DNA of 64,000 nucleotides from NCBI GenBank assembly GCA_030704615.1, contig CM060732.1, positions 34,906,001 to 34,970,000 of the forward strand, written 5' to 3'. The translations under genes and the position numbers were made by a program. The DNA comes from Takakia lepidozioides (lineage: Eukaryota > Plantae > Bryophyta). A model generated the notes under the pieces. It did not search any database and was not told where the DNA came from. It was given only the letters and a program-made list of their open reading frames with translations. Shown piece after piece: positions 1 through 64,000 of this stretch. How positions within the stretch are numbered: the first letter of the stretch is position 1; every line of letters begins with the position of its first letter.

Positions 1-100
1 GATAACTGAAAGTGCAAAAAGTTGGGCACCATCGTATCATAAATCATTATCATGTAGGATGGACTAACACCTTGGGCATGTGCCAATGCAGCTCACTTAC

Positions 101-3100
101 CACACCTCTGAGATTGACTGCAATAGAGCGGCGTTCCAATGCTTCATGCACATGAGGCATGGCTCTCTGCACACTCAACCCAAATGTGGCAATGCCTTAC
201 GTTTAGACTTGGCACAAAATGTTTTTCTCTATATTCAAGAGCTCTTCCCTCCTTGATGTGTGTCTGATGTGTATACATCTGGTGAGAAAGAAAGGAGAAA
301 AATTTATTAAATCACAGGAGGGACATGGACTTGTTGGGCTTTGTTTGCCATGGCCTTCGGAGGAGAGAAAATGAAATGAAATGGTACTTTATAACGTCGA
401 AAGAAAGGAAGGACAGAGAAAGGCATCTATCATGCCTGCAGGAGAGAATTCTTATGATGAGTTTCTCCACTGGTTGTTATTGTGCTTCAGGCATATTGCA
501 GCTTGATTTCATCGCTACTATAAACTCTGCTGGTTCCTAACCTATGGCTTTGGACTAGCTTCTAGCTAGGTTTGGCTTGGAAATGATATGGACTAGCCTG
601 TGGGCATCTCAGGCTTGTGACTAAATGTTCTGGGGCTTCATCTTTGGAAGTGGTTGGCTTTACCACTTCCATGATTAGACTGCACATTGAGTATTTCTCC
701 AATTGCTAACAACGTCGGGGTTGAATATTCTTGGTTTAGGAAGGTCCTGATCATTTTTTGCTTTATAAGATTGGTCTCGGGTGTTTCTCTTTTTCCTCCG
801 TAAAACCGAACAAAATAAACAACAGTAAAAGGGAGTGCTACAGAAACAAGAAGAAAGAAACTTAACAACTTCAACAGGAAGCGCAAACTGAAGGACCTAT
901 GGCACCAACAGAGAGTTCCACAGGACACTTATATTCACTTTTGAGAAAAAAATTGAGCTTTTTAACACTCATAAATTAACAAGGCGTAAAGCGTGGTTCC
1001 AATCCAGAAGTTAATAGGGAAAGACCAAACCTCTGACAAACTGGTATATTCATAGGTCAAGAGAAAGTGCCTTGTGAAAACAAGCTGCTAAGAGAGACGT
1101 TGTACTCTAAATCGTTTTCTGTAAACATTTGCTACAACAGACTCTCGAGAGCTGCCCTCTAACACAGATGTAACAAATGTGATGTGCGAATTGTTGGATT
1201 ACAGTTACTACAACAATGAAGGGCAGTGAAACTAACAGAAAGAAAGAAAGAAACTTACATGTCCACAGGGGCCCAGGGCCATGGGGCAAAGTAGAAAAGG
1301 AGAAAAAGCAATTAGAAGTACATCAAACGACGTCCAGAGACAAAGTGCCTCATGCAGGTAAGCTCCAAGCTCCCATGTGCCAAAGCTGAAAGGTTTGCCA
1401 AAGACTGGGAGTCTCTAATAATATCTGCCTTGGACCTCGCAGTACGTAGGACAGATTGTACTCATAAGACGTTGTTTGCCGTAGCCTTGTGGCCATTGAC
1501 CCCGCGAGATGGCCTATGGTTCCGCCTCTGGTCTTGTGGGATCAAGGGAAAGATGTGGAGAGTTGTCCACAACTTGTATGCTCACACCAAAAGCTGTGTC
1601 ACTGTTAACGGACAGAAGTCCAACTTCTTTGACATAGACCAAGGTGTAGCTCAAGGATGTACTCTCTCCCCTCTGCTCTTCAATGTTTTCATCAATCAAC
1701 TCCTCGAGGATGTGGAAAGTGAGGGATTTGGGTTAAGGGTGGGTGATACCACCATACCAGCCCTTATGATGACTTCGCAGGCATAGGGGAGACTCCAACC
1801 AATCTCCAGGAGTTGATTGATTGCGCGAAGAGATACTTTGATCTTTGGGGGCTAGAGGCTAATGTCAGCAAATGTGCAGTGGTAGCATTCAACGACAGAG
1901 GAGAGGGAGGAAGTGATCTTAAGTGGCAGTGGGGTAGCCAAGAGATCCCGGTCCTCCCTTCCTACACTTACCTGGGCGTTGAGTTCTCCTCCAATTGTAA
2001 TTGGGATGCACATATCCGGAAAGTTGTTCAAACTGGCAAGGGCAAAGCTCTGGGGCTCACTAAATTTTTCCACTGCAGAGGGGTCAACTCTGAGGTTAAG
2101 AAAACCATGCTTTGTAGACCTGCCTTGGAGTACAGATCTGCTATATGGGTTGATAACTCCAACCAGGCTAAGTCTCTAGAATCCATTTAAGTGGGGGTGC
2201 TTAAGGAGTGTATGTCAGCATGCTCCAAAACAGCCAATGTGGCTGTTCGGGGTGAGTTTGGCATTCCGTCCTTAAGCTCCCGACGAGATGAATTCAAGGT
2301 CAGATGGTGGGGTCAGCTGCAACACATGCCCAACACCAGATATCCTAAATTAATCGACTCTATATCTTGGAAACAGGACCGCCCTGTCAAACAGGCTAAG
2401 TCCTGGCAGAAGAGAGTAGAAGAGATCCTCAAGGACCTGGATCCGCAAGTCTTGACCCTGCTGGATAAATCTGACTTAGAGGCTGTAGTGTCCTCAGCCA
2501 TGTCTGTTGCCATCAGATTGTCTGATGAAAATGAAGTTAGGCAGAAAACTTCCCTGAACTTGTTTCCAGTCTGTGACATGGGGGAGGACATCTTGGATGA
2601 CCTCAAGGGTCTACCCACTCTTGGCACTAGACTGAAATTTAAACTCAGGGCAGGAAGCCTACCTTTGAACAGCAAACAGAAGCAGAGAGGAAAGGGAAGT
2701 GCAATTGCCCGTTGTGTGGGCAATCTGAAGACAGTATTCATTTTCTGATACACTGTCCGGGGTTCTCTCACCAAAGAGACGCTCTTCTCAAATCTATTAA
2801 GGGAATTGTGCCTGTACCCCTGTTTACCAACTTTGAAAGTCTCGAGGCTGAGCCAAAAGCCCAGGCCCTCCTGAGGCCTAGTTTTTGGGCAAATCACACA
2901 CAGCAGATTGATGCTTGTGTGAAGGGATTTCTAGAGGATATCTGGAAAACCCGGATTAATTCTTTATATGGAGGTAAGTCTTACTACCAACGTCAGCCCC
3001 TGACAGAGGTAGGTTCTGTCCCTTTTTGTTCCCGCTCAAACTGGGCTCCACACTGTGTCATAAGCCTTTTTGACATCCAGGAAAAAGACATAAGTGGGAC

Positions 3101-6100
3101 AGATTGTACTCATAAGACGTTGTTTGCCGTAGCCTTGTGGCCATTGACCCCGCGCCCAGTTTGAGCGGGAACAAAAGGGACAGAACCTACCTCTGTCAGG
3201 GGCTGACGTTGGTAGTAAGACTTACCTCCATATAAAGAATTAATCCGGGTTTTCCAGATATCCTCTAGAAATCCCTTCACACAAGCATCAATCTGCTGTG
3301 TGTGATTTGCCCAAAAACTAGGCCTCAGGAGGGCCTGGGCTTTTGGCTCAGCCTCGAGACTTTCAAAGTTGGTAAACAGGGGTACAGGCACAATTCCCTT
3401 AATAGATTTGAAGAGAGCGTCTCTTTGGTGAGAGAACCCCGGACAGTGTATCAGAAAATGAATACTGTCTTCAGATTGCCCACACAACGGGCAATTGCAC
3501 TCTCCCTTTCCTCTCTGCTTCTGTTTGCTGTTCAAAGGTAGGCTTCCTGCCCTGAGTTTAAGTGGGACAGAGACAGAATAAGAAAGAAAATTTAACCTCC
3601 AGAGGGGGCCATGAGGGCCCATGGAAGAGGTAGAATAAACCAAGAAAGAAGGAAATTTGTTACATCAACAGGAGAGAGACTGCATAAAGCAATGGAAGAA
3701 TTCACTGTGCTTATGAGTAGAGGACAGGAAACATCATACTTGTAAGCAATCAATGGCAGCACGAACGCGGTCCTCATTCCAAAGCTTCAGCATGAGCACA
3801 GTTAGATGAAATGTAGCAGGCTTCACAAATATAGACTTATCAATACCCCTGTCTGGACACCCACACCACCCAGTTCAGCACTCTAACTGACTCATCAAAC
3901 CTGTGAGCCATTCCTACGTATCTTCTACCTTAAGTGTAAACCTACCATGAAAACAATCATATATTCAGCTAGTGCAACATACAAATCAGTTTGTTTGGGC
4001 TTTGCAAATCCATACCTCCAGATGATGCTTCCTTCCTTCCTTGCTTTATGTTAGTTTCCGATCTTGTTTCCACAGATGATGAAAGCCCTTTCTCCTCACC
4101 CTCGTCATCAGATGGAACTAATTCAACCAAAGCACTGTCCTCTTCATTGCACAATGGACGGACTGATGCCAAAACAGACTCCTGAAAACTTGTGACAGAC
4201 TCCACAAGCTTTGTGTGCAAAGCCAATGGTAACGAGATGAAGTGGGAGTATTGCAAACTGGGGCTTTTCACTGCCTGCATGTTATTTCCATGTGACAAAC
4301 AAGTCTGGTCTTAGTATCCACTAAATGGTAAGTTGAAAAGAACTGAGAACCCATATTGAAGTGATTATGGCCAGACCTCTATGTGGTTGACTATGCAACT
4401 GGTGGTAGCTAACTACTGACTCGGATTGAGTTTACCAAACATAGTAGCAAACCTCCCCAGGTACATAGTTGCCACCAGGAATTCATGTTACACACATTGT
4501 CTATCTTTTCCCGACTAGTAAAAACCACGGTTGGTATAGAGTAGCCTGCAAACCTTCTTCAACTGGAGATTTTTGAGGTGTCATATATGGGTGGTAATTT
4601 ACCTCATCCAAAATTTGGCGGATTTGTTGAATGGCTGCTTCTGCAGCCTCCTCTGAAGTTCCTTCCACAACTGTATCATGCACATTCTATTAGATAACCT
4701 GATCTGATCATGAGACAGTTGCCCATAAAAAGTCTTTTCTCACCTCACCCTTTTCCTCTGTACTCTATGCTGGTTCTGTCAGTTGTGATCAATTTACCCC
4801 TCCTTTTGCTCTCATCTGTCCTGTACCTTGCCTACTACCTCCATTTTCATTTCGTATTAAAAATGGGTAATTAGGCAAAAAACATTACCAACTGGAGTGC
4901 TGGACTTTGCATCACGAGCGGATGGTATGCGCAGTGATACACCCGTATCTGTCTCTATCTTCTGCTTCACACATCCTCTGCAAAGGCAGATATATCCAAT
5001 CGAGTTTGTGGATGCAAGTCTGCATACAGTGCCAAATAGAAGGCCAACCTCCACATTTCGGAGGATGAGAAGATTTTGTTCACTTCCCTCCCTCTCTTTC
5101 TCTTCCACTATGAGGATCAGAAATGCTTGGCAGCTTACCTGCACGAGGCCTTGACCCTTAGACAATCCCTCGAGCAGTAGTTGTTTTTTTTCGGCTCTGG
5201 TTTTGTTTCCTCTCTCATGTTTTTTTCCCATTTTGTCCCATAAGCTCTTGAGCTTTCTGCGACGTTATAAAGTACCATTTCATTTCATTTCACTTCTCTG
5301 TCTTCAAACTGTCCCACTCTTCAGTCCCGGCTTAGTTTGGGACATGGCACCCAACCGCAATAAACTTGTGACTGCATTTGTAAATAAGGTTTTGAAGAGA
5401 TGAAAGACAAGGGAGACAAGATCAGCTGCAAACCATACCCCTTCCCTACCAGAAATCGCAGAAGCAAAGGATCCACCTGTTCCACAATGCCCACCCTTCC
5501 AGTTACTCGACATTGAGAATGTCTGCAATTTTCCATTTACATGGGGAGCTGACCATGGCGCGACTGTGAACGTGATTCAAAGTTTTCTCAAGGGTTCCTT
5601 GAGCTTGCTGCTACTATGCCCCAGGGTATCCCTTTATGAAACTAACAGCCTCCAAACTTGACCACATGATACATAACTGCACTACCCAACTCTCCCTTGA
5701 GTGCAAAGAGAACCCACCTTAATTGACGTTGAATGTGTTCTAGAGCCGTCACAAGCTCCATTATTACTTTCACCCTCCAACCCTGTGGTAATTCCCTCCA
5801 GAGCCTCGACATCTGCCAGGACTCACTCGTTGGGTCTTAGCGCCGACTATGCCAAAACTACCAGGCGCTCAAAAGCTATCGATAGGGGATAGGCAGAGGA
5901 TGGAATAGAAGAGAAGATTAGAAGATTGGAATCTTAAGTGCACCTGGAGGTGAATGATCTTCTGGAATCTGATTAGGTGAGACATTCAATTGGTCAACTG
6001 CGTCAGCCATGTGAACTCCACTCATACCACGCCTTTGCCTCTTTCGCTTAGTCTCTCGCAGGACTGCCAAAGATGTCTTTAGATCCAGGCCGTCTCTCAT

Positions 6101-6178
6101 ATTTCTGTTTGTCACTGGGGCCACTGCCCATGAGGAGGAGGATGGTGGGTCGGGCCTCAGCCACTTGGTAAAATGCTC
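101..6178 (-). CDS. ASCC1-like / eukaryotic LigT-like protein (KH domain + 2H-phosphoesterase/AKAP7-type domain); multi-exon, continues beyond the left edge; 5' end uncertain
   Basis: GT-AG exons in consistent phase: 6178-5944, 5812-5718, 5476-5439, 4977-4889, 4670-4603, 4274-4016, 3852-3740, 166-101. They give KH-like HSTSIK|VDPLLLRFLVGKG|GCVKQKIETDTGVSLRIPS, then YSHFISLPL, the 2H motif FHLTVLMLKLWN, and RAMPHVHEALERRSIAVNLRGV. Confidence 0.85.
368..410 (-). repeat. 3' end of a non-LTR retroelement/SINE with (CATTT)n tail
   Basis: Reverse complement of 'cgacgttataaagtaccatttcatttcattt', also seen at ~5260-5291 and ~45725-45780. Confidence 0.55.
1452..3046. mobile_element. 5'-truncated LINE (RTE/RTEX-like RT + C-terminal CX2CX7HX4C finger); body on + strand (1508-3046), terminal ~56 bp inverted (1452-1507)
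   Basis: RT motifs QGCTLSPLLFNVF, (YA)DD region, YTYLG; zinc finger CPLCGQSEDSIHFLIHC; frameshifts and stops. The 3' terminus lies reverse-complemented at 1452-1507. Confidence 0.85.
3102..3560 (-). mobile_element. 5'-truncated LINE copy (same family) with TSD
   Basis: Near-identical reverse complement of 2637-3046 plus the 3' end; flanking duplication taagtgggacaga at ~3091 and ~3559. Confidence 0.9.
5040..5291 (+). repeat. non-LTR retroelement/SINE 3' end with (CATTT)n tail in an ASCC1-like intron
   Basis: Homologous to 45575-45780 (atgaggatcaga...gcacgaggccttgaccctta...ataaagtaccattt) and ends in cattt repeats. Confidence 0.6.
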
Positions 6179-8351
6179 CTGAAATGATCTGAACAATGTG
6201 AGCTCCCAATGGTTTGATTTATGCCAGTGCTTAAGCAACTGGGTGAATGAGTGTAATTCGAACAGTCGCCACTGTGACGAATTGTGCCTGCTCACGAGTA
6301 GGCTTAATACTGCACCCACACAGCAGAGGTTTCTTAGTGCTCACACCCAAACAAGATCGACACCAAAAACTTTAGGTTCCTGACAGAGCCACCTACCTCC
6401 TTTCGTGTCTCTATGGATTTCCTTAATGTGTATGAGGGCGAGTTACAGATTTTCCAATGAAGGGATGGTACGCAACTATTACCTGCATAGATTTGAAGGG
6501 TAGGATCAAACTCCGGTTTGTAGTTCGCCAGATCATCGAATGAACGAACAAGACCACCCAACAGATCCCACCAGATTGCGTGCAAATTTCGAGATTTTAT
6601 TCAAACCAAGATAAGAGTTAGGGAAGAGGGAAGGGGAAAAAAGACAGAAATGAAGTCTAGAGAGGGCCACAAGGAGAGTAGATTCTAGTTTAGTCCTGGA
6701 CGCGAGAGAAGAATCACAAAACGTTCAGTGAAAGATGGCTTTGGGATAATCAGTTGTCACGAATCGGACCGGCTCTGGGCCTGCGGTGATGTATTCCAGT
6801 CCAATTGCTTCTAACAGCAGCTTCAAGACATGAGCCAACTGACACGCTGCCTGCTCCAGCTCCGCGAGCAAACTACCGTTTGGTAAGGGCCCCGCTTCCA
6901 GCCTTCTGCATTTTCGGATTCTTGTTTTTGGATTGTTGTGTGTCCTGACAGAACGAATTCCAATTTGATGTCCGAGTGCTTGCACATCTGAGTAGTGGTT
7001 GTTGGTCTAATGGCGGTATGCAGTATGCACTTGAGAAGTTGGAACTCACAAATATGCTATAGCAATCTCTCAATGCCCCCGCAGGAATGAGCATGGAAGT
7101 CAAGGACAAAATTTCGGAGAGAGCTGGTCACGTAGCTTCGGAGGTCTCCGTTACTCCAGTGGGGCAAGGCCTTGCAAGTATGAACACCGCCTGGCCACTG
7201 TTTTGGAAAGAGTTTTGAGCACTTCCATCAGATGAAAGTGAAGATATCTAGCCTTTGCCTCCGACAGGTTAACCGTCTATGGGTTCTAGCCTTTCAGAAA
7301 CTTTGAGCAGGTTATACGAATCCCATACACATTGAGCCTTGTTCTGAATGTTTCTTCACAAATAACTGGATTCATGAGCAGTGGCATTAGAAGCATTCAA
7401 CATGGACTCCCAACAATTTCACATTCAGCACCCTTCCTGTGCGATTGCTAGAAGCTCAGTGGCTGGCTCTATGGACGGTTAGAAACACAGGCAGGAATCA
7501 TTAGGGGATTACATGATGGATATAGAGACCAGAAGGTCAGATCTAAGTGAAGTTAAAAGAATCACGTTTGTTTATGGGGTTCAACCCAACATGTGCGCAG
7601 GCAAACATTTTAAGGGCAGCAGGGCTGTCTGTGCATGTGTATTGGGAGAGAGGGATCCCCCTTTCTTCTGTGAAGAGATAACAAAAATTAATGGGTCTGC
7701 ACAGATTACAAAAAGTTTTGGGCTGACTGTCTACTCTACTACACCCATGAAACCTTTGAGTACATCCCACACCATCCAAAGATTGATGGGAGCTCATGCC
7801 ATCTCAATCAATCTTCATTCACTTTGCCTCATGCAGATCAACCTGCAGTCGTATGCTACTGGGCACAAATTATTTTCAACATGCAATCAGTCAGAATTCC
7901 TTGTGTACAAGATTGTGCATATCCTGATGTATCTGGCCTGGTTTTGAAATGCTCAGGAGGACTTAGGCATCAAATCTGGTTACAGGGAGTTGAGTGTTGG
8001 GGCACTCACATGATACTAGAAAGCCACTGCTCGTCCAGCCCCTACACATGTAACTGTTACATCTAGTCTCCAAAAGTTTACGTTGAGGCAAGGAGGCATG
8101 CAGAGATTAGTCTTTGAATAACTGAAAATAGCTTGTGTCACCCTGCATGACTCATGTGGGAACTGTCTCTTTCTGTTTCCCTACATCTCATCCTCTCCAT
8201 CTGTCGACTTCCGTCCATCTCTCTACCATTCCACGAACAGCTGTTCTGAGCGAAGAACTGCAATCGCACGTTTCTGCTGCAGCTGCACAGAGTTAAACCT
8301 TCTCTCTCTGGTAGGCCAGGCCACGCTAGCCACATATTGGAGCCATCAAGA

Positions 8352-8929
8352 TCATGATTTGGCAGGGGCACTCTTGTCGTTGGTGACCTCCACCGCAGTC
8401 GTATTTTGTGCTACATAGGGCTTGAACTGGATTCACAAAACCCAATATTCAGGAATGTCGATCAAAGGATGAACCCTAAACCTCCAGTCGTTCAAAGGAC
8501 ACTGAATACTTGGGAGAAAGAAACATGGATCAACCCTGAACCTTATGTGACAGAGAAATCAGGAGAAACCCAAGTTCCAACGCCTGCATACCTTGCAGTT
8601 GGTCAAATCTGGAACAATGTACTTGGGCAGCTTCTCCTCCATCAACACGTAGCCTGTATCCATACCCAACCAGTCGACCCAACATACAAATATGAGTCCG
8701 AGGTTCAAAATACACAATCTCTCCACAGAGATCCAGATGAAAACTCCAAGGCTGAAATCAAAGACAGACGCAGACAGAAGATACCTTTGCTAGTATGGCG
8801 ACCAGTAGACTTGCAACCCTTTCCCTTGTAAAAATTTCGAGGACCTCTTTTCGATGTGAGAGCGCTGATCCCAGTCTTGGGGACTGATCGGCCACCTCGC
8901 AGAAAGCCCATCAGCACCCCGAGGGCCAT
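8352..8929 (-). CDS. MRPL41: mitochondrial ribosomal protein mL41 (MRP-L27 family), 3 exons, 93 aa
   Basis: Exons 8929-8785, 8653-8592, 8426-8352 with GT-AG borders: MALG...LTSKRGPRNFYKGKGCKSTGRHTSKG|YVLMEEKLPKYIVPDLTNCK|FKPYVAQ...*. Confidence 0.92.
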
Positions 8930-9287
8930 CGTTCCTGCAATGGAGCTTTGGAGACCAAGACTAGAGCTTGAGCCTTGCAGTTACCGGGGATGGCCGGTTT
9001 ACGCATCATCAGGTTCGCTAGGGTGACCCCTGATATCCGGTCCATAACAGTGGATACCACAGTGGATACCGGCCATTTCCGGTACTTGTGGACTGGGTTT
9101 TGGCAGAGCTGCAGTCTGGTTGTGGGCCTCCTCGCTCTGAGGGCAAATGCGAATGATGCGAATGGCGGGCGGTTTCCAGAGTTGAAGAATCACAAGCATG
9201 ACTGGCACAATCCGACTTGCTTTCCTAGATTTCCTGTGATCGCGAAAGCATGAAGGGTTTTGTGTAAGTTGTTAAGCAGAGGTGGCT
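8930..9287. promoter_or_regulatory. probable bidirectional promoter/5'UTR region of mL41 and bL21m
   Basis: Only 358 bp separate the two divergent start codons. Confidence 0.6.
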
Positions 9288-11672
9288 ATGGCGGTACGCT
9301 TGCTCATCTCGAGCGCCCTAAGGAAAGTCCGCCACACTCATTCACCCTTCACAGGGCTCGGTCCTCCCAATGAGTGGTCGCAATCATTCTCTATCTCTTC
9401 CCTCTCATCCTGCTATCTCTCCGAGTTACCATGGATCGCATTGGAAGGCATGCTGGGAGGTGCGGAGAGAATGCGGGGCTTTGGCAGTCCTCGTACCTGT
9501 TCAAATTTGATGCAATCTACACAGGCAGCGCGGCTCTATAGCACGGGGCTGGCAGCTGGAGAATCTTTAGATGGGGAAACTGTCTCGGAACCTAATAAAG
9601 GCAAGGAGGCCTCCGAGGAGAAAGGTAGGATTACAACACCCAGGGGATTTGAGCTGACTCCAGTGGAACGCGATCTGGCAGATAAAGTTGGCTACCGGGT
9701 GATTGCCCGATACACTTCAGACGACTTTGGACGGAAAAAGCCTCCGAAGGCTTTCGCCGTTGTTCAGGTTCTCCTCTCGCTCACGACATTTCTGCCCATT
9801 CTATGTGACCTTGGGAGTTCTCTTTGTCTGCGTGTGTTCGACTTGTCAGGAGGTTGAAGGATTAAGAGAGAAGGATTAAGAAAGGAACTTGACATCGGTG
9901 GACTTATGCCAGGCAATTTCTGCATTACTATGCTTCTGATGGCAAATCAGGCCCAACGATCTGCTGTAAGGGTATTTGTCCCCTACATGTTGAAAACAGT
10001 TGGACTCACCTGAAAACTAGAATTGCCGGCCTGCCCTCCACTAGATATTTGTGGTCGGGTTGGCGTCCTGGAAGTGTTGAAACCTCAGACTCAACCTAGT
10101 GACTGACTGTTGAAGAAACACCCACCACCACCAGAAAACCCCCCAAGAAAACCCACAATACGCATTTTTTGTCACTTGTAGACTTCATAAAAAAAAATCA
10201 TCTTCTTTTGTCTTCTTTTTCCTCTCCCTTCCCTGCTCTTTTACGGCTCCGTCCAAAGAGATTCTATCTTTGGTTATAGGTTACAGGATGAGTACACACA
10301 GCTTTCTCTCACACACTTGCACACTCACTCAAGTAGAGGATCCGAAAGTGTGTACCAGCTCTTTCTCATAAGGATGTGGGGTCTGTCATATGGTGCCTGA
10401 ACAGATTGGCTCTCATCAGTTCAAGGTGTCACCTGGTGACCTTATATACACAGAAAAGCTCAAGTTTGCTGACATCAATGATAAGGTACTTTTGCTAGGT
10501 CGTTGCGTCTGGTGAATTTTGTTCGGGTTTTGTTTTGAAGGGGCCAGCTCTCTGCCATACCTTGCTACTACAATGTGTTGGTTCCCTTATCGCAGGTGCA
10601 CATGTATGAGCAATCAACCCTGATATGTGCTTGGAGTGTCACCAGTGACAGGCTTTTGTTTGGTTTTTTTGTTGCAGCTGATGCTCAGCAAGGTGCTTTT
10701 GCTTGGGTCAAAGACACAGACAGTGGTGGGTCGGCCAGTTGTGCCCAAAGCTGCGGTTTTTGCAGTTGTTGAAGAACATGTAAGTCCATGTCGAAACTAT
10801 GTAGAGGAGGAGTGATTGTACAATTTTTTCAATAATCCACCTTTCCAATATGCAGAGGAATGAGTGGTTCTGCTGTGACCAAGTGCTTCTGTTCTCCCTC
10901 TTATGAACATTCTGTAATGATGAGGGGGAAACGTTTAGTGTCTGCTGACTCAATCTTAGCTCTAACTCCTCTTCTTGGAGTCGTCAGTTTTTGAAGGGCA
11001 GGGGAAAGTTGGAAGAATGTCTGCTGTGTAGAGACAAGCCCATGTTAGGAATTGTTGGAGTTAGACGAGGTGGCCCAGGGGGTGTGGCTAAAATAGATGA
11101 TGTCATACTTAGTCTTGTCTGCGGATTGTCTTACTCATGAAGTATCACTGTGCTCTTGGTTGCAGGCATTAGATGAGAAAGTCATAATTTTCAAGAAGAA
11201 GCGGCGAAAAAACTATCGGCGTACAACTGGTCACCGCCAAGTAAGGCTTCTACTAGTCTGGGCTTTCTGTGGATGTTATAAAATTCCTTTCTAATGTGAT
11301 GTTTAATTTTCTTTTGTGGTTGTATTTTGTCACTTATGAGCCTGCCGTCAATGTGAGATACTTATGCCTCTCTTTCTGTCAGTGCTGAAGCCCCATGTCA
11401 TGCTTTTTATCATGATGTGCCAGTCAGAGTGGATGCTAACTAATCAACAATTATCAACACAGTCAACAATGTAACTGGATTTCCTGTCTTCTTGGTTGTA
11501 TTTGAAAGTTCTATGGGTGCTTGTGCAGGAGCTGACAAGGCTTAGAATATTGGACATCAAAGGCATTGAAGAGCCTGTGAGGATGGAGGTCGTGGCCAAG
11601 CTTTCTAAGCCAAGAAAGGTAATGGCACCTTCAGTTGTTGAAAAGGAGCAAGGTACCCCAATGGTTACCTAA
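9288..11672 (+). CDS. RPL21M: mitochondrial ribosomal protein bL21m, 5 exons, with N-terminal targeting extension
   Basis: Exons 9288-9767, 10405-10485, 10678-10779, 11166-11240, 11529-11672: FAVVQ|IGSHQFKVSPGDLIYTEKL...|LMLSKVLLLGS..VGRP...|ALDEKVIIFKKKRRKNYRRTTGHRQ|ELTRLRI; all phase 0, GT-AG. Confidence 0.93.
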
Positions 11673-12109
11673 GGATGGCAACATCTTCGTAGTTTTACGA
11701 TATTCTTGGTTAACCTCTCCACTTCCACAAGGAGGTGGAGTTGGTGAGGTGAGGGCATTTGGGAAACGAGGCAGGGGGGTGGGGGGTGTGCACTGGAAAA
11801 GGAAGAAAATCAAAACTCTTCTACATTTGTACATTTGAATCAATTTTGCCAGGTACGCAGCAGGCATTTGTTTTCTTGGGCTCCATCCTTATATTACAAG
11901 CACACAGGACTAAAAAACAAAAGAGTAACTGGCTGCAACAAATTTGCTCACGGAGACACTTGAAAGGCCTGGAGGACCTGAACCCCATTACAATTACTAC
12001 AAGGCCAAGAGGTGGGTTGAATCTTAGAGATTGATGGCCGCTTTACACTAGGGTCTAAGCAGTGTAGGGACCAACATCCAAGTGTTTGTATTGGTTTGGC
12101 GTTGCATTT

Positions 12110-12910
12110 TGGCTCAACTTGGCTTCACACTTGGTCCAACAATAAATAGATGCAGAAAGGTAAAGGAGATTGTAATTGCCCAATGTATGGGCAACATGAA
12201 AACAATATCCGTTTTCTGATACACTGTCAGGGCTATTCTTACCATTGAGTGACCCTCTTCAGGAACATGAAGAACATGGTTCCTTGACCTCTGTTCATCA
12301 ACTTCCAAAAGCTCGAGGCAGAGCCTGAAGCAATGGCCCTGTTGAGTTCTAACTTTTGGGCTGCTCACACAGAACAGATTTGATGCTTGTGTGAAGGGCT
12401 TTCTAGAGGATATGTGGAAAGCCCAGACTAATATAACTGTTTATATCAAGGTGATTCTGACTTCTGGAGTGAGCCCTTCAAAGGTAGTGTCTATTCCCTC
12501 TCATACGGTCCAAACTGGGGTGGGGTCTATAGCCACAAGACTATACTGCAAACAAAGTCTTACGAGTGCATTCGACATGTATACATCTCTTCTCTCTAGG
12601 TCAGATGGTGGGTTCGACTGAATTGCATGTCTACTACCAGATATAGGGCGGTGGTGAACAATAAATACATGTTGAGAGGAAGAATTGCCCGATTTACTGC
12701 CAGCCTGCAGACTATCTCCATTTTCTGATAGGTTGTCCGAGATTAGGTTGTCCAGGGTAATCTCACCTGGAGAGTGATCCTTTTCAGGAATATCAAGAAC
12801 ATAGTTCCTGCCTCTCTGTTCACCAACTTCGAAAATCTTGAGGCTGAGCCTAAAGCCCTGGACCTGTTGGGGTCTAATTGCTGGGCAACTCACAAACAGC
12901 AGATTGGGAA
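12110..12910 (+). mobile_element. degenerate 3' fragments of the same RTE/RTEX-like LINE family
   Basis: Diverged matches to 2690-3046 and the tail (ttttctgatacactgtc, gatgcttgtgtgaaggg, caaactgggg...tacgagtgca); second fragment 12760-12910 (FTNFENLEAEPKAL). Confidence 0.7.
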
Positions 12911-14091
12911 CTTCATCTTTATTCGCAAATTCCGTCTGAAATATAGTCTCTCAGATTAGGTCCGATAACTTGCCTGTGAAGTTTGCCATTCCTCAAAAGT
13001 ACACAAAACCAAGCAATAAGTGTCCAGGTTAGCTAGGGAGTTGGAAGTTTGTGTCTAAACTTGTCAATTGACAACGACTGGCATCACTTTGCCAAGCCTT
13101 CCCTCAACATCTTTTTGACAGCAAGAACTATCAAGACCCGATTATGGGTAGATTGCACCATGGTAGCTCACTACTTGACCTTTCCCCCAAAAAAGAAGGG
13201 AAGGGATCTCTAGAGGGAAACAACTTGCAACAGACTGCACTGAGGGACTCACTCCCTCACAAGTTTAATGGATCCTTCTTTTGTGGTTTTTTTATCAGTA
13301 AGTTATGTAAGATACCGATCTTCAAGACATCTGGCAACTTCTCAACAGGCTAATAGGTAGTGCATAGAAATGTGAACACAATTTATCTTTGGAATGTATA
13401 TGCTCAGGTGATAACTGGTAAGGGAACATCAGGATGAGGATCCAACTCACAAGAAGACATGCCCCACCAGATCATGGCCTTCATCTTCAACGCAATCCAA
13501 AGCTGTATATCTAGAAAATGGCTTTCACCTCATCACCTGACATTGACGTTTTTATGAACTTGTGAACTCTTGGTATTGAAAAGCACTCCTGTGATGATCT
13601 CACATTCGGTTTCATCCTGCTTGATGGTTTTCTCTCCGTATTAGTTATTGGGTTCCTCCCCCGCCCACTATTGGTGTCTGCTTTACTGTCCCTTGGGGTT
13701 TTATTTTTTCCCCTGATCAAGAAAATTTTGAGGCTGACTTCCCCTCTTAAAAACCAAAAAAGAAGAAGAAAAACACTTGTGGAAAGTGTGCAGAATGTCT
13801 CATAATGAGCTCAGGATTGAGTATGTGATTGAATGTCTTCCAAGCGGAAGTGACTTACATGTACTGCTCTTGATAAAGCTCAGTCCTCTTTTAAAGGACC
13901 ATGAGATCGGTTTCGACTTGATCATAAATTATGTACATATGAATTGTGATCTGAAGAGGATTTTCACTGACTAGTCGGCTGAATCAAGACCATCGAGTTT
14001 GAATCATGACATGACTATACTACCTCTACGGGTCAAGTAACTTGTTATAAGGGACGCAGGCCTGGTGTAGCTGGAAGCTGGTTCTACAAGT

Positions 14092-16281
14092 CTAGCAGCT
14101 TCCATGGGCAAAAGGGCCGGGAGTTCCAGTCCATCCTTCAACACACTTGAGGAGAGGAGCCACTAGTTTTCCATCTGAGATGGCCTCATACACCTTCTCA
14201 ATCTCTTGGCCCGGAGACACACTTCTCAACCCTGACAACAACTGCGTGCCCAACTCTGAGCGCACAAACTTGTAGAGAGGGTACGTTCTGCACTCCTCAA
14301 TCCGGTTCGGTACCGCGGAGTATCCCTTGTTATCGTAGGCCTCACGGACTAGCGGTACCTTAGCATTCAGGCATGTGGTCAACTCTTCTTCAAAGGCAGA
14401 AATCCTGTGGAACACAGAGGTGGATTCCAATTTCTCGTTCTTGGGGTTTTGGAGAGCATGTTGCACCAACACTTCCCTCAACTTTTGCATCAGAGGGTAC
14501 GACAGACTTGCTGCATCGTCGATGTAGCTGAATACAGGTTGGCAGTTCACCACGCGTAACAGATCTTTCTCGCAGAACCGTGCTGGCAAAAGTGCACCGT
14601 TGCTGCCTGTGAAGAGCGTCTTCTTGGCAACCTGGGAAACAATTTGCTTGACTGTCGTCTGCATTGTCTCCTCAATGTGACGAAGGTCGATGGCCTGGCA
14701 CAGACCTACCAAGAATGTGGAGCTCATGAGCTTAAGAATCTCAATAGATTCCTCAGTCTTGCGGGCGGACACCAAACCCAGCGAGTTCACATCCTGGTTG
14801 TGCTGCTCAGCACTTTGTACGTGGGTGGTCACTGGGTTGGCCAAGTAGTTCAGCTCTGAGAGGTAGGAAGCCATGGCTATCTCCCCTCCCTTCATGCCAT
14901 AGTCCAGGCTGGGGTTAGGTCCTCCGCTCAGGTTTGAGGGCAACCCATTGTTGTAGTAGTCGTTGACCAGCTCAGAGAACTGTGCAAACATGAGCTTCCC
15001 AATCGCAGCGATGGCCAACCGCATGTTGTCCATGGAGACTCCAATGGGGGTGCCTTGGAAGTTTCCGCCATGAAGGGCTCTGTCCCCGGCGGCGTCGATG
15101 ATTGGGTTATCGTTCACCGAGTTGATTTCTCTTTGAATGGCGTGCGTTGCATTGCGAATTACCTCCACCTGCGGGCCCAGCCATTGCGGGGATGTACGCA
15201 GCGCATATCGATCCTGCTTGGGTTTCGTCAGCGGGTCAGTCTCATGCAACTGTGCAGCCGCCTTCATGTAGGAGCTTCCATCGAGCACCCACTCCATAAT
15301 CGCAGCCGCCTCCATCTGGCCTGGGTGGTGCTTTAGTTTGTGCGTCAGCGGGTCAGCGAACTCGGGCTTTCCTTGCATCACTTCACAGAACAGTGCAGAC
15401 AGAACTTCAGCCAGTAGCACCATCACATTGGCATCAAAGCACACAGTGGAAGCCAAGGCTGACCCCACCGCTGTTCCGTTGACAATGGCCAGGCCTTCCT
15501 TCGGCTGCAATTCAAACGGTTTCTCGACCCCAGCGAGCCTCAGAGCTTCCAAGGCAGACACCTCCGTTCCGTCCTCGGTCACGGCTCTGGAGTTGGGTCT
15601 GTTTGTAAGCAGTCCCGCGATGTAAGACAATGGAACAAGGTCTCCTGAAGCAGTAACGGTTCCGCGCAGTGGCAACTTGGGTGTGACATTTGCATTTAGA
15701 AGCTTTTCCATGGCTTCCAGAATCTCCCACCGAATTCCTGAGTATCCCTGCATCAATGTATTGGTGCGCACAAGCATGGCTGCTCGCGTGGTGCACGTCG
15801 GGAGGCTGTTGCCCTTCCCGAGGACTCCCGCATTCAGAAACCTAATTAGCTCTCTCTGGAGCTCCACTCCTTGCTGTGTCCGCCGGTGAGAGGTGGCTCC
15901 AAAACCAGTTGTGACGCCATAGATATCACCCCCGTTCATGATCTTCTGCAGAACCCAGTTGGAGCTTTCATCTACTCGATTCTTGGCATTGGCAGCATCC
16001 AGCACCACTCTCACTTCTGGTCGGCGGGCCACGGCTGCCACCTGACCTACCGTCAAAGTCACCCCTTCAATGGCTACTTCGGTTGCCTCATAGAATGTTT
16101 TCACCATATCTTTAACCTCGTCCAAATGGCTGCTTTTCATGGCTGCCGCTGCTCGCGCCCAGTTTAGAGGATCCGCAAGCTGGACGTCAGAAGAACAAAA
16201 ACAATCAGCTCCAGTATGGTATTGCAAGGATTTCGCTGCATTTCCGTTCATGGTCGCCTGAGCTTCGTTGGCCATCACCAT
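14092..16281 (-). CDS. PAL: phenylalanine ammonia-lyase (intronless, ~729 aa)
   Basis: Complete ORF with [23 protein letters not shown] motif [25 protein letters not shown] (Phe at the substrate-selectivity position), [16 protein letters not shown]. The first in-frame ATG is at ~16278. Confidence 0.98.
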
Positions 16282-16502
16282 TCTGCTGCTGGGATTAGAG
16301 CGAGACCCTTCGAGAGGTTGTACAACCTGGCAACGACTGACTAGTGCTGGATTGAGGGAGCGGTGTATGCCGAGCAGCTCTGAATCTGTAGAGATAAAAA
16401 TTGGGGAGGCCGGGAGAGAATGCAGACTGTATATTGTTTGCCCGTCTACAACCCAGCTAGACGAGGTTGCTGTGATGCTGAGAGCAGGAATGTGAAGGTG
16501 CT

Positions 16503-16510
16503 CTTTATAC
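16503..16510 (-). promoter_or_regulatory. candidate TATA box of PAL
   Basis: TATAAAGA on the minus strand ~225 bp upstream of the start codon. Confidence 0.35.
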
Positions 16511-17949
16511 GTTGTTTGAAGCTACAGTCAAATTGGTGTACCGCCGCGTGATTGCAATGGATGCCTGATTTGACTTAGTCCGGGGTGAGAGAAACGAGCT
16601 CAGAGCGAGAGGTTAGTCAAAGTTGTCGACTTCGTTTTCATCCACATCCGACTGATGTTCATCCATTAGTGCTTGGAATGGCTCGTGTTTTTCAAAGGAT
16701 GATGCTATTTGTCATCCATGATGGCGCAGTCAGTGTCAAGCACGTGTGGTGCGATCCGTCAACAAGCTCATCCTCGAGCTCAGCACTCGTGCTTTGACTG
16801 CGGGTATCCAACTCGCCCTGGCCGCCTGCGCTGCTGTTCCAAGAAATTGTGATCCATGCGAGACTCGGTGCACCCCACAGTGGACCTGCAAGGTTGAACT
16901 GGGAATACTTGAACACACCCTAAGTACGTAGTTAATAGTATAGGTCCTCTACATATTACTGATCAGCCGTTTTAAACTAGGTGTACAAGACTGGAACAAG
17001 AGCACTAGATTGGTCGTGCCAGAAGAAGTTCGACACTTGACATGAAACTTGTGATTTCTAGAAAAATACTCAGGGTGACTGGTACAGTGGAAATATGCAT
17101 GACTTACAGGTATCAATTTAGGCTGTTACATCTGAAATAGTAGCATGTCAAGCTGGGGTCGTATTAAATGGCAGAAATGGTGAATTGAAATCTCGTTTGA
17201 CATCCAGTGTTCAAGATTGGCTGTTATTGTGTAATATAATTGATGCAGGTTTAAAGCAACGTCAACCGTTTAAAGTCGATTCAGGAGAGCTAGCGGCACA
17301 ATTGGACTCTAGTCATTGCACTGTCGTTTTCCAAGGTCCGGAAGAGGCCGCCTGTGTTAAGTCTTGAAGCTGAACCTGATTCAAGGCTGTAGGAAGACCG
17401 TCCCCTCTGTACTGATTTGTGCGGGCAAGCTGGGGACCTCAGTTGCTGTCAGCAGATGGACTTCCTGGTCAAGAGCTCGTCAAGATTGCTAGAGATGTAC
17501 TGACATCTCAGGCTGCTGCAAGATAAAAGACTGATCTGCAACCATTCGCATATTTTTTCTAATTCATCTAACGACAAGTTATGTTAAATTCAGAGAGCTC
17601 TTGATCAATAGATCATGTTGTTAATTTCTCAGCTGCCATCTTGCAGACAACTGGTTCTATGAGATATAAGTGTACATACATAATTCTCGAGATTTATCAA
17701 CAAAGGAATTTCATTTAACGTGCCCAGATGTCAATTGGACTGCGAGGCCTGATCAACGTACTATGTAGGCCTCTGGCACGTCTGGCTGAAATTGTGACGG
17801 AGATTTGGAGAATGATCAATATTGGAAACTTTGATAATTATCTACCGTCATTCTGGTGACTCGGATTATAATATGACTCTGGTGTTGCAAAAGTCCCTGT
17901 ACATAAAACAATGCAGTTGCAGAGTTTACAGAGAATAATTGCTAAACCG

Positions 17950-19060
17950 TTCATCATGAGGATCAAGCAGTTGCCTTTCAATCTTCATCATGTATTTTCT
18001 TGGTCACCTCTGAAGAAGCCTGCCGCTACCCACTAGGGTTCTGATTGAATTGCTAGACACCACTACTTAACACCGATGTGAGGTCTGTTTTTGAGCAGGC
18101 TAGCAAGTGGAGAGCTAATGGAAACCATAATTTAAGCAGTCAATGAAGAAACCTCCCACAGAAAGGATTCTGTTAGTCGAGCTGTTAGTTAATTTCCAGA
18201 GGAAGGCTGAGATCTTTCAAGATCTGTGTTTTTTCCAGATATCAGCCCCGACCAGTTTCCAAGAGACGGGGTGGCCAGGGACCTGAGCCCACTTGCTAGT
18301 CCATTTAGGATCGAAATTCCGTGTAGGTATAAGCACATTGTAACCCAGTTTTACTAAGTAGCCGAAGAAATGATCGTGTTTTTTGTTCATCCATATCCAT
18401 TCCACTGGATCAAACTGCAGCAATTTGATCAGAGAGAAATCTCTGCTCAAGATTATCAGAGAGAAATCATCTGAATTTCGAGCATAATGAGGAGGTCGAA
18501 CAGAATTTGATTTCGCCGTGGTCGTGCAAAAGACTCTGATCGCCTAGAGCTGAGAGCTGTCAGGAAGGAGTTCCAGCTCTAGTGCAAAGAGATCAGTACC
18601 ATCATGATGGACCCCGAAACAAGGACCACTCAGTTGACCATGATCGCTGTAGTCTGCAAACTGAGCCCTTAGGTGAGAGTTCATGGAAAAACCCAACTAT
18701 AAGGGAAATTTTCTGAGATGGGGTTGGGAAAGAAGTTTAGTCCGTCGCAGGGGAAGGCTGCCAATCACCAAAATCCCAGCCCATAGCAACTCTTCTAGAT
18801 GAGAAACCTTCGGAGGCCGTGGCCGGGAAAATCGTATTGCCCGGCCACATCATCCCAGAAATGAGAGAGATGAGAAAGCGCTGCAGATTCCCCATGAGCC
18901 ATCGTTCACCGCAATGAAATGGCTCCCCAAATGAAATTCCTCATCAGAGTTTGATATGGCGACCAAAGGGATGAGATGAAACACATGGAAGCCAACAGTA
19001 TTTGATTGACGACTAGAGCTCTGCCAACCACACAAAGATAAAGGGAACTCTAGTAACACA
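17950..19060 (-). mobile_element. degenerate L1/Tx1-like LINE 3' region
   Basis: VSWKLVGADIWKKH..*KISAFLWKL resembles the W..IW....K...FLW.L segment before the zf-RVT of L1-type ORF2; multiple stops. Confidence 0.45.
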
Positions 19061-20159
19061 GTTTTATTCTAAAATAGGGACGGAAACTCCAAAATAGGTG
19101 ATGAAAGGAAGGACTTTTTTTCTTTTTTTTTCTTCCAGAACAGGGGCGGTGCCCAGGACTTCTTTATTCTCCTCCATGCAAAGTATATGTGCGATAATGA
19201 TATAATCAGATTGTGGAGGGCCTGTATGTGGAAAATTTCAACTCGATACTTGAATTTGGTGGGTCAAACCAGTTTTTACATGCAGTTTTGGAATACATCT
19301 TTATTATACCTAATCTCCTGGATGCAATGATCAAATTGCCTGCACTTCTCACAGGACGTGGATGTAGCAGACATGCACATAAATATAAGGTTCTTCCCTA
19401 TGGATGATTGGGGATAAACAGTTACACCCTCATCCATGAGGGTATGCACATTTTGTAACAGTCCACCAAAAGGGTGCTCGTCCTTTAGGGGTTATGTGAC
19501 ACAAAGTATGATAAGACAAAACTCCAATGGATAACATATATTGATAATAAGAAAGAACCTTTACCAATAAAGTTTTTCAGGACCACTTCCCTTCTTTTAA
19601 AAAAAAATTGATTCTTTGAAACAAACTAGGCAAGATGTAGAGGGTGATGAATTCCGTGTTTTCTCGTGAGGGAGAAGAGGACTTCAACATTTTTGCTAAG
19701 TCTCGCCTCCGACGAACCTTGGATGACAATGAGGTAAAACCGTAACTTACAAACTTACATCTAAAGCATGCTGCAACCTGTAGCTCTCCCGTAGCCAATT
19801 ATCATAAACGGTCCACACCTCTTCAGGCAATGCAATTTTCAAATCGGAAATTGCAGACCGGGAGACATCTACAAGTGGCCGAATGAACCCTCTCAAACAC
19901 ACCATGACGAGAAGAAATGACACTACCCGTGGACAAGCTTAGAAAGGAGATAGGCACCCGCAACAACGGCGGAGGTTGGAGCAATGCAGAAAACTTCGCT
20001 ACGGCCGTCGCAGGAAAATCAGCTCACCAAACATTCCAGAAACCGAACACTCTTCAAATTACACTTGAATCCCAGATCGTCACCCATAATTTAATTGTTG
20101 TTGACTCTGCTACATCAACTCCTATAGATAGATTTGCATTCACCAACCTCAGCATCGTG

Positions 20160-22314
20160 TGATAACCTTCTTCGTCATTAACCTACGTATGCTTCGTGAT
20201 TCCATTATTCTGCAACAATCAGCACATTGCTGCTATTGTACACTGCAACTACAGCCATAAGGAATGAGCGGCAAAAGTTCAAGAGCACTACCTAAACACC
20301 GTGTCCATGAAGATAACTAGTAGAAAAATCTAATTAACTCATCCAACGTGGCACTAACTAAACCAGCTTAGTTATCAGTAAGTAACTAATGCTCACTGGC
20401 AAACTGCAGTCGTATGCATATATACTGAACACTCCCACTCAGGGAGCCAAGGAGCATTGCTCTCTCTCTCAATCCAAAATCTCCCACTCAATGCTCACGG
20501 ATCACTGGTGACATAAGTCCAAGTAGTCTCCGTAGACCTGTAAACTTCTCTGCATGCAAACCTTTTGTGAATTGCTTTGGAAATTCTGGATTGTGAGCTA
20601 ACTTGATGCAGCTTTGACTGTCTGAGAGAAGGAGTGTCGGTGAGCGTTGTGGGTAGCCAATGTTGCCAAGCAAGTGACGAAGCCAAACGATTTCCTTAGT
20701 GGCCACAAATCTTGCAACGTATTCAGACTCTGTAGTGCTCCTTGCCGTGCACTGTTGTTTACGTGAACCCCAAGCAACAGGGCCGTTGTTTAAGAAAAGT
20801 ACATACCCAACTACGGGATTTTCAATCATCAAGATTTGCTCCATAATCTGCATCACAGTAAGCAGTAAGGATAGATATTGCTGGTGCCATTTCCTCCATA
20901 GCATATGGAGAGATGTGTGGTATTCTTGAGATATTTCAGAATTCTCTTGACAGCTACAGAATGGGCACGAGTGTGAGTAGCACAAAACTTAGCAGCATTT
21001 GAAACTACATAAGATATGTTGGGGCGGTTGCCTAGGCTCACAAAAGCAAGACTGCCAACAATCTCTTGATATGGAAAGTGTATGTCAACATCCTCTGACA
21101 GACTGAGGTGAACATTTGGGTCAACAGGGACAGTGGCAGTGACGGGAGTGACATCCTGGAAACCATATCTGTGAATTGTGCATTCAACATAAAGTTGCTG
21201 GTCAATATATAACAAGCGATGAGCTCGGTCTCTGGTGATTCTAAGGCCGATGTAGCTGTCGTGCACCTAAGCATCGTGCCACAACATACATCGCTGTCCA
21301 CCACACAATCTAAGCACATAATCCTAGAAAGCTATACCACAATGATAACGAAAGTGAACATAATGGAAACCCTCCACTCATGAATCCACTCAATCACATA
21401 AAGTAAGTCAAGCCAAGGGCACCCTTGCTAAGGGAATCCACCCTACAAAGCCCTCACCACACTCCCTCTCAATACCTAGAGCTATGGAGGTGAGAGAGGC
21501 TCATGGAGGCTCAACTACAAGATGATGAGCCTCCTCCATCCTCACAAGGGGAAAACCTATCCCCATGTCCCAAGTGAGGCTCGACACCTCACTTGGCATG
21601 TGAGACCAAATGAAGTCCCAACACACAAAATATAAATATAAATATCTAAAATGTCCTCGTTAACTAAAAATAGGTAATTCTAGATAACCATGACTAAAAC
21701 CATGACATAGCAATCGGGAGGCCCTATTTTTGTCTCAAATACTCCCTTCATGTAAGCTAGAGTTTGATCGATCCGAGCATTACTCACGCTACATGCGAGT
21801 CCAAAAATTATAATAAGAAGTCGTGGCTCGCGATCAGTGTAATAGACGCATGGATCAGCTATGTTTGGCACTAGGTGGTGCTTAACAAGAAAGTCATTTA
21901 AACGCTGATTCCATACGCGTGAAGCTTGCTTGAGACAATAAATGGACTTTCGTAAGCAACAAACTTTATGTGGAGCTGTAGAGTCTGCAAACCCTAGAGC
22001 TTGATCCACACAAATCTCTTCGTCAATCTCCCCATATAGAACTGTTATTTTAACATCAAATTGAATCATGTTCATGTCCTCCATGGCTGCAATTGCCAAA
22101 ACAGTGCAGATAGAGTCAAAACGAGCGACTCGTGCATATGTCTCACCATAATCGGTGCCCTGTTGCTGAGTAAAACCACGAGCAACAACTCTGGCCTTAA
22201 ATCAATCGATTGATCCATCGGATTTTAGCTTCAGCTTCTATACCCATGTGCAGCTCACATTGCGTCGCCCTCGAGGCAAATCGACGAGTGTCCACGTTTC
22301 ATTCCTTATCAATG
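20160..22314 (-). mobile_element. Ty1/Copia retrotransposon relic (RT-RNase H, PPT, 3' LTR), 5'-truncated
   Basis: TWTLVDLP, KARVVARGFTQQQGTDY, QFDVK, LRKSIYCLKQASRVW, YQEIVGSL, WGSRKQ..TARSTTESEY. Purine tract gagtgggag precedes TG of the LTR at 20431; the LTR distal end is uncertain. Confidence 0.88.
21257..21707. mobile_element. solo LTR (451 bp) inserted in the Copia RT
   Basis: TGTCGTG...CATGACA inverted termini and 4-bp TSD TAGC; removal restores the frame PDCYIG. Confidence 0.85.
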
Positions 22315-23226
22315 GGGGATGCTTCCGCGTGAGCGCAGGCAGGCTCACGTCATGTCAGCAGTTCTTGCCACCTTGGTTGACGGGTCTGACGCCACGTCAG
22401 CCGACCTCGCCAACGTGCTTGACACCACGTCGCGTCATGCCACGTCATTTTCATGGGCCTGGGCCTATAACCGCGGACCGAACAGGCAAAGGGGGCCTAT
22501 AGCCGCGGATTGCGCATTCAGCAGACAGGAAACCATGTGTGGGCGACAAGGCGAGGTGCAGAAGAGAGCTGAATGTTGCTGAATGATAGTGTTTGTAGAG
22601 ACTTAAATGGTTGTGGATGAATTAATGTCCAGGTCATCAGTCTACAATGGTCATCAGAGATGATTTAATGTCATGCTAATGTGGTATTCTACGTTGCTAT
22701 TATCAATCTACAATGGTTGTGGATGAATTAATGAGGATGAAGCAGAGCTAATGTGGATGGGACGCTGCGAGTATGGATGAATGAGGATGAAAAGTGGTGG
22801 ACGAATATGGATGAAATATCGTGAATGAATGAGAGAGTGGATGAATTTTGAGCGAGGATGTCATTCTAACATTTATGAAAACCAAGCACAACGATGAATG
22901 TCGTTTGCACAAACATTAGAAATTGTGCCTAAAATCCCTCATGAACCACATGATAAGATGAATGTCTGTCATTTGGGGAAAGGTAGACAGATGACAGAAA
23001 TGTAGAATAAGACAACACTTAAACCCTTTGCTCATGCAGATTGCCAGAATGATGCTAATGAGAGACTCAAACAAACAGCTGTTTACTGTACATTACAATC
23101 AAAGCCTACAAGCCAGGAACTGTTCACTGTATGAAATGCATAGAAGCCACGGTTGTAAATGCATACACGCCATGAAAATGAGAAACCATCTTTTAACGAC
23201 ATTACCACGAACAGGCACAAATTTTA

Positions 23227-26200
23227 TTACAAAATCTGGGAGGGAAAGCCTGCCTCCTCCAACATGGCAATCTCCTTAGTTGTGAGATGTGTCCCTACCT
23301 TCACAGGCCAAACGCTTGGTGGAGGAGGCTTCATGACAACCGATGGTCGCACAGTCCCACGCACGCACCTACCACAGTCGTCAGGGCAGATCCAGAATTT
23401 GTGGTTCTTTGCCTCGGCTTGCTCGTAAGGCGTGAACAAACCAGTGAAGGTCAGAGCCGGAGTGCGGACCTTGTCTTTGGATATGGAGGACTTGCATTTC
23501 TCACGATTGGTTACTCTAATTGCTGTGCACTTCACTCGAGACCCAGCAGCCAGACTTCGTCAGGGCACATGGACTCCACCACAGGGGGGAGCATGTTCGT
23601 CTCCTGCCCCATTCCACTCACAGTGGGAGATGGCTGCCTTTGGCTTTGTGACAAAGGATCGTCCGCACTGGATATGCCGGAAACGAACCCACTACAACAG
23701 AACGCGGTATATCTGACTGGCAGGCCGCGGTAGTCATGGTTTTCCTGACTTTGACCATGACTTCCCTGTATTTTTGGACCAAATGGGGCTTCACGTACTC
23801 GTTGAAATGACTGCGTGACTACGTAGTCCTACTTTATCATGACTGCATGGCTCCGCAATACCGAAAGGTTGGCCAACGATGGTTGACCAGCGTGAGCTCA
23901 CCACCAAATAGTCGTTGGAATGACTTCTAGTGCAAGCGTGGTAGCCAAAAGGTTAAAACAATTTAAAAAGTTGTTTATAGGGTTGTCCATTAGAGGGCTG
24001 GGACTTAGTTTTTTTTCTTATTTCTCCTGCGCGGTTTCTTAGTATCGAGCTGTTGTGTCATGGAACACAATGATTGCAGGATAGGGCGTGGGATGGAGGC
24101 TTTGCATTGAGCTACTGATGCGGGGCGAAGCGCAACTTGCACCGCAACCGCAATGGGCTCTTGGCTCATGTTCGTACCGTGATGTGGTATTCTTCCTAAT
24201 GTTTACAAGGTTCTTGGGAGAGTCAGCTTGGTCTTGGTAGTCCGTGTTTCAATCGACGCCTGCTCAGCTGCACCGTGGTGGTTCTCACAGTCCAATCCGA
24301 CATTACCTGACGATAGACACAAGCAGCACATACAAAAGGTCCTCTTGGGTTCATGGTCAGTCAAATCCTCCATGGGTCATGACACAAGGTCGAGGACAAA
24401 TGTGGTGAGGGCACCTTCTTCTTCGACCTATTTCAGCCTGTTTTGCCCTCTCATCAGACTCGGCACGGAGCAGAGCTGACATGAGTTTGTGAAGATCCTT
24501 CACGATCATGGTGGGACAACCGCAATCACAAGGTGTGGCTTTTTCTTAATGTACCATGTGAAGAAGTTAGTCCATCCTGTAAATTTGGGCTCTTGGCTCC
24601 TGTTATGAAATGACAGCAAAAAAGAGGGTTATTTGCATCCTCAATGCATGTGCTGACCTGGAAGCCCTGTAAGTAGGCAAGAGGTTGATGTTGACATCAT
24701 CAAAGCTGGGATTGCACTGGATGTAAATTTGGAGACTGGCCTTGCTGACATGAACGCGAAATGTGGAAGCATGCCTGGCAAACTCTGGTGAGTGTAAGTT
24801 TTGGTTGTTGTTATGGTTGATGACCTGGTTTAGTATCTTTAAATAAATATACACGTGTACCATATTCTTGGTAGTTAGGGACTGGTGATTGATTTCTGAA
24901 TATCTGTTGGAAGATTAGGATTTATGAGCTATTGACTAAGTTTTCAAAGTTATATGCACTAAGTTACAATCTAGCTTGCCATGTACAAGCTCCCTGAGAA
25001 TTACCGTATTTCAGGGTCACTTGACCAGTCTGTGACCTACAATCCCAAACTGCCTTGCTGTACATTTTTCACCAAAGGGGCTCGTGGATTCTCTCGCAAT
25101 AAGTTTAAGCAAGAGGGTGAATGCAGACATCTGCAGCAGTAGCCAGATTGAGCCTTGTGTGGGAGCGAATCTGTAAACACAAGCAACCAGTTGTGGAGCC
25201 TCATGAATCAGCCCTTTTCAACTAGGCCAATGCGGTAAGCTTACTCACTGGACCCTTTGTTCAAGATTTTTGAAGTTGGTAGATAGCGTATTATAGGCAC
25301 AAACCCGCAAATGGATTTGAAGAGGGCGTCTCCCTTGTGAGAATACCTAGGACATTAGATTAGGATATGAATAATAATGTCTTCAGGTTGCCCACACCAC
25401 GGGCATTGGCAATCCACTTTTCCTCTCTACTTCTGTTTGTTGTCCAAATGCAGATTCCCGAAGTTTCCATTCAGTTTACAACCAAGATTGACCTGAATGG
25501 GCCTAGGCTTTTGGCTTAGCCTTCAGATTTACAAAGTTGGTAAATAGGGGCACGTGAACAATTCCCTGAATGGATTCTCACAGGAATTTGCGATCCCCCT
25601 TCCTCTCTGATTCTGTTTGCTGCTGAAAGGTAGGCTTCCTGCCCTAAGTTTAAATTCAGTCTAGTGCCGAGAGTGTGTCACTGTCTTTATCTTTCCAGCA
25701 AAGGTTGTCCTGCAGGTCTGGGTTTTTGGTCATTTCCATCCGGTTTGTAAAACCTTCCATGTTAAGAGCCGGTTTTTGCTCCCTCTCTGAACCTTGACAT
25801 CCAACCTGGTTATGTTCAAGCTGTACATCACTGTAAGATAGGTGTGGTTTTTTGGGGCAATTCACACTAACTATGCACTCTTCCCTCGTCCTAATTTCAG
25901 TGACGGTGCTGGTGTCCATGGGCTGGTCTTGGCAGACCTGCAATCTCTCACTATTCTCTTGATAGATAGATTCATGAACTCATGTGTTCGTGGTTGTGGT
26001 GTGCATGCAGTGGGCATGGAGTTACTGCACATTCGTGACCTGGGAACCGTCTTGACAATAATTTATAACAAGGCTGATGTAAGGCTGTTTGTCATGGCTA
26101 GTGAACCAAAGTAGGAAATTTAACGATTATGAGGGCAACATGTATGTTATGTTCGCCCCCTTAGACTCTGTTTTGAGGAGCCAGATTTTGGGACAGGAGT

Positions 26201-29200
26201 GCTATTTTGTAAATCTGACTGACAATTGTTTAAGACAATCTCTTTTTATACCTGAAATCAGTCCCTTCAGTGCCTCTGTTATGTCCTTTGCGCTTTGTCG
26301 CTTTGTTCTTTCCTGTGAATGATGGTGGGTTTGTGATTTTCCAAATAATATTTCTCAACAACTAATTTGATGTCACGCGTCCAACCCAACAAACCACTCT
26401 ACAGTAGGCACCATGACTACACATCACGCATCATACATTGACACGTGTCATATCCTTGAGAAAACACCTGGCAATGAGCTCCTATAGGCATAGTCGTGGG
26501 AATGACTTTAAATACATTTAAAGTTCAAAATAAACTACTCATATGGTGCCGCGTGTCCAGATATTAGCATGGTTGTAGTCAGGATAATGACTGTAGGACC
26601 TCCTCATGGATATGCCACATGGCAGTTTATGAAGACACCATATGGCGCACATCCACAAAACCTCCTGGACTTATTAAAAAGAGACACGCGTACAGTTTGC
26701 AGCAGCACACTAAGTCATGTATAGTAGAAGTACATATGACTGCCAAATGACAGTGAGATGTATCACTTGGTATCATCTGACTATAGTCATCCATGACCAA
26801 CCATCTCGTACTCATTGTATTCACTTGGTTTGCACGACTTGCAGTCAGCGCAGTCATATGTATCGTTTATGACTACGGGATAGTCATATATACAGTCACA
26901 TATACCGCGATCTGTTGTAGTGACCTCTGATGAAATGGAACACGCGGCATGGAGAAGTTGTCCCTGACCGGCCTGTGGGAGTCCGCATCCGACCCAGGAG
27001 GGATGTTCAATTTCCGTTTACAAGACCCGAATATCTCCTGGCCCTCCAGATGGGGAATTTTGGACACTAGTGGAGTTCCTTCCGCATACATGTTGACAGC
27101 CCTGGCAATCTTGTTCGGATCCCCTGATCTTCTTGCTGCTCGCAACATCAACTTAGACTTGTCTGGACCCTGGCCACCAACGCCACCCCGCAAGAACTCC
27201 CGATATCTCGACTGTTGCAGTAGAACTCGAATCAGATCATCTGCCGTCGCCAAATACAAATCCCGGCCCCGCTTTCCAGATTGCTGCAACCATATATTGT
27301 GCACTGTCTCCGCCAGATTGCAAGAGGGCATGTCCGCCATCTCCTCAATTGACAAGTGCTGCAGAATGGGAAAACATACATCAGATAGAGGACAGGCACA
27401 CCCCACCACAACACACATGATTGCAAATAGATACAAAGTCAACGAAATTCGCATACTCTCAAATTCACGTACCGCTGTCATGCATGCTCCCCATTGTCTG
27501 TACCGGAAGTGCCAAAATGTCAGCCAGTCTTCTAGCGCACTCATATTGTCTTCTGATGCAGCCCCAGATGAGAACCACCATGCACGAATTGTCTGGAACA
27601 ATGTATTCGCCTCTGCCATGTTTTTGGCATCTTTGTACTATTTGCATAGCCTAAGATGAGTAGGCTGCATTTCCGGTTTGATGTCTGCCTTTGTATTTTT
27701 CTCAAGGAACTGCGTCCAATGGAGAAGACATGTTTGCTCTCTTCATGGCATTGGCACCTTTGGATTTGGACCTGATCCAAACACAATGCGAACAACATTG
27801 AAATTCGCTTGAGCACTGTTGGCCATAAAACCGGCGAAATTTGGAGATGGAACACCCTGGGAGGCCATGACGCGAATGAGACTTCTCCACATTAACTGCT
27901 GCAAATCTGCATCCTCTGATTGCATGTCACACACTGCAATTGTCATGACTCGCTAGTAGAAATGATCATAAATATGACACGCCATGATTGTCCAGTCTTT
28001 CACTCGTTTGACGTGATCAAACATAAGGAAACAGTTCTGAAGATCGCCACCCTTCTGCATGCGCTTGACACTGACTCCGCTGCCCTCCCCTGCTGTCGAC
28101 ATTTTGAAAAGATGCACTTTGTTTGACCCTTGACCTGGGAACACACTCTCTTGAATGTAGTCATACTTGCTCCGTTGCTTCAATTCGAAAATGTTATCAA
28201 CGTACCCTCTGTTAGTAGAGCCCATCCTCAATGCATTCACCTGGTTTTTAATGTTTGGTGAGCTCAAGGTAGAGAAGTGATCCATAAAACATTGTCCAAG
28301 GCTGGCCCGTCCAGTTTCCTGCCCACAGAATCTCTTTCAATAAGAATATGGGTTTCTAGGAAAGTCTTGTTTGCTCCAAGAACAATTGTGGAGGTGGTGG
28401 CTGTTGGATTGCTCTCATACTCCTGTCTTATCAACCTGGATACCGTTTCAACACTTTCCCTATAATCTCCCTTCGACAGTGGATGGTTGTGGAAGCCGAA
28501 ATGCACACCGGCTCTAGTCAAGGTTGGAAAACGGTGCACCACATAGTACATTCTTGCTCCACACACTGCCAGACAGGAAGGCGCTCGTTTGCAGAACTTG
28601 CAAACGAAAGTGTTGGAGCTTAGAGGTGCTTCACCGGGCTTGAAAGGATTCTCGGCGACACCCTCCCACTTGCTCTGGTTTTGAACCTCTGACCGCAGGA
28701 ATTGTCTACAACTCAAATTCTCGCACCTCAGGTGCCCATTGCACACCGCTCTCCTGAACATGAGCTTGTCATCATTTTGAATATTGGATGTCTTTGTTCT
28801 GCACCATGGGTGTCCATCGTGTCTCTTGTCCATTCTGTGCATGAGGCTCGAAACAGGTCCACCCCGCCCAGGTGAAGGCAGCTCGAAGACGACATCCCCA
28901 TCAAAAGACCCCGGCAGGTACTGCACACGCTCAACATGGATAGTGTCCCAGTCAATCCCCCGTAATTCACTCTTGAAACCAGGCATTCCTCCCATTGACT
29001 TCAGTTTAGGAATGACACTAGACAGGTCATTCAATTCCGGCTCCATGACCACCGGAGAAGGCACCACAAATGCAATTTTCGGAACGTCCTCCTCCGAGGA
29101 GTCGGAGAGCTCAACTATTTGTGTGGAAGTTGTGGGCTCCGTCTTCACGACCACATTCCTCTTGTCTTGAACAATAGAAGCAGCAGTCCTTGGTGTGACA

Positions 29201-29490
29201 TACGAACCAATCGACTGCCGTCAAGGAGCTCCAAGAACCCTGTACTATCTTCCTGGAGGAACTCTCCACTGACTCATAAGTGAGTTTTCATCCGGTTTCT
29301 GGAAAGCATACTTCATCAACTTCCCATCGACACCGTAAACCTCTCTTTCGAGCTAGACAGTGCCATACTGGAACTCGAAATGCGTTGTTAGGAGATGTTC
29401 CTCCACAATTGCAAAACCATTGTCATTGGTATCCTTCGAGAAAGGTATTGGTTTCTCCACAGAGTAAAACTCCGCTTCAGTGGAAGCCAT
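23227..29490 (-). pseudogene. GCM-type zinc-domain + MULE-like DDE transposase, split by CACTA 23690-26922
   Basis: GCM-like W..T.N....R..C.G...C...C...CKFC......C...G.H.HP (28490-28815). DDE core: FLMFDHVKRV, GFMA(N/D)SAQAN, CLLHW (CxxH), CNLAETVHN. C-terminus FWICPDDCGRC...WPVKVGT at 23230-23689. Stops and frameshifts present. Confidence 0.72.
23690..26922. mobile_element. non-autonomous (Pack-)CACTA element A
   Basis: TIRs CACTACAACAGA(A/T)CGCGGTATAT.TGACTG, 3-bp TSD ACC, atgact/agtcat subterminal repeats; cargo of PPR bits, an unknown exon and LINE fragments (25290-25670). Confidence 0.92.
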
Positions 29491-30266
29491 GCTGCTGCAA
29501 GAGAAATTCCCTTGCAGACAAAGCCACAAAGTGCGGAAGCCACAACTTCTGTGCGGATTCTTATTACAAACGATAGTGGGGATTACATTTCGCATGATTT
29601 GCATTTCAGACCGAAACCTAGAAGGCCATCACCTTTACTAACGAGGTCGGCCAAGGACAAGACGTCATGTATGTCCTAAACCGTTCTGGAAGGGTCAGCC
29701 AAAACCTATTTAAAAAGCTGACAGACCGTTAAAGAGCCTTTCAGAAACAGTTGTCAAAACAGTTCATAAAACAATTAGTAAGCAGTTATGTGCCTTTACC
29801 GACCCATGTGAAAAGACGGCGGAGACCAAGATCCCATGCCATCCCAATGTGTTCAGCCACGTGGAACCCGACAATGCATTGAATGCAGGGTTGAAGAGAA
29901 ATCGACAGCGAACGAATGGAAGATGTTGAACCAGGATAATCCAAAAAATCTAGTGAAATAAGTCATCCATCCGTATCGAATCTATGCAATGGCCATACCT
30001 CCATAGTGAAAGATGGCGGCCACTGCAGAATAGACGAGTGTGCCATTGGGAGGGCCGGGGGACACGTATGTAGTGAATACATGCATAACTGCCGAGTGCG
30101 ATGCCTCGGCTGGTACTCATCGCACGACGTCTCTCATCCCAGTAGATCGTAGTTTTTCAAGCTGGAGAGTAGCAGGAGACTGAGTTCCGCGCGAGAGAGT
30201 GGAAGGTGTAGAAGACATTCATTCTTTTTCACTTCAGCGCGAGAGAGGAAGAAGACGAAAGAGAGA

Positions 30267-33200
30267 ATGAAAGGTCGCAAACTGAACATGACGCTGAAGG
30301 AGATCGCAGAGAAGAGCGCGGCCCTGGAAACCAAACACATGGCGGGGGAGGACCAGCCGCCAGCTCTTGATGGAGTTGGGGATGAAACTGCGTCAGAGGA
30401 CGACACAGACGCTATGGACATAGACGAGCCACGCTGTTGCGAAGGAATCCACGCCGAAGGGGAAGAATGTCATGTAGGAGGAGGCGACGCCGAAGGGGAA
30501 GAAGGCTGCCCAAACGGGGAGGACGGCCGCCATTGTGGCTACTTCGAAGGCATCTGGGAGTTCTTCAGCCAAAAGACCTCAGGTGATTCTCTTACTTGCC
30601 TTCTTCCGCCAGGTTTCAGGGCATGAAAATTGCGTGCGGTGGCGCATGCAATTTTCATGCCCTCTTTTCTTCTATTTTCTGTTTGAACATTCAGAGTAAG
30701 ACCACAGGGATGCAGGCATTGCACGACACCCAAACCCGGAGGTGACCATCTACTCACTTTTCATCTACTGCATAGGAGGAGGGACGTTCACATTTGAGAC
30801 AGGTTGTACCATCCCAGTTACTGAGATTAGAGTTCCTGGAAATGAGAGAAGGCCATAGAGAGAACCCCCAAAAATTGCGTGCGTCGACGCACGCAATTTG
30901 TGAGTGTTTTGTCTAGCATTCTCTCATTTCCGTGTCTCTCATTACCCTATTCTCTGAAGTTACAGCTGTGATGTGTGAGCAGCGACAGAAGCCGTGCAAA
31001 CTCCACAAAGTGAGTGTGAGAGAACCCTCAGAAATTGCATGCGTCAACGCACGCAGTTTCTGGAGATTCTCACACTCACTTTTCTGCTTGCAGCGAAATT
31101 TGATTAACTGTCTGTAGCATATTGTTATGGAAGAGAGTAGATTGATATTGGGTATGAAATAGGCATGGAAATGAGTACTTTTTAGAGGGTAGAAAATTGC
31201 GTGCATTGAAGCACACAATGTTTGGCAAGGCTTTTCCATGCGAAATATATCACTTTGAGTGCAGACGAAGAAAAGGAAAGGTGCTGCTCAGGTAGAGGAC
31301 GAAGTGATTGAGCAGGAACTGGTGGTTGTTGAGGAGGAGGACAATGGCAGGCATACGAAGATAGAGCGAAAGATCTGCTTTCCTTCTCCAAAGTGAATTT
31401 GGCCCAAGTCATCAAGGCCATGGGCGTCCTTGGGGGAAAAATAATGATACCTTTATGTCGTTTGATCTCCATGCCCTTCGTTCGACCAGCTCTCACGAAT
31501 GACATTCAAAAGTTGGAATCAAGAGATATCATAGCACCGAGGAGGAGTGACACTACTCTGTGGCCTCAATGGTGCTATATCCCAAGGGAAACATCACTGC
31601 ACTGTTGACGGCAATGCATGACGTTAACAAGTAAGTGTCTTCTTCACCTTTTATTGTCTGACTTTTTCCCATGTCTGTCTGTTCGCTTTTAGCACTCACT
31701 GATGACATACCACTGTATGTGACAGGGGAACTAAAACCGCCCATTTGACAACGAACCTGCTTCACACCCTATTCAGGATCCAAAATATCGGCCAGATGCC
31801 CCTCAATTCATTCAAGAGCATCCTGAGTGCGGAGTCCTTCAAGAAATGCTTGACATCCAAAATGTCTGACACCTGGTATAAGCTGACGAGGGAAGCATTC
31901 ATGGAGTACATGTACATGGTAAATATTCCATCACTTTGGCCTTTCATTGTCTGTTGTAATATGTGATCTCATTCCGGATTACGTTTTGCAGCAAGAAATA
32001 ACTGAAGCTAGAGAGAGAGGAAAAACAGAGTACTATTTGAAAAACCCGGAGGGTATAAGAACGTTCAAGGGAGTGGTGGAAGCCATGAAATTTACGATGA
32101 ATGAGACACAGAAGAAGCTCATGAGTGCTTTGTGAAGTAGCTGAGAATAGCTGACCCTGATTTTGGTCCCGAATTCCTAAACCAGGTGAGGATCCACTGG
32201 AACAATAACACCAAACCGGAGATGACACAAAAAAAGCTTCACCGGTTGTCAAACTGCAGCGATGGAAGCAGACAGAAAAGTGAAATGGTTGGAGATTTGG
32301 AATTCCGACCCAACTGTCAAGGATACATACTGCTTCCCTAGGGGTGAAAGAGATGAGAACATTGGGCACATCAAACCCTTCAGTGATCAAGTTTTCGATA
32401 CATGGTTGCACATAGCCACCTACTGGAGCCAAGTATTCTTTAGGACTTTCTTTGCTTGAAATTTTGGAGTTATCTTCCTATGTCTCCCTGCAGATTGAAG
32501 CTCGTGCAAACAAGGTGCTGGAGAAATAGCTTCATGATTACAAAATTACGATGACCGTGCCCGAGGACACTCTGGAGGATTACTTGAGATAGTGGAAGGC
32601 GACTGCTTGGAGCAACTGCTTCTTCAGAGAGTTTTCCCGAGATGGAGGCATATCCAGCACAAATGACTTTGACCAACAGTTCGGAGCGGAGGGAGCCATG
32701 AAGAGGGTCCTATACAGGTTCATTAATTTATTTTTCTGTTTGCAAATTATCTTTGGCAACTAGTAGACAGGCAGTTTGTGGCCATGCAAAACTGCGTGCG
32801 CCAACGTACGTAGTTTTGGAGGGCCACAAACTCAGGTGTGTTATCCCCTCTATCATGGATTTCATTGCTTTGGTGGCTGTTCTTGCTGCATTTGAGGATG
32901 TTTTGAAGCGTCAGGGACAATGTAACACATCTGCCGATAATGGGGTATCTTTCTGCATATGGAACCCTCTGTTTTGTCTTATTTGCTTGTATTGGTTGTG
33001 GGTTAGTGGATTTTGGTTGCCTCATGCTCATGTGTGTGTGCACCCCCAAACTATGTGCGTCGACGCACGCATTTTGGGAGGGCCAGACTACATCACTATC
33101 TAAAAGTGTACATCCTTTATTTTGTAGGTATATCAAGAACGTGCTCATTCCGGGGAAAAACCTTAGTAAGTACCTTACCTTCATCGACTTGTGGTCTAAC

Positions 33201-34843
33201 TCCTCTAACAACCAGACCATGTATACGACAACCATCCTTAGGGACTACGGGAGATATCACCTGAAGGACTGCTGCTGGTATCTTGACATTCCCAAATCAG
33301 ATTGCCCCTGGAATGAGTTGCAGACACGGAACCATAACGACAATGCGGAGTCGTTGGCCCCTCTAACGGACAAGGAATTGCATGAGAAGAATCTGCGCAA
33401 CCTCGCTGAGAAGGAACCCGCAGCCAACAAAACTCATGCGAGAGGGAAGAGAAAGGGAAAAGGTACAAAGGACAAAAGGAAGGAGAAGACCACCCAAGGG
33501 GAGGCTGCTAGGGGTGGGACAGCGCAAACCCCAATTGCAAACAATGAACGAAAACGCAAGGGGAAGTTTGAGCCATACGACGCAGTGGAGCACCCATCCA
33601 GAATCCAGCGAGAATATAAATGTGAGCTTGTCAATTATTCATTCCTGGCCATGATAAAGAGCAGAAAATCTGGTTACACTAGAGAACCCTCTCGAACTTG
33701 GGGCAAGTTGTGTGCATTCCTTGAGTCGGTAAGCCATTTTCCATTGTTTGTTTTTGTTAATGTTTTCCATTTTGGAAAGTGATTTAATTTTTGCCTTTTG
33801 TCTGTTTTCAGGTTTCGAAGGGGCAGTGTTGGGTCAATGGTGCTCAGAAACCGTATGGTGCCGACATGGTGATTGTGGACATTCCAGATGGGCGGCCAGT
33901 AACTGGCACTTGCCCAACATGGAATGCATTTGATGAGAGGTACTGGCGGTGGGTCTTTTCATTTTGCAATTTTTTTTAATCGGATGCAGGGGTTCTAGTA
34001 ATGATCCAGTCCGTCACTACGAAATGTCGACGGGAGCTTGCAAGCTACCTCAAGGCCTCGAGATGGTGTGAACAGCCTGTACTTGATAAAGGGCGACTGT
34101 CTGGGACAAATGGTAATCGACCTTGTCTTGCCTGCTTCATAGGAAGTTCAATTTCACCCCTCCAAAAATGAGTGCGTCAACGCACTCAATTTCGGAGGTT
34201 CAAGCACTGTTCTTTCTAGATGTTTATTTGGGCATTCACCCATATGTGCTTCATGTTGTCTTGGCACATGTTTCACCCCGATCCTGCTGCGGTGTTTTGT
34301 TCTTCTTGCAAAGTTTGTTACATCGTCCTAACAGTACTCTGTCTTGCAGGAGCTTCGTACCATGCTTGCAAGGCAACGGGCAGGCATTTGTTTGGTATGG
34401 AAGGGGATGCGGCCATTTTTAGTGACCTCCTCCATAACTTGGAAGGGCCAGCGCCTGCCGCCCAACAACATGAGGGTATGGTGCATGTGGAAATCAACGA
34501 GGGGAACGACAAAGCCCTAGACAGCGATTTCGCATGTGAGTAAGTTGATTTTTTGTAAGCATCCGAGTTATCCCACGCAAATGGCCCCGCCTTTCTCATT
34601 CATGGTAGCTAATGCAATTCATGTACTTTGGGTGGCAGGATATTGGAAGCTATTCCTTTGCTCGACGTCTGTGTTCTTCACAGTGACTTGTGGTACAGCC
34701 CTCCATGTTCATACATCCTACCCGACTACGCGGAGGCCATTGCTCGTCTTGACAGAGTTTCATGTTATCTCCCCCATGTGCTCGGAAGCACAACAGGTAC
34801 CTCGGAGCTCGGGTTTTCGTCGATGATACTGCACAAGTTTTAG
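30267..34843 (+). pseudogene. multi-exon TE gene: possible ParB-like N-terminal region + beta-class N4C/N6A DNA methyltransferase domain
   Basis: GT-AG exons (e.g. 31265-31630, 31725-31918, 33129-33728, 33812-34112, 34350-34535). ADMVIVDIPDG...WN....W...F..C..FLSDAGVLV resembles motif IV DPPY and the following LkpgG strand. GASYHACKATGRHLFGMEGDAAIF matches the GST..A....GR..IG.E.D..Y/F SAM-binding segment. Stops and frameshifts present. Confidence 0.68.
30618..34198. repeat. dispersed intronic palindrome family AAATTGCGTGCGTCGACGCACGCAATTT (7 copies)
   Basis: Copies at 30618-30663, 30872-30899 (perfect), 31007-31083, 31194-31221, 32773-32832, 33043-33081, 34159-34198. Confidence 0.9.
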
Positions 34844-37099
34844 GGGATAGTTCTAGTGACTGAAATGTCAATTTTATTATTTTTTGGGGTCTCGTGATGT
34901 TATGAGTTTCAGACTGACTTACACACATACGTTGCATCGAATCCACCTCATTAATGCACATGCGACAAATGGAAGGTGACATGAATCAGGATTTGCCAAC
35001 CTGTGTAATTCCATAAGGTGGTTTGGGTATGGCCTCCTTTTCCATTGCCCTCCGAATGATCTGTCTGGCACGGTACCTCCTGTCCTTCAAGTTTCGCCCC
35101 ACCATCTCCATCACCCTTGTGTCACTCCAATTGCCCAGAAACCAGCGGTCTAACTCACGGGCATACGCCCGCTTCGCGCCAAAGTGCTGATCAGCCCATG
35201 ATGTGCAAAGGAAACCACCTCAATGCGAGTTCGAAGGCTGGCTTCTTCATAGCCTCCCAGAACGCACCGCAGGGGTCACCATGGCGATTCACCTCCACCG
35301 GTGGCACCACGATCTTTGCCAACTCCACGTCCTGTATCGCCAAGGCCATCCCACCCTCTCCCTACTTTGTAGCCTCCTTCCCCTGCTCCTTTGTTACCCC
35401 ACTGCCCTCCCCCGCATGCACACTCACCCCTTCCTCTCCATGGGACTTCTTTTTCTTCTTCTTCTTTTCCTTCCCCTTCCCCGCTACTTCCTCTCTCTCC
35501 TTCTCCCTCTCCCTTCTCTCTCTCTCCTCGGCAGCCCCTTCATTGATGGTAAAAGGGATCTCAGGAGATCGAGGCCTCTTCTTCTTACCTTTGGTGTTCG
35601 GGTCCTTCATGAACACCACGTGCTCTCCCTCATTGGCAACCCCACTGGACTGCACTAATGAGGCCAGCCATGTTGCTGCCTTTTGAAGACAAATAACCCC
35701 TCCAAATTCAAAAAAGAAACAAACAACAAAGAAAATCATGCATGCAAAAGAAAGGATAAATCATGGAACAAGGTGCGACAGTTGTACCTTTGCAAGCTTG
35801 TCCGACTCGCCCCTGGTGTCACCCGATGTGGGAGGAGTCCTTGTTGCCGGATGTGCCCGCTCTATCCTCTCCCGGAGCGCCACTGGAAGTAGATTCCAGA
35901 TGTGGAGCATAGCCGGCGGCGGCGGGGGCCTGTAGTCTAGGCCCTTCTTTGCTGACCGCTCAGGCTCAGGGGGCGATGTCGCTGATCGGCTAGTCTGCTC
36001 CAAACCGGCCCATACCTCCTCCTCTCCCCCCACCCCCCCCCCCCCCAAATGCGTATCAGGGTAGAAGCCCTCACCCGGCTTGACTTCTTCGAGGCGCTTC
36101 GCTATCTTGGCCACTTCATTGGCCCTCCTCGTCTCCTCCTCCCTCATCGACAACAATGGGCTGGCAATGGAGGCTTTCAAAGGCCCTTGAACCTGACGTT
36201 GGGCCTTGGCAAGTGCAGCCTTTGCTGCGGAGGAAGGGGTCGCTATGGGGCACTAGAAGCATTTGTGTCTTTTTCAAATCGACTGCATGTCCAAAACCAC
36301 TGAGGGAACAACTTTGAGATGTTTGTTACTACTGCACAGTCGTAACGGATAAATTCACATTTCTAATGGCGGATAGAAGTTACATCAATGACTCCGCAGT
36401 CGGCACAATATTCGCGGCGATTTAATTCAATTACGTAAATTGTTTTTTTTTTAAAACAACAATTACAAGTGGTTTTAAGCACTAGAGAATGACTCTTAAC
36501 AACTAGGCATTCATTGCACACCCTATTCAAAAATGGAATTTTTATAAGTGCTCCACATGGCTCATGACATGGAATATTTTAATGTATTTTAGGGCTTGTG
36601 TGGCTCGTAGAGATTGTTCTAATCGTCGGATGTAAAATGATCTAAGGGTGGAAGAGTAACTTTGTCCTTTGCCTGAATTTGTCTAAGTGTTGGGAGAGGG
36701 ATGGAGGCTTGAGAGAGAGACGAACAAGTGATGCGAGAAGGACGAAGACCAAATCGAGGCCCATGTCCTGTTGTTGCAAGCGTTTATGGCGTCAAGGGCG
36801 CATTATGTGCAAATGTGGGCTCTTGGCTTGTACCATGATTTGGTATCCTTCCTGATGATCACAAGGTTCTTGGGGGAATCAGCTTGGTCTTAGCAGCCCA
36901 TATTTTAATCTCTGCCCGCTCAGCTGCACCGTGGTGGTTCTTACGAACCAATCCCACATTACCTGACTACAGATACAAGCAGCACGCACAAGAGGTCTTC
37001 TTGGGTTCATGGTCAGTCTAATCCGCAATGGGTCATGACACAAGGTAGAGGACAATGTGGTGAGGGCACCTTCTTCTTCGAGCTATTTCAGCCTGTTTT

Positions 37100-37902
37100 G
37101 CCGAGATGTAGTGTCGTGGAGTGCGATGCTTGCAGGGTATGCACAGCAGGGACGTGGGATGGAGGCTTTGGAGACCTATGAAGTTGCGAAGGGAGAGTTT
37201 GATAACATGGCTGAACAAGATGTTGTCTCAAGGAACACGCTGAATCTCGCAAGATATGGCCAGCATGTGTGCGGGATGAGGGCATTGGAGACATATGAGC
37301 AAATGTTGCGAGAAGGGGTGCAACCTGACCGGGTCACGTTCATTTGTGTTTGCAATGCATGTGCAAACCTGGCAGCCCTGGAGACTTGGTAAAGGGCAAA
37401 GAGGTCCATCGTGACATCGTCAAAGCTGGAACTGTACCAGATGTAACAATACCTCGTCGACATGTATGCCAAACGTGGGAGCATTCCCTTGTGGACAAGG
37501 AGTGTTCAACAATATGGCTGAGCGAAATGTGGTGTGGTGGAACATGATGATCGCAGGACATGCACAACATGGGCGGGTTGGAGACCTATGAGCAAATGAA
37601 GTGGGTCTAGGGGGTGAAGCCCGAGCACATTACGTTTGTTTGTGTTTGTAGTGCATGTGCGAGCCTGTTGGAGAAGGGCAAAGAGGTCCATGGTTGCATC
37701 GTCAAAGCTGGAATTGTGGTAGATGTCATTCTGAACATGAATACCCTTCTAGATAGGGAGTGTTCAACAATATGGCTGAGCGAAATGTGGTGTCGTGGAA
37801 AGTGATGATCGCAGGACATGCACAACAGGGGCGGGGATTGCAGGTTTTGGAGACCTATGAGCAGATGATGTGGGAGGGGGTGAAGTCCGACCACATTACG
37901 TT
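37100..37902 (+). pseudogene. captured PLS-class PPR gene fragments (tandem, frameshifted); continues at 44307-44452
   Basis: RDVVSWSAMLAGYAQQGRGMEALETYEQM, GVQPDRVTFICVCNACANLAAL, GKEVH, ERNVVSW. Confidence 0.85.
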
Positions 37903-39951
37903 CAGAGAGTTCAAATGCCTCTCCACCATGACCTTGCTTAGCTAGCCATGCCTTGCTGATGTTGTTGTCTTGCACTTGAGCTGTTTTTGGATACTGGCTG
38001 GAACATCCACAAGGCGGCTCTGCTCGAGAGAGAAATCAGCTTGAATGCAGGGGCAGATTTTGAGATCACAATCGCCACTCATAACGTTGTTCTTTGCACC
38101 GGCATGGCATGTCAGCATGCATATCAGCCCAAACTCATTACTCCGTGAGCCTTCCACTGCCGGAGTGTGCCCATTCAAGCTAGATCTTCGAAACGCAAGG
38201 ATGGAACGGGGTTTTGAAACCAGCATTGCCTAACTGGATACCCAATTCAGCTCCGCATCTTGGTCCATTAATCTGCTGCACATTGTGAAGTTTTTTGCCC
38301 GTTCACCGCAAGTTGAAGAAGGAGTATTCTTAAAACACGGGTACTCATAATCTGAAAATGGCTCCAGCTTATGTTGCTTGAGTGCGAATATGAGTGTGGT
38401 TGGCTTGGCAGCTTTACATCTGGTCCATCCCACTCGATATGATGAGCAGGTTCAGCTTGACTTCTCTCACACAAAAGACGCTGCCAAGATGGGGTTTGCT
38501 GCCCTAGATGACTTCCCGTCGTTGTTCTGGGCTGCAACATATAATTAATCTGGCCCATGGCGAGGGGCCTTGCCTTCCACCAATCATCTGTAAGTCCTGT
38601 GAAACTGTTTTTGTGGCAGTTTGTAAGCAGTGGGCAGCGATGGTGGGCTGTTGTAGGATTTGATGAACTCAATGTCGTGTACTAACAGCAACCCCTCATC
38701 TCTTATGCAAGCATTCAACAAGCCAAGTTGACTGCAGAGCATATTCAGCCCCCCACGTTTCTAGTTGCCTAATGTTCTTCATCTCCTGGGCAGAGCATTT
38801 TCCAGGGTCTCCATCTGTGATTGCACACTATCTTCTCATGTGGTTCAGCTTCTGGTCTTGCTCTTGTTTGCACCACCCCAATGAAGGGCAGTTCCCACCT
38901 GCTTGATTCTCTCCATATGGTTGTCTTGGGCCTTGGCAGGGTTTCCCACAACCGCCTTTCCTTTTGAGACTGCCAGTCATCAGCCTCGTTCTCCAATGCT
39001 TCACTTTCTTCCCAAGTGAAGTGCTCTCCTCTTTTATGCTTCAACGTCCCTCACTACAAGAGATGAACGTTTTTAGGACTACGGATTTGGCGGAGTCATA
39101 AAAACGGCACTAGGTGTACGACTACAGAGCGTTGAACTGCGTTGCAGTCATAGTTTTACCACTTTGTAGTAATGGATATCACTACATGACTCCGGAAAGT
39201 TAGGGAGCATTGGTCAAACATTGTTGACCATGATGACAGGGATGGTTTTATGACTAGTGTGATATCTTTGACTACACGTGGACGACGTTTCATGGAATCT
39301 TGTGACTCCATGACTGAAGATGGTTTTACAGCTCTATTTATTCGACTACATCCCTACACGTGTCATTTTGAAAGTACATACATGAATGTATTCATCCATT
39401 TGATAAGTTTATCCATCGATGACATGGCATGTAAACTTATGAGTCCCTTACTGCAAATTGTTTCATAACTCTATATATATTACTGCATCATTACACGTGT
39501 CATTTAAAAGGCACATACATTAATGAATTCATCCAATGGATGGGTTCATCCCTCCGCCTATACGGTGTGTCGATTTGATATCTGTTCAATAAATTGGACC
39601 TGGATGGACGTGGCTTAACAAGCATTGCAAGATATATGAGATTAAAATACGCAATGGTCATGGTTGTACAAGGCTAGATCATGTGATGGAAATTATTTTG
39701 AATCGTTAGATTTTACAGGATCTAACGGTCTAGATTATTTAAGATCTAACGGTTTAAGATTACACCGCTGAACTTTACATCGGGCTGGGACTTAGGCTTT
39801 TTTGTCTCCTGCGTTTCACCATCTATTTGATGTTGTGTCATGTATGCAAGGGCGTGGGATGGAGGCTTTGCAGACCTTCCTACTCTTGAGAAAATGATGC
39901 AGGAAGGAGAAGAGGAGGAGGAGAGGAGACGATGCTACCCCTGCCAACCAG

Positions 39952-39952
<1 letters not shown>

Positions 39953-39990
<38 letters not shown>
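39953..39990 (+). repeat. (GA)n microsatellite
   Basis: Uninterrupted AG dinucleotide run. Confidence 0.95.
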
Positions 39991-39991
<1 letters not shown>

Positions 39992-41019
39992 GCTCATGCG
40001 AAGGGTCCTGCTTCAAACCGCCAGCAGCAGCGCAGGCTGTAGGATTTCGAGGATGAGCAGCCATGGCAGCGCGTACAATGCGTATTGTACGCGGGACATC
40101 CTCCGTATGTGGCTACGCTCACAAGCGTCCCCGAGGAGCTCAGCTTGGTCATAGCAGGTCGTGTTTCAATCTCTGCCTGCTCAGTTGCACCGTGGTGGTT
40201 CGATCTCACATACCAATCTGACATTACCTGACTACAGATACAAGCAGCACACACAAGAGGTCCTTTTGGGTTGATGGTCGGTCAAATCCTCCATGGGTCA
40301 TGACACAAGGTAAAGGACAATGTGGTGAGGATACCTTCTTCTTCGACCTATTTCAGCCTGTTTTGCCCTCTCATCAGACTCGGCCCTGAGATGCATATTG
40401 AATTTTGTAAGTTAGCTCGGTGGGTGGATCTGTGGTTGTTTAGAGTGACTTTGACAAGTTGCTGCCGATGTGGCAACATGAAAGTATCCAAAAACAGGTA
40501 ACAGAGATGAGGAGAAGCTTTGGAATGAACACTTTTCCGACCCCAGTCAAATGGCGGGACAATGGAGACAAAAAGGTAAGTGCATGTTGGACTACACTAG
40601 AGAGAAGTAGATGCAATTTAGAATTAGAACTACTGTAATAATTAGGGTTGGGGTTTGCTGGAAGAACTTCACGCCGTCAGTGTCAGCTGCTAGCAGAAAG
40701 TATTCATGATTTGTACACAGATAGGGATAGCTGAAGGACAAGGGATAGAGGTCCAGGTTCATCCAAGAGGGCCGGATTTCAAACACAATATTAGTTATGA
40801 TTCCCTGTGGATCAATAGCTACAAGAAATCTGCTAACGAGAAAATGGTCTGCTAATAAAGGCACCTTTTTCAACACATTTCACCCTGTTTTTCCCTCTTA
40901 TCATAATCGGATAGTTTGGAGTGACTTTGACATGATACTGCCAATGTGACAACATGAAAGTATCCAAAAGAGGTAACAGAGATGAGGAGAAGCTGTGGAA
41001 TGAATACTTTCCCCTAGTT

Positions 41020-41435
41020 CTGGACATATATGCCAATGTCAAGGGAGTGTTCAACACTATGGCTAAACGAGATGTGGTATCGTGGAGTGCGATGCTTGCA
41101 GGGTATGCACAGCAGGATGGAGGCTTTGGATACCTATGAGCAAATGATGGGGAAAGGGGTGAAGCTCGACCACATCATTTTAGTGTGTGTTTGCAGTGCG
41201 TGTGCAAGCCTGACAGCCCGGGAAAAGGGCAAAGAGGTGCATGGTTGCATCACCAAAGTTGGAATTGTACCATGTGTGATTTTGAACAATACCTCGTGGA
41301 CATGTATGCCAAATGTGGGAGCATTGAGGATGCGGAGAGAGCCTTCAACACTATGGTTGAACAAGATGTGGTGTCGTGGAACGCGATGCTTGCACGATAT
41401 GCACAGCAAGGGCGTGGGATGGAGGTTTTGGAGAC
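41020..41435 (+). pseudogene. captured PPR gene fragment
   Basis: AKRDVVSWSAMLAGYAQQ, GVKLDHIILVCVCSACASL, LVDMYAKCGSIEDAERAFNTMVEQDVVSWNAML. Confidence 0.88.
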
Positions 41436-44400
41436 AGGAAAGTATCGAAAAACAGTTAACAGAGACGAGGAGAAGCTCTGGAATGAATATGTTTCCGACC
41501 CCAGTCAATGGTGGAACAATCCAGGCAAAAAGGTGAATTCATGTTGGAAGTAGATGCAAGTCAGCATAGGAACTAGTGTGATAAGTAGGGTTGGGGTGTT
41601 TGTTGGAATACTTATAGGCTGTCATTGTCAGCTGCTAGCAGCAAGGCAATGATGTATGCATGATTTGTGCATAGGCGAGGATATCTAAAGGAGCAGGGAT
41701 AGAGTGTAGGTCCAGATTCATCCAAGAGGGCCGGATTTCAATCTCCAGATTACCTATGATTCACTGTGGAAGGATAGCTACAAGAAACCTGCATGGGTAG
41801 ATGATCAATTGGTTGGTTTTGAGCTGAAGAGCACGACCCCTGCAGGGATGTCTCTCCATCTGTAGATCCTTTAGGAAGTGAAAGGCTAGGGCCCAGCTTT
41901 CTTATGACAGTGTTAGCTGATTTTCAGTTCTTCTCCTCAGCTCGGTGCCTTTCTGTTTCCAAGTTATGGCAGTAGTCTCTGGCTGCAGTCTCTTTTCCTG
42001 CTAGACTCTTTAGCTCTATGCAGACCCCTTTCTTTACTTGCTTTCCTTCTTACTACTCTTTCTTGTCTTGGTACGCAAAGCTGTGTCTTCCTCTTTCAGC
42101 CTCTATGGCACTCTATCCAGAGGTTATTTTTTCCTCTTTGTATCCAAGGACATTTTATGTCCATTACCTATAAAGTTCTGGAGGCCACTATCCCCCCACT
42201 GTCCCTCTTTGATAACAAAAATAAATAATAAATAAATAAAAGACAACAATGGCTTCCATTCTATGAACCTAGAAACCTAGTGAGAATTTAAATCAATTAA
42301 TAATCTAAATATTATAATTGTCTGATTTAATTTATTAAATTAAAATATTATTAAAAAACCTCTTTAGTCATGAAGTTATATACTCATGACTACATCATGG
42401 CATCATGGCATTATATGATATGATATTCTTTCCCACGTGTAGGTCATATATGTTGTCCATGTGGACACGTGTCACATCTGGAGTGCTACATGTGTCTCTC
42501 TGACGCCTCTCCAATGGAGTCATATACTTTGTAGACATGTAGTCATATAGTTAATCATATATAAATCATATAGTTGTGACTACATCGCTCTCTGCAGCTT
42601 GACATCAGGTGCCACGCACGCAGTCACGGCTATGACTTGCAAAACGCAGTCCTAAAGACTAGTCGCTATGACAGGGCTTTTTTCACTGCAGAGTGATGTA
42701 GTCATGAACGCATATAGGACTGAAAAAATAGTCATATGTGCAGTCATAAAAACGTTCATCTATTGTAGTGCATGCAGGTGTCTTTTCCTTCATCTCCCGT
42801 GGTGCTTTCGAATGAATGAGCACTAATTTGCATCTGTTGGTAACACTTACGGTATCCCTTTCCTTGCATGCCACTGCAGGCCCGTCATTGACTTTCTTGG
42901 CAGGGAAGTCTCCTCCTTCTCCCTCATTTTCTGGCTCTGTTGGTGCCCCACTCACCATGCTATCAGGGCTGCACTTATTTCGTGGTGTTGCGCCAGCCAA
43001 GGGTGATCTTTCACTGGTCCGATTGTTGGCAGCAGCTGATTGGAGTCTTCTTGGCAGAGTCTCCCACGAGCTCCCATCAATTTCAGGCATCAGGTTTTCT
43101 ACCCTGCCCTTCCACTTTTCATAAGTGAGGTGCCTGTCTTCCTCCCTTTCACTCTTCAGCCTCTCAGGCAGATTTTTCTTCATGCGATTGCTGCTCCCAT
43201 ACTTCCAGTCCTTGTTTAATTTTCTCCAGCCATCACCCTCAGATTTGACAAGGTATTGCTGCCCTTCTTTGTGTCTTCCTCACTCCCAGCTGCTGGTTTT
43301 ATCCCAGATTCACCTCTCATCCTTGCCTGGGGTTTTGCTTGCCAAACAGCCCTTGTGTGGGGAACTTCAACGAAAGGCAACATCTCATTCTCAGCTCCTG
43401 TCTTTGTACCTCTTTGCAGCAGTCCAGCCTCGGGTGCCTCACTTTCTGATTGCTGGGTTGCATTCTTCGACCGCCAACCTTTGACAGGAAAGTGTGCTCC
43501 ATCTTCCTCATCTTCTACTGGTTCCCTTGATGTTTCACCTCGTATGTCTTCCTCCTCATGTTTTAGCAGCAGCTCCCATGCTTGAATTGCTACTTTTCCT
43601 CATAGTTGATCTTGTGCTTTCCTTTTCCTCCATAGCTTAATCAACAGTTTTGTCTTGGCAGCTCCCTTGCCATGAGTGCCTTGTCTCACTGCATCTCCAT
43701 TGGCTGCCCACCATCCGTGGAGTCTTTCTTGCACTATTCTGACCCTCGTTGGCATGCACTTTGCTGCGATGCCCCCACATGTATTTGTTGCTCCCTTTAA
43801 TCATCAACATAGTGCATTCAAGCCAGTTCCTCATTGTTGACCAGTTGACCTTCTCAGCCCTTGGACCCCATTTTCCCTTCTCCCATGTTGCCTCATCTTT
43901 CTAATTCATCATTTGCTTTACTTGCACGATGTTGCTTCTTCCCTACAGCTCATCATGTGTTGTGGCTCTTTCCCATGTTGCACTCACTCCCATCATACGT
44001 TGTGCAGTTGATAAGACTGAGATGAGTTGATGCAGGATAGGGGGAGGGCTTGCTGGTGTATGTTGTCCGATAGGCCCCATGCACAGAGTCAAAGCTGGAA
44101 GTCAGCCTTGCAAGGACCCAAGTGAGAGAAGTCTGGTGGGGGTAGCATCTTGGGGGATGGCAGTTAGGGCAATGTGTGTCTAGGGCAATATATGTCATAG
44201 CAGCGGGTGATGTACTGCCAATTTTGAGGATAGAGACAGCCTGTAAGCTGTAGATTTGTATCAGTGGTTTCTTCTGACACATATTGCTCCCAGTTTGCCA
44301 CAACCAGTTGTTTGCGTTTGTAGTGCATGTGCGAGCCTGCTGGGGAAGGGCAAAGAGGTCCATGGTTGCATCGTCAAAGCTGGAATTGTGGCAGATGTCA

Positions 44401-47139
44401 TTCTGAACAATACCCTTGTGGACAGGGAGTGTTCAACAATATGGCTGAGCGAAGGATAGAGTGTAATGACTGCTAATGAAGGCACCTTCTTCAATTTCAC
44501 CTTGTTTTCCCCTCTTATCAGAATCGCCCCTAATTATTCATGTCTGAATTCTGCAAGTTAGCTGGTTGAGTGAAGCATTGATAGTTTGGAGTGACTTTGA
44601 CATGGTTCTGCCGATGTGACAACAGGAAAGTATCATAAACAGGTAACACAGACGAGGAGAAGTTGTGGAATGAATATTTTTCTGACCCCAGTCAATGGTG
44701 GGACAATCGAGGCAAGAAGGTGAATATTTGTTGGATTATAGAGAGTAGCAGATGCAATTGAGTGTAGGAACTAGTGTGATAAGTTGAGTTGGGTGCTTCC
44801 TAGAACAAGTCTAGGTTGTCATCGTCAACTGCTAGCAACAAGGCAAGGTTGTATGCATGATTCGTGCGAGGCATGGATAGCTGAAGGAGCAAGGATAGAG
44901 TGTGGGTGCAGATTCACCCAAGAGGGCCAGACTTTAAGCTCCAGATTAACTATGAAGCTACAAGAAACCTGCATGGGTAGATGGTCAACTGGCAGCAACG
45001 GCACAATTGATAAAATCAGACATTGTTAATGAAGACATCTTCTTCAGCACATTTCACCCTGTTTTTCTCTCTTATCAGAATCGGCCCAAAATTTCCATGT
45101 TGAATTCTGCAAGTTAGCCGGTTGAGTGAATCTAGTTTGGAGTGACTTTGACATGATACTGCTATGTGACAACGTGAAAGTATCAAAAAACAAGTAACAG
45201 ACATGAGGAGAAGCTGTGGAATGAATACTTTTCTGCCCCCAGTCAATGATGGGACAACCGAGGCAAAAAGGTGAATGCCTGCTACATTCCAGAGAGTAGC
45301 AGACGCAATTGAGCATAGGAACTAGTGTGATAAGCTGAGTTGGGTGTTTCCTAGAACAAATGTAGGTTGTCATTGTCAGCTACTAGCAGCAAGGCAAGGA
45401 TGAATGCATGATTTGTGCAGGGGCATGGATAGCTGAAGGAGCAGGGATGAGTGTGGTCCAGATTCATCCTAGAGGGCCAAATTTCAAGCACAAGATTTAC
45501 CTATGATTCCCTGTGGATCATTAACTACAAGAAACCTCCATAGGTAGATGGTCTATTCCATGGAACTCACTGAAGTCTTGCATTATGAGGATCAGAACTG
45601 CTTGACAGCTTACTTGCACGAGGCCTTGACCCTTAGGCAATCCGCAGAGCAGCAGTAGCTTTTGGGCTGCTTTTTTACTTTGTGTTTTTCATTTTGTCCC
45701 ATAAGCACTTTGAGCTTTCCGCAGATGTAATAAAGTACCATTTTGTTTCATTTCATTCATTTTCATTTCATTTTGTTTCATGGCATGTCTTTCATTGTTT
45801 GTGCATTTCTAATGCATGATTAGTTCTCTTGTATGGCATTACTAGTCGACTCACTACAAACACCAAAACTCCAAAGCATGAATCACTATGAATGATTGTT
45901 CAAGTAATTTTGAGCACTTCATGTAAAGTAGTAAAGCACTGGTTGCACCAACTTCCGCAGTCGCAATTGCCACTGGGCATGTAGCACTGCAAGTTATGTG
46001 GTCTATTACCACGTGGCGCCCCGGGCCCGTGGCCACGTGGCAGCAGTGGTGCTCGTCGTGGCGCCGCCACGTCGTCGTCCACATCGTTGTCCACGTCCGC
46101 GTCCATGTGTCAACGCGCTTCGGTGAGTCAGTCCACTCATCCAGAGGGAAAAGTCAAAATCAGCCCAAAAGGTCAGACACACGGGCGGCCCGCCTGGTTA
46201 CGCCACGTGGTTCTTCAGCATTAATCGCATTAATCGCTGAGCAGTTGTTCGCGCGTCTGCGTCATTTACCACTCCAATCATTGGATGTCCAACCCAACTA
46301 CCACGTCTGTTGTAACTAGTCGTTTGTAACTTTCAGTCGATCCCAGTTTTTTTACTTTTACGACTCAAAATGAGTCGTTACCCCAGTGGTAAATGACACG
46401 AATGCTTCTAGTGGGGGTGATATCCAAAAGGTGCCCATACCAGGCTCCCGAACGGGTGATGTGCTTGCCAAGGTACATTTCACCTGTCTTGGTGGCCGGG
46501 GGTGTGCTCAACTGAGCATCCGGCTCAGCAACAACCTCCCGAATAGAAGAGCTGGCTGAGCGGCCCCTGGCGCATCCAAGATGTGGACAAGAGGGGGGGT
46601 ACTGGCCTCAGGGGGCAGACGAGCCCTCCAGCTGCGGCTGTCGACGGGGCTGGTTAGCCATGAGACGCCCTGGCGCGTCACACGTGGCGGCAGAGCAAAC
46701 GGATTGTCCTCCCCTTTCTTTGGGGCAGGGGACTTCTTCTCTTTCCCCATAAGTTGGCACCTGTCATGCAAACCCACAAGTTGGCATCATTATGAACATT
46801 CCAGATCAAAAACAAAAAAAAACCAAGCATGTCAGGGGCTGACAGCAGCAAGTGCTCGGGGTCTCGAGAAGGGGCAACAAAGAGAAAAGAAAAAGGTGGG
46901 GGGAGTGACTGAGCACCACCACCAGCTGCTGAGCACCACGGGCTCAGTCACTCCCCCCCCTCCCCCCCCCATTTTTTTTTTTTTGGTTTCCTGATCTCTC
47001 CCTCTCTCTGTCCCTCTCTGTCCCTCTGTCCCTCTATCCCTCTCCCTCTCTCTCTCTCTCTCTCTCCCTCCCTTTTTTTTTTGTTGTTCACAAAAGTAAA
47101 CAAACCACAAGGGAGAGAGGGTGCAGAAAAAGTTAAAAG

Positions 47140-47855
47140 ATTGTACTCATAAGACGTTGTTTGCCGTAGCCTTGTGACCATTGACCCCGCCCAGTTTGAG
47201 CGGAAACAAAAGGGACAGAACCTGCCTCTGTCAGGGGCTGACGTTGGTAGTAAGACTTACCTTCATATATAGAATTAATCTGGGTTTTCCAGATATCCTC
47301 TAGAAATCCCTTCACACAAGCATCAAACTGCTGTGTGTGATTTGCCCAATAACTAGGCCTCAGGAGGGCCTGGGCTTTTGGCTCAGCCTTGAGACTTTCA
47401 AAGTTGGTAAACAGAGGTACAGGCACAATTCCCTTGATAGATTTGAAGAGAGCGTCTCTTTGGTGAGAGAATCCCGGATAGTGTATCAGAAAATGAGTAC
47501 TGTCTTCAGATTGCCCACACAACGGGCAATTGCACTCTCCCTTTCCTCTCTGCTTCTGTTTGCTATTCAAAGGTAGGCTTCCTGCCCTGAGTTTAAATTT
47601 CAGTCTATTGCCGAGAGTGGGTAGACCCTTGAGGTCATCCAAGATGTCCTCCCCCATGTCACTGACTGGAAACAAGTTCAGGGAAGTTTTCTGCCTAACT
47701 TCATTTTCATCAGACAATCTCATGGCAACAGACATGGCTTTGGACACTACAACCTCTAAGTCAGATTTATCAACCCATATTGCAGATCTGTACTCCAAGG
47801 CAGGTCTAATAATGCGACAAAGCATGGTTTTCTTAACCTCAGAGTTGACCCCTCT
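47140..47855 (-). mobile_element. 5'-truncated RTE/RTEX-like LINE copy with TSD and internal deletion
   Basis: High identity to 2080-3046; TSD tgcagaaaaagttaaaaga on both sides; jump IWVD|KSDLE at a gataa microhomology. Confidence 0.9.
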
Positions 47856-50536
47856 GCAGAAAAAGTTAAAAAGAGAGAGGGAAGATATTCATGTCATGTC
47901 AAGACATGGACAAGACCAACTAGGGTCATTTGTCAATTAAAGACATAAACAACCCATGACAGGGCACCATCTAACATTTCCAGTCTTGTCATAACACACC
48001 AAGTGACGCCACCCATTCAGTCATGATAAAACAGGGTGGGAGGGCGGGGTATGTTCATAATCAGATTCTTGTCATGTACCCAAGTGACCCTCTTGCACAA
48101 TATAAGTCAGATTGCAGCCTCAGATTATATCATCCATAGTTATCCATAAGATATGCACCATGCAAGATATCATGGGCATATAAGAACTTCTTGCCACATT
48201 ACAGATCCAAGATATGTATACACAAGTACCTTGAGGTGATCCAAGACAAGCATTATGCAAGGTAGGTAAGAACAGTCTGGCCTACAACACATTCAGTGAG
48301 TGTTCACTCCGGCAGCAGGAAGGACCTGCCTGCAATTAATTACACTTTTGGCCTGCCACCAAGTACACTTCTTGGGCATGGTAAGCCATATTGCCGCTTC
48401 ACATTTGGCCAAATGTAAGCACCCCAAAGCATGCATCGTGCAAGGCCTTCTGGGTATATAAGAACAGTCTGTCATTGTATATATTCAGGACCTGTACACA
48501 TAGGACTCTTGCTAGCCCAGCCTGCAGTAAATCAGACTTCAAACATGCAACCAAGTGATCACTTTGGGCATGACAAGACTGACTGCGACTTCATTCTACA
48601 TCATGTACACTTGCCCCAAGATATACATTATGTAAGGCGTTTTGGCATGGAAGAAAGGCCTGCCCTGTCATAGCATCCAGATCTGGACACACATACACTT
48701 TGAGTGCCCAAGGCTAAGCCCACTTGGCCAAGATAAATCATACAATGCAGGTGGCTGTTCATATGGCAAAATAAAGAAAATAATCATTGACCAGAGTCCT
48801 TTAGAGCTTACTATCACTATTTCACATGAGGCTAATGCCATGTTTTGCAAATAGAACCTCACTATGCTCCATTCCACAACAAATCCAGGTCTGAAAACGG
48901 CCTGTCACTGCCTTATCAGGCTGTCTTTTTTAACAAAACTCAGGTCTCCTCATCCTTAGAGCCAAACAACCACTTATGACTTGTCCCTTACACCGTCAAT
49001 CCTCTTTTAAGGCCAAAAAAAAGGGAAACCTAGTCTAAAAATCCACAAGCAAAGCTGTCAAAGATTCAAGACAAGGTAGGATTCACATGCAGTGCTGCAT
49101 GAGACAAGGCTGCCAGGCCAAAGTGCTCCATCAGCAGCAGCAAAAGAATAAGTCAAAAGCAAACATCATCATGTCAAACCAGGGGCAAGCGGGCCGAAAT
49201 CGAGGCTGCAGGCAGCAGCAGTATGTTCTTTTTGCACACATCCTTATCTGCAAGCTCAAGAGAATTCAAAGTAGGTAGGGATCCTCACCTGGTCCCATTA
49301 CAAGCCCCCACAAAAACCAATGGGTTAGTGAGGATTGTGGAACCCCAGGTGAATCAGACCCCTACACTTGTTATCGATGTCAACTAAGAACCCCAAAAAC
49401 AAGAGAGAAAGATATGAAGTAAAAGGAACCCTAATGCCAAAAGCACCTTGAGCGATTAGGGAAGGTAATATTGCGCCATCGCCACCAACACGCCACCTCC
49501 AGCATAGCTAAGGAGAAGCGAAGCATGCAAATGCTAGGTCTAAGAAGGGATAGGGAGCGATATACTTCCCCACCAAAGCGCCGTTGCGAAACATAAAAGC
49601 CAAAGGAAGGAAAGGGACGATGCCATCACAGCGGGTTCTCCCGCCTGTGAGAAGAGACAAGATGCCGCCATTACGCATCCCCAGGAGCTCGTCCGGCATG
49701 AAGCAACAGGCAGGGTAGCAGCAGAGCTCAGACGCCATAACTCGCGAGCTCAACAGCACGAGGAATGCAGCTGACAGCGGGAGAGACACCCTAGGGAAGA
49801 GCCCGATTTTTCATCCGGGGGATGAAGAATCAATATCCTTTCTCTTAAAAACCCGACGGGTATCATCCGTTAGCTAGGTTTAAACAGTAGATTATAGGGT
49901 AGGAGTTAGGGTTTCACTCCTTAATTAGCAATAATTAAGGGTAATTAAAAAAATCTCCATGGCCGTCATAAGTTGCTTTTTTCATCCGGTCCAGATGAAA
50001 AAATAAATAGGTTCATTTATTTGGATGAGGTCCATCAGCAGGAGGAAAAAGTAGTATACATCATCCAGGGCAGCGGTTTTTCATCCTAACAGGTAATTCG
50101 TCATCCCTTAAGAGAAAGCCTCATCCAGTACGGAAAAAAAACATAAAGGGGGAATAAAACGAATTCAAATCCTGGTATTTTTCATCCGGCATGGATGGAA
50201 AAATTATAGATAGGATGCCAGTGTCATAACCGCTATGGAGGTAATTCCTCATTCTCTGGTGACTTATCTGATATAGATGAAAGTCAATAAAAGATGAATG
50301 AAAAATTATAGGTCCTTTTTAAAGGTACTTTAGTGTCCACCCAGGTATGGATAGAAAACCTTTACAAGTCGGGTGAAAACACCTTTTAGAGTCCATCTGG
50401 TATAGATAGAAGATCATGAAAAGAACACTGATGCAACCGGCCAGTTCCGAGGAGGGAGACAGAGGGAGAGAGGGGGCAACAATGAAAAAAAATGGGTTGG
50501 GGGGGGGGAGGTCAGATGGTGGGGTCAGCTGCAGCA

Positions 50537-51256
50537 TATGTCCAACACCAGATATCCTAAGTTAATCGACTCTATATCTTGGAAACAGGACCGCCCACCT
50601 ACCTGTCAAACAGGCTAAGTCTTGGCAGAAGACACTAGAAGAGATTCTCAAGGACCTGGACCTGGAGCCACAAGTCTTCACCCTGCTGGATAAATCTGAC
50701 TTAGAGGCTGTAGTGTCCAACCATGTCTGTTGCCATGAGATTCTCTGATGAAAATGAAGTTAGGCAGAAAACTTCCCTGAACTTGTTTCCAGTCAGTGAC
50801 ATGGGGGAGGACATCTTGGATGACCTCAAGGGTCTACCCACTCTCGGCAGTAGACTGAAATTTAAACTCATGGCAGGAAGCCTACCTTTGAACAGCAAAC
50901 AGAAGCAGAGAGGAAAGGGAGAGTGCAATTGCCCGTTGTGTGGGCAATCTGAAGACAATTTTCATTTTCTGATACACTGTCCGGGGTTCTCTCACCAAAG
51001 AGACGCTCTCTTCAAATCTATCAAGGGAATTGTGCATGTACCTCTGTTTACTAACTTTGAAAAAGTCGAGGCTGAGCCAAAAGCCCAGCCCCTTCTGAGG
51101 CCTAGTTTTTGGGCATCTCACACACAACAGATTGATGCTTGTGTGAAGGGATTTGTACATGATATCTGGAAAACCCGGATTAATTCTATATGTGAAGGTA
51201 AGTCTTACTACCAACGTCAGCCCCTGACAGAGGTAGGATCTGTCCCTTTTGTTTCC
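50537..51256 (+). mobile_element. RTE/RTEX-like LINE fragment (lacks the extreme 3' end)
   Basis: Matches 2326-3032 (CNCPLCGQSEDNFHFLIHC etc.). Confidence 0.88.
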
Positions 51257-51599
51257 CCAAGAGAGGGGGCAACAAAGAAAAACAGAGAATGGGGGGGGGG
51301 GGGGGAGTGATTGAGCAGCAGCAGCTGCTCGGTCACTCCCCCCCCTCCCCCACCTTCTTTTCTTTTCTTTTCTTTGTTGCCCCCTGATGTCTCCCTCACA
51401 CTCCCTCTCTCTGTCTCTCTCTTCAGCTCGTTAGGTCGCGCCTCTGTGCGGTGTTCCTACCACACAGGGGAGAGAGACATCAGCCCGTACTTAGGGCAAG
51501 AAAGAAAGACAGAAAGTGAGGGAGGAGGCGGTGCTTACCTTGGGTGTTGGAGCGGCGTTGGGGCAAACTCCTTGGGGCCTTGCGACCACCTCGGGCTCA

Positions 51600-53581
51600 G
51601 TAGCAGCTGCGTTTCTCCTCCACCCTAAACCCCACTCTCTGAACTACCTCTCGGGCCAAAGAACAAACGAAAACGGGAGGGGAAAGAGATGCTTGAAGCA
51701 CTTAGGGAAAAAAAAAAAGGGCGCGGCGCCCGGCCGTCGCATGCCTGTGCCCGCCCTTTTTTGAAATGTCAAAATAAAGATTGCGACGGCTGGCCGTCGT
51801 TTCTTGCGACCCCCGGCCCCATAAATAAAAAAACACGTCGCCCCCCGCGACGGCTGTCCGTCGCGGGGTGCGACCCCCAGTAAAAAAAAAAAAAAAACAA
51901 ACTCGTCGTCCAATGCGACGCTAGGGTGTCGTAAGAGGCGACGGCCGGCCTTTCTGGATTTAGGGTTTAGGGCCTTTTGGGTTTCTTAGTTTTTATTTAT
52001 TTTTTCATATGGTACTGGGTTAGGGTTTCGAACATTGTGGTTTTATTGCAAGTACGTATTGCGGAGACTAGACTGTTCATTTCATCTTTGGTTTGATTTG
52101 AAGTCTGAACTGTCGATATTGATCTGCTGGTGTGTTGGCATGCAGTTTAAGAAAGGATACAAGGTCTATTTGCGCAGCTTTAAGAAAGCAGGTCTGGTTG
52201 TTGGTTAGGGCAAGATTGTTGGGATTTATGGCAAAGTGGGCTCGTTGCCAAATGGGTAACTATAGTGTTCAAGTTGAAAATGCTATTGAGCCAACGCACC
52301 TTATACCTTCTTGCAACACCGAGGCTTCTGATAGTGAGGTCACTTTGGGTGACATGGTAGGCACCACCGTTCTGTGGAACTACAAGTTCCTGAATTCATT
52401 CACGAAATGATTCCGATGTTCTCTTCACATGTCCACGATAGTGCTGGACCTAGCTGAAAAGCAAATTTTCCTTACTCAATGACTTAACTTGGGCAGTGAT
52501 CCATGGATATGGCAACATGGGCCCTCATGCTCGATGTGGCCAAAACTTGTTTTGCGAAACACTCTTGATATAAGCCAGTTTTGAGCCATCTAAATGTTCT
52601 GCGTTCCTGCCATGTATTTGTATTCTATGTTTTGTTGTATTTGTAAGATATTTTCAATGCAGTGCAGCGAATCAAAAAATTTAAATACAAAACCCACTAA
52701 TTCACATATATATACATATAAAATAAATAAATAAAATAACAGAATCCACAAAAACAAAAACAAACAAATATTAAACAAAAAGCCTCCTTAATTTCAAAAT
52801 ATATTGAATATATAGTTTTAATATTTATGTATACACCCCAGAGTGAAATATATTTATTAAAATATGTCCTCTTTTACTGCTTCACAGTAAAATACTACAT
52901 TATACACAATCAAGCGAACTCACTATCACTGTCTCACAGTCGAACCGTATACTAAAAATCATGGCACACAATCATTATGTTCCACTGATACAGTCATAGT
53001 ATAGTAGAAGATATATACCATGCTACTCGACAGTACTTCACTTTACTATATACAATAGCCTTCCACGCAAAATAGTAATATTTTTTGTAGTTTGAGTAGA
53101 TTACAAATACTTAAATTCAAACATGTCATCCCGTACTTTACTACACGTCATACTTCAGTTAAACCACTTTACTTGATGTCCTCACACTGAGGTTAAGCCA
53201 CTTTACTACACGTCATACATCCACGTCATACTTCAGTTAAACTACGTTACTACACGTCATTCATCCACGTCATACGACTGTAGAACCACTTCACTACACG
53301 TCATGCATCCACCTTATAATTCAGTTAAACCACTTTACTACACGTCATAGCCACGTCAGAGCCACGTCGCATCCACGTCATACTGTGCTGCCTACACGTC
53401 GCCCCTAGGTTTTACTGTCACATTTCACTGTCAGAACCTGGCATCTGCATTCGACTGCTTGACTGAAACGACTTGACCTTTGTCACGCATGTTTGACTAT
53501 GGAGGCTGGGAGTAAAATTGTCGCAAACGACTCAAAAATGAGTCAAATACAGAGTCGAAAAGCCCAGCTTGTATTGTAGTG
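51600..53581. mobile_element. right arm of CACTA element D (subterminal repeats, TNP1-like fragment, terminus ...TGTAGTG at 53581)
   Basis: gcgacg and ccacgtca repeat arrays. 52190-52410 encodes GNYSVQVENAIEP...TLGDMVGTTVLW (TNP1/En-Spm-like C-terminus). The terminus cuts the Harbinger ORF. Confidence 0.7.
53130..53400 (+). repeat. tandem subterminal repeats (ccactttactacacgtcata.atccacgtcatacttcagttaaa-like)
   Basis: About 5-6 imperfect units visible. Confidence 0.8.
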
Positions 53582-56407
53582 ATGGTTGAGCACGGTCTTG
53601 GCTCTAGAGAGTGCCGGAGCATTGGCAGCTCTTTTGTAGCTAGGTATCAGCCAAGGAAGGCAGGGATATATGGCATCCCCGAGAAGGATAGGTGGGATAG
53701 TCTGGCCATTGTCCAAAATAACGCTTTCTCCCCGCAATATAGTTCCTTGAGAAGCCGGATAGAAGAGTGGGGAGTTGCGCAACACTCTCGAGTCATTCAT
53801 ACTTCCCGGCTCCCCAACATAAATATCTACAAATTTTGCATCAGGATTGACAACACCCTGCAACACCATTGAGTAGTATCCAAGTCTATTGCGATAGTCG
53901 AGTTTGATATTGTTTGCAGGGGCTTGAATCCTGATTTGCGTACAATCGATTACACCCACTACATTTGGAATTCCAGATCTACGTTCATTTTCAAGCATGG
54001 ATGTCTTTAGGGTATCACCAGCCTCCCATCAAAGGTGGTGACCTAACACAAACACAATAGCAGGTACAACTTGACATAAGAGCTCATATAGTGTCGTTGC
54101 ACCAATTCCAAATGTTTCTGTCATTTCAGCGGTAGTTGCTGCCCATATCAATTTGTACAGTACAGCCCCGACCCGCATGGGAACAGATAAGGCTTTGCGA
54201 TAGTTAGTGTCTTGCATAGAAATGCAAGGAGCAAGAACATTGCAAAGCCAGTTGAAGGTCCCTGAACTCATTTTCATGATCATGAGCCATCGAGCATCAT
54301 CATACTCCAAGAGAAATTCCTGAAACCATGCTCGTGACCTATGCTTCACCCACATCCCAGATGAAATACAACCTCTAGGCTTGCAAAACTTGATAATAAA
54401 AAGAGTGTCAAGCGCTGACGCCATTGCCGGATGCATTGGTCAAGGCTATCATCTTCGTCCACATCCATGCCATGGACCTGGGAAAGTGACACATCCACAT
54501 GCAAACTTGGTGTCTTGGACCCTAACCCAAAGAGCTCTGGAAACTGATCCATTATGTATTGCATGAGGACGAGAATCTCAGCAAATGCTAAGAAGACATC
54601 CTTGTCCATCATGGGTTCCATCCTGTGAGTTAGCCCCCCACCTGTTGCTTGAAAAATAAAATATGACAACCTTCTCGTCCCAGAACAACGGTTGCTCTCC
54701 ACATTCCTGTTTCCCAACACAAAGCCAGTACCAACCCCATTTATGTCTTCTAGTAAAAGAAGCCTGAGACGGTGATTGACCCTTCACTCAGAGCTGCTTG
54801 ATGGTAAATGCCATCAAATCTAAACTATTAGACATGGATAGAGAAGTGGCTCATGCTGGACTAATTAACCAACCCTCATATCCCAACTTATCCAGAACAG
54901 TTGGGGTAAGACTGGAATCAGCGTGCTCCAATTGATTTCAAGAGGCAATGATCCAAAGATGTAAGGTACACCAAGATCATTGACTCTGATTCTTGAAGCA
55001 AGATAGACCTATCAAACAGGCCAAGCCACGCCAGAGAAGGGAAGAATTGAACTGGGCCAAAGCCCAGCTCAGATCTTCACAGTAGTTAGATGTACAACTG
55101 GGATTGAAGAACTACCTGAAGTGCTCCCCCACTAAGCTCATACTAAGAGTAGCTACTTTTTTTTGTACGTAAACCCAGCTTGAAAAAAGGGAATCCATTG
55201 TCCGGCATGTGGAAGTAATGAAGCTCGAGACCAAGCCAAAACTATGACAATCCTTAGGTTTGAGTTCTGAAGGGAATACCTACATCAAATTGTTGCCATG
55301 AATTTAGAGCTCACTAAAGCAAATCTGGAGGGGAGAACCGGCTGCGTACATCACTCCCACAATGGAAACTAATCTTCCCAACTGTAGTGGCACCCAATCT
55401 GCTCACTTCCCTTCCCCGTCGACTATCTAGTATTTGTAATCCATCCAAACCAACCATCAGGTCTGAAAATGCAAGCATGCACACAAGGAAAAATGGCATG
55501 TGTAATGTGTCATCTCTCTTTTTGTCTACCTCCTCTTGTCACCACCAGGCTACAGAAAACGTCATCTGATGAGTACATCATCATGCGGGACCTCCTATGG
55601 ACATAAAAAATATCTTCCTTTTCGTCTTTCAAGTGCGTGCACTCCATTCCTCAGACATAACTAGTCTTTATGTCCATCCTTGAAACTAAATATGTTTCAT
55701 TTCTGTTATTCTAGGAAACAATCTGTCTCCATGTTGCAGTGAAGGTTGGGTGCATCTAATCAGATTCACAACAATCACTTGAAGAACCAAGACTATGCCC
55801 TTCCTGGACCTCTTCAGCTTTCTGGGCTCCCTCTGTGGGGCCGGAATCCGCGCGAGCAGTCGGGGCATCACATAGACCTTTGCACCAGACCAGACGTACC
55901 TTCACAGACCCTGTGAATACAATGCAGTGTCTGAGTTGCAGCGATGTTGTGCCTATGGCATTGGCTCGAAGCTACGTGCATCCCGCAGCGCCTGCACCAG
56001 TGGAGAACATGGTTTCAAGCGATGAAGTGGCCTCTGTCACCCTTCCAGCCCAAGTGGCTCCTCAGCTGGAGCTACCAAAACCTGATCCAGTAGTGCAGCA
56101 AAGCCTCCAGTAATGTGCTCTTGGCCCGAATGTGCTCCTGTCTCGAATGTGCTCCTGTCTCGTCCTGTTGTCCTCGTTGCTCCTTTGGCTATGGCATAAA
56201 GGTGACAAGATGGCGAGGGAAAATGGCGAGAGGAAGTCGGGCAGGGGCAGGCGAATGCGTGTTTTAAATCAACATTATGCACTAAAACATGTTAAGCTAA
56301 AACTTTGGTGCGGCAGGGATAGTGCTAGTTGGAGTAGCGGCTACGAAAACGGGCCTGCTAAGCCATTAGCAAGTATTCTACGCTAGCAGCCCGGTGCGGC
56401 GGGGGCC
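53582..56407 (-). mobile_element. PIF/Harbinger element: DDE_Tnp_4-type transposase pseudogene (53582-54620), right terminus ...GGGGGCC|TTA
   Basis: MKMSSGTFNWLC, LSVPMRVGAVLYKL, GVIDCTQIRI, YRNRLGYYSMVLQG, PGSMNDSRVLRNS, LLGDAIYP; GGGGCC end followed by TTA. Confidence 0.85.
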
Positions 56408-57406
56408 TTATTAATAAAAAATGGAATATTATTAGGCATATTCGTTTTTATTATTTAGGCACCTCAACTAGGTAATTTCCAAACATTAGGCATGTATTAC
56501 AGTCGACCCTGGATAAATGTTACCTTCTTTTATGTTATGTCACCCTTAATGTCATGAAATCTTTGCTCTGTAAAAATTTACACTTGAAAATGGCATGACA
56601 AGCATTATTTGATATGTGTTATGAAAATAGGCTCTCCTCTTTGTTGGCACACCTCCATAGCTGTTAGATATTATGCTGAGCCTTAATATAGTTGGTGATC
56701 CTCACCTCAACATTTTCTCAGATTCAGAAGATTCATATGAATAGGTGATGATCTTATGAGGATGTAGTTGCATCAACGCAGGACCTTTTGGAAGTTGTGT
56801 GGACATAAAATTTTAAATTGTAGCATATTTGGACATTTTGGTATTTTTCACAATTTTCAAGCAATTAGGCACTTCTCAGGAATTTTTTCCAAGTTTTAAC
56901 CACATTTTCCAGAAAATGTTCAAAATTTAATTAGGCGCTTGATTTTGAATTAATTATTGCCTAACAAAGCTAGATAAGTACCGTGTGCCCCATTTATAGC
57001 AAACCAAGACCTTAACAAATAACCCAAACCCTCTTCTCATTCTGTCTTCTCAATTTACTGGTCATTACAAGAGATCACTACTTTCAATCCATCATTTTCT
57101 GCCATGCAGACTACAAGTCACTATCTACATCACCTCCCTAAGTCACACTACTTTGCATGTTACCCAGCAGTTAAATTGTAGGACCACGTTTATAGTCAAC
57201 AGTTGGCTTGAAAATATGTACAGGTATTAAAGCGATAACCTCTAGCAGGCAGCCAAATGCAAAATTCCATAACGCCTCAATTTCCAACCAATCCCAGAAC
57301 TGAAGTGACTGATATTGTACGCAAATTAGTGAAACTAACGTAACATTGTGATAGTAAAATCTTGCCTAAGAGCCAACATAGGATTTCATCATGCTACATG
57401 TTACAA

Positions 57407-58157
57407 GGGTAGTTGCAGGCTACAATGGACCAAAAACTGCGTAACATGGCAGTTTCTGCAGTGACCTCCATTCATGGTACCTTTTATAGTAAAATCACAA
57501 CTCGATATTTCATACAAGTTTATACGGTCTAAGATTTGTAACTACAGTAGAGACATACTCCAATTTTTTAATTGTGAAAGGGATCATCTATGAAAGAGTC
57601 ATGGACTCTTAAAGTTGAATCTTATGGACTGCAGTGTTACACATGAAAAACCATATGGACTAAAAAAAACATCATATACACCTAAGTAATAGCAAAAAGG
57701 AAAACCCTTTAGAGGTGCCATTTTTGAAAACTACCCAAATGCACTTTTATATGGATTAAAAACATCAAGGAATGAGAGGTATGGATTAATTTATACTAAA
57801 CATTGGGCCAACCTGGGCCTATTTTTCCTAATGTACATCATCCTCATTTAGAGGCTTTTGGGATATCATTATTACTAAAAAGATGTAAAAACCCATAATC
57901 TAGAGGTGCCAAGTGATATATGGAAAAAATTAATAAAAAGTGGTTTTTTATTTTATTTTTCAGAATTAAATACTAAATTTCTAATAAAACAATTATAGCC
58001 TATTTGGGGTGGGATCTTTTACTGAAAGTGTTAAATATATCATATCTATCATCTAAAATTAAATATATGAATAAATTCCCTCAATTTGAGGTACCTATAT
58101 AAACTTTCATAGAGGACAAATCTGCCTCTTTTGGTCCACCGTACCCTGCAACTGCCC
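57407..58157. mobile_element. AT-rich MITE (Tourist/Harbinger-like TIR GGG(C/T)AGTTGCAGG...TGGACCAAAA)
   Basis: Imperfect ~30-bp TIRs; same family as 62613-63348. Confidence 0.7.
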
Positions 58158-58274
58158 ACCATCAACACCTTGGCACCACTCTGCGTCTTGAGTGGAGAGG
58201 AGGAGGCTAAAACAGAACACCCCACTAGAAGGAACAGAAGGAGAATTCCCTTGAGAGTAATCTACTCATCATAA

Positions 58275-58487
58275 AATACCAAAGGGACATAACCCAGGAG
58301 ACATAATCACGCTCCAAACTCTAGAAAACTTCATGAATTGAATGAAAGGATACCAAGGGGGGGGGGACAACCCGGAAGACATAATCAACCCCTCCAGACT
58401 CTATAAAACTTCATGTCTTGAATGAAAGGATACCAAGGGGGGGAGAACAACCCGGAAGACATAATCAACCCCTCCAGACTTTAGAAA
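58275..58487 (+). repeat. ~80-bp tandem repeat (~2.5 copies)
   Basis: ataccaagggg...acaacccggaagacataatcaacccctccagactcta..aaacttcatg..ttgaatgaaagg units. Confidence 0.85.
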
Positions 58488-58763
58488 AATAGAGACGAAC
58501 AAGCACCTCGCCCCATAGCGCTTGCAAGCTTATCGAAGGCATGGCGATGCTGCACACTGCAGTCTTCCTGAAGCAGACAACTGGGGTACCTCATCTGCTA
58601 TAACACGTTGCAATGTGCAACAAGCATGTATCTCCTCTACTACTTCCGTCCAATACCTACGGCGAGATGAGGCTCATTCGTTCCTTTATACATCTCTCTT
58701 TCTTCTTTTCTTGTTCGTTTCCTTTCTGATTTTTCCTTGCTACTGGAGAAAAAAAAAAAAAAA

Positions 58764-59250
58764 CGTCGGCCAAGGCCGGCGTAACTAAGAGCCACTACGC
58801 TTTTGCGGCTACTGCCCCCCTCTGGGGGTGGGCCCTGTAAAAAAACGCGGGTATCTAGGGGACACCAGTACCAGGGGATGGAGGTATCATGGGTACTCAA
58901 GGTACCCGGGGTACCTAAGGAGTGCAGAGGAGTCTAGGGTACCGGGGGGGGGGGGGGGGGGTCGAGTTGCCTCTTGTTCGTAATGATAGTTGTGAGAGAA
59001 CGCAAGGCCGTGAGGTGTATTGCTTTAAAGCACTTGTGGATGGGAGATTTCGGGATATGGAAGTTATCGTGCAATGCTGCGATGCTAGCATTGTGGATAC
59101 ATCCTCGAGTGCCGGTTGTGATAACGGAGAGTGGGCCAGTGCTCCAGCCCCTGCAGCAGATAGCAAGAATAAGTGGTGCATACTTTTGTTGTTTTTCTAG
59201 GATGGAGGAGGTGGGATAGCGGTCGTGGTAGTATATGAATTCGAGAGAGA
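58764..59250 (-). mobile_element. 5'-truncated second copy of the RLE-bearing non-LTR element (RLE C-terminus + 3' UTR)
   Basis: LEFIYYHDRYPTSSILEKQQKYAPLILAI...GTRG parallels 59564-59775; same conserved 3' terminal sequence. Confidence 0.8.
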
Positions 59251-59257
59251 TAGAAGA

Positions 59258-61088
59258 CTTCGGCCGAAGCCGGCTTAACTAAGAGCCACTTCGCCATGCG
59301 GCTACTGCCTATTTTCAGGGGTGGGCCCTATGAGATGAACGGTACTGTCCAAGGACACCTAGAGACCTGCGAGGGGAATGCAAACGTGGAGTAAGAAGGG
59401 TACCACGTGGTACCCACGGGGACCCATGGAGAACCCCATGGGTACCCCGAGACGCCCCGGGTACATAGGAAGCAAGACTAGGGGGGTTGGATTCAAGCTG
59501 TCGTTTGCTGGTATTGATAGCAGTAAGAGAACAGAGCGCTGTGAAGTTATGGCTTTAAAGCATTTATGGATAGAAAGTGATGGGAAGTTTAAAGTTGTTT
59601 TGGAGTGCGGAGATGCTAGCATTATAGATGCCCCCTCTGGTGTTGACAATGATGACAGTAAGTGGGCTTGTGGCCCACCCCCGCCGGCGGATAGCAAGGA
59701 TAAGTGAGGCATATTTTTGGCGTTTCTCAAGGGTGGAGGAGCTGGGGAAGTGGTCATGGCAGTAAGTAAACTCTATGACGTGTATGGTGAGGGCTTGGGA
59801 TGGGATAGAGGGTGGTAGAGCGTTAACAGGAAGTCCCTGCACTAGTAGGATATCCGGGCATAGTCTGGCAGGGCATGTGCAGGATGTGAGAGGCCGGCTA
59901 TGTGAATTCGATAAAGTAGATGGTAATATGCGGGGATGGGGAGGTGGGCGGAAGGGTATTGATGGGTAGGCCATGTACGAGCAGGATGTCATGGCATAGT
60001 CTGGCAGGGCAGGAACAAGGGGGGCGTCGACAAGTGCATGGGAGTAACCATTGTGGAACAGTATGGTCAAGGGGCTTGCCTTGCTAGGTGCCTGTATGTA
60101 TGAGTGAGAACCAGTGGGTTTCGGAGCGTTGCATAAGGAGTTTGTGGATGTGCCAGACTGCATGGTTATGACGGGTGATGTGTAGGCTATAGATGACCGG
60201 GTGCGTACATTGGCTGAGGACCGGAGATGCGGCCATGTGTCCCTAACCTGATGGGTGTGTAAACATAGAGGACAGTATGGTGAGGGGAATAGACGTGGCC
60301 AGAAGACGTGTTTACGCTGGTGGCCCATATATTGATGCGTATCAGAATTTAAGTGTTTGTCTAATTTGTGCATTTGTCGCAACTTTGGAATGCCATAAAT
60401 AGTTTGACAATTTATGATGTAGTATGGTGGATTGTGTCCATTTTATAATGTGGACTTTGGTGTGGCATAGATGTCACAGCTTGTAGATTGGCTTCCTTAG
60501 TGATGACGGTTATGAGGTTACGTACGGGTTTGGGAACAGGGGGGGTTGGGATAGGGTGTACACGCCAGAATGGATGGGTATGCGCAATATGAATATGATC
60601 ATTGGTAGGGTCAACAAAAGGCTGGAGAGCGCTAGTTTGTGCAAGAAGGTCAGCCTCTTTGTTACCAGCAATTCCGGTGTGTGAGGGGACTTTTAGAAAG
60701 TGGATGGGTTGGCCCAAGGATATTGCTAGTCTGGCTATGGCTGAAATAAGGTTGCGATCTAGGTGATGGTGATGTGAGGTGGGGCAAGAAAGATGATGAT
60801 TACGGATAAGAAAAAGCGATGTAAGACTGTCCGTAAATATATAGTGTCGAGGGGAGAATGAAGATAATTGGAAGAGAGCTTCATAGCTGGCCATGAGCTC
60901 AGCCCAGAGTATGGTGGCAGGCCCGGGGAGTCTGGAGGCCATGCCTTGGTTTGTGGCAGCGTGATACACGCCGTACCCGGCGTTGGCTCTTGTGAGGGAG
61001 CCATCAGTATAGTGTGAGTGGGTCCCAGGGTATTTCATGGGCAAATGTTGGTGGTATGGCGGGGGAGTGTCCAGTGCGGGTAGAGGGG
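59258..61088 (-). mobile_element. non-LTR retrotransposon with RNase H + CCHC finger + restriction-like endonuclease (Dualen/RandI-like), cut at 61089
   Basis: RNase HI: YTDGS, AELMA, IFTDSL, KVPSHTGIAGNKEAD. CPLC...H.., then PDILLV..IEFTYCHD...EKRQKY..L of the RLE. Confidence 0.8.
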
Positions 61089-62023
61089 CACTACTACATT
61101 TTGGGGGGGGGGGGGGGGGGGGGGGGTTTAGCGATGCCTCAGCGACCTCCAAACGCCACGCCTAGCGATGGAAATACACTACAGCGCCCGGGGCGCGCCG
61201 GGGACAAATTGCGACGTCGGGAATTCGCCGCCACGTCGCTCCCGGAACGTCGCAGATTAGCGACCTAAGGGAATTGCTAATCCCCCGGGTCCACCTAGCC
61301 ACGACCAGTGACAGCGGAAAGACGCCGCCCCTCCGGGGCGTTGCAATATGGCGACTCCCAGGAGTCGCAACAAAGGGCAAGGAGGGGGGTCAATCCCTCC
61401 CCCTACGTCATGGGGTAGTCGCAAGGACGTCGCCCATTCCCAGAAATAGCCACGCGTTGGCGTCGCCGGCACGTCGCAGCCGAGCGACGCCGGGAATTGC
61501 CATGACGTCGCCGCCATTTGGGGGCGTTGCTAGACCCCCATGGGTAGGGAGTTCTGTAGCGACGCCCGGGAATCGCACGGACGTCGCAGCCCCCGGGGGC
61601 TGTCGCTAGCTCCATGGGAGGGCACGTTCGTGTGCGACTCCCTGGAGTCGCAACAACGTCGCAGCCCCTGCGTGGCGTCGCTACCTCCATGTTGGCATGG
61701 TTCTGTTGCGACGGCTGGGAATCGCAACAGCGTCGCTGGTCACACCGGCCGTCGCGCCGGCGTCGCTGGTGGGAGGGTAGCCAGCTGGTATTTGGGGTGG
61801 GTTTTGGGGTTTTTTTTCCGTTTGGGGGGGGGGGGGGGGGGGGGGGGTTTCTTGGGGATTGGGGTGTGCCTCGTGCTTGCATGAAATGCATGCATTCTAA
61901 TCTATAGGTTAGATTAGATTCCACATGTCCATTAAGGTTAGAATGAGGATCGAAATGGCAACTGAAGAAATATATACATAAAGCGAGTACTATCTTTACA
62001 TGTCTCTAACTGGGAATCATCCC

Positions 62024-64000
62024 TCACTCCTCATCACCTGAGTCATAGGTGTACTTGTCCGAGGAATGCAAGCTACGCTGGGCCTCCAATTTGGAGGATG
62101 ATGAGGCCGAGTCCGAGATTACATCATCCTTCGAACCACCCCCTGCTACTGGCTCTCCCCCATCCGGCCGAGCCACTGAACTACCCATCCCCACCCCTAC
62201 AGATATACTATCCTCCGTCAATTGTGGCGTCTTGGCCATTGAGGCTACAAGGACCTTCCACCCCTGAGTCTTGCAAAAGTTGTGCTCGATGGCGGAGAGA
62301 GGCCTCTCAAACTTCTTTTTCTGCACATGACATACAAATGCAATGACAGGTCAGAATTCATAATGGAAGGGAGAAGCTAAAAAAGAAGAATGGGTATGAC
62401 AAGAGAAAGAACACTTACGAATCGGGTGACAAAACTCTTACTTCCGCCGGGGCCTCACTTGTGTGTTGATTCCGCACACTTCTCGAAGCGGGCTGCAGTT
62501 GCCGCACGTCCCCTTGCGAAGATCTCCGCCTTCAGCTCTTCCCTCTCCCCTACGATGAGAGCCTCCCAAGATATCTGTCCAGCCCCAACAAAAAACTATA
62601 AATGTTAATGAAGGGTGAATGCAGGGTTGACTGGACCAAAATGGACGTTACCGGCACAGTTTTAGATGACTGCAATTGATGGTGTCATCAATTTGAATCA
62701 ACTCATTAAAACCAGCAAATATATATGTCATTGAATTCCTAGCTTCAATACGCACCCATAGCAACTCTCCAATCATTAATCCGATAAGAAATGACTCTGC
62801 TATGGACTTTTGAACACCGTCATTGTGTACCGCAGTGAATGGAATTACAATGGACTCAAGTTCTCATTATGTTCCATTAGTGAATTCCATTGAAATTTGG
62901 ACTTAAGGTGTCCATTTTGGTCCACATCATAGGTATGGATTTGAAGTGGCAAAATCATTTGTCATTTGACTCATATGGACTAATATATGTAAAAACAATA
63001 GGCGTTTTTTGAAAAGTCCATAGCTCATCTTGTTTTTTGGATTTTGGGTGTCATTTTTTTCTAGAGCTATAAAAACCTATAATCTTCAATGGCTAGGTGG
63101 CATATTGAATTTATTTTGTAAACTCTAAGTTTTAGTTTTTCATAATTTCTCTAAATAATAGACTAAAATATTTAATGAATTATATCTTTAATATTTGGGG
63201 TAGAACTCTTTACTAAATATGTTCAGTATACGATTATCTATCACTAAAATTTTTTTTTGGATAGTATCATCAACTTTTTGTTTTTTGGTCATGGACTTTC
63301 ATGGAGCAGGATCTGCCGTTTTTGGTCCACTCAACCCTGCAACTGCCCTTAACTCCATACCGCAATGAACATAAAAGACACCAATGACAAGTGAAGTGCG
63401 TCTTACCTTGGTTATTCCATGTGGCATGGTCGTTGGTTCGACCCCGCCTTTGAGTGCCTTGCAAATGGTTTGTCGCGCACGGTACCTCTTGTCCTTGAGG
63501 TTCTTTCCCACCAGCTCCAAGAGCTTCCCCTCATTCCACTCACCCAGAAATGTGCCCTCAAGTGCTTGTACGAATGCTTGCCTATGGCGATGTGATTGAC
63601 GTGGTCAATCAATATGCCAAGGGAACCACCTCGCCGCCAAGTCGAAGGCTACTTTTTTCATGGCCTCCCAATACTCACCAATGGGGTCACCGACCTTATT
63701 GGTCTCTAAGGGGGGCACCTTCATCTTTGGCAAATCAAGGTTGCGGGGACCCGAGGTCTTTACCTCGTCCACGCTCTGCTGAACTACCTCTCCCTTGTCT
63801 TTTGTTGCCCCGCTAATGCCCTCCACCGGCTGCACGCTCATCTGAACTAGCTCCCCCTGTCTTTTGTTCCCCCACTAGTGCCCTCCCCCGGCTGCACCTC
63901 TCTCCTTCTACGCCTCTTTCTCTTACGCTCCCTCTCTTGGGCCTGTCCTTTCCACTTCCCCTCCACTACTTCCCTACCCTCCTTGATGATTAGGGGAACC
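62024..64000 (-). pseudogene. CACTA TnpA-like (Ptta/En/Spm-type) gene, 3' exons
   Basis: VPPLETNKVGDPIGEYWEAMKK...RWFP, GKNLKDKRYRARQ..PHGITK|ISWEALI...THK*GPGGSKSF|KKKFERP; in-frame stops present. Confidence 0.6.
62613..63348. mobile_element. MITE in TnpA-like intron
   Basis: TIRs GGG.....TGCAGGGTTGA.TGGACCAAAA; flanks tga/taa if the TIR is extended by one A (Harbinger-type TWA). Confidence 0.75.

What the first reader, a model, noticed from the sequence alone, without database searches (positions are those of the whole stretch)
30618..34198. Seven 28-bp palindromes confined to the introns of the methyltransferase gene
Seen: AAATTGCGTGCGTCGACGCACGCAATTT is perfect at 30872-30899. Six variants lie at 30618-30663, 31007-31083, 31194-31221, 32773-32832, 33043-33081 and 34159-34198. 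All fall in predicted introns, and I noticed none elsewhere in the window. Several extend into longer hairpins whose outer arms differ per copy yet stay self-complementary, so symmetry rather than flank sequence is maintained. Many variants are CG>TG/CA changes (GTCGAC>GTCAAC). Inference: cis sites for an element-encoded protein (parS-like loading site, MTase target centred on GTCGAC, or analogous to VANC-binding motif arrays in VANDAL non-coding regions), or intronic RNA hairpins controlling splicing.
Basis: partly seen in the sequence, partly recalled or inferred. Interest (0 to 1): 0.82.

Follow-up and report, generated by a model that had tools for sequence, protein, structure and literature searches.

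The report
Plant transposon with private palindrome sites
Seven copies of one short DNA palindrome sit in the predicted introns of a helper gene inside a broken plant jumping gene, and related families carry different palindromes in that part of the element, which the helper protein likely binds so that the element can recognise its own DNA; a similar idea is already in print for algal elements.

Summary
Seven copies of a 28-bp palindrome (0-6 mismatches) lie in predicted introns of one gene; the next-best site in 64 kb has 11 mismatches. The gene is a broken accessory gene, head-to-head with a Mutator-like transposase, in a multi-copy land-plant element. Other copies of the family restore the consensus at the same sites. 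Of 60 distinct related loci, 12 carry the accessory gene, and 11 of those 12 have two or more copies of their own, different palindrome outside the matched exons, often in tandem arrays. The unbiased count is weaker (6/12 against 2/11, p=0.19). The 28-bp core is conserved in sequence; only the outer arms are copy-specific and symmetric. There is no G-U bias, and the CG>TG changes fit host methylation. Best reading (0.6): family-specific DNA dyad sites for the accessory protein, whose C-terminus is amino-methyltransferase-like with an altered catalytic motif. A ParB identity for its N-terminus rests on motif resemblance only; my profile and fold tests were blank. The idea is published for algal transposons, and this scan noted the system in several other genomes.

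The parts
30627..30654 (.). palindrome 1 (hairpin 30618-30663), predicted first intron
   Evidence: other family copies read the consensus base at 30647 in all laid depth
30872..30899 (.). palindrome 2, perfect copy (hairpin about 30838-30931)
31032..31059 (.). palindrome 3 (hairpin 31007-31083, whose base overlaps a donor-like GTGAGT at 31010); left flank homologous to that of copy 2, 160 bp upstream
31194..31221 (.). palindrome 4, most decayed
   Evidence: other family copies read the consensus base at 31205, 31215 and 31220 in about three quarters of laid depth
32789..32816 (.). palindrome 5 (hairpin 32773-32832), predicted intron 32719-33127
33048..33075 (.). palindrome 6, same predicted intron
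34165..34192 (.). palindrome 7 (hairpin 34159-34198), predicted intron 34113-34350 after the methyltransferase motif-IV exon
30268..34843 (+). gene B, the broken multi-exon accessory gene (stops, frameshifts, deletions); start and first exon approximate
31354..31631 (+). N-terminal domain with ParB-like motifs by eye; about 90 residues are missing after 31518 relative to related elements
   Evidence: alignment A4; loose ends at 31518 in other family copies; ParB identity not confirmed
33812..34112 (+). amino-methyltransferase-like exon with altered motif IV (DIPDG)
34351..34537 (+). exon with the tail of the SAM-binding region; the exon that carries motif X-I in relatives is not found in this copy
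26924..29490 (-). gene A, Mutator-like transposase, broken; head-to-head with gene B
23245..23680 (-). continuation of the transposase gene beyond a nested insertion
   Evidence: tblastn with P0012 and P0013
23690..26922 (.). nested 3.2-kb insertion with 30-bp inverted ends, splitting the transposase gene
35040..36230 (-). gene C, unknown, tail-to-tail with gene B; membership of the element not established

Best explanation
The seven palindromes are repeated dyad sites in the predicted introns of a broken Mutator-like plant transposon's accessory gene, and they likely serve as family-specific docking sites for that gene's own protein, which would bind them as a dimer to recognise and likely protect or activate its own element. 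Shown: the sites, their retention in sister copies, the gene layout, and different palindromes in the non-coding parts of the same gene in related families. Inferred: that the accessory protein is the binder; that its N-terminal domain is ParB-like and might load and spread; that the outcome is escape from host silencing. Whether the methyltransferase-like domain writes a mark is doubtful, since motif IV is altered in every homologue seen. The arrays likely grow by tandem duplication, and the copy-specific outer arms likely arise by template switching at the hairpin. This copy is dead and its sites are decaying by CpG deamination.
For: Seven of seven sites are in predicted introns of gene B and none lies elsewhere in 64 kb. 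Sister copies restore the consensus at 30647, 31205, 31215 and 31220. Twelve of 60 distinct related loci carry gene B; 11 of those 12 have two or more matrix hits for one of four other palindrome types, between transposase and ParB-like exon (upstream of that exon in the differently oriented L013) or in the intron before the motif-IV exon. Two loci first classed as lacking gene B but holding such palindromes (L020, L073) proved to be contigs homologous to the upstream region of gene-B loci. All seven loci with strong type-alpha sites sit on one side of a transposase-tree branch with local support 0.96, and type delta in a clade with 0.90. Tandem periods of 51 and 46 bp in relatives and 160/162 bp here. 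The core is conserved in sequence, not by covariation, with no strand bias for G-U (119 G-U against 129 A-C, p=0.57). A homologue of the motif-IV exon falls among N6_N4_Mtase clusters, and a low-confidence model of another matches CcrM, M.BceJIV and M1.HpyAVI weakly (E 0.04-0.05). Precedent: VANC binds family-specific motifs in introns and other non-coding regions (PMC5735166, passages); ParB-like accessory genes with adjacent inverted-repeat arrays are described in red-algal transposons (10.1101/2025.02.11.637652, passages).
Against: No binding evidence of any kind. ParB identity was not confirmed: no Pfam, PHROG, NCBIfam or PDB sequence match, hhalign probability 0.2% against eight phage/plasmid ParB domains, and an unusable model (pLDDT 40). 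The unbiased association is not significant (6 of 12 against 2 of 11, p=0.19; 7 of 13 against 1 of 10, p=0.07 after moving L020); the stronger figure (p=0.0006) uses matrices trained largely on gene-B loci, and the loci are kin. Types beta and gamma are scattered on the tree, and L076 has a 3-copy array with no gene B found. The G-U test is weak because the copies are dead and decayed neutrally. Hairpins 2 and 3 start at donor-like sites, which an RNA model would welcome. Five of seven hairpins have a flanking direct repeat of 4 or more bases against 26% by chance (p=0.014).
Confidence: 0.6

Rival explanations
1. The palindromes have no function, or are a tiny insertion element: one hairpin was seeded in an intron, spread by tandem duplication or local re-insertion, and its symmetry is kept by template-switch repair.
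For: Outer arms are copy-specific yet symmetric, which template switching can produce (PMC8794818, abstract). Tandem periods are common in relatives. Short flanking direct repeats at 5 of 7 hairpins. CpG decay shows no protection in this copy.
Against: At least five unrelated palindrome types recur in the non-coding parts of the same gene across a deep transposase tree. The centre is conserved and the ends vary, the opposite of a MITE. The flanking repeats differ in length and offset.
Confidence: 0.15
2. They are DNA binding sites, but for the transposase (through its N-terminal zinc-binding domain) or for a host transcription factor, not for the gene B protein.
For: The main cluster lies 1.1-1.7 kb from the transposase start, and types follow transposase clades in part. 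A Mutator transposase is reported to activate cognate copies sequence-specifically (10.64898/2026.08.24.746577, abstract).
Against: Sites lie inside gene B's introns and not at the element ends. Nine of 11 loci with 4 kb or more of upstream DNA and no gene B show no array. Sequence turnover between families fits a host factor poorly.
Confidence: 0.13
3. They act in the pre-mRNA as hairpins that control splicing of gene B (for example by hiding donor sites around micro-exons) or feed small-RNA production.
For: All are intronic; 100-nt windows fold at -25 to -52 kcal/mol; hairpins 2 and 3 begin at donor-like sites; the central four bases vary most, as a loop would.
Against: No G-U excess on the sense strand in three families; both strands fold about equally; the core shows sequence conservation without covariation; intron positions differ between families, and up to 13 copies stand in tandem; no Rfam match above cut-off.
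Confidence: 0.1

Closest known systems
Accessory gene of Sola1-1_Ec32, Ectocarpus (PMC12477816; passages)
   Same: DNA transposon with a second gene on the opposite strand whose product joins a ParB-like domain to an N4/N6 DNA methyltransferase domain; authors propose self-binding and self-modification.
   Different: Brown alga, Sola1 transposase; the word 'palindrom' does not occur in the main text. Here: land plant, Mutator-like transposase, dispersed intronic palindromes that differ by family, altered motif IV. Sequence homology to the Ectocarpus protein was not tested.
PAG3/PAG2 of Plavaka (EnSpm) elements, Bostrychia (10.1101/2025.02.11.637652; passages)
   Same: ParB-like accessory protein with tandem arrays of inverted repeats next to its gene, proposed as its binding sites; homologous accessory genes in red-algal Mutator elements.
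   Different: PAG3 is fused to a 2OG oxygenase and the methylase is a separate gene; arrays are adjacent to the gene, not described as intronic; the ParB call there rests on HHpred E 0.29.
VANDAL/VANC anti-silencing system, Arabidopsis (PMC5735166; passages)
   Same: Transposon with an accessory protein that binds family-specific motifs in introns and other non-coding regions, with motifs amplified by tandem repeat formation and changing between families.
   Different: VANC motifs are 9-bp, non-palindromic and arrayed in one orientation; no Pfam similarity of gene B exons to any family was found; binding and demethylation are shown for VANC and only inferred here.
Bacterial ParB-parS (PMC9178275; passages)
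   Same: Repeated palindromic sites near a gene whose N-terminus has ParB-like motifs by eye.
   Different: parS dyads are 16 bp, bound through an HTH, with a ParA partner; here 26-46 bp dyads, no HTH or ParA identified, and the ParB fold is unconfirmed.
Marchantia DN4MT1 4mC methyltransferases (10.1101/2021.02.12.428880; passages)
   Same: Prokaryote-type amino-methyltransferase fold in a non-seed plant.
   Different: DN4MT1 are host genes with an intact TSPPY motif; gene B is transposon-borne with D-[IVL]-P-x-[GN].

Membership tests
Mutator/MULE transposon | DDE transposase with CxxH between the second D and the E | tested here: met
   Aligned relatives keep D, D, CxxH and E motifs (motif assignment recalled). 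The window copy has N at the second D and several stops.
Mutator/MULE transposon | C-terminal SWIM zinc finger | tested here: met
   P0012, 75% identical to the window's transposase, passes the Pfam SWIM cut-off (21.2 bits); 1 of 18 relatives passes, 2 more score below it. The SWIM part was not found in the window.
Mutator/MULE transposon | Pfam MULE domain match | tested here: inconclusive
   No match for the window pieces or 18 relatives.
Mutator/MULE transposon | terminal inverted repeats and 9-11 bp target duplication | tested here: inconclusive
   No matching ends found; the copy is interrupted by other insertions.
ParB-parS system | N-terminal ParB CTP-binding domain | tested here: inconclusive
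   R-P and DGNH(R)xxAW motifs by eye (resemblance recalled). No support; model pLDDT 40. Inputs were decayed pseudogene exons.
ParB-parS system | repeated palindromic sites in cis | tested here: met
ParB-parS system | HTH domain that reads the site; ParA partner | not tested
   No intact middle region was available to fold; Pfam scans of the pieces were blank.
ParB-parS system | CTP-dependent loading and spreading | not testable with these tools
   needs biochemistry
beta-class N4/N6 DNA methyltransferase | fold and motif order IV, then X-I | tested here: met
   In homologues: P0009 sits among PF01555 clusters at 0.91, weak PF01555 match to motif X-I (E 0.06), weak fold matches, motif order in loci. 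The window copy lacks the X-I exon.
beta-class N4/N6 DNA methyltransferase | catalytic motif IV (D/N/S)-P-P-(Y/F/W) | tested here: not met
   DIPDG in the window; DLPEG, DIPEG, DYPNG, DLPKG, DVPSN in homologues. Canonical motif recalled; TSPPY also.
VANDAL/VANC | family-specific motifs dense in introns and other non-coding parts, amplified in tandem | tested here: met
   against PMC5735166 passages
VANDAL/VANC | short non-palindromic motif in one orientation | tested here: not met
   The motifs are long dyads.
VANDAL/VANC | VANC-homologous protein | tested here: inconclusive
   No Pfam match for gene B pieces; no direct comparison with VANC was run.
VANDAL/VANC | [quoted passage not shown] | not testable with these tools
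   needs transgene and methylome
MITE or introner-type insertion | conserved termini with variable centre | tested here: not met
   Core conserved, outer arms differ between copies.
MITE or introner-type insertion | constant target-site duplication | tested here: inconclusive
   4-6 bp flanking repeats at 5 of 7, with varying length and offset; chance 26% per site.
MITE or introner-type insertion | dispersal across the genome outside the host element | tested here: inconclusive
   None elsewhere in the window; no large depth excess; no whole genome held.

The most novel reading that the evidence does not exclude
Non-seed land plants host Mutator-like transposons with a bacterial-type clamp system for self-recognition: a ParB-like CTP clamp loads at private parS-like palindromes in its own introns, slides along the element through chromatin, and uses a methyltransferase fold with a rewired active site to write or read an amino-methyl mark that shields the element from 5mC silencing, with protein and palindrome diverging together as lock and key.
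Probability: 0.25. Interest if true: 0.85.

Novelty: new variant of a known kind. Interest (0 to 1): 0.5.

Why it matters
If the palindromes are docking sites for the accessory protein, they give the first directly testable target for a class of transposon helper proteins that two algal genome papers only proposed to bind and modify their own element. They would also be a second, independent solution to the VANC problem of family-specific escape from silencing, in land plants. Several families with different palindromes provide built-in specificity controls, and a short-site-targeted chromatin modifier could be useful as a tool. The finding is not unique: this scan has noted the same arrangement in several other genomes, and this copy is dead.

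Tried and rejected
No whole genome is held, so the genome-wide motif scan could not be run. Exact pattern scans found nothing in metagenome, viral or prokaryotic genome contigs; the window's motif is absent from the 80 related loci apart from one single 8-mismatch site seen in three copies of one locus. No RNA holder was listed. Two runs guessed to be RNA gave one contig each across 31049-31413 without a splice joint, and no GT-AG joint inside gene B was listed in the cut tables: inconclusive for intron placement. Searches for full-length gene B proteins found none; the Atlas gave no usable hit for the middle exon. ParB tests were blank: Pfam, PHROGs, NCBIfam, PDB sequences, phage tblastn, hhalign against eight phage/plasmid ParB domains, and fold searches with a pLDDT-40 model; the rows returned there were non-significant. 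The transposase found no relative in viral contigs. Rfam gave one chance-level match. No terminal repeats of the element were found. P0004 is a low-complexity false hit and was left out of alignment A1. Rejected: GTCGAC as a shared methylation target (centres differ among copies and families); compensatory covariation in the core (2 against 2.3 expected). Paper searches listed no paper describing intronic palindromes with a ParB-like/methyltransferase gene in land-plant Mutator elements; only listings were seen for most hits, subscription journals are mostly missing, and Iyer et al. 2011, cited for green-algal relatives in PMC12477816, was not read. Supplements of the Bostrychia preprint and of PMC12477816 were not opened and may list such repeats. 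PMC4738411 (passages) and 10.64898/2026.05.21.726589 (abstract, outline, passages) describe other methyltransferase-bearing elements, not this one.
Full report
Observation. The 28-mer is a perfect palindrome at 30872-30899. Six variants with 3-6 mismatches start at 30627, 31032, 31194, 32789, 33048 and 34165; the next-best sites have 11 mismatches, the level reached by shuffles. An unbiased search for repeated palindromes over the whole window gives only this family. All seven lie in predicted introns, which cover 37% of the gene span. The outer arms are copy-specific and self-complementary in five copies, weakly in copy 7 and not in copy 4 by my anchored score. The core is a different matter: symmetric two-arm changes are 2 against 2.3 expected, so it is conserved as a sequence. 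Ten of 26 departures are CpG deaminations, against 12% expected, which points to past host 5mC on these sites and says nothing for an element-encoded enzyme.

Setting. The window is land-plant DNA: an intronless aromatic amino acid lyase gene, retroelement fragments and a Harbinger-type fragment, plus repeats that I recall as PPR-like. Other notes of this scan call the host likely a moss (unchecked). Gene A (minus strand, 29490-26924, continuing at 23680-23245 past a nested insertion) is a broken transposase; its relatives keep D, D, CxxH and E motifs, and the closest has a SWIM finger, so I file it as Mutator-like, with ends not found. Gene B lies head-to-head on the plus strand (about 30268-34843) and is broken by stops, frameshifts and deletions. 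Gene C follows tail-to-tail and is unexplained.

The family in this genome. Contigs of two DNA runs of one sample cover the whole element at many times single-copy depth (single copy about 28-36, gene B about 800-2600 in X1). Other copies read the consensus base at four decayed positions of palindromes 1 and 4, remove a stop in exon 1, carry a frame-changing base at 31351, and run on at 31518 into sequence that this copy lacks. Contigs that go back from 31087 to 30843 and from 30993 to 30858 suggest copies with extra or reshuffled palindrome units. Depth peaks at palindromes 2 and 3, but the four sites together equal roughly 200-260 single-copy units against 30-100 for the neighbouring exon, which four to seven sites per element would give.

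The protein. The exon at 33812-34112 has 7 matches among 1.84 billion representatives, 6 of them plausible. One cluster member that runs on through the next exon groups with N6_N4_Mtase clusters, and a model of another (pLDDT 58) matches amino- and other SAM-dependent methyltransferases weakly. Motif IV is D-[IVLY]-P-x-[GN] in the readable homologues, not (D/N/S)PP(Y/F). Relatives have an exon with motif X-I that this copy lacks. The N-terminal exon of relatives shows R-P and DGNH(R)xxAW motifs that I recall as ParB-like, and this copy has lost about 90 residues including the second motif. Every tool test of ParB identity was blank, with decayed exons as input, so the label is a lead only.

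Related elements. A transposase alignment found 506 confirmed relatives in the part of the metagenome collection scanned; the best 80 were kept and collapse to 60 distinct loci, 12 with gene B, 11 of them head-to-head as here. None has an array of the window's motif. They have their own: type alpha (L037, L048, L053, L064, L065, L068, weakly L040), beta and gamma (L069, L078, L013) and delta (L030, L060, L020), 1 to 13 copies per locus, outside the matched exons, upstream of the ParB-like exon and, for alpha, in the intron before the motif-IV exon at 51-bp spacing. In L053 the upstream array lies between a donor-like and an acceptor-like site ahead of micro-exons. With matrices, 11 of 12 gene-B loci have two or more sites against 2 of 11 loci without gene B and with 4 kb or more upstream (p=0.0006), but the matrices were trained largely on gene-B loci. 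The unbiased count of arrays of three or more is 6 of 12 against 2 of 11 (p=0.19), or 7 of 13 against 1 of 10 (p=0.07) once L020, whose upstream DNA is homologous to that of L030 and L060, is moved. The other 37 loci had too little upstream DNA and were left out. Alpha and delta each keep to one part of the transposase tree, beta and gamma do not, and the window is on a long separate branch (FastTree, 61 rows, midpoint root, no clade test).

Mechanism. Long dyads with a conserved core, placed only in non-coding parts of one accessory gene, amplified in tandem and replaced between families, are what one expects of binding sites for a dimeric element-encoded protein that changes specificity as families diverge. 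That is the logic shown for VANC (PMC5735166, passages). I commit to the gene B protein as binder and to self-recognition for protection or activation as purpose (0.6); both are inferred. An RNA role predicts G-U excess on the sense strand and core covariation; neither is seen, although dead copies make the test weak and two hairpins start at donor-like sites. Template switching (PMC8794818, abstract) explains the private outer arms without selection but not the recurrence of unrelated palindromes in the same gene. A micro-MITE predicts conserved ends; the reverse holds, though short flanking repeats are somewhat more frequent than chance. The transposase as binder (10.64898/2026.08.24.746577, abstract) remains possible.

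Comparison and novelty. A ParB-like/N4-N6 methyltransferase accessory gene opposite a transposase is described in Ectocarpus, with self-binding proposed (PMC12477816, passages). Inverted-repeat arrays beside a ParB-like accessory gene are described in Bostrychia (10.1101/2025.02.11.637652, passages). My searches listed no paper on land-plant Mutator-like elements with family-specific intronic palindromes. Earlier unchecked notes of this scan report the same system in other genomes; they are not independent support. It works like VANC with parS-like sites; it is not shown to be a member of VANDAL, ParABS or the active amino-methyltransferases. Verdict: real, new variant of a known kind, interest 0.5.

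Noticed in passing
window 23690-26922: A 3.2-kb insertion with 30-bp inverted ends splits the transposase gene; it holds PPR-like and other repeat fragments.
   Followed up: partly
window 35040-36230 and 63455-63908: Gene C, unknown, with a second diverged partial copy (46% identical) near the window's end; no relative in the 80 loci; laid depth higher than for gene B.
   Followed up: partly
window 30695-30741 and 30966-31009: AG...GT-bounded stretches between the palindromes could be micro-exons, which would put the first four palindromes in separate short introns.
   Followed up: partly
window palindromes and L053/L064/L068: The window's extended half-site and type alpha share an outer CCTCCA(A) box at different distances from the dyad centre; may be chance.
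   Followed up: no
L037:929-983, L053:6156-6980, L064:7669-7982, L065:6877-7071, L068:8428-9343: A second, longer palindrome type alternates with type alpha in the upstream array.
   Followed up: no
L037:9609-9761, L044:9282-9380, L048:9162-9316, L060:13598-13711, L068:12732-12847; window 22390-22450: A different array of short inverted repeats rich in CCACGTCA-like words lies downstream of the transposase core in many loci, and similar words cluster near the window element's left side.
   Followed up: no
window 37000-45500 and 24060-24800: Many decayed PPR-like repeat fragments; those at 36730-37500 have very high laid depth, suggesting a high-copy repeat built from PPR-like coding sequence.
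   Followed up: no
window 2464-3561, 47185-47859, 50718-51256: Long inverted and direct copies (94-99% alike) of one retroelement-like repeat, including a 336-bp fold-back with a 146-bp spacer.
   Followed up: no
window 14092-16521: Intact intronless aromatic amino acid lyase (PAL-type) reading frame amid transposon debris.
   Followed up: no
window 31049-31413: Two runs guessed to be RNA, from two studies, hold the same contig in which this stretch is joined to a palindrome half close to its centre; a rearranged copy or an assembly fold-back.
   Followed up: no
L076:2125-2918: Three copies of another palindrome upstream of a transposase with no gene B detected.
   Followed up: partly
window 53120-53348 and 53546-54028: 44-bp tandem repeats beside a Harbinger-type (DDE_Tnp_4) fragment.
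   Followed up: no
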